This document shows positions 1 through 64,000 of a stretch of DNA of 64,000 nucleotides, piece by piece. The notes under the pieces are model-generated. The model was not told the origin of the DNA, made no database searches, and saw only the letters and a program-made list of their open reading frames with translations. Origin of the DNA: a virus (Duplodnaviria > Heunggongvirae > Uroviricota > Caudoviricetes); the IMG/VR virus record IMGVR_UViG_2622736468_000003, one strand, 5' to 3'. The position numbers and the translations under genes were made by a program. Position 1 is the first letter of the stretch, and the number at the start of each line of letters is the position of its first letter.

Positions 1-8878: not shown

Positions 8879-9961
8879 ATGCGTAATTACGCAACAATTT
8901 CACCTCAGTTCTGGTTAGGCGATACAGGGCGAAAACTAAGGAAGTCTGGTCCGGAATGTATGGTAGTGGCGTTGTATATGATGACCTCGCCTCATTCCAA
9001 TATGCTGGGCCTTTATTACCTGCCTGTTTTGTACATTGCTCACGAAACCGGACTTGCTCCTGAAGGGGCTTCTAAGGGGCTTCAAATGGCTTGCGAGGCT
9101 GGTTTTTGCAGCTATGACCATGATTCTGAGGTTGTATGGGTGCATGAAATGGCAGCATGGCAGGTTGGTGAATCGCTGAAACCTGGCGATAACCGTTGTG
9201 CTGGGGTAAGAAATGAATATTCCGCGTTGCTGGAAAATCCTTTTTTATCATCCTTTTATGATAGATATAAGGATGATTTCCACCTGGATGTCAGACGTGA
9301 ATCATGTCGGAAAATTGAAGCCCCTTCAGAGCCCCTTTCAAGCCAAGAACAGGAACAGGAACAAGAACAGGAAAGGGATAAAACCCTTCTGGTCCATGGC
9401 GAAAAAATCGCCACGGACCCGCAGGGGGATTTTTGTCCTGTTCTGACTGAACCTCCAGGACCAGCTGGCACGACACCGGAAGCAGATTCCGGGCGTTGTG
9501 TGCAGCAGGTGCTGATCGTCGAACCGGAGCAACAACGCCAACCGCAGCAGCCTGAAGCCGATTCCGCGATGAGCGGGAAGCCGATTGGGTTAACCCGGGC
9601 GATGCCGGGACCGTCTGCGGGACGAGTTGATTATCCTGACGTGTTCGAACGGGTATGGCGTGAATATCCGCATCGGGCAGGGTCAAACCCGAAGAAATCC
9701 GCGTTCAATGCCTGGAGGGCCAGATTACGCGAAGGGGTGTCACCGGATGTCGTGCTGGATGGCGTGAGGCGTTACGCAAGATACCTGGAGGCTACCGGGA
9801 AAGCGGGAACTGAATTTGTTCAGCAGGCATCGACGTTTTTTGGCCCGAACAGGAATTTCGAAAATCCGTGGTCGCTGCCGAAGGCTGGCGCAGTCAGCCT
9901 GCGTTGCGTGAATCACATTTCTGAACCGGACACCGAAATTCCGCCGGGTTTCAGGGGGTAA
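8879..9961 (+). CDS. replication initiation protein (O-like)
   Basis: 360 aa; position after cII; contains a third copy of the upstream repeat and an (EQ)n linker encoded by GAACAG repeats. Confidence 0.6.
   Translation: MRNYATISPQFWLGDTGRKLRKSGPECMVVALYMMTSPHSNMLGLYYLPVLYIAHETGLAPEGASKGLQMACEAGFCSYDHDSEVVWVHEMAAWQVGESLKPGDNRCAGVRNEYSALLENPFLSSFYDRYKDDFHLDVRRESCRKIEAPSEPLSSQEQEQEQEQERDKTLLVHGEKIATDPQGDFCPVLTEPPGPAGTTPEADSGRCVQQVLIVEPEQQRQPQQPEADSAMSGKPIGLTRAMPGPSAGRVDYPDVFERVWREYPHRAGSNPKKSAFNAWRARLREGVSPDVVLDGVRRYARYLEATGKAGTEFVQQASTFFGPNRNFENPWSLPKAGAVSLRCVNHISEPDTEIPPGFRG
9531..9617. repeat. third copy of the iteron-like repeat, inside the O-like gene
   Basis: shares CCAACCGCAGCAGCCTGAAGCCGATT and GCCGATTGGGTTAACCCGGG..CCGGGACCGTCTG with 8691..8845. 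Confidence 0.75.
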
Positions 9962-9967
9962 TCAGCC

Positions 9968-10708
9968 ATGAAAAACATTTCGACAGGAGGGATTCTTGAA
10001 CGGGTGCGCCGTCTGGCACCACCGCACGTGGCAGCACCGTTCCGGACGACCGACGAATGGCGGGAATGGCAACTGGCTGAGGGCCGTAAGCGCAGCGAGG
10101 AAATTAACCGCCTGAATCATCAGGCGCGGGTTGAAAAAATCCTGAACCGTGCGGGCATCCAGCCGCTTCACAGGAAGTGCTCATTCGGGAACTACCGGGT
10201 GCAGAACGACGGTCAGCGCCATGCTCTGAGCCAGGCGAAATCCATTGCCGATGAATTGATGACCGGGTGTACAAACTTCGTGTTCAGCGGGAATCCGGGA
10301 ACCGGAAAAAATCATCTGGCGGCGGCTGTGGGTAATCGTCTGCTGAAGGCCGGTAAATCCGTGATAGTGGTCACCGTGGCGGATGTGATGAGCGCGTTAC
10401 ATGCCAGCTATGACGACGGACTGTCAGGGGAAAAATTTTTGCGTGAACTGTGCGAAGTGGACCTCCTGGTTCTTGACGAAATTGGCATCCAGCGTGAGAC
10501 GAAAAACGAGCAGGTGGTACTGCACCAGATTGTTGACCGCCGGACGGCATCACTGCGCAGTGTCGGGATGCTGACAAACCTGAATCATGCCGCAATGAGC
10601 ACGCTTCTTGGTGAGAGGATTATGGACCGGATGACCATGAACGGTGGTCGTTGGGTGAATTTTAACTGGGAGAGCTGGCGGTCAAACGTTGGACGTCAGG
10701 GTATGTGA
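9968..10708 (+). CDS. DnaC/IstB-like AAA+ helicase loader (P-position replication protein)
   Basis: Walker A GNPGTGKNHLAAA and Walker B LLVLDEIG. Confidence 0.8.
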   Translation: MKNISTGGILERVRRLAPPHVAAPFRTTDEWREWQLAEGRKRSEEINRLNHQARVEKILNRAGIQPLHRKCSFGNYRVQNDGQRHALSQAKSIADELMTGCTNFVFSGNPGTGKNHLAAAVGNRLLKAGKSVIVVTVADVMSALHASYDDGLSGEKFLRELCEVDLLVLDEIGIQRETKNEQVVLHQIVDRRTASLRSVGMLTNLNHAAMSTLLGERIMDRMTMNGGRWVNFNWESWRSNVGRQGM

Positions 10709-10733
10709 GAATTTTTGACGAGGTAAATTTTCG

Positions 10734-11504
10734 ATGGAAACCGTATTGCATGCACTGAAAGCGATGGGAAAAGCCAATTCTGTTGAACTGGCGGCGCGGC
10801 TTGATATCAGCCGTGAAGAAGTTCTCAACGAACTGTGGGAGCTCAAAAAAAATGGCGTTGTTGATAAAACGGGTCACACCTGGTTTCTGGCTGTCGAAGG
10901 TGAATCCCGGGTAACCGAAGAGCGGCCAGTAAAATCTGAAACACAGGATATGCTGACCGAAGAGGTCGCTCCAAAAGTTACCGCAGACATGATGATTGAG
11001 TTTATCGATCAGGATGGGGCTAAAACGTGTGAGGAACTGGCGGGGAAGTTCGGTGTCAGCACTCGTAAGGTTGCTTCCACGTTGGCGGTGGTAACAGCAA
11101 CGAGACGCCTGGTACGCGAGATCAGCAACGGAAAATTCCGTTACAAAATGCCTGATGTCGAAAACGGCGATTTGAGCGCTTTATCATCGCAGAATAAGCA
11201 ATCACACCATGACGCAGAAAACAGCGCGGCAGGCGATGAAATGAATCGTTTTCCGTTGGCATCAGAGAGCACGGCAAAGGCCAGTACAGATGAGTTTATC
11301 CGAGAAGTTCCATCATTCACCGAAAAATCTGCCAGTTCGGTGATGCTTCCATCGCTGCATGCTGCCAGTCGAGAACTTCGTCGCGCCAAAAAACAGGTCC
11401 AGAAGTGGGAGCGAGTCTGCGCCGCGCTGCGGGAGCTGAACAAGCACCGGGATATTGTTCGACAGATTGTCGATTCATCCGGTCGTATTGTGTCGGAAAA
11501 GTGA
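10734..11504 (+). CDS. hypothetical protein
   Basis: 256-aa ORF in track. Confidence 0.45.
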   Translation: METVLHALKAMGKANSVELAARLDISREEVLNELWELKKNGVVDKTGHTWFLAVEGESRVTEERPVKSETQDMLTEEVAPKVTADMMIEFIDQDGAKTCEELAGKFGVSTRKVASTLAVVTATRRLVREISNGKFRYKMPDVENGDLSALSSQNKQSHHDAENSAAGDEMNRFPLASESTAKASTDEFIREVPSFTEKSASSVMLPSLHAASRELRRAKKQVQKWERVCAALRELNKHRDIVRQIVDSSGRIVSEK

Positions 11505-11519
11505 TTGCCGGAGGCGCTT

Positions 11520-11918
11520 ATGGCGAAACCTTTTACACACGAACAGCGGGAAGAACTGAAGGCACGAATTATCGGATTGGTACGCAAAAATGAACGCATG
11601 ACGATATCGCAACTGGAGAGAGCGACGGGAGCAGGCTGGCATTCAGTCAGACGTTGCCTTGTGGATGTACTGGCTTGTGGCGATTTATACATGTCCGGTA
11701 AATACGGTGTTTTTGCATCAGAACAGGTGTATCGCGTATGGCGTAAGACACCGGAGAAAACAACTGACCAGACATTGATTCGAAAGTTACCAGACGGAGA
11801 AATTCGCCGCTACGATAGACGCCTGAACATAATTTGTCGTGAGTGCCCCAGAGCGAAGTTATGCAGCGTGTGCTGGCTTTCTATCAGGGGAATTTTCAGG
11901 AGGCGGTACTGTGAGTGA
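11520..11918 (+). CDS. hypothetical protein
   Basis: ATG at 11520 with GGAGG RBS (track ORF starts 11505). Confidence 0.45.
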   Translation: MAKPFTHEQREELKARIIGLVRKNERMTISQLERATGAGWHSVRRCLVDVLACGDLYMSGKYGVFASEQVYRVWRKTPEKTTDQTLIRKLPDGEIRRYDRRLNIICRECPRAKLCSVCWLSIRGIFRRRYCE

Positions 11919-11970
11919 ATTAGCTATCAGGCTTCAATTGTCGCTGGCATTCGCATCAAAGGAGAATGAG

Positions 11971-12555
11971 ATGACCACTTTTACAAAAGAGCAGTTAATC
12001 AGTCATGTTAGTGAAAATGTAAAGGCGATGAAATTTGCAGTAAAACAGACAGCATTCAAAAATTCTCTCGAGGCAATTGAGTTGGATTTAGCACTGGCCC
12101 TTGTTGCTCAGGCTTCGCTGGAAGCAGAGCCCGTGCTTTATATGAATCGATTTACCGGAAAGACATTCTCACTGGAAGAGCAACCTGGTGCTGATAAGGA
12201 ACCGGAAATATACGTGCCGCTATATGCTGCCCCGCCAGACAGCGCCGCCATGCTTCAGGCTGGAAACTTTCGGGAAAAGAAGGGTTCGTCAACCAATAAT
12301 TTTCGGGAAATCTCGGAAACGTCAACCAACCATCCGGTAACTCTGGATGGTTGGATAAGCTGTAGTGAGCGAATGCCGGATGACGGTCAGCACGTAATTA
12401 TTTTATGTGATGGCGCATTCGTTCTTTATGCGCAATATCGAGACGGTGAGTTTTTTGATGTAGTCCGTGATGGTGATGAATTTTTCGAAACACAGAGCCG
12501 CAATGTAACCGACTGGATGCCGCTACCAGAACCGCCGCAGGAGGTGCGCCAATGA
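11971..12555 (+). CDS. DUF551-like phage protein
   Basis: AAGGAG RBS; C-terminal module GNFREKKGSSTNNFREI...DGWISCSERMP...WMPLPEPP shared with ORF 57263..58207. Confidence 0.55.
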   Translation: MTTFTKEQLISHVSENVKAMKFAVKQTAFKNSLEAIELDLALALVAQASLEAEPVLYMNRFTGKTFSLEEQPGADKEPEIYVPLYAAPPDSAAMLQAGNFREKKGSSTNNFREISETSTNHPVTLDGWISCSERMPDDGQHVIILCDGAFVLYAQYRDGEFFDVVRDGDEFFETQSRNVTDWMPLPEPPQEVRQ

Positions 12556-12635
12556 TCTGGCCTGAAGCCTTTGCAATTACAGGCGTTGCTATAGCTATTG
12601 ATTTTTTAGTATATGTTATTTGTCGGTGGGGGTAA
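12552..12635 (+). CDS. putative 27-aa hydrophobic peptide
   Basis: ATG overlaps preceding stop (ATGA); MIWPEAFAITGVAIAIDFLVYVICRWG; below track size cut-off. Confidence 0.3.
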   Translation: MIWPEAFAITGVAIAIDFLVYVICRWG

Positions 12636-12670
12636 AAACGTTCGCCGGGATTAACACCAAAGGAGGGAAT

Positions 12671-12775
12671 ATGTCGGATGATATATCACTGGCAATGGAA
12701 GGTGCGCTGGCTGTTATTGCTGTTGTGGGCGTTTACTGCCTGGTTGTGTTTTTGATGGATCGACTAGGGAACTGA
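12671..12775 (+). CDS. putative 34-aa hydrophobic peptide
   Basis: AGGAGGG RBS 3 nt upstream of ATG; MSDDISLAMEGALAVIAVVGVYCLVVFLMDRLGN. Confidence 0.35.
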   Translation: MSDDISLAMEGALAVIAVVGVYCLVVFLMDRLGN

Positions 12776-13020
12776 ATTCATTACGATATGGGAATTCCCA
12801 TATCGGGTAAAAACGGTTTGCGGTAAAGCGAGAGTTAAGCAGAATTGCTGCGGGTGCTTGAGGCTGTCTGCCTCGGGCATGCCACCGTAAGGCAGACAGA
12901 GAAAAGCCCCAGTTAACATTACGCGTCCTGCAAGACGCCTAACATTAATCTGAGGCCAATTTCATGCTAGACACATGTAGGTTAGCCTCTTACGCGCCGA
13001 AAGGCAAGGAGAAGCAGGCT

Positions 13021-13176
13021 ATGAAGCAGCAAAAGGCGATGTTAGTCGCCCTGATCGTCATCTGTATTACCGTCGTAGTGACGGCACTGGTAACGAGGAA
13101 AGACCTCTGCGAGGTACGAATCCGAACCGGTCAGACGGAGGTTGCTGTCTTCACAGCTTACAAACCTGAGGAGTAA
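13021..13176 (+). CDS. hok: Hok/Gef-family type I toxin
   Basis: MKQQKAMLVALIVICITVVVTALVTRKDLCEVRIRTGQTEVAVFTAYKPEE; in-frame upstream extension from 12964 (mok-like). Confidence 0.8.
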   Translation: MKQQKAMLVALIVICITVVVTALVTRKDLCEVRIRTGQTEVAVFTAYKPEE

Positions 13177-13246
13177 GAGACCAGGCGAGGGAGAAATCCC
13201 TCGCCACCTCTGATGTGTCAGGCATCCTCAACGCACCCGCACTTAA

Positions 13247-13267
13247 CCCGCTTCGGCGGGTTTTTTC
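13247..13267 (+). terminator. rho-independent terminator after hok
   Basis: CCCGCTTCGGCGGG followed by TTTTTT. Confidence 0.6.
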
Positions 13268-13385
13268 ACGTACTGTGGTTGTGAATACGATTGGTATTAG
13301 GCTATGCTAACAACATTAGCCTGACTAATTTTGTATTGACTTGATTTTTGTTAAAGAACAGGACGGAGAAGTAAGGGTACACCCA

Positions 13386-13565
13386 ATGAGCTACGCACTA
13401 AAAAAACACCCGCGATTGACTATTCCCCCTCGCGATAAAAGCGTTGTGGCAGCTCCGCGCCCGGCTATCGATGAAAATTGCACTCATCGTGAGCAGGTGA
13501 AAAATGCTTTCGATTTCGGTTTTTCTCGTTACGAGAAGGCAATGGAAGAACTTTCAAAAGTGTAA
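13386..13565 (+). CDS. putative antitoxin (Phd position) for the downstream Doc-like toxin
   Basis: 59-aa ORF 10 nt upstream of the Doc-like gene; assignment by position only. Confidence 0.35.
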   Translation: MSYALKKHPRLTIPPRDKSVVAAPRPAIDENCTHREQVKNAFDFGFSRYEKAMEELSKV

Positions 13566-13583
13566 TGATGGGTATTGTGCTCT

Positions 13584-14069
13584 ATGGCTGAGATTGTTGA
13601 AGGAGTGCACTACCTTTCGTTTGATGATCTTACCGAAATTAATCGCCTTTTAATTGAGCTTCAAACACCAGATGAACCTGTTAGTGTGCTGAGTGTTGAT
13701 AATTTAAGTTCTTCTCAGTCTCGTCCCAGCATGGTTCGATGGTATGAACAGACTAATGACATGTTTGTACTGGCATCAGTATTGATTGAAAGTCTGATTC
13801 AGAATCATCCATTTGCTAATGCAAACAAACGAACAGCTATGATGGCTGGTTATGTCTTCTTGTTGTTGAATGGCTATGAGTTAACAGCACCAGGCGATGA
13901 AATCGTGGAAATGGCAGAGGGACTGGCCTGCAAAACCTATACTCGAGAAGATCTCGAGAACTGGTTGTGTTATTGGTCTCGTGCGTATGACAGCCGGGAA
14001 TTATGTAAAACAGGCGCAACTATTGTTTTGTATGAAACTATCAAGCTTAAAATAGAACAGCAAAACTAA
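13584..14069 (+). CDS. Doc/Fic-family toxin
   Basis: motif HPFANANKRTAMMA (Doc-type HxFxxxNKR). Confidence 0.7.
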   Translation: MAEIVEGVHYLSFDDLTEINRLLIELQTPDEPVSVLSVDNLSSSQSRPSMVRWYEQTNDMFVLASVLIESLIQNHPFANANKRTAMMAGYVFLLLNGYELTAPGDEIVEMAEGLACKTYTREDLENWLCYWSRAYDSRELCKTGATIVLYETIKLKIEQQN

Positions 14070-14088
14070 AGGTGCTTCTAATGAAAAT

Positions 14089-14110
14089 CCGCTTCGGCGG
14101 GTTTTGTTGT
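14089..14110 (+). terminator. rho-independent terminator after the Doc-like gene
   Basis: CCGCTTCGGCGG followed by GTTTTGTTG. Confidence 0.5.
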
Positions 14111-14119
14111 ATTGGAGTA

Positions 14120-14437
14120 TCATGATATTACTTGGATCCCGTTTTTCTCTACGACTGAAAGAAGGCGAAGAGCGGCACCTCCCGGCCGTTTTACACCACG
14201 TTCCCAGTCTGATATCAGGTTTTTACTGACGTTGAGGTATCTGGCAAAAACAGGTTGAGACAGATGCTCTCGTTCGCGCAGTGCACGGATCCTTTCCGGA
14301 GACATTACCGGCGCTGGCTGGAGACAAGTTTCATCGAATTCTCGCATAGTCTGTTTCGTTACTGCGCCGATATCATGAAGCGATTCCATCATTTCATGTA
14401 CGGATGCAAGCGCATCACTGCGGTAATTTTTACTCAT
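14120..14437 (-). CDS. HTH (XRE-type) antitoxin, HigA-like
   Basis: 105 aa; HTH segment LSQPVFARYLNVSKNLISDWERG; directly downstream of the toxin gene. Confidence 0.65.
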   Translation of the reverse strand: MSKNYRSDALASVHEMMESLHDIGAVTKQTMREFDETCLQPAPVMSPERIRALREREHLSQPVFARYLNVSKNLISDWERGVKRPGGAALRLLSVVEKNGIQVIS

Positions 14438-14491
14438 TGGGTACCTCCGTAAACTGACCCTGTAGAATCAGTTGTGCCAGTTGTTCATCTG

Positions 14492-14800
14492 TTAGATTGA
14501 GTACGTGAGGAGCCCCTTCCGAAATGCACTTTCCTCAGTAGCGGTTATATTTTCACGTTCATTTTTTGCGTATGCATATACGAAAAAGGCCCTTGTGCCG
14601 ACGCGATAGAAAATGATTGTGCGATAACCGCCAGATTTGCCGCCACCGACTCGTGGCAGACGTTGCTTGATAACGCCGTTACCCAGGTTTGCTGAGATAA
14701 GCCCGTTATCAGCCTGTTTAACAATTTCGCGCAGTGACTGGTCGGATATTTTGTTTTTGTGTGCAAATCGCTCAAACCAGGCGTTTTTAAAAATGCGCAT
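14492..14800 (-). CDS. RelE/ParE-superfamily toxin, HigB-like
   Basis: 102 aa; pattern DNGLISANLGNGVIKQRLPRVGGGKSGGYRTIIFYR...FFVYAYAKNERENI; toxin-first gene order. Confidence 0.65.
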   Translation of the reverse strand: MRIFKNAWFERFAHKNKISDQSLREIVKQADNGLISANLGNGVIKQRLPRVGGGKSGGYRTIIFYRVGTRAFFVYAYAKNERENITATEESAFRKGLLTYSI

Positions 14801-15145
14801 TTTTTTGTTCCGTTATTAATGTATAACACATAGTATTACATTGCGTAGGGATCTGCAATGCCATCAGTTTGACAACGTCGCGTATCCGGGATTATATTCA
14901 TCGCACGCCAGCAAAATCTGGCGTCGGGATTAGGAACCCCGGATAGAAACCGCGACAGAGACACGCCGCGAGCGTGTTTTTTATTGTCGTATGCACACGC
15001 ACATCTGAATTATGGTGGGGCGTATAGGGGAGCTGAAAAGCTCGCCGGTTGGTTTCCCGGTAGTTCCTAACCCTGTACGTCTCGCCACCCGATGATTAGG
15101 AACCTGACGGTGGTGATAGTTTAGAAACCACTCGAGGGCGTCATT

Positions 15146-15817
15146 ATGACAACTCAAGTTTCTGTTGAAACACTCTCCACGATTACTTACAAGCAGATCC
15201 CCGTTATCACTACCGAACTTTTGGCGCACCTTTACGGCACAGAAGCTATTCGTATTCGCCAGAATCACCACGAAAACAAAGGTCGTTTCATTGAGGAAAA
15301 ACACTTCTTCAAACTTGAAGGTGAAACTTTACGTGAGTTCAAGCACAGAGTAGCTTTTAACTACTCTGTGAAAATTGCCCGTAACGTTCGCTCCCTCATC
15401 CTATGGACAGAACGCGGCGCAGCCCGTCACGCAAAAATGCTCGAAACTGATCAGGCGTGGGAGGTATTCGAAAAACTGGAAGACTGCTATTTCAGCCAGG
15501 GAAAAACAGCACCAACCGAACAGCAGCCGCAGATTCAGCCACAATTCACAGCCGAAGAAATCATCCTCCTTTGCTACATGCAGCTCTGGATGGAAAAAGC
15601 CCAGGACCTCAGCAAACACCTGTATCCCATTATGAAAGAGCTGAACTCCTCATACACGAACAAGCTGTATGACATTGCGTTTGAGACCATCTACATGGTG
15701 ACGAAGAACAGAGACGCGCTACTAAGGGAGGTAACACGTCTCGACATGTCAAGTTCCATTATCCAGCGGGCCATGCCAATGCTGAAAAGCCTGCGGGCAA
15801 GACAATTTGAATTCTGA
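15146..15817 (+). CDS. antirepressor-like regulatory protein (ORF6N-type N-domain + shared KilA-C-like C-domain)
   Basis: 223 aa; C-terminal ~95 aa near-identical to the C-terminus of ORF 59898..60527. Confidence 0.55.
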   Translation: MTTQVSVETLSTITYKQIPVITTELLAHLYGTEAIRIRQNHHENKGRFIEEKHFFKLEGETLREFKHRVAFNYSVKIARNVRSLILWTERGAARHAKMLETDQAWEVFEKLEDCYFSQGKTAPTEQQPQIQPQFTAEEIILLCYMQLWMEKAQDLSKHLYPIMKELNSSYTNKLYDIAFETIYMVTKNRDALLREVTRLDMSSSIIQRAMPMLKSLRARQFEF

Positions 15818-15821
15818 AACT

Positions 15822-15847
15822 AAAGGAGCTTCGGCTCCTTTTTTGTT
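15822..15847 (+). terminator. rho-independent terminator
   Basis: GGAGCttcgGCTCC followed by TTTTTT; same hairpin in inverted orientation at ~59872..59895. Confidence 0.6.
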
Positions 15848-15871
15848 GGGAAAATCCAGTGAGAGGGAATA

Positions 15872-16282
15872 ATGAACCAGACTATCTTCCTCCGAAGTAA
15901 GCAGCAGCAACAATTTGCCATTAACGCCATCCTTGCAACAACTCTCGATAAAGACAAACCCGTTACGATCCGCATCACCGATTACAAGCGGAATCTCGAT
16001 CAAAATGCCAAATTTCACGCGATGGTCGCTGATATCTCCCGACAGGTTCAGTGGTGCGGCAGATGGCTAAAACCAGAACAGTGGAAAGTTTGGTTAATCA
16101 GCGGTCATGCCGTGGCTACAAAACAGGAAGCTGATGTTTTGCCAGGTCTTGAAGGTGAATACGTCAATATCCGCGAAAGCAGTGCGCAGATGAGCGTGAA
16201 GCGTATGGCAAGCCTGATTGAGTACACAACTTCCTGGGCTGTGGAGCAGGGTGTCAGATTTACCGACAGGAGGTATGAATGA
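15872..16282 (+). CDS. ninB: NinB (Orf-family recombination protein)
   Basis: 136 aa; recalled similarity to lambda NinB; nin-region synteny. Confidence 0.7.
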
Positions 16283-16470
16283 GACGACAGCGACGAAGCA
16301 TTACCGATATAGTCTGTGAAAACTGCAATTACCTTCCAACGAAACGCTCCCGAAATAAACCCAGGCCAATCCCCAACGAATCTGATGTAAAAACCTTCAA
16401 TTATACGTCTCACCTGTGGGATGTCCGGTGGCTCAGACGTCGTGCAAGATTTAATAGTCACTCCGGATAG
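16279..16470 (+). CDS. ninE: NinE
   Basis: [27 protein letters not shown]... close to lambda NinE as recalled. Confidence 0.7.
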
Positions 16471-16490
16471 TTCAATGTACGAGGAATAAG

Positions 16491-16784
16491 ATGATGGCAA
16501 ACCTACGCAAAGAAGCGCGTGGCAGAGAATGTCAGGTACGGATTTACGGCGTATGCAATGGCAATCCTGAAACTACAGTTTTGGCGCATTACCGAATAGC
16601 TGGAATTTGCGGAACGGGAATGAAGCCAGATGACCTGTTGGCTGCATGGGCCTGTAGTGACTGCCATAATGAAATCGATCGCCGTACTCGCATTCTCGAC
16701 AACAACGACGCCAGACTTTACCACCTGGAAGGCGTGATCAGGACGCAGGCGATATTGCTGAAGGAGGGGAAGATTAAGTCATGA
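16491..16784 (+). CDS. DUF1364 (YbcO-like) protein
   Basis: RGRECQVRIYGVCNGNPETTVLAH...CSDCHNEIDRRT pattern. Confidence 0.6.
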   Translation: MMANLRKEARGRECQVRIYGVCNGNPETTVLAHYRIAGICGTGMKPDDLLAAWACSDCHNEIDRRTRILDNNDARLYHLEGVIRTQAILLKEGKIKS

Positions 16785-17143
16785 ATGAATATGAGTTTGT
16801 GCTTCCCTGGCCGCCGACGGTGAATACCTACTGGCGAAGACGGGGAAGCCAGTACTACATCAGCGATAAAGGCCAGAAATACCGAAAAGACGTACAGCAA
16901 ATCATCCGGCAACTCAGATTAGACATTTTCACTAAATCACGACTTCGCATCACAATTATTGCTGAACCACCAGATTCCCGCCGTCGCGACCTCGATAACA
17001 TCCTGAAAGGTTTACTCGACTCTCTTATCCACGCCGGATTTGCGGAAGACGACGAGCAATTCGATGACATTCGCGTAATTCGTGGCGTGAAAGTACCAGG
17101 CGGAAGGCTTGGAATAAAAATCACCGAACTGGAGAACATTTGA
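16781..17143 (+). CDS. rusA: RusA Holliday-junction resolvase
   Basis: LPWPP...RRRDLDN...GGRLGIKI pattern. Confidence 0.75.
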   Translation: MNEYEFVLPWPPTVNTYWRRRGSQYYISDKGQKYRKDVQQIIRQLRLDIFTKSRLRITIIAEPPDSRRRDLDNILKGLLDSLIHAGFAEDDEQFDDIRVIRGVKVPGGRLGIKITELENI

Positions 17144-17337
17144 TGAATGCTAAAATTCAAACGATACCTGAATTACTGATCTGCACCAGGGGAAATCAGA
17201 CAGAAGTCGCCAGAATACTGAACTGCAATCGTGCCACAGTCAGAAAATACATTGATGATAAAGATGCGAAAAAGCACGCCGTCGTCAATGGCGTCCTTAT
17301 GGTTCATCGCGGATGGGGTAAAGATACTGATGCGTGA
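17140..17337 (+). CDS. ninH: NinH
   Basis: [25 protein letters not shown]...VLMVHRGW. Confidence 0.7.
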
Positions 17338-17710
17338 TATCCGGCAGGTTCTTGAGCGCTGGGGGGCATGGGCGGCAAATAACTATGAGGATGTTACATG
17401 GTCGCCCATTGCTGCCGGATTTAAGAGGCTGATCCCCGAAAAAGTAAAATCACGTCCACAGTGTTGTGACGATGACGCGATGATTATATGCGGGTGCATG
17501 GCTCGCCTTAACAGGAACAACAGCGATCTGCATGACTTGCTGGTGGATTACTACGTGTTGGGGGAGACGTTCATGGCGCTGGCCCGTAAGCATGGATGCT
17601 CTGATGGAACTATCGGTAAAAAATTACAGAAAGCGGAGGGCGTGGTTGAAGGGATGTTAATGTTACTTGGTGTCAGACTGGAAATGGACCGATATGCGCA
17701 ACGCCTCTGA
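17330..17710 (+). CDS. Q: Q late-gene antiterminator
   Basis: ATG overlaps ninH stop; 126 aa with [16 protein letters not shown] zinc-binding segment; last gene of the nin region. Confidence 0.7.
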
Positions 17711-17841
17711 CAGGAGGCGTTTGCCGTTCACTATGTGAAGTGTGTCAATTTGTGAGCGTTATGCTGTTTACTTTATAGTACAGGGACGTAAGAGTTATCT
17801 ACCTGTTAATAACATATATACAACAATGAACAGGGGGCAAA

Positions 17842-18435
17842 ATGGACATTGAAGATTTTCTGGAGGCGGAAGACAATGATCTGTCTCTGTGGAATGATGA
17901 TATTTTAAGCATTGACTGGTTCGTTATCCTCAAAGAGCTTTTGAAATACCAGAACAGGTTAAAGTTAAACTATTCAGAATTACTTCTGCTGGCTAATTTT
18001 GTTTCATTTCACCAGGACGTAGATTCGCAAACATTACCATCAATATCTCTTTTTGCCACCAGAATGCGTGCATCTCGTGCCATTATAGAAGAAGGCTTTC
18101 AACGCCTGGAGGAGAAAGGGATGTTGCAGAAGATAAGTTATGCTCAAATCGGTCATGATTATGATTTGCGGAACGTTTATGACATCAAGCCATTAATTCG
18201 TAAGTTAATTGAGGTGCTGAAAACCGAGTATGATAAAAAGCACACTTGCCCCCTCTGCGGCAAAATAGCTGTCTCTGATGAGGAAATTGAGAAAAAATTC
18301 GGATTCAGAATTTGCGGGAATAAGAAAAGGCCGCAAAGCTGGTGCCGTTCATGCAGAAGCACGAAACAACGCAGACTGAATTCATCGCTAATTGGCAAAA
18401 AAAAGCCCCGAAAATCTCCGCCCGAGGTGGTGTGA
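17842..18435 (+). CDS. hypothetical protein with winged-helix-like N-part and C-terminal CxxC...CxxC zinc ribbon, in the stx/moron slot
   Basis: 197 aa; visibly AT-rich; CPLCGK...CRSCRS. Confidence 0.55.
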   Translation: MDIEDFLEAEDNDLSLWNDDILSIDWFVILKELLKYQNRLKLNYSELLLLANFVSFHQDVDSQTLPSISLFATRMRASRAIIEEGFQRLEEKGMLQKISYAQIGHDYDLRNVYDIKPLIRKLIEVLKTEYDKKHTCPLCGKIAVSDEEIEKKFGFRICGNKKRPQSWCRSCRSTKQRRLNSSLIGKKKPRKSPPEVV

Positions 18436-18548
18436 AGCGTCGCGGAACCCCGGATTCCACTCACGATTGAACGAGGTGCTAAAAAGTATTTTACGTACGT
18501 AAAAATCTGCATATCATGATAAGAGTGGTTACATTGCCACGCTGCTTA

Positions 18549-18572
18549 ACCCGCCGATGCGCGGGTTTTTTT
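18549..18572 (+). terminator. rho-independent terminator (tR'-like position)
   Basis: CCCGCcgatgcGCGGG followed by TTTTTTT. Confidence 0.55.
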
Positions 18573-18752
18573 GTACCCAGAATCCTGTGAGCTATACGGA
18601 AAGTACACAGAAAGGAAGGTACGACCGCAATTAATAACAAAATCTTAAAAATCTCATATGGCACTATTAGTTTTCTAAATATTGTATATTTTAAGTATTG
18701 CAGGATAACCCTGTAACGAAGTTTGCGTAACAGCATTTTGCTCTACGAGTTT

Positions 18753-18782
18753 GCCAGCCTCCCCTGGTGGCTGGCTTTTTTT
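18753..18782 (+). terminator. rho-independent terminator
   Basis: GCCAGCCtcccctggtGGCTGGC followed by TTTTTTT. Confidence 0.6.
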
Positions 18783-19267
18783 GTATCCGTTCAACGGGAA
18801 TGTTACATACCTCACAATTAAGTCAGTTGAATGTTGTCTGCCCGGATGAGAATTTGTTAGAAAAAACTGCATGGTGAATCCCCCTGAGCGGAGGGGCGAC
18901 TGGTGACGGTATAATCTCTGATTATCAAAACGAGAATGACGCGGGTTTAGTGGCACCGGGCTGAACTCACCGGGAGGCACCCGGCACCATGCAATGGCAC
19001 ATAGCGCCACTCTCCAGCCCCTCTCCGGAGGGGCTTTCTTATGGACAAAAAAGCCCGCGCTGGGAGACGCGGGCGGCAAGGAATAAACAATGAAACGTGA
19101 AGTAATATTTCAGCTGGCGAATAATACCCCATAGTAATCACTCTGCGCAACTGCGCGACCTTTTTCGAATTGCGGGCTGTAGTCTCCCTTCTGCCATTGT
19201 CCTGTAACTTCCGGACTTCAGCCCGCTCCTTATTTTACTCACAATATTATCCCGGCCGGGAGGATTC

Positions 19268-20831
19268 ATGGCATTTAAACACTATGATGTTGTCAGGGCG
19301 GCGTCGCCGTCAGACCTTGCGAAACGAATAACTCAAAAACTGAAGGAAGGGTGGCAGCCTTATGGTAGTGCGCTGATTTCGACAGCTGGTTATGGTGCGG
19401 AGTTCATCCAGCCAGTTGTGAGTGAGGGGAGCATCTCATCACCAGAGGAGCCAGGCAACCGTCCGACGACCTCAGCGCCTTCTGTTGCGCCAGAATATTA
19501 CTATGTGATCGCGCTTGCTGGTCAGTCCAATGGTATGTCATACGGTGAGGGACTGCCATTACCGGATACATTCGACAGCCCTGATCCACGTATTAAACAG
19601 TTAGCGCGTCGCAGTACGGTGACACCGGGCGGTGCAGCATGCAAATATAACGACATCATTCCGGCGGACCATTGTCTGCATGATGTGCAGGACATGAGCC
19701 GTCTTAACCATCCGAAAGCGGACCTGTCAAAGGGGCAGTACGGAACCGTGGGGCAGGGGCTGCATATCGCCAAAAAACTGCTGCCGTTTATACCGGCGAA
19801 TGCGGGCATTCTGCTGGTTCCGTGCTGTCGTGGTGGTTCAGCGTTCACCACCGGAGCTGATGGCACATACAGTGACGCGAGTGGCGCCTCGGAGAATTCA
19901 ACCCGCTGGGGTGTGGACAAGCCGCTGTATAAGGACCTTATCGGTCGAACAAAAGCGGCACTGGAGAAGAACCCGAAAAATGTGCTGTTTGCCGTGGTGT
20001 GGATGCAGGGGGAATTTGATTTTGGCGGTACGCCGGCAAATCATGCCGCACAGTTTGGTGCGCTGGTTGATAAATTCCGTGCAGACCTGGCGGATATGGC
20101 AGGCCAGTGCGTCGGTGGCTCTGCTGGCGGTGTTCCCTGGATATGCGGGGACACGACGTATTTCTGGAAGCAGAAGAACGAATCCACGTACCAGACGGTG
20201 TACGGCAGCTATAAAAATAAAACGGAAAAGAATATCCATTTCGTACCGTTCATGACCGATGAGAACGGGGTGAATGTGCCGACGAACAAACCGGAAGAAG
20301 ACCCGGACATTCCGGGTATCGGTTATTACGGTTCGAAATGGCGTGACAGCTCAGCCACCTGGACGTCACAGGACAGGGCGAGCCATTTCAGTTCATGGGC
20401 TCGCCGTGGGATTATTTCCGACCGTCTGGCAACGGCGATTCTGAGCTGCGCGGGTAAGTCTTCTGCGTTTGTTAATGGTACTGCCGGGGTGGTTGTTCCA
20501 GACAGACCGGTTACCACCTCAGAGTCTGTAATTTTTTACGATGCCAAAAAAGCTACAGACAATCAGCTGAAACCCTATGGCTGGGACGGTGTGTATGGCA
20601 GGCGCACACTGGTTGATGACAGCGGCAATAAAGCTCTGCGAATTGAGAAAAATAACAGCGCGAAATCCTGGTCAATGTACTGTGATATTGCTGCAGACAA
20701 GGCAAAACTTTTACTGGAAAAAGGCGGGGAAATTGCTGTCCGGTTTAAAATCCCCGAAAACGTCAATCTTGAGACAACCAGAAACAAGTATGCCTTTGGT
20801 TTGTACTGGCGAATAGCGGAATGGCCGGGTG
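19268..20831 (+). pseudogene. nanS-p: prophage sialate O-acetylesterase (NanS-p-like), 5' part interrupted by IS629
   Basis: GQSNGMSYGEG motif of the SGNH/DUF303 family; reading frame runs into the IS629 terminal repeat. Confidence 0.6.
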
Positions 20832-20885
20832 TGAACCGCCCCGGGAATCCTGGAGACTAAACTTCCTGAGAAAGAGGTAAACAGG

Positions 20886-21212
20886 ATGACTAAAAATACT
20901 CGTTTTTCCCCCGAAGTCCGTCAACGGGCAGTCCGTATGGTTCTGGAAAGTCAGAGCGAATATGACTCACAATGGGCGACAATTTGTTCCATTGCTCCAA
21001 AGATTGGCTGTACGCCGGAGACTCTGCGTGTCTGGGTTCGCCAGCATGAGCGGGATACCGGGGGCGGTGATGGAGGGCTCACCACCGCTGAACGTCAGCG
21101 TCTGAAAGAGCTGGAGCGTGAAAATCGTGAACTGCGCCGCAGTAACGATATCCTTCGCCAGGCTTCCGCTTATTTTGCGAAGGCGGAGTTCGACCGCCTC
21201 TGGAAAAAATGA
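20886..21212 (+). CDS. IS629 OrfA
   Basis: 108-aa HTH/leucine-zipper ORF typical of IS3-family orfA. Confidence 0.8.
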
Positions 21213-22099
21213 TGCCACTGCTGGATAAGCTGCGTGAGCAGTACGGGGTCGGACCGCTATGCAGCGAACTGCATATTGCCCCGTCAACGTATTACCACTG
21301 TCAGCAACAGCGACATCATCCGGATAAACGCAGTGCCCGTGCGCAGCGCGATGACTGGCTGAAGAAAGAGATACAGCGCGTATACGATGAAAATCACAAG
21401 GTATACGGTGTGCGTAAAGTCTGGCGTCAGTTGTTACGGGAAGGTATCAGAGTGGCCAGATGCACTGTGGCACGTCTCATGGCGGTTATGGGACTTGCCG
21501 GTGTTCTCCGGGGTAAAAAGGTCCGTACGACCATCAGCCGGAAAGCCGTTGCCGCAGGCGACCGCGTAAACCGTCAGTTCGTGGCAGAACGACCTGACCA
21601 GCTGTGGGTGGCTGATTTTACTTACGTCAGCACATGGCAGGGCTTCGTCTATGTGGCGTTCATCATTGATGTGTTTGCCGGATACATCGTGGGGTGGCGG
21701 GTCTCATCGTCCATGGAAACGACATTCGTGCTGGATGCACTGGAGCAGGCGTTATGGGCCCGTCGACCGTCCGGCACGGTCCATCACAGTGATAAAGGTT
21801 CTCAGTATGTATCGCTGGCCTACACACAGCGGCTTAAGGAAGCCGGATTACTGGCATCAACAGGAAGTACAGGCGACTCGTATGACAACGCGATGGCGGA
21901 GAGCATCAATGGTCTTTACAAAGCGGAGGTAATACACCGTAAGAGCTGGAAAAACCGGACAGAAGTGGAGCTGGCCACACTCACGTGGGTGGACTGGTAT
22001 AACAATCGACGATTGCTGGAAAGGCTGGGCCATACTCCTCCGGCAGAAGCAGAAAAAGCTTATTATGCTTCCATCGGAAACGATGATCTGGCAGCCTGA
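21209..22099 (+). CDS. IS629 OrfB (DDE transposase)
   Basis: 296 aa; overlaps orfA as in IS3-family elements. Confidence 0.8.
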
Positions 22100-22141
22100 G
22101 TTCACAGATAAAACACTCTCCAGGAAACCCGGGGCGGTTCA

Positions 22142-22492
22142 GGTGAGGGTGGTGAAGGCCATCTGAGTTCTTTCTTTGTCCAGACAGATAAAGCCAGTAT
22201 TAATGTTGCATACCATCATACAGTTAATCAACAAAAAGAACTTGGCACGTTTGGCGCATTCGACCATGACTGGCATACGCTTGCATTTAAATTTAAGGGC
22301 AGTAACAGCATTAATGTTACTCCGGTGCTCGATGGTGTGGATGGACAGGCGTTTGACCTGGTGAAATGGGCCAATACTGCTAATGGACTCAACAGGTTTG
22401 TCATTACGGATATTACAGGTAGTGCAGAAACCTACCCTGTACTTATTGATACGGTGGAAGTTAAAGCAAACAAAGCTGGAGCAGCCGCATAA
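22142..22492 (+). pseudogene. nanS-p: NanS-p-like esterase, 3' part
   Basis: in frame with 19268..20831 once IS629 and one GGTG copy are removed (~636-aa reconstructed ORF). Confidence 0.55.
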
Positions 22493-22630
22493 TTGCTAAA
22501 AAAAGCCGCCAGCGGCAGGAATGGAAGCTGGCGGAGGTAATCCCAATGGAGAATGTAAAGAAAAGATGCTTTCGTACATTGGTTTTTAAATGAAAACAAT
22601 TCTCATTGTCAACCATAACGGTAAGAAATT

Positions 22631-22813
22631 ATGACATTTATTCATCAGGTGATGCTGTACTTCTGTACGGCGGTCTGTGTGCTGTATCTTCTTTCGGGTG
22701 GGTACAGGGCTGTGCGCGATTTCTGGTGCAGGCAGATTGATAAAAGGGCCGCTGAGAAAATCAGCGCCAGTCAGTCAGCCGGAAGCAAGCCCGAAGAACC
22801 CGTTACTCCTTAA
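22631..22813 (+). CDS. hypothetical small membrane protein
   Basis: 60-aa ORF with hydrophobic N-terminus. Confidence 0.4.
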   Translation: MTFIHQVMLYFCTAVCVLYLLSGGYRAVRDFWCRQIDKRAAEKISASQSAGSKPEEPVTP

Positions 22814-22838
22814 CAACCCCTTTCAGCGAGAAAATCCC

Positions 22839-23084
22839 ATGTCAGAAATCACATCCCTGGTCACTGCTGAGGCAGTGAAGGAAGTCCTGCGCTCTGAAGA
22901 AGTCCGGAGCGCACTGAAACAGAAACTCCGCCAGAACCTTGAGTCGCGTCTTGATGCAGAAGTGGATGCCATTCTGGATGAGCTGCTGGGCGTACCAGCG
23001 GTTCCTGAGCCGGAAGGTATCGCGGGTGACGGGAGTGCTTCAGATGGCGGTGAACCTACACCTGACAGCGACATGATGATGTAA
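22839..23084 (+). CDS. hypothetical acidic protein
   Basis: internal ATG of track ORF 22677..23084. Confidence 0.4.
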
Positions 23085-23160
23085 GCATGCGCAAGGGACC
23101 ATCGGTGTGTGCCGGTGGTCTTTATATTGTTGTGAGCTTCCGGATTGCGGGAGACGGGGT

Positions 23161-23376
23161 ATGTACCAGATGGAAAAAATCACAACAGGTGTGTCATACA
23201 CCACGTCAGCGGTGGGAACGGGCTACTGGTTCCTGCAGTTGCTGGACAGGGTTTCCCCGTCTCAGTGGGCGGCAATAGGCGTGCTGGGGAGTCTGCTGTT
23301 TGGGCTGCTGACGTACCTGACTAACCTGTATTTCAAAATCAAAGAGGACCGGCGTAAGGCGGCGCGGGGAGAGTAA
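23161..23376 (+). CDS. S: holin, phage-21 S-type (pinholin-like), dual start
   Basis: [71 protein letters not shown]. Confidence 0.75.
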
Positions 23377-23380
23377 GCTG

Positions 23381-23914
23381 ATGAGCAGGAAATTCCGCTA
23401 TGGTTTATCAGCGGTCGTTCTGGCGCTGATTGCTGCGGGCGCTTCTGCGCCTGAAATCCTCGACCAGTTTCTTGACGAAAAAGAAGGTAACCACACCACG
23501 GCATACCGTGATGGTGCGGGTATCTGGACTATCTGCCGCGGTGCCATCCTGGTGGATGGCAAACCTGTCGTTCCGGGCATGAAGTTGTCGAAGGAAAAAT
23601 GCGACCGGGTTAACGCCATTGAGCGTGATAAGGCGCTGGCATGGGTGGAGAAAAACATCAGAGTGCCACTGACCGAACCGCAGAAAGCGGGCATCGCGTC
23701 ATTCTGTCCGTACAACATCGGGCCTTCGAAATGCTTCACCTCAACGTTTTACCGGAAACTGAACGCAGGAGACCGGAAAGGTGCATGTGCTGAAATCCGC
23801 CGATGGATATATGACGGCGGCAGGGACTGTCGGAACCGCTCAAATAACTGTTACGGGCAGGTATCGCGGCGTGACCAGGAGAGCGCGCTGGCGTGCTGGA
23901 GTATCGACAGATAA
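23381..23914 (+). CDS. R: SAR endolysin (T4-lysozyme-like)
   Basis: N-terminal signal-anchor-release segment, EG...D...T catalytic pattern, RRWIYDGG. Confidence 0.75.
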   Translation: MSRKFRYGLSAVVLALIAAGASAPEILDQFLDEKEGNHTTAYRDGAGIWTICRGAILVDGKPVVPGMKLSKEKCDRVNAIERDKALAWVEKNIRVPLTEPQKAGIASFCPYNIGPSKCFTSTFYRKLNAGDRKGACAEIRRWIYDGGRDCRNRSNNCYGQVSRRDQESALACWSIDR

Positions 23915-24008
23915 GCAGAATATTCTGCTGAAAAATGCCGTTGACCAACGCGAACGGATAACACGAAATCCTGCGAACTGGCAAAATTTAAGTGAGTAAA
24001 AGTAAAAA

Positions 24009-24045
24009 CCCCGTTTGTTGGCAGCAAGCGGGGTTTTGTGTTTCT
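24009..24045 (+). terminator. rho-independent terminator after the endolysin gene
   Basis: CCCCG...CGGGG hairpin followed by TTTTGTGTTT. Confidence 0.45.
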
Positions 24046-24134
24046 GACCTTGAATAAGGCAAGGGAGAAATTATGGGTAGGGAGGTTCTTTCCCTGTGAG
24101 GAAGTATAAAAGATTCTTTCTGAGGTTGTCCATT

Positions 24135-24248
24135 ATGAAAGGCATTGAGGTGGAGACGCCAGCAAGTCTGGATTTAACAAGAGCGGCAGCTTTTGCCATT
24201 CGTATTGTGGCAATTGCTGTTCTGGTCTGGGCAATCCGTTGGTGGTGA
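24135..24248 (+). CDS. putative 37-aa membrane peptide upstream of Rz
   Basis: stop 1 nt before Rz ATG; hydrophobic AAAFAIRIVAIAVLVWAIRWW; below track cut-off. Confidence 0.3.
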   Translation: MKGIEVETPASLDLTRAAAFAIRIVAIAVLVWAIRWW

Positions 24249-24249
24249 T

Positions 24250-24708
24250 ATGAATCGTGTGCTGTATGGCGTGCTTATTGTCCTGCTGCTTGGTTGTGGA
24301 TCGCTGTGGCTGGCAACAGACCATTACCGTGATAACGCCATCACCTACAAAGAGCAGCGAGATGATGCGAAGACAAAACTCAGCCAGGCGAACGCCACCA
24401 TTGCTGACATACAGCAGCGCCAGCGTGATGTTGCTGCACTCGATGCCAGATACACCAGGGAGCTTGCTGATGCTAACGCGACTATTGAAAGTCTCCGTGC
24501 TGATGTTTCTGCTGGGCGTAAGCGCCTGCAAGTCGCCGCCACCTGTGCAAAGTCAACGACCGGAGCCAGCGGCATGGGCGATGGAGAAAGCTCAGGACTT
24601 ACAGCAGATGCTGAACTCAATTATTACCGTCTCCGAAGTGGAATCGACAAGATAACCGCGCAGGTTAACTACCTGCAGGAGTACATCAGGATGCAATGCC
24701 TCGATTAA
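24250..24708 (+). CDS. Rz: Rz (i-spanin)
   Basis: N-terminal TM segment, coiled-coil; position after endolysin. Confidence 0.7.
   Translation: MNRVLYGVLIVLLLGCGSLWLATDHYRDNAITYKEQRDDAKTKLSQANATIADIQQRQRDVAALDARYTRELADANATIESLRADVSAGRKRLQVAATCAKSTTGASGMGDGESSGLTADAELNYYRLRSGIDKITAQVNYLQEYIRMQCLD
24503..24655 (+). CDS. Rz1: Rz1 (o-spanin lipoprotein) embedded in Rz in the +1 frame
   Basis: lipobox LLGVSAC followed by proline-rich KSPPPVQSQRPEP. Confidence 0.65.
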   Translation: MFLLGVSACKSPPPVQSQRPEPAAWAMEKAQDLQQMLNSIITVSEVESTR

Positions 24709-24788
24709 CAGAGCCAGCTCAATCGCTGGCCTTTTTTATGAGGAGAGATATAACCTGAATCAATGCCAGTGCATTATCAACAAATGGA

Positions 24789-25370
24789 TCACTGGGTAAG
24801 CTCGTTTGGTTTTAAATGTCCGTCGAGAATCAGATTGTGATTTTCCCGATGCAGAACCAGTGTGCCCATATAATCAGGTTTAAATCTCCATCCATTCATT
24901 TTTTTTGCAATTCTGGACAGACAGTGATTATGTGTGAAAATCACAGTAACATGATCTGATTTTGATATTTTAAGGATATTATTTACTGCGTTATCATCAC
25001 ATGTCGATATGTCCGGAATAGTTGCTGTCTTACCTCCCGAAAAAAAAGTGGCTGTCTGCATTGTTCGGAGTGTGTCTGTAGAATAGAGACTGTAGTATGG
25101 AAACATTCTTCTGAATTTATCTCCATATTGTTGAGCTTTGTTAGCTCCGTTTACTGTGATTCCCTCATGTGCTGAAAGACATATTCTTTGGGAGCGATCG
25201 CATCTTTCCCCATGCCGGATGAGAAAAATAATGGGATGTTTCTGGTTAATCTCAGTGACATCGTTCACATCAAGTCTGACTGGAGTTCTTACAATGTATA
25301 TGATAGATACAGAAACGATTATGACAAGTAAAAATATAAGAAGAGATTTTGTTAGCGTTTGATTTAACAT
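24789..25370 (-). CDS. Ais/PmrG-like histidine phosphatase (lipopolysaccharide core heptose(II)-phosphate phosphatase family)
   Basis: motifs LIRHGERCDRS, LYSTDTLRTMQTATFFSGGK, VIFTHNHCL, FKPDY matching recalled E. coli Ais; start taken at the internal ATG with AAGGGA RBS; AT-rich. Confidence 0.7.
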   Translation of the reverse strand: MLNQTLTKSLLIFLLVIIVSVSIIYIVRTPVRLDVNDVTEINQKHPIIFLIRHGERCDRSQRICLSAHEGITVNGANKAQQYGDKFRRMFPYYSLYSTDTLRTMQTATFFSGGKTATIPDISTCDDNAVNNILKISKSDHVTVIFTHNHCLSRIAKKMNGWRFKPDYMGTLVLHRENHNLILDGHLKPNELTQ

Positions 25371-25424
25371 ATAAATTCCCTTGTCTGTGTTGAAAATGGG
25401 CATTATTATGCGTAAATCTTATGT

Positions 25425-25438
25425 AATCCTTAAGGATT
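25425..25438. promoter_or_regulatory. 14-bp perfect palindrome AATCCTTAAGGATT upstream of the Ais-like gene
   Basis: contains CTTAAG, the PmrA/BasR half-site-like hexamer, with CATAAG 5 bp further on and CATAAT just beyond. Confidence 0.3.
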
Positions 25439-25973
25439 GTCTGACGTGGTGATATGACGCGAAATACAGTGGGTACACAGAATGCTGTGAACAACGACGA
25501 AATGGGCACTGGTAGCGGTACTGGTGCTTTTTTTTATTGGTTGGTTGCTCAAGTCTTGATAAAGCGCGTTAGCTTTTTGGTATTGCCTCTTAGGTCTGTA
25601 AAATTGCCGACGGTGTCCGGCAGTGCATGCAGGGCTGATCGTCTATGAGAACAGAATATATTGCTAAAAATGAAGTGTACGTCAATGCTTATAAAGCATG
25701 CAATTCTGTATTTCTAACTATTCAATAAAATAAATTCTTTCTGTCGCAGTGAATATACAAATGTTGATCAGCGCTCGATGTGGCGACGGGTTTCTATATC
25801 AGGAGACTTTGGCATTTATCCGCGAGGCAGCCTATCTGGTGCTGTAGTGGAATGAAGCGGATATAACCTAAATAAGGTTAAACATTAATCAGACATGGCT
25901 CTGCTGTGTGAAATCTGAAAATTTACAGCAGTCATTGTGCATCAGTTTTTAACAGAGAACGTCAGAAGGTGAC

Positions 25974-26070
25974 ATGGCAAAGCTGGACTGGAAAAAGCTG
26001 GAGCAGGCATTTCGACGCGAACATGTCAAAACCGGCATAAAGCTTCAGGACTGGTGCCGTCAGAACAATA
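25974..26070 (+). pseudogene. terminase small subunit, N-terminal 32 codons only
   Basis: MAKLDWKKLEQAFRREHVKTGIKLQDWCRQNN then IS66 terminal repeat. Confidence 0.5.
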
Positions 26071-26107
26071 GTAAGCGTGCAGCAAGAACCGTATTGACGG
26101 GGATGTG

Positions 26108-27646
26108 TTATTCAGTCGGCAGTGCTACGCGCCAGGGGAGCAGTTCGCCGACCCGGTTTATCGGCCAGTCGGCTATGACGTCAAGGACATAGCGGAGGTA
26201 GCTTTCTGGCTCCACTCCGTTCAGTTTGCACGTCCCGATCAGGCTGTACAGCAGCGCTCCCCGCTCTCCTCCATGATCCGAACCGAAGAACAGGTAGTTT
26301 TTGCGGCCCAGACTGACCATCCGCAACGCATTTTCAGCGATGTTATTGTCCGCCTCAGCCCAGCCATCATCTGCATAGTACGTCAGCGCCGGCCACTGGT
26401 TCAGGGCGTATGCGAACGCTTTCGCCAGTTCTGAGTGTCGCGACAGGGTTTTCATCTTTTCACGCAGCCAGCTTTCCAGGGATTTCAGCAGCGGTTTCGT
26501 TTTCAACTGACGTTCGGCAAGGCGCTGTTCCGCCGTCATTCCCCTTATCTCTGCCTCGATGGCGTACAGTTCGCCGATCCGTTTCAGCGCTTCCTCCGTC
26601 AGGGCTGACGGGGTGCGAACGTGCACATCGTGGATTTTACGGCGGGCGTGAGCCCAACAGGCGGCTTCCGTTATCCGGCCATCCCGGTACAGCTCGTTGA
26701 ACCCGGCGTATGCATCCGCCTGCAGTACACCACTGAACCCCGCAAGATGGGTCTGCGGATGGATGCCTTTTCTGTCCGGGCTGTAAGCGAACCACACCGC
26801 CGGCGCCAGCGTTGACCCGGCGTTACGGTCGTCACGAACATACGCCCACAACCGCCCGGTCTTCGTTTTCTTATTGCCTGGCAACAGCACCGGGACAGGC
26901 GTGTCATCAACATGGAGCTTACCGTCAGTCAGCACATAGCCATGAAGCGCCTCTTCCAGCGGAGACAGCAGCCGGCAGCATGCATCCACCCAGCCCGACA
27001 GCAGTGAACGGCTCAGCTCCACACCTTGCCGGCCGTATATTTCTGACTGGCGATACAGCGGGGTGTGCTCTGCATACTTCGAGGTCAGCACGCGGGCCAG
27101 CAGCCCCGGTCCGGCGATACCCCGCTCGATGGGCCGCGAAGGTGCAGGTGCCTGCACGATGGCATCGCACTGAGTACAGGCATGTTTTTCCCGTACCGTC
27201 CGGATAACCCGGAAGGCGCTACGCATCAACTCCAGCTGTTCGGCGGTATCCTCGCCCAGATAACTCAGTGAACCGCCGCAGTTCGGGCAGCACGGCGCCG
27301 CAGGCAACAGTCGCTTTTCGTCACGGGGTAGTGATTCAGGGAACGGCTTACGGGTGCGGGTCTGACGCAACGGACGCTGTACTGCCGGGTCATACACCCT
27401 ACCAGTCAGCGTATCGCTCTCTTTCTGAAGCCGGTTCAGATCGGCTTCCATTTGTGCGATACGGCGGGAGACTTTTTCGGAACGACTGCCGAAGTTCATC
27501 CGGCGGAGTTTATCCAGCTGCGCCTGCAGATGGTCTATTTCGCGCTCCCGGTTGCTCAGCTTTTCCTGCAGGGCGTGGATCAGCGCTTCCTGTTCGGCCA
27601 GGCGCTGTTTCAGCAGGAAGATGTCGTCAGAAGAGATGTCGTTCAT
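26108..27646 (-). CDS. IS66 transposase TnpC (intact, 512 aa)
   Basis: single ORF spanning both frames of the copy-1 fragments. Confidence 0.8.
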
Positions 27647-27695
27647 AAGCCCGTATTTTACCGGGCTTATTCTGTGACAACCAGGATAAAGAGAT

Positions 27696-28043
27696 TTACA
27701 GCATGGTCAGGGAGGTCAGCAGCCGCTTAGGCTGTCGCCAGTCGATACCTTCCAGCAGCATCGCCAGCTGCGCCTGTGTAAGGAACACTTTGCCATCACG
27801 GGCTGACGGCCAGGCGAAGCGCCCACGCTCCAGCCGTTTGGTCAGGAGGCACAGTCCGTCACCGGTGGACCACAGCAGTTTAACCTGACTGCCGCTGCGG
27901 CCCCGGAAAATGAAAACATGGCCGGACATGGGATCGTCTTTCAGCGCCGTCTGTACTTTCGCAGCCAGGCCGTTGAAGCCATTTCTCATATCGGTGATAC
28001 CGGCAACCAGCCAAATTTTGGTCCCGGAAGGTAACGGGATCAT
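27696..28043 (-). CDS. IS66 Orf2 (TnpB-like)
   Basis: identical to 3545..3892. Confidence 0.8.
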
Positions 28044-36888: not shown

Positions 36889-38978
36889 GTGTTGTTGTTT
36901 CGGGGACGCTGAAATCTCCTGATGGTGAGGCGATATCAGGAGCAAATATTACCCTGACGGCGCTGACAGTTTCACCGGATGCGCTCAGCGGCACCAGTGC
37001 GTCGGCAGTGACCCGTGAAGGTGGATATTACGGAATGACGATGGATCCGGGGGAGTATGCGGTTTCGGTGACGGTGAAAGGGAAGACTGCTGTCTACGGA
37101 CGTGTGCGTATTGAGGGGACCGAAAGTACGGTGACGCTCAATATGCTGTTACGCCGCAGTCTTGTTGAGGTGAGCATACCCGGAGAACTGCTGACAGATT
37201 TCCGGCAGATACAGAATAATGTGGCTGATGACCTTGCCACTATTCGTCGCCTGAATGAAGACACGGCGACAAAAAACACTCAGGCCACACAGTCAAAAGA
37301 CAGTGCAGCAGCCAGTGCGAAGAGTGCATCTGACAGTGCAAAGACGGCAACCAGCAGGGCGGCTGAAGCCGGACAAAAAGCCAGTGAAGCTGCAGAAGCA
37401 GCGACCCGGGCATGCGAGTCTGAAAAGGCCGCGGCAGCAGACGCGAATGATGCCAGACAACATGCTGAAACCGCCAGAGTGGCTCATGAGGCCGCCGGAG
37501 ACGTTCTTAAACGTGCTGAGGCTGCTACGGTTAGTGCTGAAGAGGCCAGGCGTATGGCAGAGAATGCCAGAGGCCCTAAAGGTGATACCGGACCGAAAGG
37601 TGATGCAGGCCCTCGTGGAGAAACAGGTCCACAAGGCGCACAAGGACCACGCGGTGAAACAGGACCGGTGGGGCCGCAAGGAGAGCGGGGGATTCAGGGG
37701 CCTGCTGGTCCACGAGGTGAAACCGGGGCCAGAGGTGAAAAAGGAGACCCCGGAGACCCGGGGGACCACCCGGGCCGAAAGGTGATGCGGGACCTAAAGG
37801 TGACACCGGACCAGCCGGTCCCGCAGGTGAAAAAGGTGAGCCGGGAGAACGAGGGTCTCAGGGAGAGCAGGGGCTACGCGGACCTGCAGGAGAGAGAGGC
37901 CCGGCGGGGCCGCAGGGACCGAAAGGAGATGCCGGTGCGACAGGTCCGGCAGGTCCGAAAGGTGAACGAGGCGAAGCTGGGCCTCAGGGCCCCCGCGGGG
38001 AGCCTGGTCCGGCGGGCAGCGCAGCAAATGTGGTGGACGCGACGACGGCACAGAAGGGAATTGTGCAGCTAAGTAGTGATACTGCCAGTAATGACGAAAC
38101 AAAGGCTGCCACGTCGAAGGCTGTGAAGGCGGCAATGGATGAGGCCAAGGCGGCGAGACAGAAGGCAGAAGAGGTTGCTGCAGGTGGTGGCGTTCCCAGC
38201 CCGAAGGGAGACAAGGGCGATACGGGTCCGGCAGGCCCACAGGGACCGAAAGGGGATACGGGAGCCGCAGGCCCGGCAGGCGCACAGGGGCCAAAAGGTG
38301 ACAAAGGCGATCCGGGGGTGGCTGGACCAGCAGGCCCGGCAGGCGCACAGGGGCCAAAAGGTGACAAAGGCGATCCGGGGGTGGCTGGACCAGCAGGCCC
38401 GGCAGGCGCACAGGGGCCAAAAGGTGACAAAGGCGATCCGGGGGTGGCTGGACCAGCAGGTCCGGCAGGTGCGCCGGGGCGAAAGGCGATAAAGGTGATC
38501 CGGGAGTAGCTGGACCAGCAGGTCCGGCGGGGCCACAGGGACCGAAGGGAGACACTGGAGCCCCGGGCAAGGAACAGAACTGCTTACTACTGCCAATACA
38601 TGGACTCAGGCACAAACTTTTAATGGTGGTATTAATGGCAATTTGACGGTGACCGGAAACGGCTCATTTAACGATGTTCAGATCCGTTCGGATAAACGCA
38701 ACAAGCGAAATCTGGTAAAACTGGATAATGCGTTAGATCGTCTGGAGGCACTTACTGGTTATCTTTACGAGATACAGTACTCTGCCGACGGTTGGCAAAC
38801 GTCGGTTGGTTTAATTGCTCAGGATGCACAAAAAGCATTGCCTGAACTGGTAACTGAAGACGCAGACGTTATATCTGGTGAAAAACGTCTGCGTCTTAAC
38901 TACAACGGCATAATTGCATTGTTAGTCGAGGGCTTTAAAACACTTCGTCATGAGATTAAAGAACTCCGGGAGAAGTAA
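36885..38978 (+). pseudogene. tail fibre with collagen-like Gly-X-Y repeats and C-terminal S74-type intramolecular chaperone domain; three -1 frame disruptions
   Basis: frames 36885..~37765, ~37765..38509 and ~38565..38978 each carry part of one protein; breaks at G5 (37760..37764), G4 (38474..38477) and C4 (38561..38564) runs; C-terminus SDKRNKRNLVKLDNALDRLEALTGY. Confidence 0.6.
38268..38456 (+). repeat. 63-bp perfect tandem repeat x3 inside the collagen-like region
   Basis: GGCCCGGCAGGCGCACAGGGGCCAAAAGGTGACAAAGGCGATCCGGGGGTGGCTGGACCAGCA repeated three times, encoding [21 protein letters not shown]. Confidence 0.85.
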
Positions 38979-39018
38979 ACGACAGCTGTTGTAGTTTCTG
39001 GTTTCTACTGAATTTAAA

Positions 39019-39576
39019 TTGTGGGGTGACACTCACCCCACGCATTCAGAAGGGGGAGATGAGATGGGGGTAACATCGGGATGGGTAGGCTCTTCGGCTA
39101 AGAGCGAAACAGGTGAGCAGTGGATGGGAGCCGCCGGAACCAAACTGGGACTGAGTAAACCTTTTATGATGAGCCAAATGGTTGGGCGAACTATGGGCTG
39201 TAAAATTGCAACTGAGTACTATAAATGGAAATCCTCTGACAAGGTTGATAACTGGGGCGCAGTTGGCGCTGACTGGCCTTTAGAAGAAAAAAGTAAAGGT
39301 ACAATTACAAACGCCGCAAGCTGCGGATCAGGGAGGCTGGTAGGGGCTGTCGTTACACTTTCTCACTTTTTGACGAACTCTACACCGACAGCTGCTGTTT
39401 ATTTAGCCGGTGGTAAAGCAGGTAACATCACCGTAAACGTAGGTGGTGCTACACAAACCATGATTTATCAGGGCGTTGTTAGTGGGTTCCAGTATTACTG
39501 GTCAGGTTCTGTTAGTTCCGCTTTCGTGGAGGCAATGAAAAAGACGGGAGTACCCCAGGATCTAAAAATTAGTTAA
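39019..39576 (+). CDS. hypothetical tail-module protein
   Basis: track ORF; true start uncertain. Confidence 0.35.
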   Translation: MWGDTHPTHSEGGDEMGVTSGWVGSSAKSETGEQWMGAAGTKLGLSKPFMMSQMVGRTMGCKIATEYYKWKSSDKVDNWGAVGADWPLEEKSKGTITNAASCGSGRLVGAVVTLSHFLTNSTPTAAVYLAGGKAGNITVNVGGATQTMIYQGVVSGFQYYWSGSVSSAFVEAMKKTGVPQDLKIS

Positions 39577-39651
39577 ATGGTAAATGAATAATTTTAAAAA
39601 CTTCACGTTCTACATACCGGAGACGCCGGATATATAGGATATTGTTTTAAG

Positions 39652-39864
39652 TTGCCAGAGAAATTTTTCCGGACGGATGCTGATAATAATGATGTGCCAA
39701 TGACGGCAGCATCATTGATGGCACTGAGTGAAGCGACAGAGCTAGCGATGTTTGCGAAGGGAGTGGAGATTAATACACGGCTGTTGCAGATGAAAGCCGA
39801 GGTTGAGGCGCTGACAGACCTGAAGGCGATCCGCAGTTATGTTGTCGGATGGCCTGCTGGCTGA
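39652..39864 (+). CDS. hypothetical small protein
   Basis: track ORF, 70 aa; followed by an A-run / GGGAC...GTCCC hairpin. Confidence 0.3.
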   Translation: MPEKFFRTDADNNDVPMTAASLMALSEATELAMFAKGVEINTRLLQMKAEVEALTDLKAIRSYVVGWPAG

Positions 39865-40206
39865 ATAAAAAAAAACGGGACCACGGCCAGTCCCGATGTA
39901 ATGAGTTTTAGGGTATTAGTTTGTTATCATAGTTAGCGTGCTAAGTATGCCATATCAGGCTGATTAGTGAAGTGATGTTGTTCGCATTTTTGCACGGCGG
40001 AGAATATTCAGATTTTTGGAAATCCATATTTTTCCCGTGCGCGATTACATGCTTCATTTACGATGCCATTTTCGCCGGACATTGCGAATTCCCTGCATGT
40101 GGACGGGCGGTAAGAGCGACTCCTGTACGGGTTGACGTCGTGAAATTGTGCCGGGATTAATTATTCCACCTCGTCTGCCATTCAAATTTTCGGATACCAG
40201 ATAACC

Positions 40207-41831
40207 ATGCCTTATATCGATATAACCACTATGCGCGGGATGATGCCAGGCGTTATTGCATCTATGCTTCCTGATAATGCTGCTGTACTGGCAGAAAACT
40301 GTCATTTTCGCTATGGCGTGATCACGCCTGAACACGAGATGTCAGAGGTTGAGAAAACATTCACAATTAAGCCAAAAACAATTTTTCATTACCGTGACGA
40401 TTTTTGGTTTGCATGGCCGGATGTGGTGGATGTGATCCGCAGTCCGATCGCTCAGGACCCCCACGGGCGTATTTACTACACTGACGGGCGTTTTCCTAAA
40501 GTGACGGATGCGACCATTGCCACAAAAGGGGACGGGAATCACCCGACATCATCGTATCGTCTTGGGATCCCCGCGCCGACGACAGCTCCTGTCTGTACTG
40601 TTCAGCAGGGCGGTGATGTTTCTGACGATAACCCGAATGATGATGAAACCCGGTTTTATACGGAAACCTTTGTCTCAGATTATGGTGAAGAAGGTCCGCC
40701 AGGTCCGGCGTCTCTGGAGGTAACACTCCGTACTCCGGGAACTGCGGTACAACTGACGCTGGCTCCGGTGCCATTGCAGAATGCCAGTATTAAACGTCGC
40801 CGGATTTATCGCTCTGCATCAGGTGGAGGGGAGGCGGATTTTTTACTTGTGGCTGAACTGGATGCATCCGTGCTCAGTTACACGGACAAAATACCGGCGA
40901 AAAACCTTGGGCCTTCCCTGGCGACATGGGATTACCTGCCGCCGCCAGAGAATATGACAGGCCTTTGCCTGATGGCTAACGGTATTGCCGCCGGGTTTGC
41001 CGGTAATGAAGTGATGTTTTCGGAAGCGTATCTGCCGTATGCATGGCCGGAAGTGAATCGTCACACGACGGCAGAAGATATTGTAGCTATCTGTCCGCTG
41101 GGAACGTCACTGGTGGTGGCGACAAAGGGGAGCCTTATTTGTTCAGTGGGGTATCACCGTCCACAATTTCTGGTTCCAAAATCCCTTCCATGCAGGCATG
41201 CCTGAGCCGAAGAAGTATGGTGGCGATGGAGGGATTCGTGCTGTATGCAGGAACAAATGGCCTGGTATCGGTTGATGCAGGCGGCAGTACAGCCGTGGTA
41301 ACGGAAAAAATCATTTCACCAGAACAGTGGCAGAGTCAGTTTAATCCGTCGTCCATTGTGGCTTACTCATGGCGTGGTGAGTACATTGCCTGTTACACGA
41401 AACCTGATGGTAAGCAGGATGTGTTTGTCTTCAACCCGGTGAACATGGATATCCGCTATCTCAGTACACCGTTTGACTGCGCATGGGTTGATCTCGCAAA
41501 AGATATGATGCGCGTGGTGACAGGAGACAAAATGTCAGTGCTTGCCGGGGGCTCTCTGCCGTCCACGATAAGGTGGCATTCAAAAATTTTTTCATTGCCT
41601 GAAAGAACCTCTTTTTCCTGTATCAGGGTGAAATCTCCAGCACCTGAGCGGGTGGGGATCACCGTTATGGCTGATGATGTTCCTGTTATTCATTTTGCGC
41701 CGGGTACGTTTAAGGGAAGTGTGGTGAGACTTCCGGCAGCAACCGGGCAAAACTGGCAGGTGATGGTATCCGGATTTGGGCAGGTGGAACGAATAACCCT
41801 GAGTACATCGATGTCGGAGTTACCGATATGA
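40207..41831 (+). pseudogene. tail-associated protein with one -1 frame disruption
   Basis: track ORFs 40207..41205 and 41043..41831 are continuous if the G4 run at 41127..41130 is read as G5. Confidence 0.5.
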
Positions 41832-43096
41832 GCAAAAAACCGTGGCGGGCGGGGAAGGATTTATCCGCTGTTGTGGAAAATATGGAAATTGGCACCGGGC
41901 AGCGTGGCGACGGTCGTCATGCTTTTGTGACCCGTGAAGAGCTGGTTGGCCTTAAACTTGCCCGACGTCGTACACAGGGTGGTGCCTCATATGCACTGAA
42001 TCCGGGTATTGAGATTGACAGTACTTTAATGACTGTTGATTTTCCCACAAAACCGCTGAATTTTAAGGCGACAGGTGGATTTGGCTCGGTTCTTCTTGAA
42101 TGGGATATGCCTAATTATCGCGGACATTCACTGACTGAAATCTGGCGGGGTACGGAGGATGACCTTGCTGATGCAGTGCTGGTTGCCACGACGCCGGGGC
42201 AGGTTTACGGCGATCCGGTTGACCCTGGCTGGTCGGGATTTTACTGGATACGTTTTGTTAACGCGGCAGGAGTGAAAGGTCCATGGAATGCTGAAAAAGG
42301 CACTCAGGCACAAACACAGATCGGCGTGAAGGCCATCATTGACCAGATCCGCGATGAGGCTGCAAAGTCGCCGGTTGTGTCCGAGCTGCGTAAAGAAATA
42401 AAAAACGCGCAGGGGCAGGCTGTAAAGGATGCTGCAATTAAGACAACCGAAGTTGTAGGGACTCTCAGGGAAGAAACGACAAGAATGGTTGTTGGTATTG
42501 AAACCCGGATTAGCACACTGGATTCGTCAACCAGTGAATCGCTTAATGAGGTCGACAAGCGCATCACTAAACTGGATAAAGAAGGCGGTGAGGCCTTCCT
42601 TGCGATGTGGTCAAAAAAAGCGGGAGTTGATGGTATCACTGCGGGGATCGGGATTGTCGCCGGAAAAGACAGTGAAGGCAGGCCTGTAAGTCAGGTTGCA
42701 ATTTCTGCGTCGCAGTTGTTTGTCTTTGACCCGAATAATCCGGATAACACAGCCTATCCGTTTGCGGTATCAGGTGGCAAGGTAGTGATCCCGAAAGCGA
42801 TGATTTATGACGCGGTGATTGAAACACTGGTGTCGCGGAAGGTTGTGGCGGATGAGGTAAAAGCTGGGGTAAGTATCACTTCGCCAGTTATCCGGAGTGC
42901 CGTTATTCAGAACGGAAACTTTCAGGTTGATTCTCAGGGTAACCTGAATATTGGAGGCCTTTTCAGTGTTACGTCACAAGGGCAACTGACAATTCGTTAC
43001 TCTAATCAGAATGTAGGACTGGTGATCCGCAATGATAAAATTGAGGTTTATGATCAGAATGGACGACTGGCTGTTCGCATAGGCAGATTACGCTGA
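41828..43096 (+). CDS. tail protein (host-specificity / fibre-like)
   Basis: 422 aa, ATGA overlap with preceding ORF; beta-rich repetitive C-terminus. Confidence 0.45.
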   Translation: MSKKPWRAGKDLSAVVENMEIGTGQRGDGRHAFVTREELVGLKLARRRTQGGASYALNPGIEIDSTLMTVDFPTKPLNFKATGGFGSVLLEWDMPNYRGHSLTEIWRGTEDDLADAVLVATTPGQVYGDPVDPGWSGFYWIRFVNAAGVKGPWNAEKGTQAQTQIGVKAIIDQIRDEAAKSPVVSELRKEIKNAQGQAVKDAAIKTTEVVGTLREETTRMVVGIETRISTLDSSTSESLNEVDKRITKLDKEGGEAFLAMWSKKAGVDGITAGIGIVAGKDSEGRPVSQVAISASQLFVFDPNNPDNTAYPFAVSGGKVVIPKAMIYDAVIETLVSRKVVADEVKAGVSITSPVIRSAVIQNGNFQVDSQGNLNIGGLFSVTSQGQLTIRYSNQNVGLVIRNDKIEVYDQNGRLAVRIGRLR

Positions 43097-43110
43097 TCAG
43101 GAGGTGAGTA

Positions 43111-43389
43111 TTGGAATACGGTTTTGCCATTTATAACAGAAATAACGTTAATGTTACGGGCGTGCTTACTCCCATATTTTTCCTGGACAGGTTTACGGCG
43201 GAGTCGGGATCAAAAACGTATACGAATAAACCAGAAGGGAAAACATTGCAGGCAGTCTGTTCATTATTTCCGTGGAATAATGTATTTAAGGACCGGAAAG
43301 TACCGAAGATAACCATTAATGGCAATACGGTGACGTGGTCAAATCTTGAGCAGGGGATGGGGTCATATATTTATACATTCTGGGGGTGA
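43111..43389 (+). CDS. hypothetical protein
   Basis: track ORF. Confidence 0.35.
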   Translation: MEYGFAIYNRNNVNVTGVLTPIFFLDRFTAESGSKTYTNKPEGKTLQAVCSLFPWNNVFKDRKVPKITINGNTVTWSNLEQGMGSYIYTFWG

Positions 43390-44012
43390 GTTGTATGTAT
43401 GGTTTAAGCATTACGAAACCAGATGGCAGCTTGTGGATAAGCCCGGGGTTTACGCCTCAGTGTCTGATCAATAAGGGAACTATTCCGGCGACTGAGAAGG
43501 CTTTTTTTAAAACGTCAATTCCGTCAGGAAAAAGTTGTTTTTTCTTTATCAGAACAGAGAAGAAGGCCGATGTCATGTACACGCATGAACAGATTGATGG
43601 ATATCATGCCTTAAGGCTTCATCAAATTGTCAGGGGAACGAATCCTGGTGTTACGACTGTTTATGCTTTTGCGAATATGGTTACTCAACCTTCTGAGTAT
43701 GGTATCGCCATGTATAATCCGTTGGGTGAGATGATTTACCATGGCGAAATGATGCTGCTTGACGCGAAGTTAATACCTGTTGATATCAAATTTGAAAAGG
43801 ACCTTGGATATCCATGCGCAATTATGCCTGCACTGGTCGGGTATTATAACTGGAAAAGAACTCCTTATGACCGACCGATTTATACCACATCCACTGGCGC
43901 TACAGGAAATAAAATATATTCCTGTGAGCATTATTCAGGTGGTGCAACATGGGATATTCGAAAGCCTTATGTAGACAAAGTTCTTGTTATTAATACTTCA
44001 ATGTATGATTAG
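43386..44012 (+). CDS. hypothetical protein
   Basis: track ORF overlapping preceding stop. Confidence 0.4.
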   Translation: MSCMYGLSITKPDGSLWISPGFTPQCLINKGTIPATEKAFFKTSIPSGKSCFFFIRTEKKADVMYTHEQIDGYHALRLHQIVRGTNPGVTTVYAFANMVTQPSEYGIAMYNPLGEMIYHGEMMLLDAKLIPVDIKFEKDLGYPCAIMPALVGYYNWKRTPYDRPIYTTSTGATGNKIYSCEHYSGGATWDIRKPYVDKVLVINTSMYD

Positions 44013-44138
44013 CACAATAAAATTTATCAATCATTTTAAGAAAAATTTTTATTTTTTATTTCCAGGCAGGATGGTAAATAATCAAAAATGTGGAAAGGAC
44101 AGAGAGAACAATGTTTTTAATATAGGAAGATTCTTAAA

Positions 44139-44876
44139 ATGAAAAGTATCACAAAATTTCTTGTGTGCGCAACTCTGGGCTTAGGTGGATTAACTGCACA
44201 GGCACATGCTGCATCTGGTGATAGTACCGTATCCCTTGGATTCGCTCACCTTCAGCTATCCGGGCTGAATAATTTTGTTAAGGATTTAAGTCTTCATAAC
44301 CTTGATACCTTTAACAATTTTGTGAATGAAAACTATTTCAATTCACCTGGAGAATATGACGATGCGTTTGTCCGGGGCCATGATGGTAAAGAGAAAAGTC
44401 CCTTGGGAATGAACATTAAGTATCGTTATGAGATTACGGATGAGATCGGTGTTATAACCTCTTTTGCATGGGCTCGATCCATGACTAATGCACAGGCATT
44501 CATTGATGTTAAGCCTTCCGATCCATCACGAGAGGTAAAAAAACCGGCAGCTTCAGCGAGAACTGATATCAGGGCTAATTACTGGAGTCTACTATCCGGT
44601 CCTTCGTGGCGGTTTAATGAATACCTCAGTGTGTATTCAATGGCAGGTGTTGCGGTTGCAAAAGTAACTTATGATTTGAAAGTTAACGACAATCTTAATG
44701 GTGGTGTAGGTAGTTTTTCTGAAAGTAACAGCACCAAAAAAACGTCTATTGCATGGTCTGTCGGCGCGCAATTTAACTTCAATGAAAGTGTTACTATGGA
44801 CGTCACTTATGAAAGCTCAGGCTCTGGCGACTGGAAAACTGATGGTTTATTTGCAGGCATTGGCCTGAAATTCTGA
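44139..44876 (+). CDS. Lom/Ail/PagC-family outer-membrane beta-barrel protein
   Basis: signal peptide MKSITKFLVCATLGLGGLTAQAHA; C-terminal ...GLFAGIGLKF; AT-rich upstream region; moron-like. Confidence 0.65.
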   Translation: MKSITKFLVCATLGLGGLTAQAHAASGDSTVSLGFAHLQLSGLNNFVKDLSLHNLDTFNNFVNENYFNSPGEYDDAFVRGHDGKEKSPLGMNIKYRYEITDEIGVITSFAWARSMTNAQAFIDVKPSDPSREVKKPAASARTDIRANYWSLLSGPSWRFNEYLSVYSMAGVAVAKVTYDLKVNDNLNGGVGSFSESNSTKKTSIAWSVGAQFNFNESVTMDVTYESSGSGDWKTDGLFAGIGLKF

Positions 44877-44902
44877 GTAATACCCGACAACATGTCATAA
44901 CC

Positions 44903-44926
44903 CGCTGTGATGGCGGGTTTTTTGTT
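44903..44926 (+). terminator. rho-independent terminator after the lom-like gene
   Basis: CCCGCtgtgatgGCGGG followed by TTTTTT. Confidence 0.65.
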
Positions 44927-45108
44927 GCCCGTGCAGGGCAAAAATCGTAGATTATGCGCGGGTGCCTTTCGGCTGATGGCTGGAAGGTGAACCTGAAGGC
45001 CTGATGTGGAAAGGCCCCGAGTCAAACATTTTGTTTAACCCGAGGCCCTAACCATCATACCTTAAGCAAGTAGAAGGTTAGCGCCTCTCCACTCAGGAGG
45101 CAAGCGCT

Positions 45109-45249
45109 ATGTCGCAAAAATCGCTCATCACCGTCACAATTTGTATGACGGTAATCTTCACCATCTGGATGTTACACGGCTCGTTGTGTGAGTTCCGGCT
45201 GAATTTGTGGGGAGCGGAGTTTGCGGCGTTCTTACAGTGTAAGCAGTAG
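45109..45249 (+). CDS. Hok/Gef-family type I toxin (second copy, 46 aa)
   Basis: GGAGG RBS; MSQKSLITVTICMTVIFTIWMLHGSLCEFRLNLWGAEFAAFLQCKQ (TM segment followed by LCE motif as in HokA/HokE-type peptides). Confidence 0.55.
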   Translation: MSQKSLITVTICMTVIFTIWMLHGSLCEFRLNLWGAEFAAFLQCKQ

Positions 45250-45329
45250 GAAAACCGCGACGGGGACGAAAGTCCCCGTCAACTGGTTGCTGAGGTTCAG
45301 CCGATATGGCACCCGTTTCTGGTGAGAGA

Positions 45330-45707
45330 ATGGACGACAAAATTCTCCGGTATATGCAGCGTGTTGTGAGAAATTCCCGCAACCCTGAATTTATGAATGA
45401 AGTTAAAGACGCCTGCCTTAAAAAGCAGGCGTTTTGCTTTGAGGCACCGGATGGTTTTCTGGTGCTGCGTTCTGTGCTCAGTGACGACGGTATCCCTTAT
45501 GTTCTGGTGTTGCTGGGCGTGTGTACGGGGAGTAACAGCGTTGAGCGTTATCTGCCGGAGGTGAAGACATTAACCCGTCTGGCTGGCGGACGCTGGGCTG
45601 AATTCCATACGGCAAGACGGGGATTTATCCGGCTGGGAAAACGTCTGGGCTTTGAGCGAATGCCGGATGATGAGGATGGCTTCATGGTGTTCAGGATAGC
45701 GGTCTGA
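45330..45707 (+). CDS. hypothetical protein
   Basis: internal ATG of track ORF 45306..45707. Confidence 0.4.
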   Translation: MDDKILRYMQRVVRNSRNPEFMNEVKDACLKKQAFCFEAPDGFLVLRSVLSDDGIPYVLVLLGVCTGSNSVERYLPEVKTLTRLAGGRWAEFHTARRGFIRLGKRLGFERMPDDEDGFMVFRIAV

Positions 45708-45798
45708 CTGCCACTGTATTCATTATCGTGTGTAAACCAATTGCAATTCACATTCTGACCCTGCCCCGGCAGGGTTTTTTGTTATCCAGGGGGCCATA

Positions 45799-46455
45799 AT
45801 GGGCGGAAAAAAAGGCGGTGGTGATACCAAAGTAAAACCAACAGCAGCGCAAATAGCACAGGAAGAAGTGGCCTGGAAAGGGTGGCAGGATTATCAAAAA
45901 ATCCTCCGCCCGGCTGAAGATAACTTCATGGAAAAGGTCGATGACCTGAACAGTGAGCAGCAGTACGACAATATTGCTGGCACCACAAATCTGGGGTATC
46001 AGAAACAGTTTGGCGAAGCACGGAAGGAGCTGGCGGGTAATCTTGCTCAGTCCGGTGTTGACCCGTCCAGTGGTCGCTTTAACGCGGTAATGAATGCGAA
46101 CCAGAGTGATCAGGTAACCGGGCAGATTGACACAACCACACGGGGGCAGGTATCGCAGGCAGATAAGTATGTTGCCGGGCTACAGGATGTTGCTGCTCTC
46201 GGTTCTGGTCAAAAGGCGGATGCGTTACAGAGTTTTAACTCGCTGGCAGACAGCAGTCTGGCAAAAGCTAAATCGGACGCACAGGCTGCGTTTACGAAAC
46301 AGCAGGGGCGAGCCTCTCTTGTTGGCGCTGGTTTGGGTGCGGTAGGTGCATATGCGATGTATAAGGCTGGCGGTAGCGGAGGAAGTGGCGGTGCTAAAAC
46401 ACCAGGCACCGGCGCTAATGCCATTCAGCATCAGGCTCAGAACTGGAGACTGTGA
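45799..46455 (+). CDS. putative internal virion protein
   Basis: track ORF; Gly/Ala/Gln-rich; part of co-oriented block ending in the giant gene. Confidence 0.4.
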   Translation: MGGKKGGGDTKVKPTAAQIAQEEVAWKGWQDYQKILRPAEDNFMEKVDDLNSEQQYDNIAGTTNLGYQKQFGEARKELAGNLAQSGVDPSSGRFNAVMNANQSDQVTGQIDTTTRGQVSQADKYVAGLQDVAALGSGQKADALQSFNSLADSSLAKAKSDAQAAFTKQQGRASLVGAGLGAVGAYAMYKAGGSGGSGGAKTPGTGANAIQHQAQNWRL

Positions 46456-46904
46456 TTATGGAGTACGGTAAATACGAAACACTTGCGAGATACGGTTATA
46501 CCGGAGCTGCCCGTCCACAGGGTGACTGGCAGACGTCAGCAGCGCTGACACGCCAACAATACGACGACTGGCGAACCAGATATTTGCCCCGCGTGGCAAG
46601 GCTGGCTGACCTTGGCGAGAACAACAGCCTGATGAATGCACAGCTTGCCCGGGTGGGCGGCCTTGCCACTTCCAGTCTCCGTACAGCGCAGATGGCGCAG
46701 GATAACCAGATGGCGAGATACGGGGTAAGCCGCCCGGATAATCCCAACAGTAACACACTGGGTTTGCGTAATGCTCTGGCAATTGCTGGCGCGAAAAATG
46801 GTATCCGTGAAGCAGAGCAGGATCGCCAGATGAACATACTGACGGGGGCTTCTGCACCTGCAAGACAACAACTGAGTGTTGGCGGAAAACTGGTGTCAGC
46901 GTAA
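46452..46904 (+). CDS. putative internal virion protein
   Basis: track ORF overlapping preceding stop. Confidence 0.4.
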   Translation: MIMEYGKYETLARYGYTGAARPQGDWQTSAALTRQQYDDWRTRYLPRVARLADLGENNSLMNAQLARVGGLATSSLRTAQMAQDNQMARYGVSRPDNPNSNTLGLRNALAIAGAKNGIREAEQDRQMNILTGASAPARQQLSVGGKLVSA

Positions 46905-46913
46905 GGGGGCAAT

Positions 46914-47165
46914 ATGGGATACGGTTTACTGGATATTGCGAATCAGTCGCGGCGTGAGGCATTACAGGGAATAAGTGATGCCGACAGACGACGTGAAGAA
47001 ATTGAGGCCGCGAACAAACAGATGGCGGCGCAACAGAAAGCGCAGAACAAACAGAATATCGGCACGGGAATTGGTACGGGTGCAGCTATGGGCGCTGCTG
47101 TTGGTGGTCTCCCCGGTGCGGCTATTGGTGCTGTCATAGGTGGTATTGCTGGTTCTTTGTTTTAA
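46914..47165 (+). CDS. small protein with C-terminal glycine-zipper membrane segment
   Basis: GTGIGTGAAMGAAVGGLPGAAIGAVIGGIAGSLF. Confidence 0.45.
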   Translation: MGYGLLDIANQSRREALQGISDADRRREEIEAANKQMAAQQKAQNKQNIGTGIGTGAAMGAAVGGLPGAAIGAVIGGIAGSLF

Positions 47166-47175
47166 GGAGTGGTGA

Positions 47176-48441
47176 ATGAGCGGATTTGCACAGGGTTTAC
47201 TTGCCGGATTCAGCACGGTTGACCAGGCAATGACCCGTCGTAAGGAACTTGGTTTGCGAGAAGCACAGCTTGCTCAACAACAGAAAAATAACGAGCGCGA
47301 TTTTGAATTTGCACAGTCGCAGTTTGAACATAATAAAGACGTTGATCAGCGGAACTTTGATTACAGAGCCAAAGTCGACGACCGTAATTATGCACTGCAG
47401 GAAAGGGAGTTTAACGCCAACCAGAATTACCGGAATGCGTCGCTGGGTATGGAGCAGCAGCGACTCCGGATGCAGAAATACAACCAGCGACGGCTTGAGT
47501 ATAACGATATGCTGGCGCGCGATCAGCCTGTGATGGCGGCGCTTGGAAAGGCTGTGGATGCTGGCGATCGGGATGCAGCAATGCGTCTTTACGGCCAGTT
47601 GTCAGAGGGTAATCCGCTGAGGCTGATGGCGAATGATGGCTATGTAGCGAAAGCGGGTCAGGCCGTGAACAACCTGCAAAAAATCTTTGATGACAAGCCA
47701 GACAGGGCTATCGCTTCACTTAATACGCCGGAGAATCTTGATGTCCTTTCCGGGGTGTTTGGCCCGGAACTGCAACAGCGTATTGGCATGCCCGATTCAA
47801 CCGGGAAAAAGACGATAAAAGAGGCCAGGATTGGCAGTATAGTACCGGCACAGCAGGAAGGGTACATACTTATCGGCCTTGATCTCACATACAGTGATGG
47901 CTCTACAGCACATAAACCCGTTACGGAATACGGCAGTGCACATCCTGATGATCAAACCGTGCTGGCGGTGCCTGTTGATAAGGCTGTTGAGCTTGTCAGG
48001 GATCGCAGTAAATTCGCGGAAATTTCGAAAAATTTCGGCTATTTCACGCCGAAGCAGCAGGGACTTTCTGCGGATCAACTTCAGAAAGGAGCCAGCCAGG
48101 TAGCGATAAAGGTTGCACAGGACGGCGGTGATGCGCAGGGAGCAGTGACGCAATATTATGCTTCGATGGGACTGCCGCAGTATCAGCAGCAAATTCAGCA
48201 GCAAAAAATTCAACAAGGGATTACCAGTTGGGCGGGTGATGATCCGGATAAGCAGGCATTTGCCAGAGAAGTGGCCTCCCGTCAGCCAGAAATGCTGGAG
48301 CCTCAGAATCAGAAATTGCTGGAACACGGGTATGCGAATTTTCTCCGTATTCAAAAGGCCAGGGGGGAACAGGCCAGGGATGATAGCGCGGCCTCTGCAT
48401 CTGAGTTTATCCGTGGTCTGAAACAGAATTACGCGCAGTAA
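47176..48441 (+). CDS. putative internal virion protein
   Basis: 421 aa, Gln-rich. Confidence 0.4.
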   Translation: MSGFAQGLLAGFSTVDQAMTRRKELGLREAQLAQQQKNNERDFEFAQSQFEHNKDVDQRNFDYRAKVDDRNYALQEREFNANQNYRNASLGMEQQRLRMQKYNQRRLEYNDMLARDQPVMAALGKAVDAGDRDAAMRLYGQLSEGNPLRLMANDGYVAKAGQAVNNLQKIFDDKPDRAIASLNTPENLDVLSGVFGPELQQRIGMPDSTGKKTIKEARIGSIVPAQQEGYILIGLDLTYSDGSTAHKPVTEYGSAHPDDQTVLAVPVDKAVELVRDRSKFAEISKNFGYFTPKQQGLSADQLQKGASQVAIKVAQDGGDAQGAVTQYYASMGLPQYQQQIQQQKIQQGITSWAGDDPDKQAFAREVASRQPEMLEPQNQKLLEHGYANFLRIQKARGEQARDDSAASASEFIRGLKQNYAQ

Positions 48442-48509
48442 TTCACCATTCCCGTTAATACTATTTCCTGATACCCGGTCATTGTGCCGGGTTTTTTTAT
48501 GGAGTCTGT

Positions 48510-51500
48510 ATGGCTTATTCCGATGAACAGCGCCCTGAAGCGCAATTTGGCAACCAGAGCCGCAACAGCCTGAACATTCAGCAGCCGGGAGAGACTGACA
48601 GCTATGATGTGTTTTTCTCCGATCCCAATCGCTGGAAGGACAACAGCACGTCGTTCAGCCTGGGCGATGTATTGCCAACTATGGGGAAAGGTGTCGCCCA
48701 GTCCGTCCGGGGGACAGGGGAAATGGCCCGTGGACTCGGTGATGCGATGATTCAGAGCCCGGTAAAAACAGGGGCACGTATTTTAAATGAGTTCAGCCGT
48801 ATGGGGCTGCCGGGAGTCGCAACTGTTCAGGATATTTTTGTCGGTGGCAGCAAGGGGGCGGATGAGGTCATCGACACTCTGCCTGATGGAAAAAATGCGG
48901 TTACTGATACTGTCGGTAAAGGTCTGAAGGTCACAGGCAAGGCAGTCAGTGGCGGCGCTAAAGCCTCGGATGAATGGCTGACTGGCAAGATGTCGCCGGG
49001 GGCGCAGCGGGCGCTGAATACACCGATGACTGAAGGATATGATGATTCAGCGGTCTGGGTAGCGAAAGGGGTTAACCTGATTGGTGCGCTTGTACCGGAT
49101 ATGGTTGCAGGCGGTGTGACTAAAAAGCTGGGTGATGTCACTCTGCGAAAAGTGCTGACCGCCGGGCTGGAGAAAAAATACATCGCGGCAGGGATGCAGC
49201 CGGAAAGAGCCACAGCACTGGCAGCCGAAGCTGTCGATAAAAAAATGCCGGATTTTTTCCAGGCAGGCCTGATCACCCATTCCACTGTCAGTGCGCAAGG
49301 GCGGAGTGCAATGGCAGCGGCAGATGCTGTTCTTAACGCGGATTATTCTGAGCTGGCGAAGTCACCGAAATTTCAGCAGACCTTTTTGTCAATTGATGCA
49401 GATCCGCAGCACGCGCAGCTTACTGACCGCCAGAAAATGGACCTGGCAAAAGAGCGTGTTGCCGATGAGGTGCGTGCGCAACTGGCAACCGATCCTGAAT
49501 TGCTGGCTGTGAATGCCATGGCGGCAAAACTGGGCGATGCTCAGTTGCTTAATCTGGCGATGCGGGGCACGGCGAAGACCGTTAAAAGCGGCATTGTCAG
49601 AAATGCCACGGAACAGGGGACGATTAATGCGGCGCAGGGTGGCTATTTACGCTATCAGGAAAACACGGCATTGCGTGAGACCGCCGGAATGGATGTGTCA
49701 CCGTGGGAGGGCGTGGCTGACGCAACGATCGAAGGTGCAGCCCTTGGTGCTGCAATGGGGGCACCATTCGGTGCGGCTGCCGGATATCGTGGAAAACGTC
49801 AGGCGGCAGATGAAGCAGCCATGCGTGAGGCTGAAAGCGTTCCTCAGGACGAATCGGCTCCGCAACCCGAACCGGTTGATCCGGTGGCACAGCATCGTGA
49901 ATCTATGCAGGGGATGAATCGCGAGCAGCTTCTGGAACAGTATGCTGATGCGGATATGGCACATGAGGGAGACACGTCTGCCGTTCATCGCCGGGAAGCC
50001 GCCAGCCAGCTGTTGAATGAACTGGATGAACAGGCGAAGCGACAGGCGGTGATGGATGAGCTGAAGGCGAAGCCGCGCCCTGAACTGCTTGAGGAATACC
50101 GAAAACTCAGCCAGAAGGAAGGGCGTACTGATACTGAAGAGCAGCAGTTACAGGCAATACGTGATGTGCTTCGCCCTCAGCGGGAGGCCAGACCGGAGGC
50201 ACAGCCACAGCCGGAAAATGCGGATGATGGCGACGGGAGTATTTACCCGACGGTGCGGTTCCGCGATCCGGATGAAGTTCGTATTGAAATTAACGAGAGT
50301 GGTGCGTCCAGACCAGCAGAACGCATTGAAAAGGTGCGTCCGGACAACCGTTATTTCACGGATGAAAAAAGTGCTCTGGGGAGCGACGTTTTCCGCAATG
50401 CCAGCGCCACCGGCCTGAAACCGTCCGTAGTGAAGAAAGGCGAGAATCAGTATGCCGTTGAAATGGATAATCCTGCGTTCTCTGAAGATGTGGCAACGGA
50501 GACCATTAACACTCTGGCTGACGGAGAGCGTATTACTGATGCTGATCCGATGGAACAGCCCGCGTTCATGCGTGACCCGCGATTCCGTGGTTTTACGGGG
50601 GATGATACAGAAGTGCAGGCCCGTCTTGCCCGTGGCAACGCGCCGACGGCGGAAGAACTGGTGCGTTCCCAGATGGCTGAAGGTGATGCCGGTCCGACAG
50701 CACAGGAGTTAACTGAGCGTCCACGCCTTCCCGCTCCCGGCGATATTCATCCCGGACAGGGATATCCGTTACCAGGAGAAGTAGCGCGTACGCCGGATGA
50801 AAATCAGGCCGGACGTGGTGGTCGTTTTACCACAACCGGTGAGGTGAAGGGCCAGAGTTTCCAGAAAGGACGTGCGCAGGCACCGGAAAATGCCGCTGGT
50901 CGCCAGGGGGAAATACTGGAGGGCGAAACAGTTCGTCGTGGTCTGCCGTCACCGGATGAGCAGAACGCCACAGCACCAGTGCGTGAAGGACTTCCTGCAC
51001 CTGAAAGTCAGCGTGGGGTTGATATGCCACAGCCTGAATCACTCCCTCGTATGGTTCGTGACTCCCTTCCGGAACTGGCACAGCAGGCAGAAGCACGCAG
51101 ACAGACCGGGGATAATCGCCAGACCATAACCGATGTTCCGGATACTGAGGTGCCGGTGCCGGTAGATAAACCGAGCACTCACCAGCAGGCGCGTGGTGCG
51201 AAAATTGAAGACTTTGGCGAGGAGATTAAGGGCGCGGCAAAACACCGTTATGCGCAGCTTGCTGAAGCTATGGGTAAAACGCTGGAGGATGGGGAGTACG
51301 CGACACAACCACTGAGCAAACTGTTTCCAAAGCCGGATTATGCCCGTCTGGAAAAAGAAGGTGTGGATAGTGACACGCTGGCAATGATGGCGTTGTATCG
51401 CAGTGAAATTCCCACCAGAACAAGCCGTAACATGCAGAAATGGATCAGCATTGTTAAAAGCGGTCGCGAAGCTACTGCCGGTATGCTGGAGGGGAAAATT

Positions 51501-54500
51501 CCGGCAGCGAAACTGGCTGATATGATGGACAGTAAGCCGGGGTTACGGAGCATGTCGGATACCTGGAAACTGCTCCGTACGCTTTCTGCATTGCAGATTG
51601 ATAAAGCATCCGGCTATCGTGTCAGGTCCGGTGTTTATTCGTTTGTCGGGGGAAAACGTTACGATCCGCCGCAAATGATGTATTCGCTTCGTGATAGCAA
51701 GGGGCGCGACCTCTTTTTCTCGGAAAGCCGGGATGAGTTACTGAAAAAGGCGAAAGCATATTTCGATGAACAAGGCTCCAGAGAAAGGGAAACGCCAGCA
51801 ACCTCTGCTGATGACAGAATAACCTTTGACGTGTACCGGCATAAGGCCAGTGGCGACATTTTTATCGGTTATGGCAAAAACAGGCAGAAACTGAAGGGCG
51901 GTTTTGAGTCTGCCCGTGATGCACATGATTATGTGCGCACACATCGTGATGAGCTGGTTAATCAGGTGAAGGCGCTGCGTGAAGTCTCGCGTGAGGAGCA
52001 GCGTAACGCCACCAACCGCGATCGTACCGGACCAGAACGCCGCAAGGGGGATGTTTCGCCGGAGCAGTTCAGTGATGCGTTTGGTTTTCGTGGTGTGCAG
52101 TTTGGTAATTATGTGGAAAGTCCGCGTCGTCAGGCTGATTTGAACCGGGCTTATGACTCGCTGCATGACCTGGCTGACGTGCTGAACGTGCCGACAAAAG
52201 CGCTTTCTCTGAACGGTCGTCTTGGGCTTGCTTTTGGTGCCCGTGGTAAGGGTAAGGCGGCGGCACACTATGAGCCGGGTGAGGTGGCAATCAACCTGAC
52301 AAAAGGTAACGGACCGGGGGCGCTGGCCCACGAATGGTTCCATTCACTGGATAATTATTTTGGTCGTTATGATGTTTCCACTGACGGGAAGATCACGTCA
52401 GGTGGCGACTATATGACGGAAGCACAGCGTGCCGGGCGCGTATTTAAAGACGGCAGGTATGTTGATGCGGAATATCCGGTACGTCAGGAGGTTTACGACG
52501 CGTTTAAAGGCGTGATGAAAGCCATTAACAGCAGTGACATGTTGCGTCGTTCTGAACGCCTGGATGGCGTTCGTTCAAAACCGTACTGGTCAACGGATGT
52601 TGAAATGGCGGCGCGAGCCTTTGAGCGTTATGTTCAGGATAAAGCGCGTATGGCTGGCGTGGAGAATGATTATCTGGTCAATATCCGTAAGGCGGATGAC
52701 CATGGACAGCCGGACACCTACGCTTATCCGACGAATGCAGAACTGGATGGCGGTATTCGTGAGGCATTCGATCACTTGTTCCGAACACTGAAAACCCGTG
52801 AGACGGACAAGGGAGTTGCGTTTTATTCCCGTAAGGGCGTGACCCGCACACCTGAAGGCAATCTGATTTCGGATGTTAACCGCAGTGCGGAAGCCAAAGG
52901 CAGTCCGGTCCCGCAGGTTGAAGCTGTTGCCCGTGGCGTGATTAGTGGCATTAAGGACAGTGACCTGAAGGTCCGCGTGGTGAAGTCACAGAAAGAGGCT
53001 GAAGCACTGGCGGGTGAATCATTCGACGGTTACGGCAAGGTGCACGCGTTCTATCGTCCGGATAAACGTGAAATTGTCCTGGTGGCGGATAACATCCCTG
53101 ACGGGCGGACCGTTCGCGAGAAGTTACGTCACGAGATTATTCACCATGCAATGGAGCATGTAGTCACGCCAGCGGAATATCAGACGATTATTAAGACCGT
53201 GCTGAAAACCCGTGACAGTGATAACGCCACCATCCGTGAAGCCTGGCGTAAGGTTGATGCGTCTTATGGTAAGGAATCACCGGAAGTGCAGGCGGGTGAA
53301 TTTCTGGCGCATATGGCAGAGAAGCAGCCGATTAAATTCGTGGCGGCATGGGAGCGTGTTGTTGCCCTGGTCAAAGGGGTACTGCGTCGTACGGGGTTAC
53401 TGAAGCCGACGGAACTGAACGATATCAGACTTGTTCGCGAAACTATTCGCACGTTAGGCCAGCGTGTGCGGGAAGGTTACACGCCGCGTGAGGATGGCGC
53501 GGACGCATCGTCTCAGTACTCCCGTAGCGGTAAGCCTGATCCGTTCAAAGTGCCGGAAGGTGAGGGCGAGCGTTATCGTGATGACCTTGCCAGAATGATG
53601 AAGTCTCTGCGCTCAACGGATTTAACGGTAAACATCGGGCGTACGCCGCCGGTATTGCGTCACCTTGGCGCACCAGATTTGCCGCTGGTTATCTCCCGCG
53701 ACACTGTGCGTAAGGCCACCAATGGTGTGAAACATGTGGTGCCGATGGATGTTATCGAGAGACTACCGGAACTGATGCACGATCCGGATGCAATTTACCG
53801 TTCCGCGACAGAAAGAAACGCGGTTGTGATGCTGCTTGATGCCGTGGATAAAAATGGTGATCCGGTGGTGTCAGCGGTACACATGAAGGCTGTCCGGTCG
53901 CGCCTGGAAATCAACAAGGTGGCATCTGTTTACGGTACGGAAAACGGGAAAAAACTGAAGAGTATGGAAATGACCGGTTTAACGTTGTACCGGAGAGAAA
54001 AATTAAGCCGCGATAACCTTCTGCACAGAGGGCTCCAATTGCCCAAAGGGGAACATTCTTATCGCGGCTCTGTTGATAAAATACTCTATCCTGAAGATAT
54101 TCGCAAGGGGCCGTATTACTCCCGCACCAGCAGTCTGACGCCGGAGGAGACAATTGCATCCCGTTTTGTTCGCCAGATGCAGGATAAATTCCAGGTGCTG
54201 AAGGCGGTGCAGGAGAATATCCGTAAAACTGGCGGAAAAATAGATGACAGCAATAACGCCTATATGGCTGAAGAACTCTTCCACGGGAAGGCGGAAAACG
54301 ACCTGAACGTAATGAAGGAGCGCTACGTTCAGCCGCTGGCCAAATTGCTGGCGGACTACAAAATTGCGCAGGCCGATCTGGATGAGTACCTCTACGCCCG
54401 TCACGCGCCGGAACGTAACGCGCATATTGCGAAAATCAACCCGAAAATGCCGGACGGCGGTTCGGGGATGACCAACGCGGAAGCGGCGGAAATCATGCAG

Positions 54501-56861
54501 CGTGTGCGTAACAGCGGCAAACAGGCACAGTATGACCGTCTGGCAGGGATTATTGACGATATGCTGGCCCGTCGCCGTGAGATTATCCGTGAGGCAGGAC
54601 TGGAAGAGAGCGGCGTGGTGGATGCCTGGCAGAAAGCCTACCGTTACTACGTCCCCCTGAAAGGGCAGGATGTTGACGGTGTGGTGTCACAGCCACGTAC
54701 AGGCAAGGGATTCACCATCGGCGGGCGTGAAAGTAAGCAGGCCATGGGGCGTGCATCCCGCGCACAGTCTCCTTCCACTCAGGCGATACAGGATTTGAGT
54801 GAATCGCTGATCCGCAATCGCAAAAATGAAGTGGGTAACGCCTTCCTGAAACTGGTACAGGATAATCCCGACAAGGATTACTGGCAGGTATTCACTGATG
54901 ACAGACCGGATACAATGCGTGTGATTGCAGAGCGCAAGGACCAGGAAACTGGTGAAACCATTCGCGAAGTTGTCGAGCGCCCTGTGCCGATGGCAATGAT
55001 GGCGGATCGCTACTTCACCACCAAAAAGGACGGCAAAACTTACTACATTAAACTTCATGATCCGCGCCTGATGCGTGCGATGAAGAACATGGGGCCGGAA
55101 ACCAGTAACGCCGTAATCCGTACGCTGGGGAAAGTTAACCGCTTCCTGGCAACGGTGAACACGTCGTATAACCCGGAATTTCTGGTCAGTAACTTCATCC
55201 GTGACGTGCAGACTGCGGTGATGAACCTGAAGGCTGAGCAGGGAAGAAGCGACGGCAAACTGAAAGGGCTGGATAACTTATCCGCGCTGGCTGTGGTGAA
55301 AGACAGCCGTTCCGCCATGTCAGCCGTATACGCAAGTCTGCGGGGTAAAACCCTCACGGGCAAAGGCGCACAGTGGCAGAAAGTGTGGAAAGAGTTTGTT
55401 GAGGACGGAGGTAAAACCGGCTGGTTTAACATGGGGGACCTTGAAGGCCAGCAGAAGGAAATGGATCGCCTTGTGTCGCTGGCGAAGGGCGGATGGAAAG
55501 GCCAGAGTATCGGTGCATGGCATTCGTTCCTGAACCTGGTCGAGGATGCCAACGGCGCGGTTGAAAACGCTCTGCGTCTTTCTGCCTATAAACACGCCCG
55601 TGATGCCGGTTTGTCACGCCAGCAGGCGGCATCTCTTGCCAAAAACATGACGGTGAACTTTAACCGTCGTGGTGAGCAGGGAGCGCTGATGAACTCGCTG
55701 TATATGTTTGCCAACGCCAGCATTCAGGGGACCGCAAACCTGGTGAGAACGCTCGGACATCTTAATGGCGACGGGCCGTTACTGGAGCGCCTTCGCTGGA
55801 AGAATCTCAATGTACCGCAGAAAATCGCGCTTGCAGCTGTGGGAGCGGGTTATCTGCTTGGCTCGCTTAACCGCAGTGTGGCGGGTGAGGATGATGACGG
55901 GGTTAACTGGTACGACAAGGTGCCGTATCATGTGAAAGAGCGTAACCTCGTCATTATGAAATCGATGTTCGGGGGCAGGGCCGGAGAGTACTGGAGTATT
56001 CCTCTGCCTTACGGGTACAACGTTTTCTTCCTGCTCGGGCATACCTCTGAAGGTGTGGCTGCTGGTGACCTGACGGCGTCCCGTGCTGCCGGTAATGTTG
56101 TCGGTGGTATCCTGGGGGCATTCAGCCCGATTGGCAGTGAGACGTCGGAAACGCTGTCCGGGGCATTGCTGAAAAATGCAGCACCGACAATTCTGCGTCC
56201 GTTTGCGAATCTTGCCATGAACGAAAACTTCATGGGGGCGCAGATTTACCAGGAGAACATGCCGTTTGGTACACCAAAACCTGACAGCCAGCTGGGAAGA
56301 CGTTCAACGCCAGAAGCGTACAAGGCGTTTGCATTCTGGCTGAATGCGTTCTCAGGTGGCAGCCAGTATCGTCCCGGCGCGGTGGATATCACACCGGAAT
56401 CGCTGAAATTCTGGATTGACTATATCTCCGGAGGGACAGGGCGCTTCATTTCCAAAACCACGGATGCGGCGGTGAAATCGCTGAATGGTATTGATATACC
56501 GGAACAGCAGGTGCCCTTCCTGGGGAAAATTTCGGGTGAGGTGATGCCGTATGCAGACCAGCAGAAGATGTACGACCGGATGACAGAGGTTGCGCAGTAT
56601 CACGCAGAGCTGAAGAGTCTGACCGGTGCAGAAAGAACGGCGTTCATTGACGAGAACAACGGAAAATTGTTGATGAACGGGCTTATGCAGGATACCCGGA
56701 AGAGACTGAAGGATTTGCGCAAACAGCGCGATGCCATTTATGCCGACAGTTCTCTCAGTCTGGCGCAGCAGGCGGCGATGGTGAAATCGGTAGAGCGGGA
56801 TATGAAGGTTGCCGTGGATCGCTTTAACCGCGAGTACAACAAAAAAGTGGGAGTGGATTAA
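48510..56861 (+). CDS. giant (2783-aa) putative virion/ejection protein with two HExxH metallopeptidase-like motifs
   Basis: single uninterrupted ORF of 8.35 kb; motifs ALAHEWFHSLD and LRHEIIHHAMEH; last gene of the late block. Confidence 0.6.
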   Translation: MAYSDEQRPEAQFGNQSRNSLNIQQPGETDSYDVFFSDPNRWKDNSTSFSLGDVLPTMGKGVAQSVRGTGEMARGLGDAMIQSPVKTGARILNEFSRMGLPGVATVQDIFVGGSKGADEVIDTLPDGKNAVTDTVGKGLKVTGKAVSGGAKASDEWLTGKMSPGAQRALNTPMTEGYDDSAVWVAKGVNLIGALVPDMVAGGVTKKLGDVTLRKVLTAGLEKKYIAAGMQPERATALAAEAVDKKMPDFFQAGLITHSTVSAQGRSAMAAADAVLNADYSELAKSPKFQQTFLSIDADPQHAQLTDRQKMDLAKERVADEVRAQLATDPELLAVNAMAAKLGDAQLLNLAMRGTAKTVKSGIVRNATEQGTINAAQGGYLRYQENTALRETAGMDVSPWEGVADATIEGAALGAAMGAPFGAAAGYRGKRQAADEAAMREAESVPQDESAPQPEPVDPVAQHRESMQGMNREQLLEQYADADMAHEGDTSAVHRREAASQLLNELDEQAKRQAVMDELKAKPRPELLEEYRKLSQKEGRTDTEEQQLQAIRDVLRPQREARPEAQPQPENADDGDGSIYPTVRFRDPDEVRIEINESGASRPAERIEKVRPDNRYFTDEKSALGSDVFRNASATGLKPSVVKKGENQYAVEMDNPAFSEDVATETINTLADGERITDADPMEQPAFMRDPRFRGFTGDDTEVQARLARGNAPTAEELVRSQMAEGDAGPTAQELTERPRLPAPGDIHPGQGYPLPGEVARTPDENQAGRGGRFTTTGEVKGQSFQKGRAQAPENAAGRQGEILEGETVRRGLPSPDEQNATAPVREGLPAPESQRGVDMPQPESLPRMVRDSLPELAQQAEARRQTGDNRQTITDVPDTEVPVPVDKPSTHQQARGAKIEDFGEEIKGAAKHRYAQLAEAMGKTLEDGEYATQPLSKLFPKPDYARLEKEGVDSDTLAMMALYRSEIPTRTSRNMQKWISIVKSGREATAGMLEGKIPAAKLADMMDSKPGLRSMSDTWKLLRTLSALQIDKASGYRVRSGVYSFVGGKRYDPPQMMYSLRDSKGRDLFFSESRDELLKKAKAYFDEQGSRERETPATSADDRITFDVYRHKASGDIFIGYGKNRQKLKGGFESARDAHDYVRTHRDELVNQVKALREVSREEQRNATNRDRTGPERRKGDVSPEQFSDAFGFRGVQFGNYVESPRRQADLNRAYDSLHDLADVLNVPTKALSLNGRLGLAFGARGKGKAAAHYEPGEVAINLTKGNGPGALAHEWFHSLDNYFGRYDVSTDGKITSGGDYMTEAQRAGRVFKDGRYVDAEYPVRQEVYDAFKGVMKAINSSDMLRRSERLDGVRSKPYWSTDVEMAARAFERYVQDKARMAGVENDYLVNIRKADDHGQPDTYAYPTNAELDGGIREAFDHLFRTLKTRETDKGVAFYSRKGVTRTPEGNLISDVNRSAEAKGSPVPQVEAVARGVISGIKDSDLKVRVVKSQKEAEALAGESFDGYGKVHAFYRPDKREIVLVADNIPDGRTVREKLRHEIIHHAMEHVVTPAEYQTIIKTVLKTRDSDNATIREAWRKVDASYGKESPEVQAGEFLAHMAEKQPIKFVAAWERVVALVKGVLRRTGLLKPTELNDIRLVRETIRTLGQRVREGYTPREDGADASSQYSRSGKPDPFKVPEGEGERYRDDLARMMKSLRSTDLTVNIGRTPPVLRHLGAPDLPLVISRDTVRKATNGVKHVVPMDVIERLPELMHDPDAIYRSATERNAVVMLLDAVDKNGDPVVSAVHMKAVRSRLEINKVASVYGTENGKKLKSMEMTGLTLYRREKLSRDNLLHRGLQLPKGEHSYRGSVDKILYPEDIRKGPYYSRTSSLTPEETIASRFVRQMQDKFQVLKAVQENIRKTGGKIDDSNNAYMAEELFHGKAENDLNVMKERYVQPLAKLLADYKIAQADLDEYLYARHAPERNAHIAKINPKMPDGGSGMTNAEAAEIMQRVRNSGKQAQYDRLAGIIDDMLARRREIIREAGLEESGVVDAWQKAYRYYVPLKGQDVDGVVSQPRTGKGFTIGGRESKQAMGRASRAQSPSTQAIQDLSESLIRNRKNEVGNAFLKLVQDNPDKDYWQVFTDDRPDTMRVIAERKDQETGETIREVVERPVPMAMMADRYFTTKKDGKTYYIKLHDPRLMRAMKNMGPETSNAVIRTLGKVNRFLATVNTSYNPEFLVSNFIRDVQTAVMNLKAEQGRSDGKLKGLDNLSALAVVKDSRSAMSAVYASLRGKTLTGKGAQWQKVWKEFVEDGGKTGWFNMGDLEGQQKEMDRLVSLAKGGWKGQSIGAWHSFLNLVEDANGAVENALRLSAYKHARDAGLSRQQAASLAKNMTVNFNRRGEQGALMNSLYMFANASIQGTANLVRTLGHLNGDGPLLERLRWKNLNVPQKIALAAVGAGYLLGSLNRSVAGEDDDGVNWYDKVPYHVKERNLVIMKSMFGGRAGEYWSIPLPYGYNVFFLLGHTSEGVAAGDLTASRAAGNVVGGILGAFSPIGSETSETLSGALLKNAAPTILRPFANLAMNENFMGAQIYQENMPFGTPKPDSQLGRRSTPEAYKAFAFWLNAFSGGSQYRPGAVDITPESLKFWIDYISGGTGRFISKTTDAAVKSLNGIDIPEQQVPFLGKISGEVMPYADQQKMYDRMTEVAQYHAELKSLTGAERTAFIDENNGKLLMNGLMQDTRKRLKDLRKQRDAIYADSSLSLAQQAAMVKSVERDMKVAVDRFNREYNKKVGVD

Positions 56862-56984
56862 CAGAAATGGCCCCGTACGGAAGTGCGGGGCTGATTAAGA
56901 GATAAACACACATTAACCTGTAATAACCGGAGCTATTAACATATAGTCAGAAAGAGTATTTCATGTGAGACAGAGAGCCGATTT

Positions 56985-57176
56985 ATGTTTAATGAAGAAA
57001 AAGTTGCGCAAATGGCAGCGTATTTGCTGAAAAAGCATGGCGGATCTATGCGTTTCATTAAGCTGATGAAGCTGATGTATCTCTCTGACCGCAAAGCAAT
57101 GGAGTCTTTAACCGGGAAGGGGAGAGGTTTGAATGCTCCCCCACAATTCCCCGGCATCAAATCTCCATGCAGGTGA
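56985..57176 (+). pseudogene. N-terminal remnant of a DUF4065 (Panacea-domain)-like gene
   Basis: MFNEEKVAQMAAYLLKKHGGSMRFIKLMKLMYLSDR resembles the N-terminus of that family as recalled; truncated at 63 codons. Confidence 0.3.
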
Positions 57177-57262
57177 ACTATTTTACCCCCAGCGGCAAAT
57201 CGCAAAAACAATCAGTGCGATCGAAATGGCAGCCACTACAATTGCAAATGCTTCAGGCTAGG

Positions 57263-58207
57263 TCATTGGCGTACCTCCTTCGGCGGTTCTGGTAGCGGCA
57301 TCCAGTGGGTTACTTCTTTGAGATGCAGGTCTTCGCCATCACCGTCATCCCAAGTGGGATTGCCATCATTAAACCAGTCGCCATATACGCCGACCTGAGT
57401 GTTGGGGATGCTTGGTGGGTAGTTGTTTTTAAAGTCAGCTGCTAACACATAGTATTGTCGCTCTCCCATTTCTGGCATTCGATCACTACAGCTTATCCAA
57501 CCATCCGGAGTTACCGGAACTGGCGGAACGGCTGTTTGCTCTCGAACGTCATTAGTCGCTATCGGTTCTGCTGCCAACTGACTGGCATATTTGTTAATGG
57601 TAACGATAAGCTCTTGCTCAGCCTCATCCAGACAATCACCGATACCTCGCCTGTCACCGTCAAAATCATCGAAATCGGCACGAATCCTGGCAACCTTCAG
57701 GATTGCGGACAACACCTCACTAGGAATTGCCGGATAGTTGGTTGACGTTTCCGCGATTTCCCGAAAATTATTGGTTGACGAATTCTTGTTTTCCCGAAAG
57801 TTTCCGGACTGAAGCATGGCGGCGCGGCAGGCGTTCCATATTTCGGCAGCAATATCGCGCTCGCTATCGGTTAATTTGTACGTGGAAACATAGCCAGAGA
57901 GCATTTCTACGTTTTCCGGAGTTGCTTCTTCCGGCACTACCGGCGCTGGAGGGGCGGCGTAAATGCCCTCTATCACTAAATGTTTGCGCTCAAAATCATC
58001 TGGCTCTCGATGATATACGTAACTCCAATCACCAAGGTTATCATTGCGCCTGCAACGGAAACCTATCGGCTCGGCTTCCAGCGCTGCCAGAGCAATTCGT
58101 GCCAGTTCTTCCGCTTCTTCTGCTGGCAGTACAACGTTGCTACCAGGTCCGTATGTTTCGCGCCACTGCTGGATTGTCAGCAGGCGTTCTTTGGTAATAG
58201 TGGTCAT
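57263..58207 (-). CDS. DUF551-like phage protein (paralog of 11971..12555)
   Basis: shares GNFRENKNSSTNNFREIAETSTN and DGWISCSDRMP...WMPLPEPPKEVRQ modules. Confidence 0.55.
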   Translation of the reverse strand: MTTITKERLLTIQQWRETYGPGSNVVLPAEEAEELARIALAALEAEPIGFRCRRNDNLGDWSYVYHREPDDFERKHLVIEGIYAAPPAPVVPEEATPENVEMLSGYVSTYKLTDSERDIAAEIWNACRAAMLQSGNFRENKNSSTNNFREIAETSTNYPAIPSEVLSAILKVARIRADFDDFDGDRRGIGDCLDEAEQELIVTINKYASQLAAEPIATNDVREQTAVPPVPVTPDGWISCSDRMPEMGERQYYVLAADFKNNYPPSIPNTQVGVYGDWFNDGNPTWDDGDGEDLHLKEVTHWMPLPEPPKEVRQ

Positions 58208-58209
58208 AG

Positions 58210-58401
58210 CTATTTCACCTTAATCTCAACATTTCGCAGCTTTAGCTCTACTGGCAGGTCTGACTTTCCGGTTAATGCTAATGCGAGATTTTCTGGAGTA
58301 ATGAGAGCAGTTATTGTTTTCCCCCTCGCCAGACGAATAATCATTCGTATCTCGCAATCGTCACATGCTCCCGGTCGAACAATTGAGATTTGTCCGTCCA
58401 T
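58210..58401 (-). CDS. hypothetical protein
   Basis: track ORF, 63 aa, tightly packed in the leftward operon. Confidence 0.4.
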   Translation of the reverse strand: MDGQISIVRPGACDDCEIRMIIRLARGKTITALITPENLALALTGKSDLPVELKLRNVEIKVK

Positions 58402-58402
58402 C

Positions 58403-59011
58403 TCACTCTCCTTTGATGCGAATGCCAGCGTCAGACATCATATGCAGATACTCAACTGCATCCTGAACCCATTGACCGCCAATCCCGTAATAGCGATGCG
58501 TAATGATGTCGATAGTTACTAACGGGTCTTGTTCGATTAACTTCCGCAGAAACTCTTCCAGGTCACCAGTGCAGTGCTTGATGACAGGAGTTTTCCCAGG
58601 ATGGCGAACAACAAGAAACTGATTTCCGACTTCACGGACTTCGTTGCTTTCCAGTTCTGCAATGCGCTTCTCTGCGGCTTCCAGCTCAACTCTCAGCTTC
58701 CCTACTGTTAGCGCAATATCCTCGTTCTCCTGGTCGCGTGATTTGATGTATTGCTGGTTTCTTTCCCGTTCATCCAGCAGTTTCTGCACTAATTTAGGGT
58801 TGAAAGCTGCGATAAATTCTGCGTTGTTCTCTGCATTTTTCTGGTCGTCAAAGCCAGGCCATTTGATAATGTCTCCGCAACGTTCATCCCCCGGCGTATG
58901 CACCGCATATGTACCAGTGTCCGGCGAGATGAATGCACGCCATTCGCCCTGTGTTGCCTGTTGCGCTATCTTACGTAAGGTAGCTAATTGTTCGCTGGTA
59001 AAAGTCATCAT
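58403..59011 (-). CDS. Ea22/Ead-like protein
   Basis: ATQGEW...NAEFIAAFNP...LLDERERN pattern; start taken at the ATG overlapping the upstream stop. Confidence 0.45.
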   Translation of the reverse strand: MMTFTSEQLATLRKIAQQATQGEWRAFISPDTGTYAVHTPGDERCGDIIKWPGFDDQKNAENNAEFIAAFNPKLVQKLLDERERNQQYIKSRDQENEDIALTVGKLRVELEAAEKRIAELESNEVREVGNQFLVVRHPGKTPVIKHCTGDLEEFLRKLIEQDPLVTIDIITHRYYGIGGQWVQDAVEYLHMMSDAGIRIKGE

Positions 59012-59361
59012 GGTTGCATCTCCCGTTCTTCTGCCCACTTCCGAAGCCCTTCAATCTCACCATTACGAGCTATCAGCTCGCGACACAGTCTTTCGTTTTC
59101 ATCCAGTAGTGCCAGCACAGTAGCCGGATTGGCTGCGGCGATGAATTCAGCATTGGCCTGCTGTTCCATTTGGAAATCTTCATCGAAACCGCTTTCAGGA
59201 TGTGCTCCTTCAATTCTGCAAATGGGAATATATCCAGCAGCCTCGCGATGAATTAGTGCATCATCACCATCAAATCGGTTCTCTCCATATTCGAGCGACC
59301 ACTCACCACGCGTTGCTTTTTCTGCCTTTTCACGCAGTACCTGATAGTTAATCTCGCTCAT
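59008..59361 (-). CDS. Ea22/Ead-like protein (paralog)
   Basis: ATRGEW...NAEFIAAANP...LLDENERL pattern. Confidence 0.45.
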   Translation of the reverse strand: MSEINYQVLREKAEKATRGEWSLEYGENRFDGDDALIHREAAGYIPICRIEGAHPESGFDEDFQMEQQANAEFIAAANPATVLALLDENERLCRELIARNGEIEGLRKWAEEREMQP

Positions 59362-59632
59362 TTTTCTCTTCGCTCCGGTATACAAGAATTACAACGTCAC
59401 CTCTGCTAATTACGCGAGCTGGACCTCCTGGCTCCATGCTGTCAATCCCGAAGGCTTCGGAAAACGCATTCATTGCCTTCTGGCGTTGATCCTGCTTACG
59501 GCATTTATTCCATTTTTTCAGTAACAACAGCGATAGCCACCGCCCGGCGCAGAACATAATGTAAAAATAACCAAGAAGCGCCAGACCTGTGTTGAGGGCC
59601 GTATCGATCGTTATAGTGGTGTCTATGCTCAC
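59348..59632 (-). CDS. hypothetical membrane protein
   Basis: track ORF with hydrophobic N-terminal half. Confidence 0.4.
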   Translation of the reverse strand: MSIDTTITIDTALNTGLALLGYFYIMFCAGRWLSLLLLKKWNKCRKQDQRQKAMNAFSEAFGIDSMEPGGPARVISRGDVVILVYRSEEKNERD

Positions 59633-59850
59633 TTCACACCTCTCTGTTTGTTGATAAGTTCAATATCCTGCTGGCAACTGGCGCAAGCTCGGCATCCACG
59701 AACAGCCAGGCGTCGCCGCTCATCTATCGGATCGCCACACTCGCAACAATGAGTAGCAGATGGGGCATTACTATCGGATTTGTATTTTTGCAGGGAGAGA
59801 TTGCGCTGCAATTCTTCGATTTCAGCGGCATTGTCGATGATATCTGCCAT
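59629..59850 (-). CDS. TraR/DksA-family C4 zinc-finger protein
   Basis: CCECG...x17...CRACASC. Confidence 0.6.
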   Translation of the reverse strand: MADIIDNAAEIEELQRNLSLQKYKSDSNAPSATHCCECGDPIDERRRLAVRGCRACASCQQDIELINKQRGVK

Positions 59851-59871
59851 TTTCCTTTCCTTCAGGCATGA

Positions 59872-59895
59872 AAAAAGGAGCCGAAGCTCCTTTAG
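59872..59895 (-). terminator. rho-independent terminator (inverted copy of the 15822..15847 hairpin)
   Basis: GGAGCttcgGCTCC with T-run on the minus strand. Confidence 0.55.
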
Positions 59896-59897
59896 TT

Positions 59898-60527
59898 TCA
59901 GAATTCGAATTGCCTTGCCCGCAGGCTTTTCAGCATTGGCATGGCTCGTTGGATAACGGAACTTGACATGTCGAGACGTGTTACTTCCCTCAGTAACGCA
60001 TCTCTGTTCTTCGTCACCATGTAGATGGTCTCAAACGCAATGTCATACAGCTTGTTCGTGTATGAGGAGTTCAGCTCTTTCATGATGGGATACAGGTGTT
60101 TGCTGAGGTCCTGGGCTTTTTCCATCCAGAGCTGCATGTAGCAAAGGAGGATGATTTCCTCGGCTGTGAATTGCGGCTGTGGTTCTGCTTGTACTGGCTG
60201 AATGTTGCGAAGTTTCTTTTCGCACTCGATGAAGTAGCGGCGGATCTGGCGACCTTTTTCGTTACGTTCAACCATCGCAAGCTCTTTGGCTGTGTCGAGG
60301 GTGAGGTGGTATTCCTTGCGGCGGCGGCCTGGAGTTTTCGCCAAATTTGGCGAAAATAGAATGTAGTCTAAATTTTCTACGAATCCATACTCGTTTAGCC
60401 TGGCCCGTATCCAGTTAGAAAAATCTTTACCTACCTCTAAAAATCCATGCAAATCACGCGCGTTCACCAGAAGCGTAGGTTCATTTGAGATTGTACCTTC
60501 AAACACAGGGATGAGTTGAGTGGTCAT
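59898..60527 (-). CDS. antirepressor (AntA-type N-domain + KilA-C-like C-domain)
   Basis: GGAGG RBS; N-domain ...LVNARDLHGFLEV...YHLTLDTAKELAMVERNEKGRQIRRYFIECE; C-terminal ~95 aa shared with 15146..15817. Confidence 0.6.
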   Translation of the reverse strand: MTTQLIPVFEGTISNEPTLLVNARDLHGFLEVGKDFSNWIRARLNEYGFVENLDYILFSPNLAKTPGRRRKEYHLTLDTAKELAMVERNEKGRQIRRYFIECEKKLRNIQPVQAEPQPQFTAEEIILLCYMQLWMEKAQDLSKHLYPIMKELNSSYTNKLYDIAFETIYMVTKNRDALLREVTRLDMSSSVIQRAMPMLKSLRARQFEF

Positions 60528-60776
60528 GATGACCTCCTTTGGCTTTTTTCGAGAAATGCCACCACAAGATGTGGTGCCGGGAGGCTCGAAACGGCCCAAA
60601 AGATACCGCGGACTTATTCCCCTTGCGGGTGTTGTATTCGTCGCCCTCCCGACATTGATCGGGGATGTGACCGCACACTGTGCTATCACTGAATAACAGG
60701 CATAAAAAATCCAACACTGACGGGGTTGGTTTAATCCGCTTTTGGGAGGTTTTCGAGGCCTCGGCGCGGAGTATAG

Positions 60777-61064
60777 TCAGTATTGGACGCAGTCGTCAAC
60801 CATCGCAAGCTCTTTGGCTGTGTCGAGAGTTAGGTGGTAGTCCTTGCGGCGGCGATCACCTCCTCGACCTTTGGTTTGCCCATTTTGGCAAATCAAAATA
60901 TAGTCCAGGCTTTCAACGAATCCATATTCAGCAATGCGCTCTTTAACCCAGTGCGCGAACATTCTGCCCACACCAAGAAAAGAGTGTAGATCACGAGCGT
61001 TAACTAGAAGAGTTGTTTCGTTGTCGATAGTGCCGTTGAATACGGGGATGAGTTGACTGGTCAT
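60777..61064 (-). pseudogene. truncated duplicate of the AntA-type antirepressor N-domain
   Basis: 95-codon ORF with the same RBS/start context; ends ...LTLDTAKELAMVDDCVQY where it runs into the upstream region of the full copy. Confidence 0.5.
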
Positions 61065-61479
61065 GATGACCTCCTTATTTGTTTAGTTTATAACCGCCAG
61101 TTAGTAGCTGGCGGTCGGGTGTCAACTGAGCCAAATAAGAAGCTCTGGGCATATTCCCCTTGCGGGTGTTGTATTACGCCTCTCCACCCGACCTTTGTAC
61201 GGATGTAACTATGCCAAATTGCAGGCATAAAAAAGCCGCAAAGCTATCGGGTGCGGAGACCGCTTATTTGTTCAGTGCGATCAGTATGCGATAGCTCTGG
61301 CGGATTTGTCAAATCGTGCAGTAACATCCTTTTCTTCCTTGCCATTTCTCAATGATGACAAAGGGTGGATTCGGATTGGTATTGGGACAAAAGTGAGACA
61401 CACAAAGCTTTGCATCGGCTTACAAAGCTTTGCATGTTTTTCAATGTTGGGACGTGTGAGCGCAGAAATGACGGGCTAT

Positions 61480-61593
61480 CTAATTGATTTTAAACGATAC
61501 GTAACCAACTTTAAAATCTTTGCACGCCAGTTCGCAGGTTTTACAGCCAGTACAGCGGCTGGAATCGATAAAAAATCCATATTGTGTGGTCAT
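61480..61593 (-). pseudogene. ynfG: ynfG (DMSO-reductase-family Fe-S subunit), 5' remnant truncated at the prophage junction
   Basis: MTTQYGFFIDSSRCTGCKTCELACKDFK then divergent sequence and stop after 37 codons; intact YnfG is ~205 aa. Confidence 0.7.
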
Positions 61594-61603
61594 GGGCTAC
61601 TCC

Positions 61604-64000
61604 TTAAACCTTTTCGATCTGGACAAGATTGCTGTGCGACGGGTTTCCCTTTGCCAGCGGTGAAGGGCGGTGCGAGGTCAGAATATTGATACTGCCGCCG
61701 TGATCGACCCGGTCACCAAACATATCCGCTTTAAGCCAAGCACCTTGCCCGATGGCGGTAACGCCAGGCAGAATACGCGGAGTCACTTTTGCGGCAATCA
61801 GCATTTCTCCATTATTGTTAAATACCCGCACGGTATCGCCATGACGGATACCGCGTGCCTGAGCATCAATGGGGTTGATCCACACCTCTTGTGGGCAGGC
61901 CTGCTGTAACACATCAATATTGCCGTAGCTGGAGTGGGTACGCGCTTTGTAGTGGAAGCCCGTTAACTGCAGTGGATAGGTTTTCCGCAGGGGATCGTCC
62001 CAGCCATCAAAACCTGGGGTATACGCAGGAAGGGGATGAATAATTTCATCTTTTTTCAATTCCCAGGTATCTGCAATCTTCGCCAGTCGTTCAGAATAAA
62101 TTTCGATTTTCCCCGAAGGTGTTTTCAACGGGTTTGCCTGTGGATCTTCACGGAATGCGCGGAAAGCGACGTAGTGTTCTTCCGGGCATTTTTTCTTAAA
62201 GATCCCGGTCGTTTTCATCTCCTCGTAGTCGGGCATCTCAGGGTTACGTTCCTTCGTTTTCGCATGGAGATATTTGATCCATTCATGCTGACTGCGACCT
62301 TCAGTAAAGGTTTGATAAACGTCCGGTCCTAAGCGTTTGGCGACTTCACTCAGCATCCAGTAGATGGGTTTGCGTTCAAATTTTGCTGAGGTTGCGGGTT
62401 GGGCGAGGATCACATAGCCCATATTCCCGGCAGATTCATGAGAGATAAGGTCTTCTTGCTCTGTTGGCATCAGGTCGGGCAACAGGATATCGCAATACTT
62501 AGCCGAGGCCGTCATGAAGTGGTCAATGCCAACAATCATCTCGCACTTGCTGTCATCCTGAAGCACCTCATGGGTGTGATTGATGTCGCCATGTTGATTG
62601 ATCAATGTGTTACTGGCGTAGCACCATAAAAACTTGATGGGGACATCCAGTTTTTCTTTTCCACGAACACCATCACGGGTCGCGGTCATTTTCGTACCAT
62701 GGTCGATGGCATCTGTCCATGTAAAAACGGAAATCTGCGTTTTAACAGGATTCTCGAGCATCGGGAACCATTCTACCCCCAGATCCCAGCTACCTTCGCG
62801 TACACCTGAGTTGCCGCCGTTTATGCCGACGTTACCGGTAAGAACGGAAAGCATGGCAATAGCGCGGGACGTTTGTTCGCCGTTGGAGTGTCGTTGTGGC
62901 CCCCAACCCTGACAAATATAAGCAGGTTTTGCTGAACCGATCTCTCGTGCCAACTGGATAATTTTTTCTGCCGGGATGCTGGTGATTTTTGCTGCCCATT
63001 CCGGCGTTTTAGCTATGCCGTCAGGCCCTTCGCCCAGAATATAGGCTTTATAATGCGCGTTACGTGGTGCGTTGGCGGGCAGCGTTTTTTCATCGTAACC
63101 AACACAATATTTGTCGAGAAATGGCTGATCGACCATGTTTTCAGTAATCAGTACCCAGGCAATCGCACAGGCCAGTGCGCCATCGGTGCCAGGGCGAATG
63201 GGCAGCCATTCATCTTCACGCCCGGCAGCTGTGTCGTTATAACGTGGATCGATGACGATCATGCGTGCGTTTGAACGTTCGCGGGCTTGCTCGACGTAGT
63301 AAGTGACACCACCGCCGCTCATCCGTGTTTCTGCCGGGTTATTTCCGAACATAACGACCAGTTTCGTATTGGCGATATCATCCGGGCTGTTGCCATCATT
63401 GGCACCGAACATATAACTCATTGCGGCACTGATCTGTGCGGTACTGTAGCTGCCATAGCGACTGAGAAAACCACCACATGAGTTCATCAGACGGTACGGG
63501 ACGTTTGAGTTGGTGATGTTTCCGCCATCTACGCCTGTTCCGTACAGGACATGTACAGCCTCATTGCCGTAATCTTTAAGGATCCGCCGAAGATTATCAC
63601 TGATGGTATCCAGGGCTTCGTCCCAACTTATCCGTTCAAATTTACCTTCACCGCGCTTGCCGACGCGCTTCATGGGATATTTCAACCTATCAGGATGATT
63701 CATCCGTCGGCGGATAGAGCGCCCGCGTAAACACGCTCGAACCTGATGATTACCGTAGACGTCGTCACCTGTCGTATCAGATTCCACCCAGTACACGGTG
63801 TCATCTTTCACATGCAAACGTAACAGACAGCGGCTCCCGCAGTTAACGGTGCAGGAACTCCAGACCGCTTTCTCTTCTACCGGAGCCTGTGCCGCCCGGA
63901 CCATTTGGGAAAATGGCAGAGTGAAAGCACTGCTTGCCAGCGCAAGACTGCCAAGTGCGGAGGTTTTCATCAGACTTCTACGGCTGATTTCAGCCTTCAT
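61604..64000 (-). CDS. ynfF: YnfF, DMSO-reductase-family molybdopterin catalytic subunit (5' end beyond the window)
   Basis: 798-aa ORF with twin-arginine signal SRRSLMKTSALGSLALA and CTVNCGSRC cluster; ynfG start follows 10 nt downstream. Confidence 0.8.
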   Translation of the reverse strand: MKAEISRRSLMKTSALGSLALASSAFTLPFSQMVRAAQAPVEEKAVWSSCTVNCGSRCLLRLHVKDDTVYWVESDTTGDDVYGNHQVRACLRGRSIRRRMNHPDRLKYPMKRVGKRGEGKFERISWDEALDTISDNLRRILKDYGNEAVHVLYGTGVDGGNITNSNVPYRLMNSCGGFLSRYGSYSTAQISAAMSYMFGANDGNSPDDIANTKLVVMFGNNPAETRMSGGGVTYYVEQARERSNARMIVIDPRYNDTAAGREDEWLPIRPGTDGALACAIAWVLITENMVDQPFLDKYCVGYDEKTLPANAPRNAHYKAYILGEGPDGIAKTPEWAAKITSIPAEKIIQLAREIGSAKPAYICQGWGPQRHSNGEQTSRAIAMLSVLTGNVGINGGNSGVREGSWDLGVEWFPMLENPVKTQISVFTWTDAIDHGTKMTATRDGVRGKEKLDVPIKFLWCYASNTLINQHGDINHTHEVLQDDSKCEMIVGIDHFMTASAKYCDILLPDLMPTEQEDLISHESAGNMGYVILAQPATSAKFERKPIYWMLSEVAKRLGPDVYQTFTEGRSQHEWIKYLHAKTKERNPEMPDYEEMKTTGIFKKKCPEEHYVAFRAFREDPQANPLKTPSGKIEIYSERLAKIADTWELKKDEIIHPLPAYTPGFDGWDDPLRKTYPLQLTGFHYKARTHSSYGNIDVLQQACPQEVWINPIDAQARGIRHGDTVRVFNNNGEMLIAAKVTPRILPGVTAIGQGAWLKADMFGDRVDHGGSINILTSHRPSPLAKGNPSHSNLVQIEKV

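Follow-up and report, generated by a model that had tools for sequence, protein, structure and literature searches.

A giant cysteine-free protein of a 933W/Sp5/phi24B-type prophage is probably an ejection protein with an N-terminal module like that of the N4 virion RNA polymerase

Background

What does a short-tailed prophage encode in a single gene of more than 8 kb that closes its block of virion genes? The gene in question lies in the window analysed here, i.e., the whole stretch of 64,000 nucleotides of the IMG/VR record IMGVR_UViG_2622736468_000003. A sequence-only reading had regarded its product as a candidate polyvalent or ejection protein. The ejection/polyvalent reading is already known, as Iyer et al. 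(2017) and a 2026 preprint on phi24B (10.64898/2026.04.10.717836) hold essentially the same. We conclude that a 933W/Sp5/phi24B-type short-tailed prophage probably encodes here a giant protein internal to the virion (an "ejection" protein), built like the virion RNA polymerase (vRNAP) of phage N4 but with different cargo.

Results and Discussion

The giant gene and its relatives

The giant gene and the small genes preceding it are arranged as follows.

45799..46455, + strand: upstream ORF of 218 aa, Cys-free, orthologue of phi24B gp51
46452..46904, + strand: upstream ORF of 150 aa, Cys-free, orthologue of phi24B gp50
46914..47165, + strand: upstream ORF of 83 aa with a Gly-zipper, Cys-free, orthologue of phi24B gp49
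47176..48441, + strand: upstream ORF of 421 aa, Cys-free, orthologue of phi24B gp48
48473-48492, + strand: terminator-like hairpin with a T run (to 48499), directly 5' of the ribosome-binding site of the giant gene
48510..56861, + strand: giant ORF with ATG start, 2783 aa, no internal stop and no Cys

The uninterrupted 8.35-kb frame of the earlier reading is confirmed, and a GGAG is located 7 nt 5' of its ATG. The annotated starts of the giant genes of 933W and phi24B fall within the hairpin and T run (48473..48499). As previously proposed, the gene stands at the end of the virion block: it is the last late gene, preceded on the same strand by genes for terminase, portal, N4-gp56-type capsid, fibre and tail, and followed by early-type genes on the opposite strand.

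Orthologues of the giant gene are Sp5 ORF80 (ECs1242), 933W ST933Wp72 and phi24B gp47 (GenBank vb_24B_48), which occupy the same position and have the same length from MAYS (2793 vs 2783 aa). Identity to these orthologues is 87-97% over most segments, with both HExxH motifs conserved. An annotated gene in an O104:H4 E. coli prophage is 99.9% identical, and at the nucleotide level 186 phage records, nearly all of Stx-converting or related Escherichia/Shigella phages, share 90-96% identity. PHROG 616 matches over the full protein, and the central modules are common to 6953 representative clusters of mostly 2000-5700 aa proteins. The exception to the high similarity with 933W and phi24B is the segment of aa 891-1190, the most divergent of all with only 65.6% identity, which points to a recombinant allele.

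The sequence-only reading had placed three Gln/Gly-rich proteins upstream. Small ORFs do precede the giant gene, but they number four, and all lack cysteine. They are candidate partner ejection proteins; of their phi24B orthologues, gp48, gp50 and gp51 were detected by mass spectrometry (MS) of purified virions, while the gp49 signal was low (10.64898/2026.04.10.717836). The absence of Cys from the giant protein and all four partners, like that from N4 gp50-52, is a new observation. N4 gp50, gp51 and gp52 and eight Schitoviridae homologues are likewise Cys-free except for a single Cys in one vRNAP, a trait on which the DEV paper also remarks, and so are 120 of the 150 representative giants.

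Two zincin-like metallopeptidase domains and a predicted RNase

The sequence-only candidacy as a polyvalent protein is borne out by the Pfam families detected in the giant protein: LPD5, LPD1, MuF_C and LPD38. Its central part comprises the following regions.

51180..52079, + strand: pre-LPD5 conserved region and LPD5 (aa 891-1190; Pfam 1047-1190, E 4.5e-43)
52080..52799, + strand: zincin-like metallopeptidase 1 (MP1), aa 1191-1430, of which Pfam LPD1 (1351-1430) is the C-terminal helix region
52329..52343, + strand: first HExxH, HEWFH, aa 1274-1278, within ALAHEWFHSLD
52887..53429, + strand: zincin-like metallopeptidase 2 (MP2), about aa 1460-1640, supported by conserved residues and an AF2 model
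53130..53144, + strand: second HExxH, HEIIH, aa 1541-1545, within LRHEIIHHAMEH
53727..53996, + strand: MuF_C/PBECR domain, aa 1740-1829 (Pfam PF18819, E 1.4e-17)

The composition of the giant protein leads one to expect 0.04 HExxH motifs per protein, and two are observed. Conservation is more telling than this count, and on its account we judge the motifs to be real. In MP1, conservation among 144 diverse representatives is at least 90% for H1274, E1275 and H1278 together with H1253, D1281, E1365, R1369 and E1372; the same applies to H1541, E1542, H1545 and E1597 of MP2 among 36 diverse homologues. Each motif therefore has its downstream Glu, in agreement with the zincin pattern that had been proposed for both. 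MP1 and MP2 alike display the zincin architecture of an N-terminal helix and beta-sheet, an HExxH helix and a later helix with the Glu ligand; in the AF2 model that contains both sites (pLDDT 81), MP2 is formed by a helix, three strands, the HExxH helix and the Glu helix. The best structural matches in the PDB to a model of aa 1172-1700 are MtfA, the Pro-Pro endopeptidases PPEP-2/3 and anthrax lethal factor, which have in common with the giant protein an HExxH with a downstream Glu ligand. A match to NCBIfam CLCA_X (E 5e-45) is cited for the zincin sites as well. Conservation and model together indicate that both HExxH are true zincin-type sites and not chance occurrences, and peptidase activity is predicted.

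Iyer et al. (2017) described a widespread phage-type MPTase clade with an additional His and with an Asp placed three residues after HExxH, and MP1 shows precisely these two features. For MP2 no covering family was found in Pfam or NCBIfam, nor did Iyer et al. (2017) describe a named family for it. LPD5 was termed "potentially enzymatic" by the same authors, and our literature search found no biochemistry of LPD5 or LPD1. The MuF_C family equals PBECR, for which a BECR-fold, metal-independent endoRNase was predicted (Iyer et al. 2017). The segment of aa 1740-1829 conforms to this family, with H1742 and S1806 conserved across 41 homologues, and is a predicted RNase.

Within 2783 aa the protein thus combines unrelated effector-type domains (LPD5, two MPTases, MuF_C/PBECR and LPD38), and it is encoded among virion late genes. 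Like the polyvalent proteins described by Iyer, Burroughs, Anand, de Souza and Aravind (2017), it is a giant multi-domain neighbour of virion genes with MPTase hub domains, a PBECR RNase and LPDs, among them LPD38, which only phage-type members possess. A search of the whole protein against PDB sequences returned nothing below E 0.6.

A conventional tape-measure or fibre protein with fortuitous motifs, named beforehand as the refuting outcome, was not what we found. Pfam, PHROGs and NCBIfam returned no tape-measure, fibre, collagen or coiled-coil family, and the fibres are encoded elsewhere.

An N-terminal module shared with the N4 virion RNA polymerase

Ahead of the effector-type domains lie a module and a long segment of biased composition.

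48630..49787, + strand: N-terminal module, aa 41-426, homologous to the N-terminal domain (NTD) of N4-like vRNAP
49050..49106, + strand: hydrophobic peak, aa 181-199, AVWVAKGVNLIGALVPDMV, the sole one in the giant protein (Kyte-Doolittle scan)
49788..51179, + strand: P/E/Q/R/D-rich segment of low hydrophobicity, aa 427-890

BLASTP of the giant protein against N4 gp50 was not significant by itself, and this lead was later confirmed by profile comparison. In hhalign, aa 41-424 align with residues 105-443 of N4 gp50 over 324-331 columns (Prob 98.0-98.3%, E 1.3e-14 to 1.5e-13), as opposed to E 0.25-0.8 for reversed and shuffled controls. An HMM of the N4 NTD matches related giants, down to E 3.6e-20, and the module is found also in Vibrio and Aeromonas phages. 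Single HMMs of the giant-protein modules gave no usable signal against N4 gp50, gp51 and gp52. From these profile alignments we regard aa 41-424 as homologous to the lipid-binding N-terminal domain of N4 vRNAP. This relationship is new; Iyer et al. (2017), by contrast, found no wider relatives of the N-terminal region of N4 vRNAP.

The hydrophobic peak aligns to the point where the putative membrane-spanning helices of N4 gp50 begin (residues 224-278; PMC13434306). A strong transmembrane helix is absent from the giant protein, the Kyte-Doolittle maximum being 1.38. The N4 NTD inserts into nanodiscs, and has been proposed to attach vRNAP to both the inner membrane and gp51 (PMC13434306). A Gly/Ala-rich uncharged stretch (aa 409-426) closes the module, and the following segment of aa 427-890, which is covered by few homologues, is probably a disordered tether, analogous to the low-complexity linker of 100 aa between NTD and RNAP of N4 gp50.

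The correspondence to N4 gp50 and DEV gp71 extends to the overall build. In all of them, an N-terminal module with a hydrophobic helix is followed by a low-complexity linker, and an HExxH domain precedes an alpha-helical C-terminal domain (CTD) of about 105-110 kDa without structural relatives; the proteins are Cys-free and are the last and largest products of a run of small Cys-free virion genes, and the phages share a T=9 capsid of N4-gp56 type. Unlike N4 gp50 and DEV gp71, the giant protein is missing the RNA polymerase domain: none of PF21894, PF21769, PF21867 and PF21624, all present in N4 gp50, was found in it. The estimated copy number differs likewise, at about 11-35 for phi24B gp47 versus 4 for the N4-type vRNAP. 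The phage, in contrast to N4, is temperate and lambdoid and uses the host RNAP with Q antitermination.

The C-terminal module

The remainder of the protein is formed by a single large module.

54126..56858, + strand: C-terminal module, aa 1873-2783, about 105 kDa, mostly alpha-helical with one beta insert
55905-56522, + strand: LPD38, aa 2466-2671, inside the C-terminal module

No solved structural relative of this module was found. It displays no sequence similarity to the N4 CTD (C2), hhalign giving E > 0.2 for both halves, and MP1, C1 and C2 found no match in full vRNAP alignments by hhalign. The MP2 profile yields a short, weak match centred on HExxH to the HExxH domain of N4 gp50 (2203-2233; E 7.4e-5, Prob 62%), and the upstream ORFs have no similarity to the N4 gp51 and gp52 profiles. 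Because neither the C-terminal module nor the upstream ORFs show similarity, the tie to N4 consists of the N-terminal module and, weakly, of one HExxH domain only.

The PHROG "DarB-like" family 10089 matches the LPD38 region only. A transmembrane reading of LPD38 was rejected, as its uncharged stretches are below threshold in hydrophobicity and form buried helices in the model.

In every member of the family the N module comes first, and the C module occupies the extreme C-terminus with varied cargo ahead of it, which in other members includes a methyltransferase, GGDEF, PF18760 or PF18823. The N and C modules are hence terminal constants around swappable cargo, a finding that is likewise new.

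Is the giant protein ejected?

In Sp5, deletion of either ORF80 or ORF79 leaves DNA packaging and head morphology normal but abolishes infection, and both deletions can be complemented (PMC5155283). The orthologue of the giant protein is therefore required for infectivity and not for DNA packaging, as is expected of ejection proteins. ORF79, which adjoins ORF80 and is taken to be the equivalent of the 421-aa ORF, is likewise essential for infectivity (PMC5155283). In phi24B, gp47 gives the second most abundant MS signal of the virion, at an estimated 11-35 copies or so, is absent from the cryo-EM model, and was proposed earlier as an ejection protein (10.64898/2026.04.10.717836). A diffuse density in the phi24B lumen vanishes on ejection. 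Together with the homology to the N4 NTD, the Sp5 deletion and the phi24B virion MS support the packaged ejection protein of the sequence-only reading. Actual entry of the giant protein into the cell, and any action of one of its domains against host defences, is what we infer beyond this.

The authors of the Sp5 study attributed the delta-ORF80 phenotype to a defect in tail assembly, since the mutant heads hold DNA but were not labelled by an anti-tail-fibre antibody (data not shown in PMC5155283). The giant protein would then chiefly be a tail-assembly or stabilising factor, possibly an energy-using one as a COG1483 AAA+ hint has it, rather than a carrier of injected effectors. The location of the gene, which closes the tail gene block, agrees with this. 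However, a Walker A motif ([AG]xxxxGK[ST]) is absent from all 2783 aa, Pfam and NCBIfam give no ATPase family, the roughly 11-35 copies in mature virions are not part of the resolved tail, and the architecture is that of a polyvalent/ejection protein, so that we deem a chiefly tail-assembling role unlikely. The AAA+/COG1483 identity, a hint of Mondal et al., is ruled out by the absence of a P-loop.

Tail-assembly and ejection roles are compatible, as the tail might stay firmly attached only if an internal protein fills its lumen. A pure injected effector would not be expected to produce a tail-assembly defect on deletion.

Less likely still, in our assessment, is the variant proposed in the phi24B preprint (10.64898/2026.04.10.717836), in which a metallopeptidase of the ejection protein digests peptidoglycan for a trans-periplasmic conduit. 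It draws on the association of phi24B gp47 with the virion despite its being unresolved in the maps; on the N4-type ejection proteins, which are without a known peptidoglycan hydrolase so that some such activity is needed (PMC13434306); and on those polyvalent proteins that do carry peptidases acting on peptidoglycan (Iyer et al. 2017). Yet the preprint assigns the peptidase to "MuF-C", which is a predicted BECR-fold RNase, while both HExxH domains, with Glu as third ligand, are similar to MtfA, PPEP and lethal factor, which cleave proteins, and not to known families of cell-wall peptidases, and related giants that degrade the wall use separate lysozyme or transglycosylase domains.

That the ORF goes unused in a decaying prophage, as a passenger whose frame is intact but without present function, is suggested by an IS66-family element replacing about 730 bp, most of the small-terminase gene, and an IS3-family element truncating the gene of a NanS-p-like capsid-decoration esterase, but it is very improbable given that a stop-free frame of 8.35 kb, 99.9% identical to the O104:H4 copy, makes any decay very recent and that the family is plainly under selection elsewhere.

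Such decay would bear on the state of one copy and not on the identity of the protein. The prophage, which is located at ynfG, is IS-disrupted and stx-negative (a motif search of the window found no Stx genes), and with most of its small-terminase gene replaced it looks packaging-defective; the giant protein may never be used here.

A possible course of ejection

If the giant protein is an internal ejection protein with an N4-vRNAP-like build, several copies would be packaged with the DNA in the capsid and/or the tail lumen, as MS has shown for phi24B. Once the receptor is bound, the small Cys-free products of the upstream ORFs would exit first and form a conduit spanning the envelope. The giant protein might follow as unfolded "beads on a string", for which the absence of Cys would be helpful. 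The N4-NTD-like module with its single hydrophobic helix could, by homology, anchor at the inner membrane or the conduit, and the disordered tether of about 460 residues would permit the downstream beads to refold in the cytoplasm. There the two zincin-type peptidases may cut the polyprotein and/or host proteins, and PBECR may cleave RNA. The conserved C-terminal 105-kDa module would serve virion incorporation or docking; this role is suggested by its constant terminal position and by the C-terminal regions of N4 gp50, which functions in encapsidation, and of DEV gp71, which binds the tunnel protein.

Similar roles are known for the internal ejection proteins of the small podoviruses T7 (gp14/15/16) and P22 (gp7/20/16) and for DarB of P1, with which we found no sequence relationship. 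These proteins are packaged with the DNA, infectivity but not DNA packaging depends on them, and, as here, the largest is encoded last. Unlike DarB, the giant protein is without methylase and helicase.

Conclusions

We consider it somewhat more probable than the opposite that the giants of Stx phages and the N4 vRNAP are two versions of one ancient ejection chassis with exchangeable cargo. This chassis would consist of a membrane-anchoring N module and a long tether, and would deliver refoldable cargo beads through the tail. RNA polymerase would be one cargo among many, and two proteases and an RNase would be the cargo here.

Short-tailed Stx phages spread Shiga toxin genes, and among their virion proteins the giant is the largest and ranks second in abundance. 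Its domain map now holds two true zincin domains, as predicted from conservation and model, and a predicted RNase, with neither an AAA+ ATPase nor a "MuF-C metallopeptidase". The link to the tractable NTD of N4 vRNAP turns the vague label "ejection protein" into something specific and testable, and suggests that thousands of related giants from metagenomes combine shared terminal delivery modules with differing cargo. If the common chassis is true, Stx phages of medical importance would inject enzymes into E. coli just as infection begins, and the well-developed ejectosome model of N4 and DEV would be directly transferable to them.

Identity of the giant protein

The gene at 48510..56861 (+) is, as the sequence-only reading had observed, one open reading frame of 2783 codons; it starts with ATG, and a GGAG motif lies 7 nt upstream of the start codon. 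PHROG 616 (2793 positions, a family of unknown function) matches the giant protein from end to end, and four curated Pfam families, all introduced by Iyer et al. 2017 when surveying "polyvalent proteins" (PMC5512222), are recognised in it above their cut-offs:

aa 1047-1190: LPD5, E = 4.5e-43
aa 1351-1430: LPD1, E = 7e-23
aa 1740-1829: MuF_C, E = 1.4e-17
aa 2466-2671: LPD38, E = 3e-46

The gene is 99.9% identical in DNA to an E. coli O104:H4 gene annotated "LPD38 domain-containing protein" and shares 90-96% identity with 186 phage records, almost all of them from Stx-converting (Shiga toxin) or related Escherichia/Shigella phages. Most protein segments share 87-97% identity with the orthologues ST933Wp72 of 933W and gp47 of phi24B (GenBank vb_24B_48), and direct comparison shows both HExxH motifs retained in the two. 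As a gene family, and within this phage group, the giant protein had been described before. Its earlier interpretation as a candidate injected polyvalent or ejection protein is supported, and coincides with the literature on phi24B and with Iyer et al. The segment aa 891-1190 (51180-52079), comprising LPD5 and the region before it, reaches just 65.6% identity with 933W and phi24B, against 87-97% in its flanks, which suggests allele exchange or rapid evolution at this single module.

State of the prophage

The window (1-64000) contains a short-tailed lambdoid prophage of the 933W/Sp5 type that lacks stx genes; no Stx A or B motif was found in any of its frames. Block by block, it shares 98-99.7% identity with the ynfG-inserted prophage of E. 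coli O104:H4 2011C-3493. Two insertion elements, an IS66-family element (26070-28513) and an IS3-family element (20831-22142; HTH_Tnp_1 + rve), interrupt it. Their ORFs, and ynfF, lie as follows:

61604..64000, minus strand: ynfF (prophage integrated at ynfG)
26108..27646, minus strand: IS66 transposase ORF (DDE_Tnp_IS66, E = 1.8e-106)
27696..28043 and 28040..28441: IS66 accessory ORFs
20886..21212 and 21209..22099: IS3-family ORFs (108 and 296 aa)

Compared with the O104:H4 copy, about 730 bp of the small-terminase gene, the greater part of it, have given way to the IS66 element, and the prophage is therefore probably unable to package DNA. The IS3 element is inserted in the DUF1737-SASA esterase gene (19268..20860) and leaves 530 instead of 637 aa; the phi24B orthologue of this esterase, gp84, is a capsid-decorating NanS-p-type esterase. 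Because of these two insertions the giant gene may be idle in this particular copy.

Evidence from orthologues

In Sp5, deletion of ORF80, the orthologue of the giant gene, and separately of ORF79 abolishes plaques and lysogenisation; DNase-protected DNA and head morphology are normal in both mutants, and both defects can be complemented (PMC5155283). The authors inferred a role in tail formation and noted a hint of COG1483 AAA+ similarity (PMC5155283). The AAA+ suggestion is unsupported, since no Walker A motif occurs anywhere in the giant protein. In purified phi24B virions gp47 gives the second highest mass spectrometry signal behind the major capsid protein; its copy number is estimated at ~11-35 per virion, and the cryo-EM model does not include it (bioRxiv 10.64898/2026.04.10.717836). 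An exclusive role in tail assembly is weakened by this abundance in mature virions and by the lack of any ATPase signature; tail assembly could be an additional role. In the gel-slice data the top slice yields most of the gp47 signal, and slices above the 80-kDa portal also give a substantial one (bioRxiv 10.64898/2026.04.10.717836), a pattern that fits processing and, because the sample had been stored for six months, degradation equally well.

The two HExxH domains and the predicted RNase

The two motifs quoted in the sequence-only reading, HEWFH (aa 1274-1278) and HEIIH (aa 1541-1545), compare with 0.04 HExxH expected from the composition of the protein, and conservation among homologues identifies both as real active-site-type motifs. 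A full HMMER scan of aa 1040-1840 against 1.84 billion representatives returned 6953 clusters at E <= 1e-3 and 2702 at E <= 1e-30, mostly proteins of 2000-5700 aa. Among 144 of the best representatives H1253, H1274, E1275, H1278, D1281, E1365, R1369 and E1372 are each at least 90% conserved, and an independent 42-sequence alignment yields the same set. This is exactly the pattern of the widespread phage-type clade of zincin-like metallopeptidases (MPTases), in which strand 2 ends in a His and HExxH is followed three residues on by an Asp (Iyer et al., PMC5512222). NCBIfam CLCA_X covers aa 1172-1427 (E = 5e-45), and Pfam "LPD1" is the C-terminal, Glu-bearing helix region of this first peptidase domain. 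The second domain is covered by no curated family; across 36 sequences, conservation of H1541, E1542, H1545 and E1597 reaches at least 90% each. We count the zincin fold, as predicted, among the results obtained here.

MuF_C, judged by its sequence, is not a metallopeptidase but a PBECR domain of the BECR fold, predicted to act as a metal-independent endoRNase; the His and Ser/Thr that are diagnostic of the family map to H1742 and S1806, conserved in 41 homologues. LPD5 is of unknown function and "potentially enzymatic" (Iyer et al., PMC5512222). The phi24B authors proposed that gp47 is an ejection protein and digests peptidoglycan by means of a "MuF-C metallopeptidase" (bioRxiv 10.64898/2026.04.10.717836), but peptidoglycan digestion is improbable, as the idea is built on a mislabelled domain and the zincins here are of the protein-cleaving type. 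Iyer et al. regard zincin-like MPTases as the main hub domain of polyvalent proteins, with proposed functions in polyprotein processing or attack on host proteins after delivery (PMC5512222).

Relationship to the N4 virion RNA polymerase

A profile of 18 homologues of the N-terminal module (N module, aa 41-426) matches the N-terminal regions of the virion RNA polymerases (vRNAPs) of N4 (gp50) and eight other Schitoviridae with 98.3% probability and E = 1.3e-14 over 324 columns (giant 41-421, gp50 105-440), and full-length vRNAP alignments with 98.0% and E = 1.5e-13. Against the same N4 profile, controls (reversed or column-shuffled templates, other modules of the giant protein) reached only E = 0.065-0.8. 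An HMM of the Schitoviridae N-terminal domain (NTD) alone matches other LPD5/MPTase giants (best E = 3.6e-20), and proteins with the giant-type N module at ~1e-5 to 1e-6. These profile comparisons show homology of the two N-terminal regions, a new link: Iyer et al. reported no wider relatives of the N4 region (PMC5512222), and N4 vRNAP goes unmentioned in the phi24B preprint (bioRxiv 10.64898/2026.04.10.717836).

The N4 NTD is flexible and lipid-binding, with putative membrane-spanning helices (224-278), nanodisc insertion and a 100-residue low-complexity linker to the remaining protein; according to the proposal, it would tether vRNAP to both the inner membrane and gp51 as the other "beads" traverse a ~30-35 A channel and then refold (2026 studies, PMC13434306, PMC13492108). 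N4 residues 224-243 align with aa 181-200, the only hydrophobic peak of the giant protein, and a segment of ~460 residues, rich in P/E/Q/R/D and poor in hydrophobic residues, follows the N module. Over a short stretch the second HExxH domain weakly matches the HExxH domain within N4 CTD-C1, in the vRNAP C-terminal domain (E = 7.4e-5, 62%); the C-terminal module (C module, aa 1873-2783) has no match to N4 vRNAP profiles.

Cysteine is absent from all 2783 residues and from the four ORFs upstream. Gp50, gp51 and gp52 of N4 and their homologues in eight other Schitoviridae are likewise cysteine-free except for a single Cys in one vRNAP, as are 120 of the 150 best representative giants, and the DEV study remarked on the same absence in gp71 and gp50. 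This state fits proteins that cross the envelope unfolded.

Gene neighbourhood

The rightward late block ends with the giant gene. The sequence-only reading placed three putative internal virion proteins before it; the small ORFs there number four:

45799..48441, plus strand: four small ORFs (218, 150, 83 and 421 aa)

Phi24B gp48 (421 aa), gp50 and gp51, orthologues of three of them, were also detected in virions (bioRxiv 10.64898/2026.04.10.717836). The 83-aa (46914..47165) and 218-aa (45799..46455) products end in glycine-zipper-like hydrophobic stretches, and the former matches Pfam Gly-zipper_YMGG (E = 4.5e-6). Its orthologue, annotated "bacteriocin", was set aside as a contaminant in the phi24B proteome (bioRxiv 10.64898/2026.04.10.717836); given its place among cysteine-free virion proteins, it may instead be an ejection component that inserts into membranes. 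As in 933W, two morons separate the tail genes from this candidate ejection cluster, a Lom/Ail outer-membrane protein gene (44139..44876) and a Hok/Gef-type toxin near 45100-45250 (by comparison with L001).

A terminator-like GC-rich hairpin (48473-48492) with a run of seven T (to 48499) separates the 421-aa gene from the giant gene, directly 5' of the ribosome-binding site. The annotated start codons of the 933W and phi24B orthologues fall within this hairpin and add 13 N-terminal residues (MPGHCAGFFYGVC), which contain the sole cysteines of these annotated proteins. The added residues are probably untranslated terminator-hairpin sequence; without them the orthologues measure 2793 aa, the reported length of Sp5 ORF80.

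Constant ends, variable cargo and a proposed mechanism

The region aa 1840-2783 recurs as a unit in Vibrio phages (40% identity), in GP4-like Ralstonia phages (27%, often labelled "DarB-like"), and in Burkholderia CSP3, Bacillus phages Pascal and Pookie and one Pelagibacter phage. Among the representatives the N module is always extreme N-terminal and the C module always extreme C-terminal, the latter behind differing cargo (including methyltransferases, PF18760, PF18798, PF18823 and GGDEF). Many polar residues of the C module (54126-56858) are invariant among homologues that share 33-57% identity, for example in the stretches YLYA.HAPERNAHIA, PDGGSGMTN, NFNRKGE and IPLPYGYN and the LPD38 core. 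No known fold or family accounts for them, and such conservation is characteristic of enzymes or precise interfaces more than of passive tags for packaging. The module resembles N4 CTD-C2, likewise an orphan fold, in its position, its size and its helical nature; the C-terminal region of N4 gp50 is required for encapsidation (Iyer et al., PMC5512222), and in DEV gp71 the C-terminal region binds the tunnel protein (DEV study).

To the domain content, catalytic-type residue conservation, N4-NTD homology, cysteine absence and terminal-module architecture observed here, work on orthologues adds multiple copies per virion, and that the protein is essential for infectivity and dispensable for DNA packaging. 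We propose that the small upstream proteins would be ejected first and the giant protein afterwards. It would be docked in the virion by its C module and anchored at the membrane or conduit by its N module, and the cargo domains may refold in the cytoplasm, where self-processing and/or attack on host proteins, and RNA cleavage, could follow. Our analysis adds to this family a corrected domain map, the profile-based homology to the N4 NTD, a family-wide cysteine-free signature and an architecture of constant ends and variable cargo.
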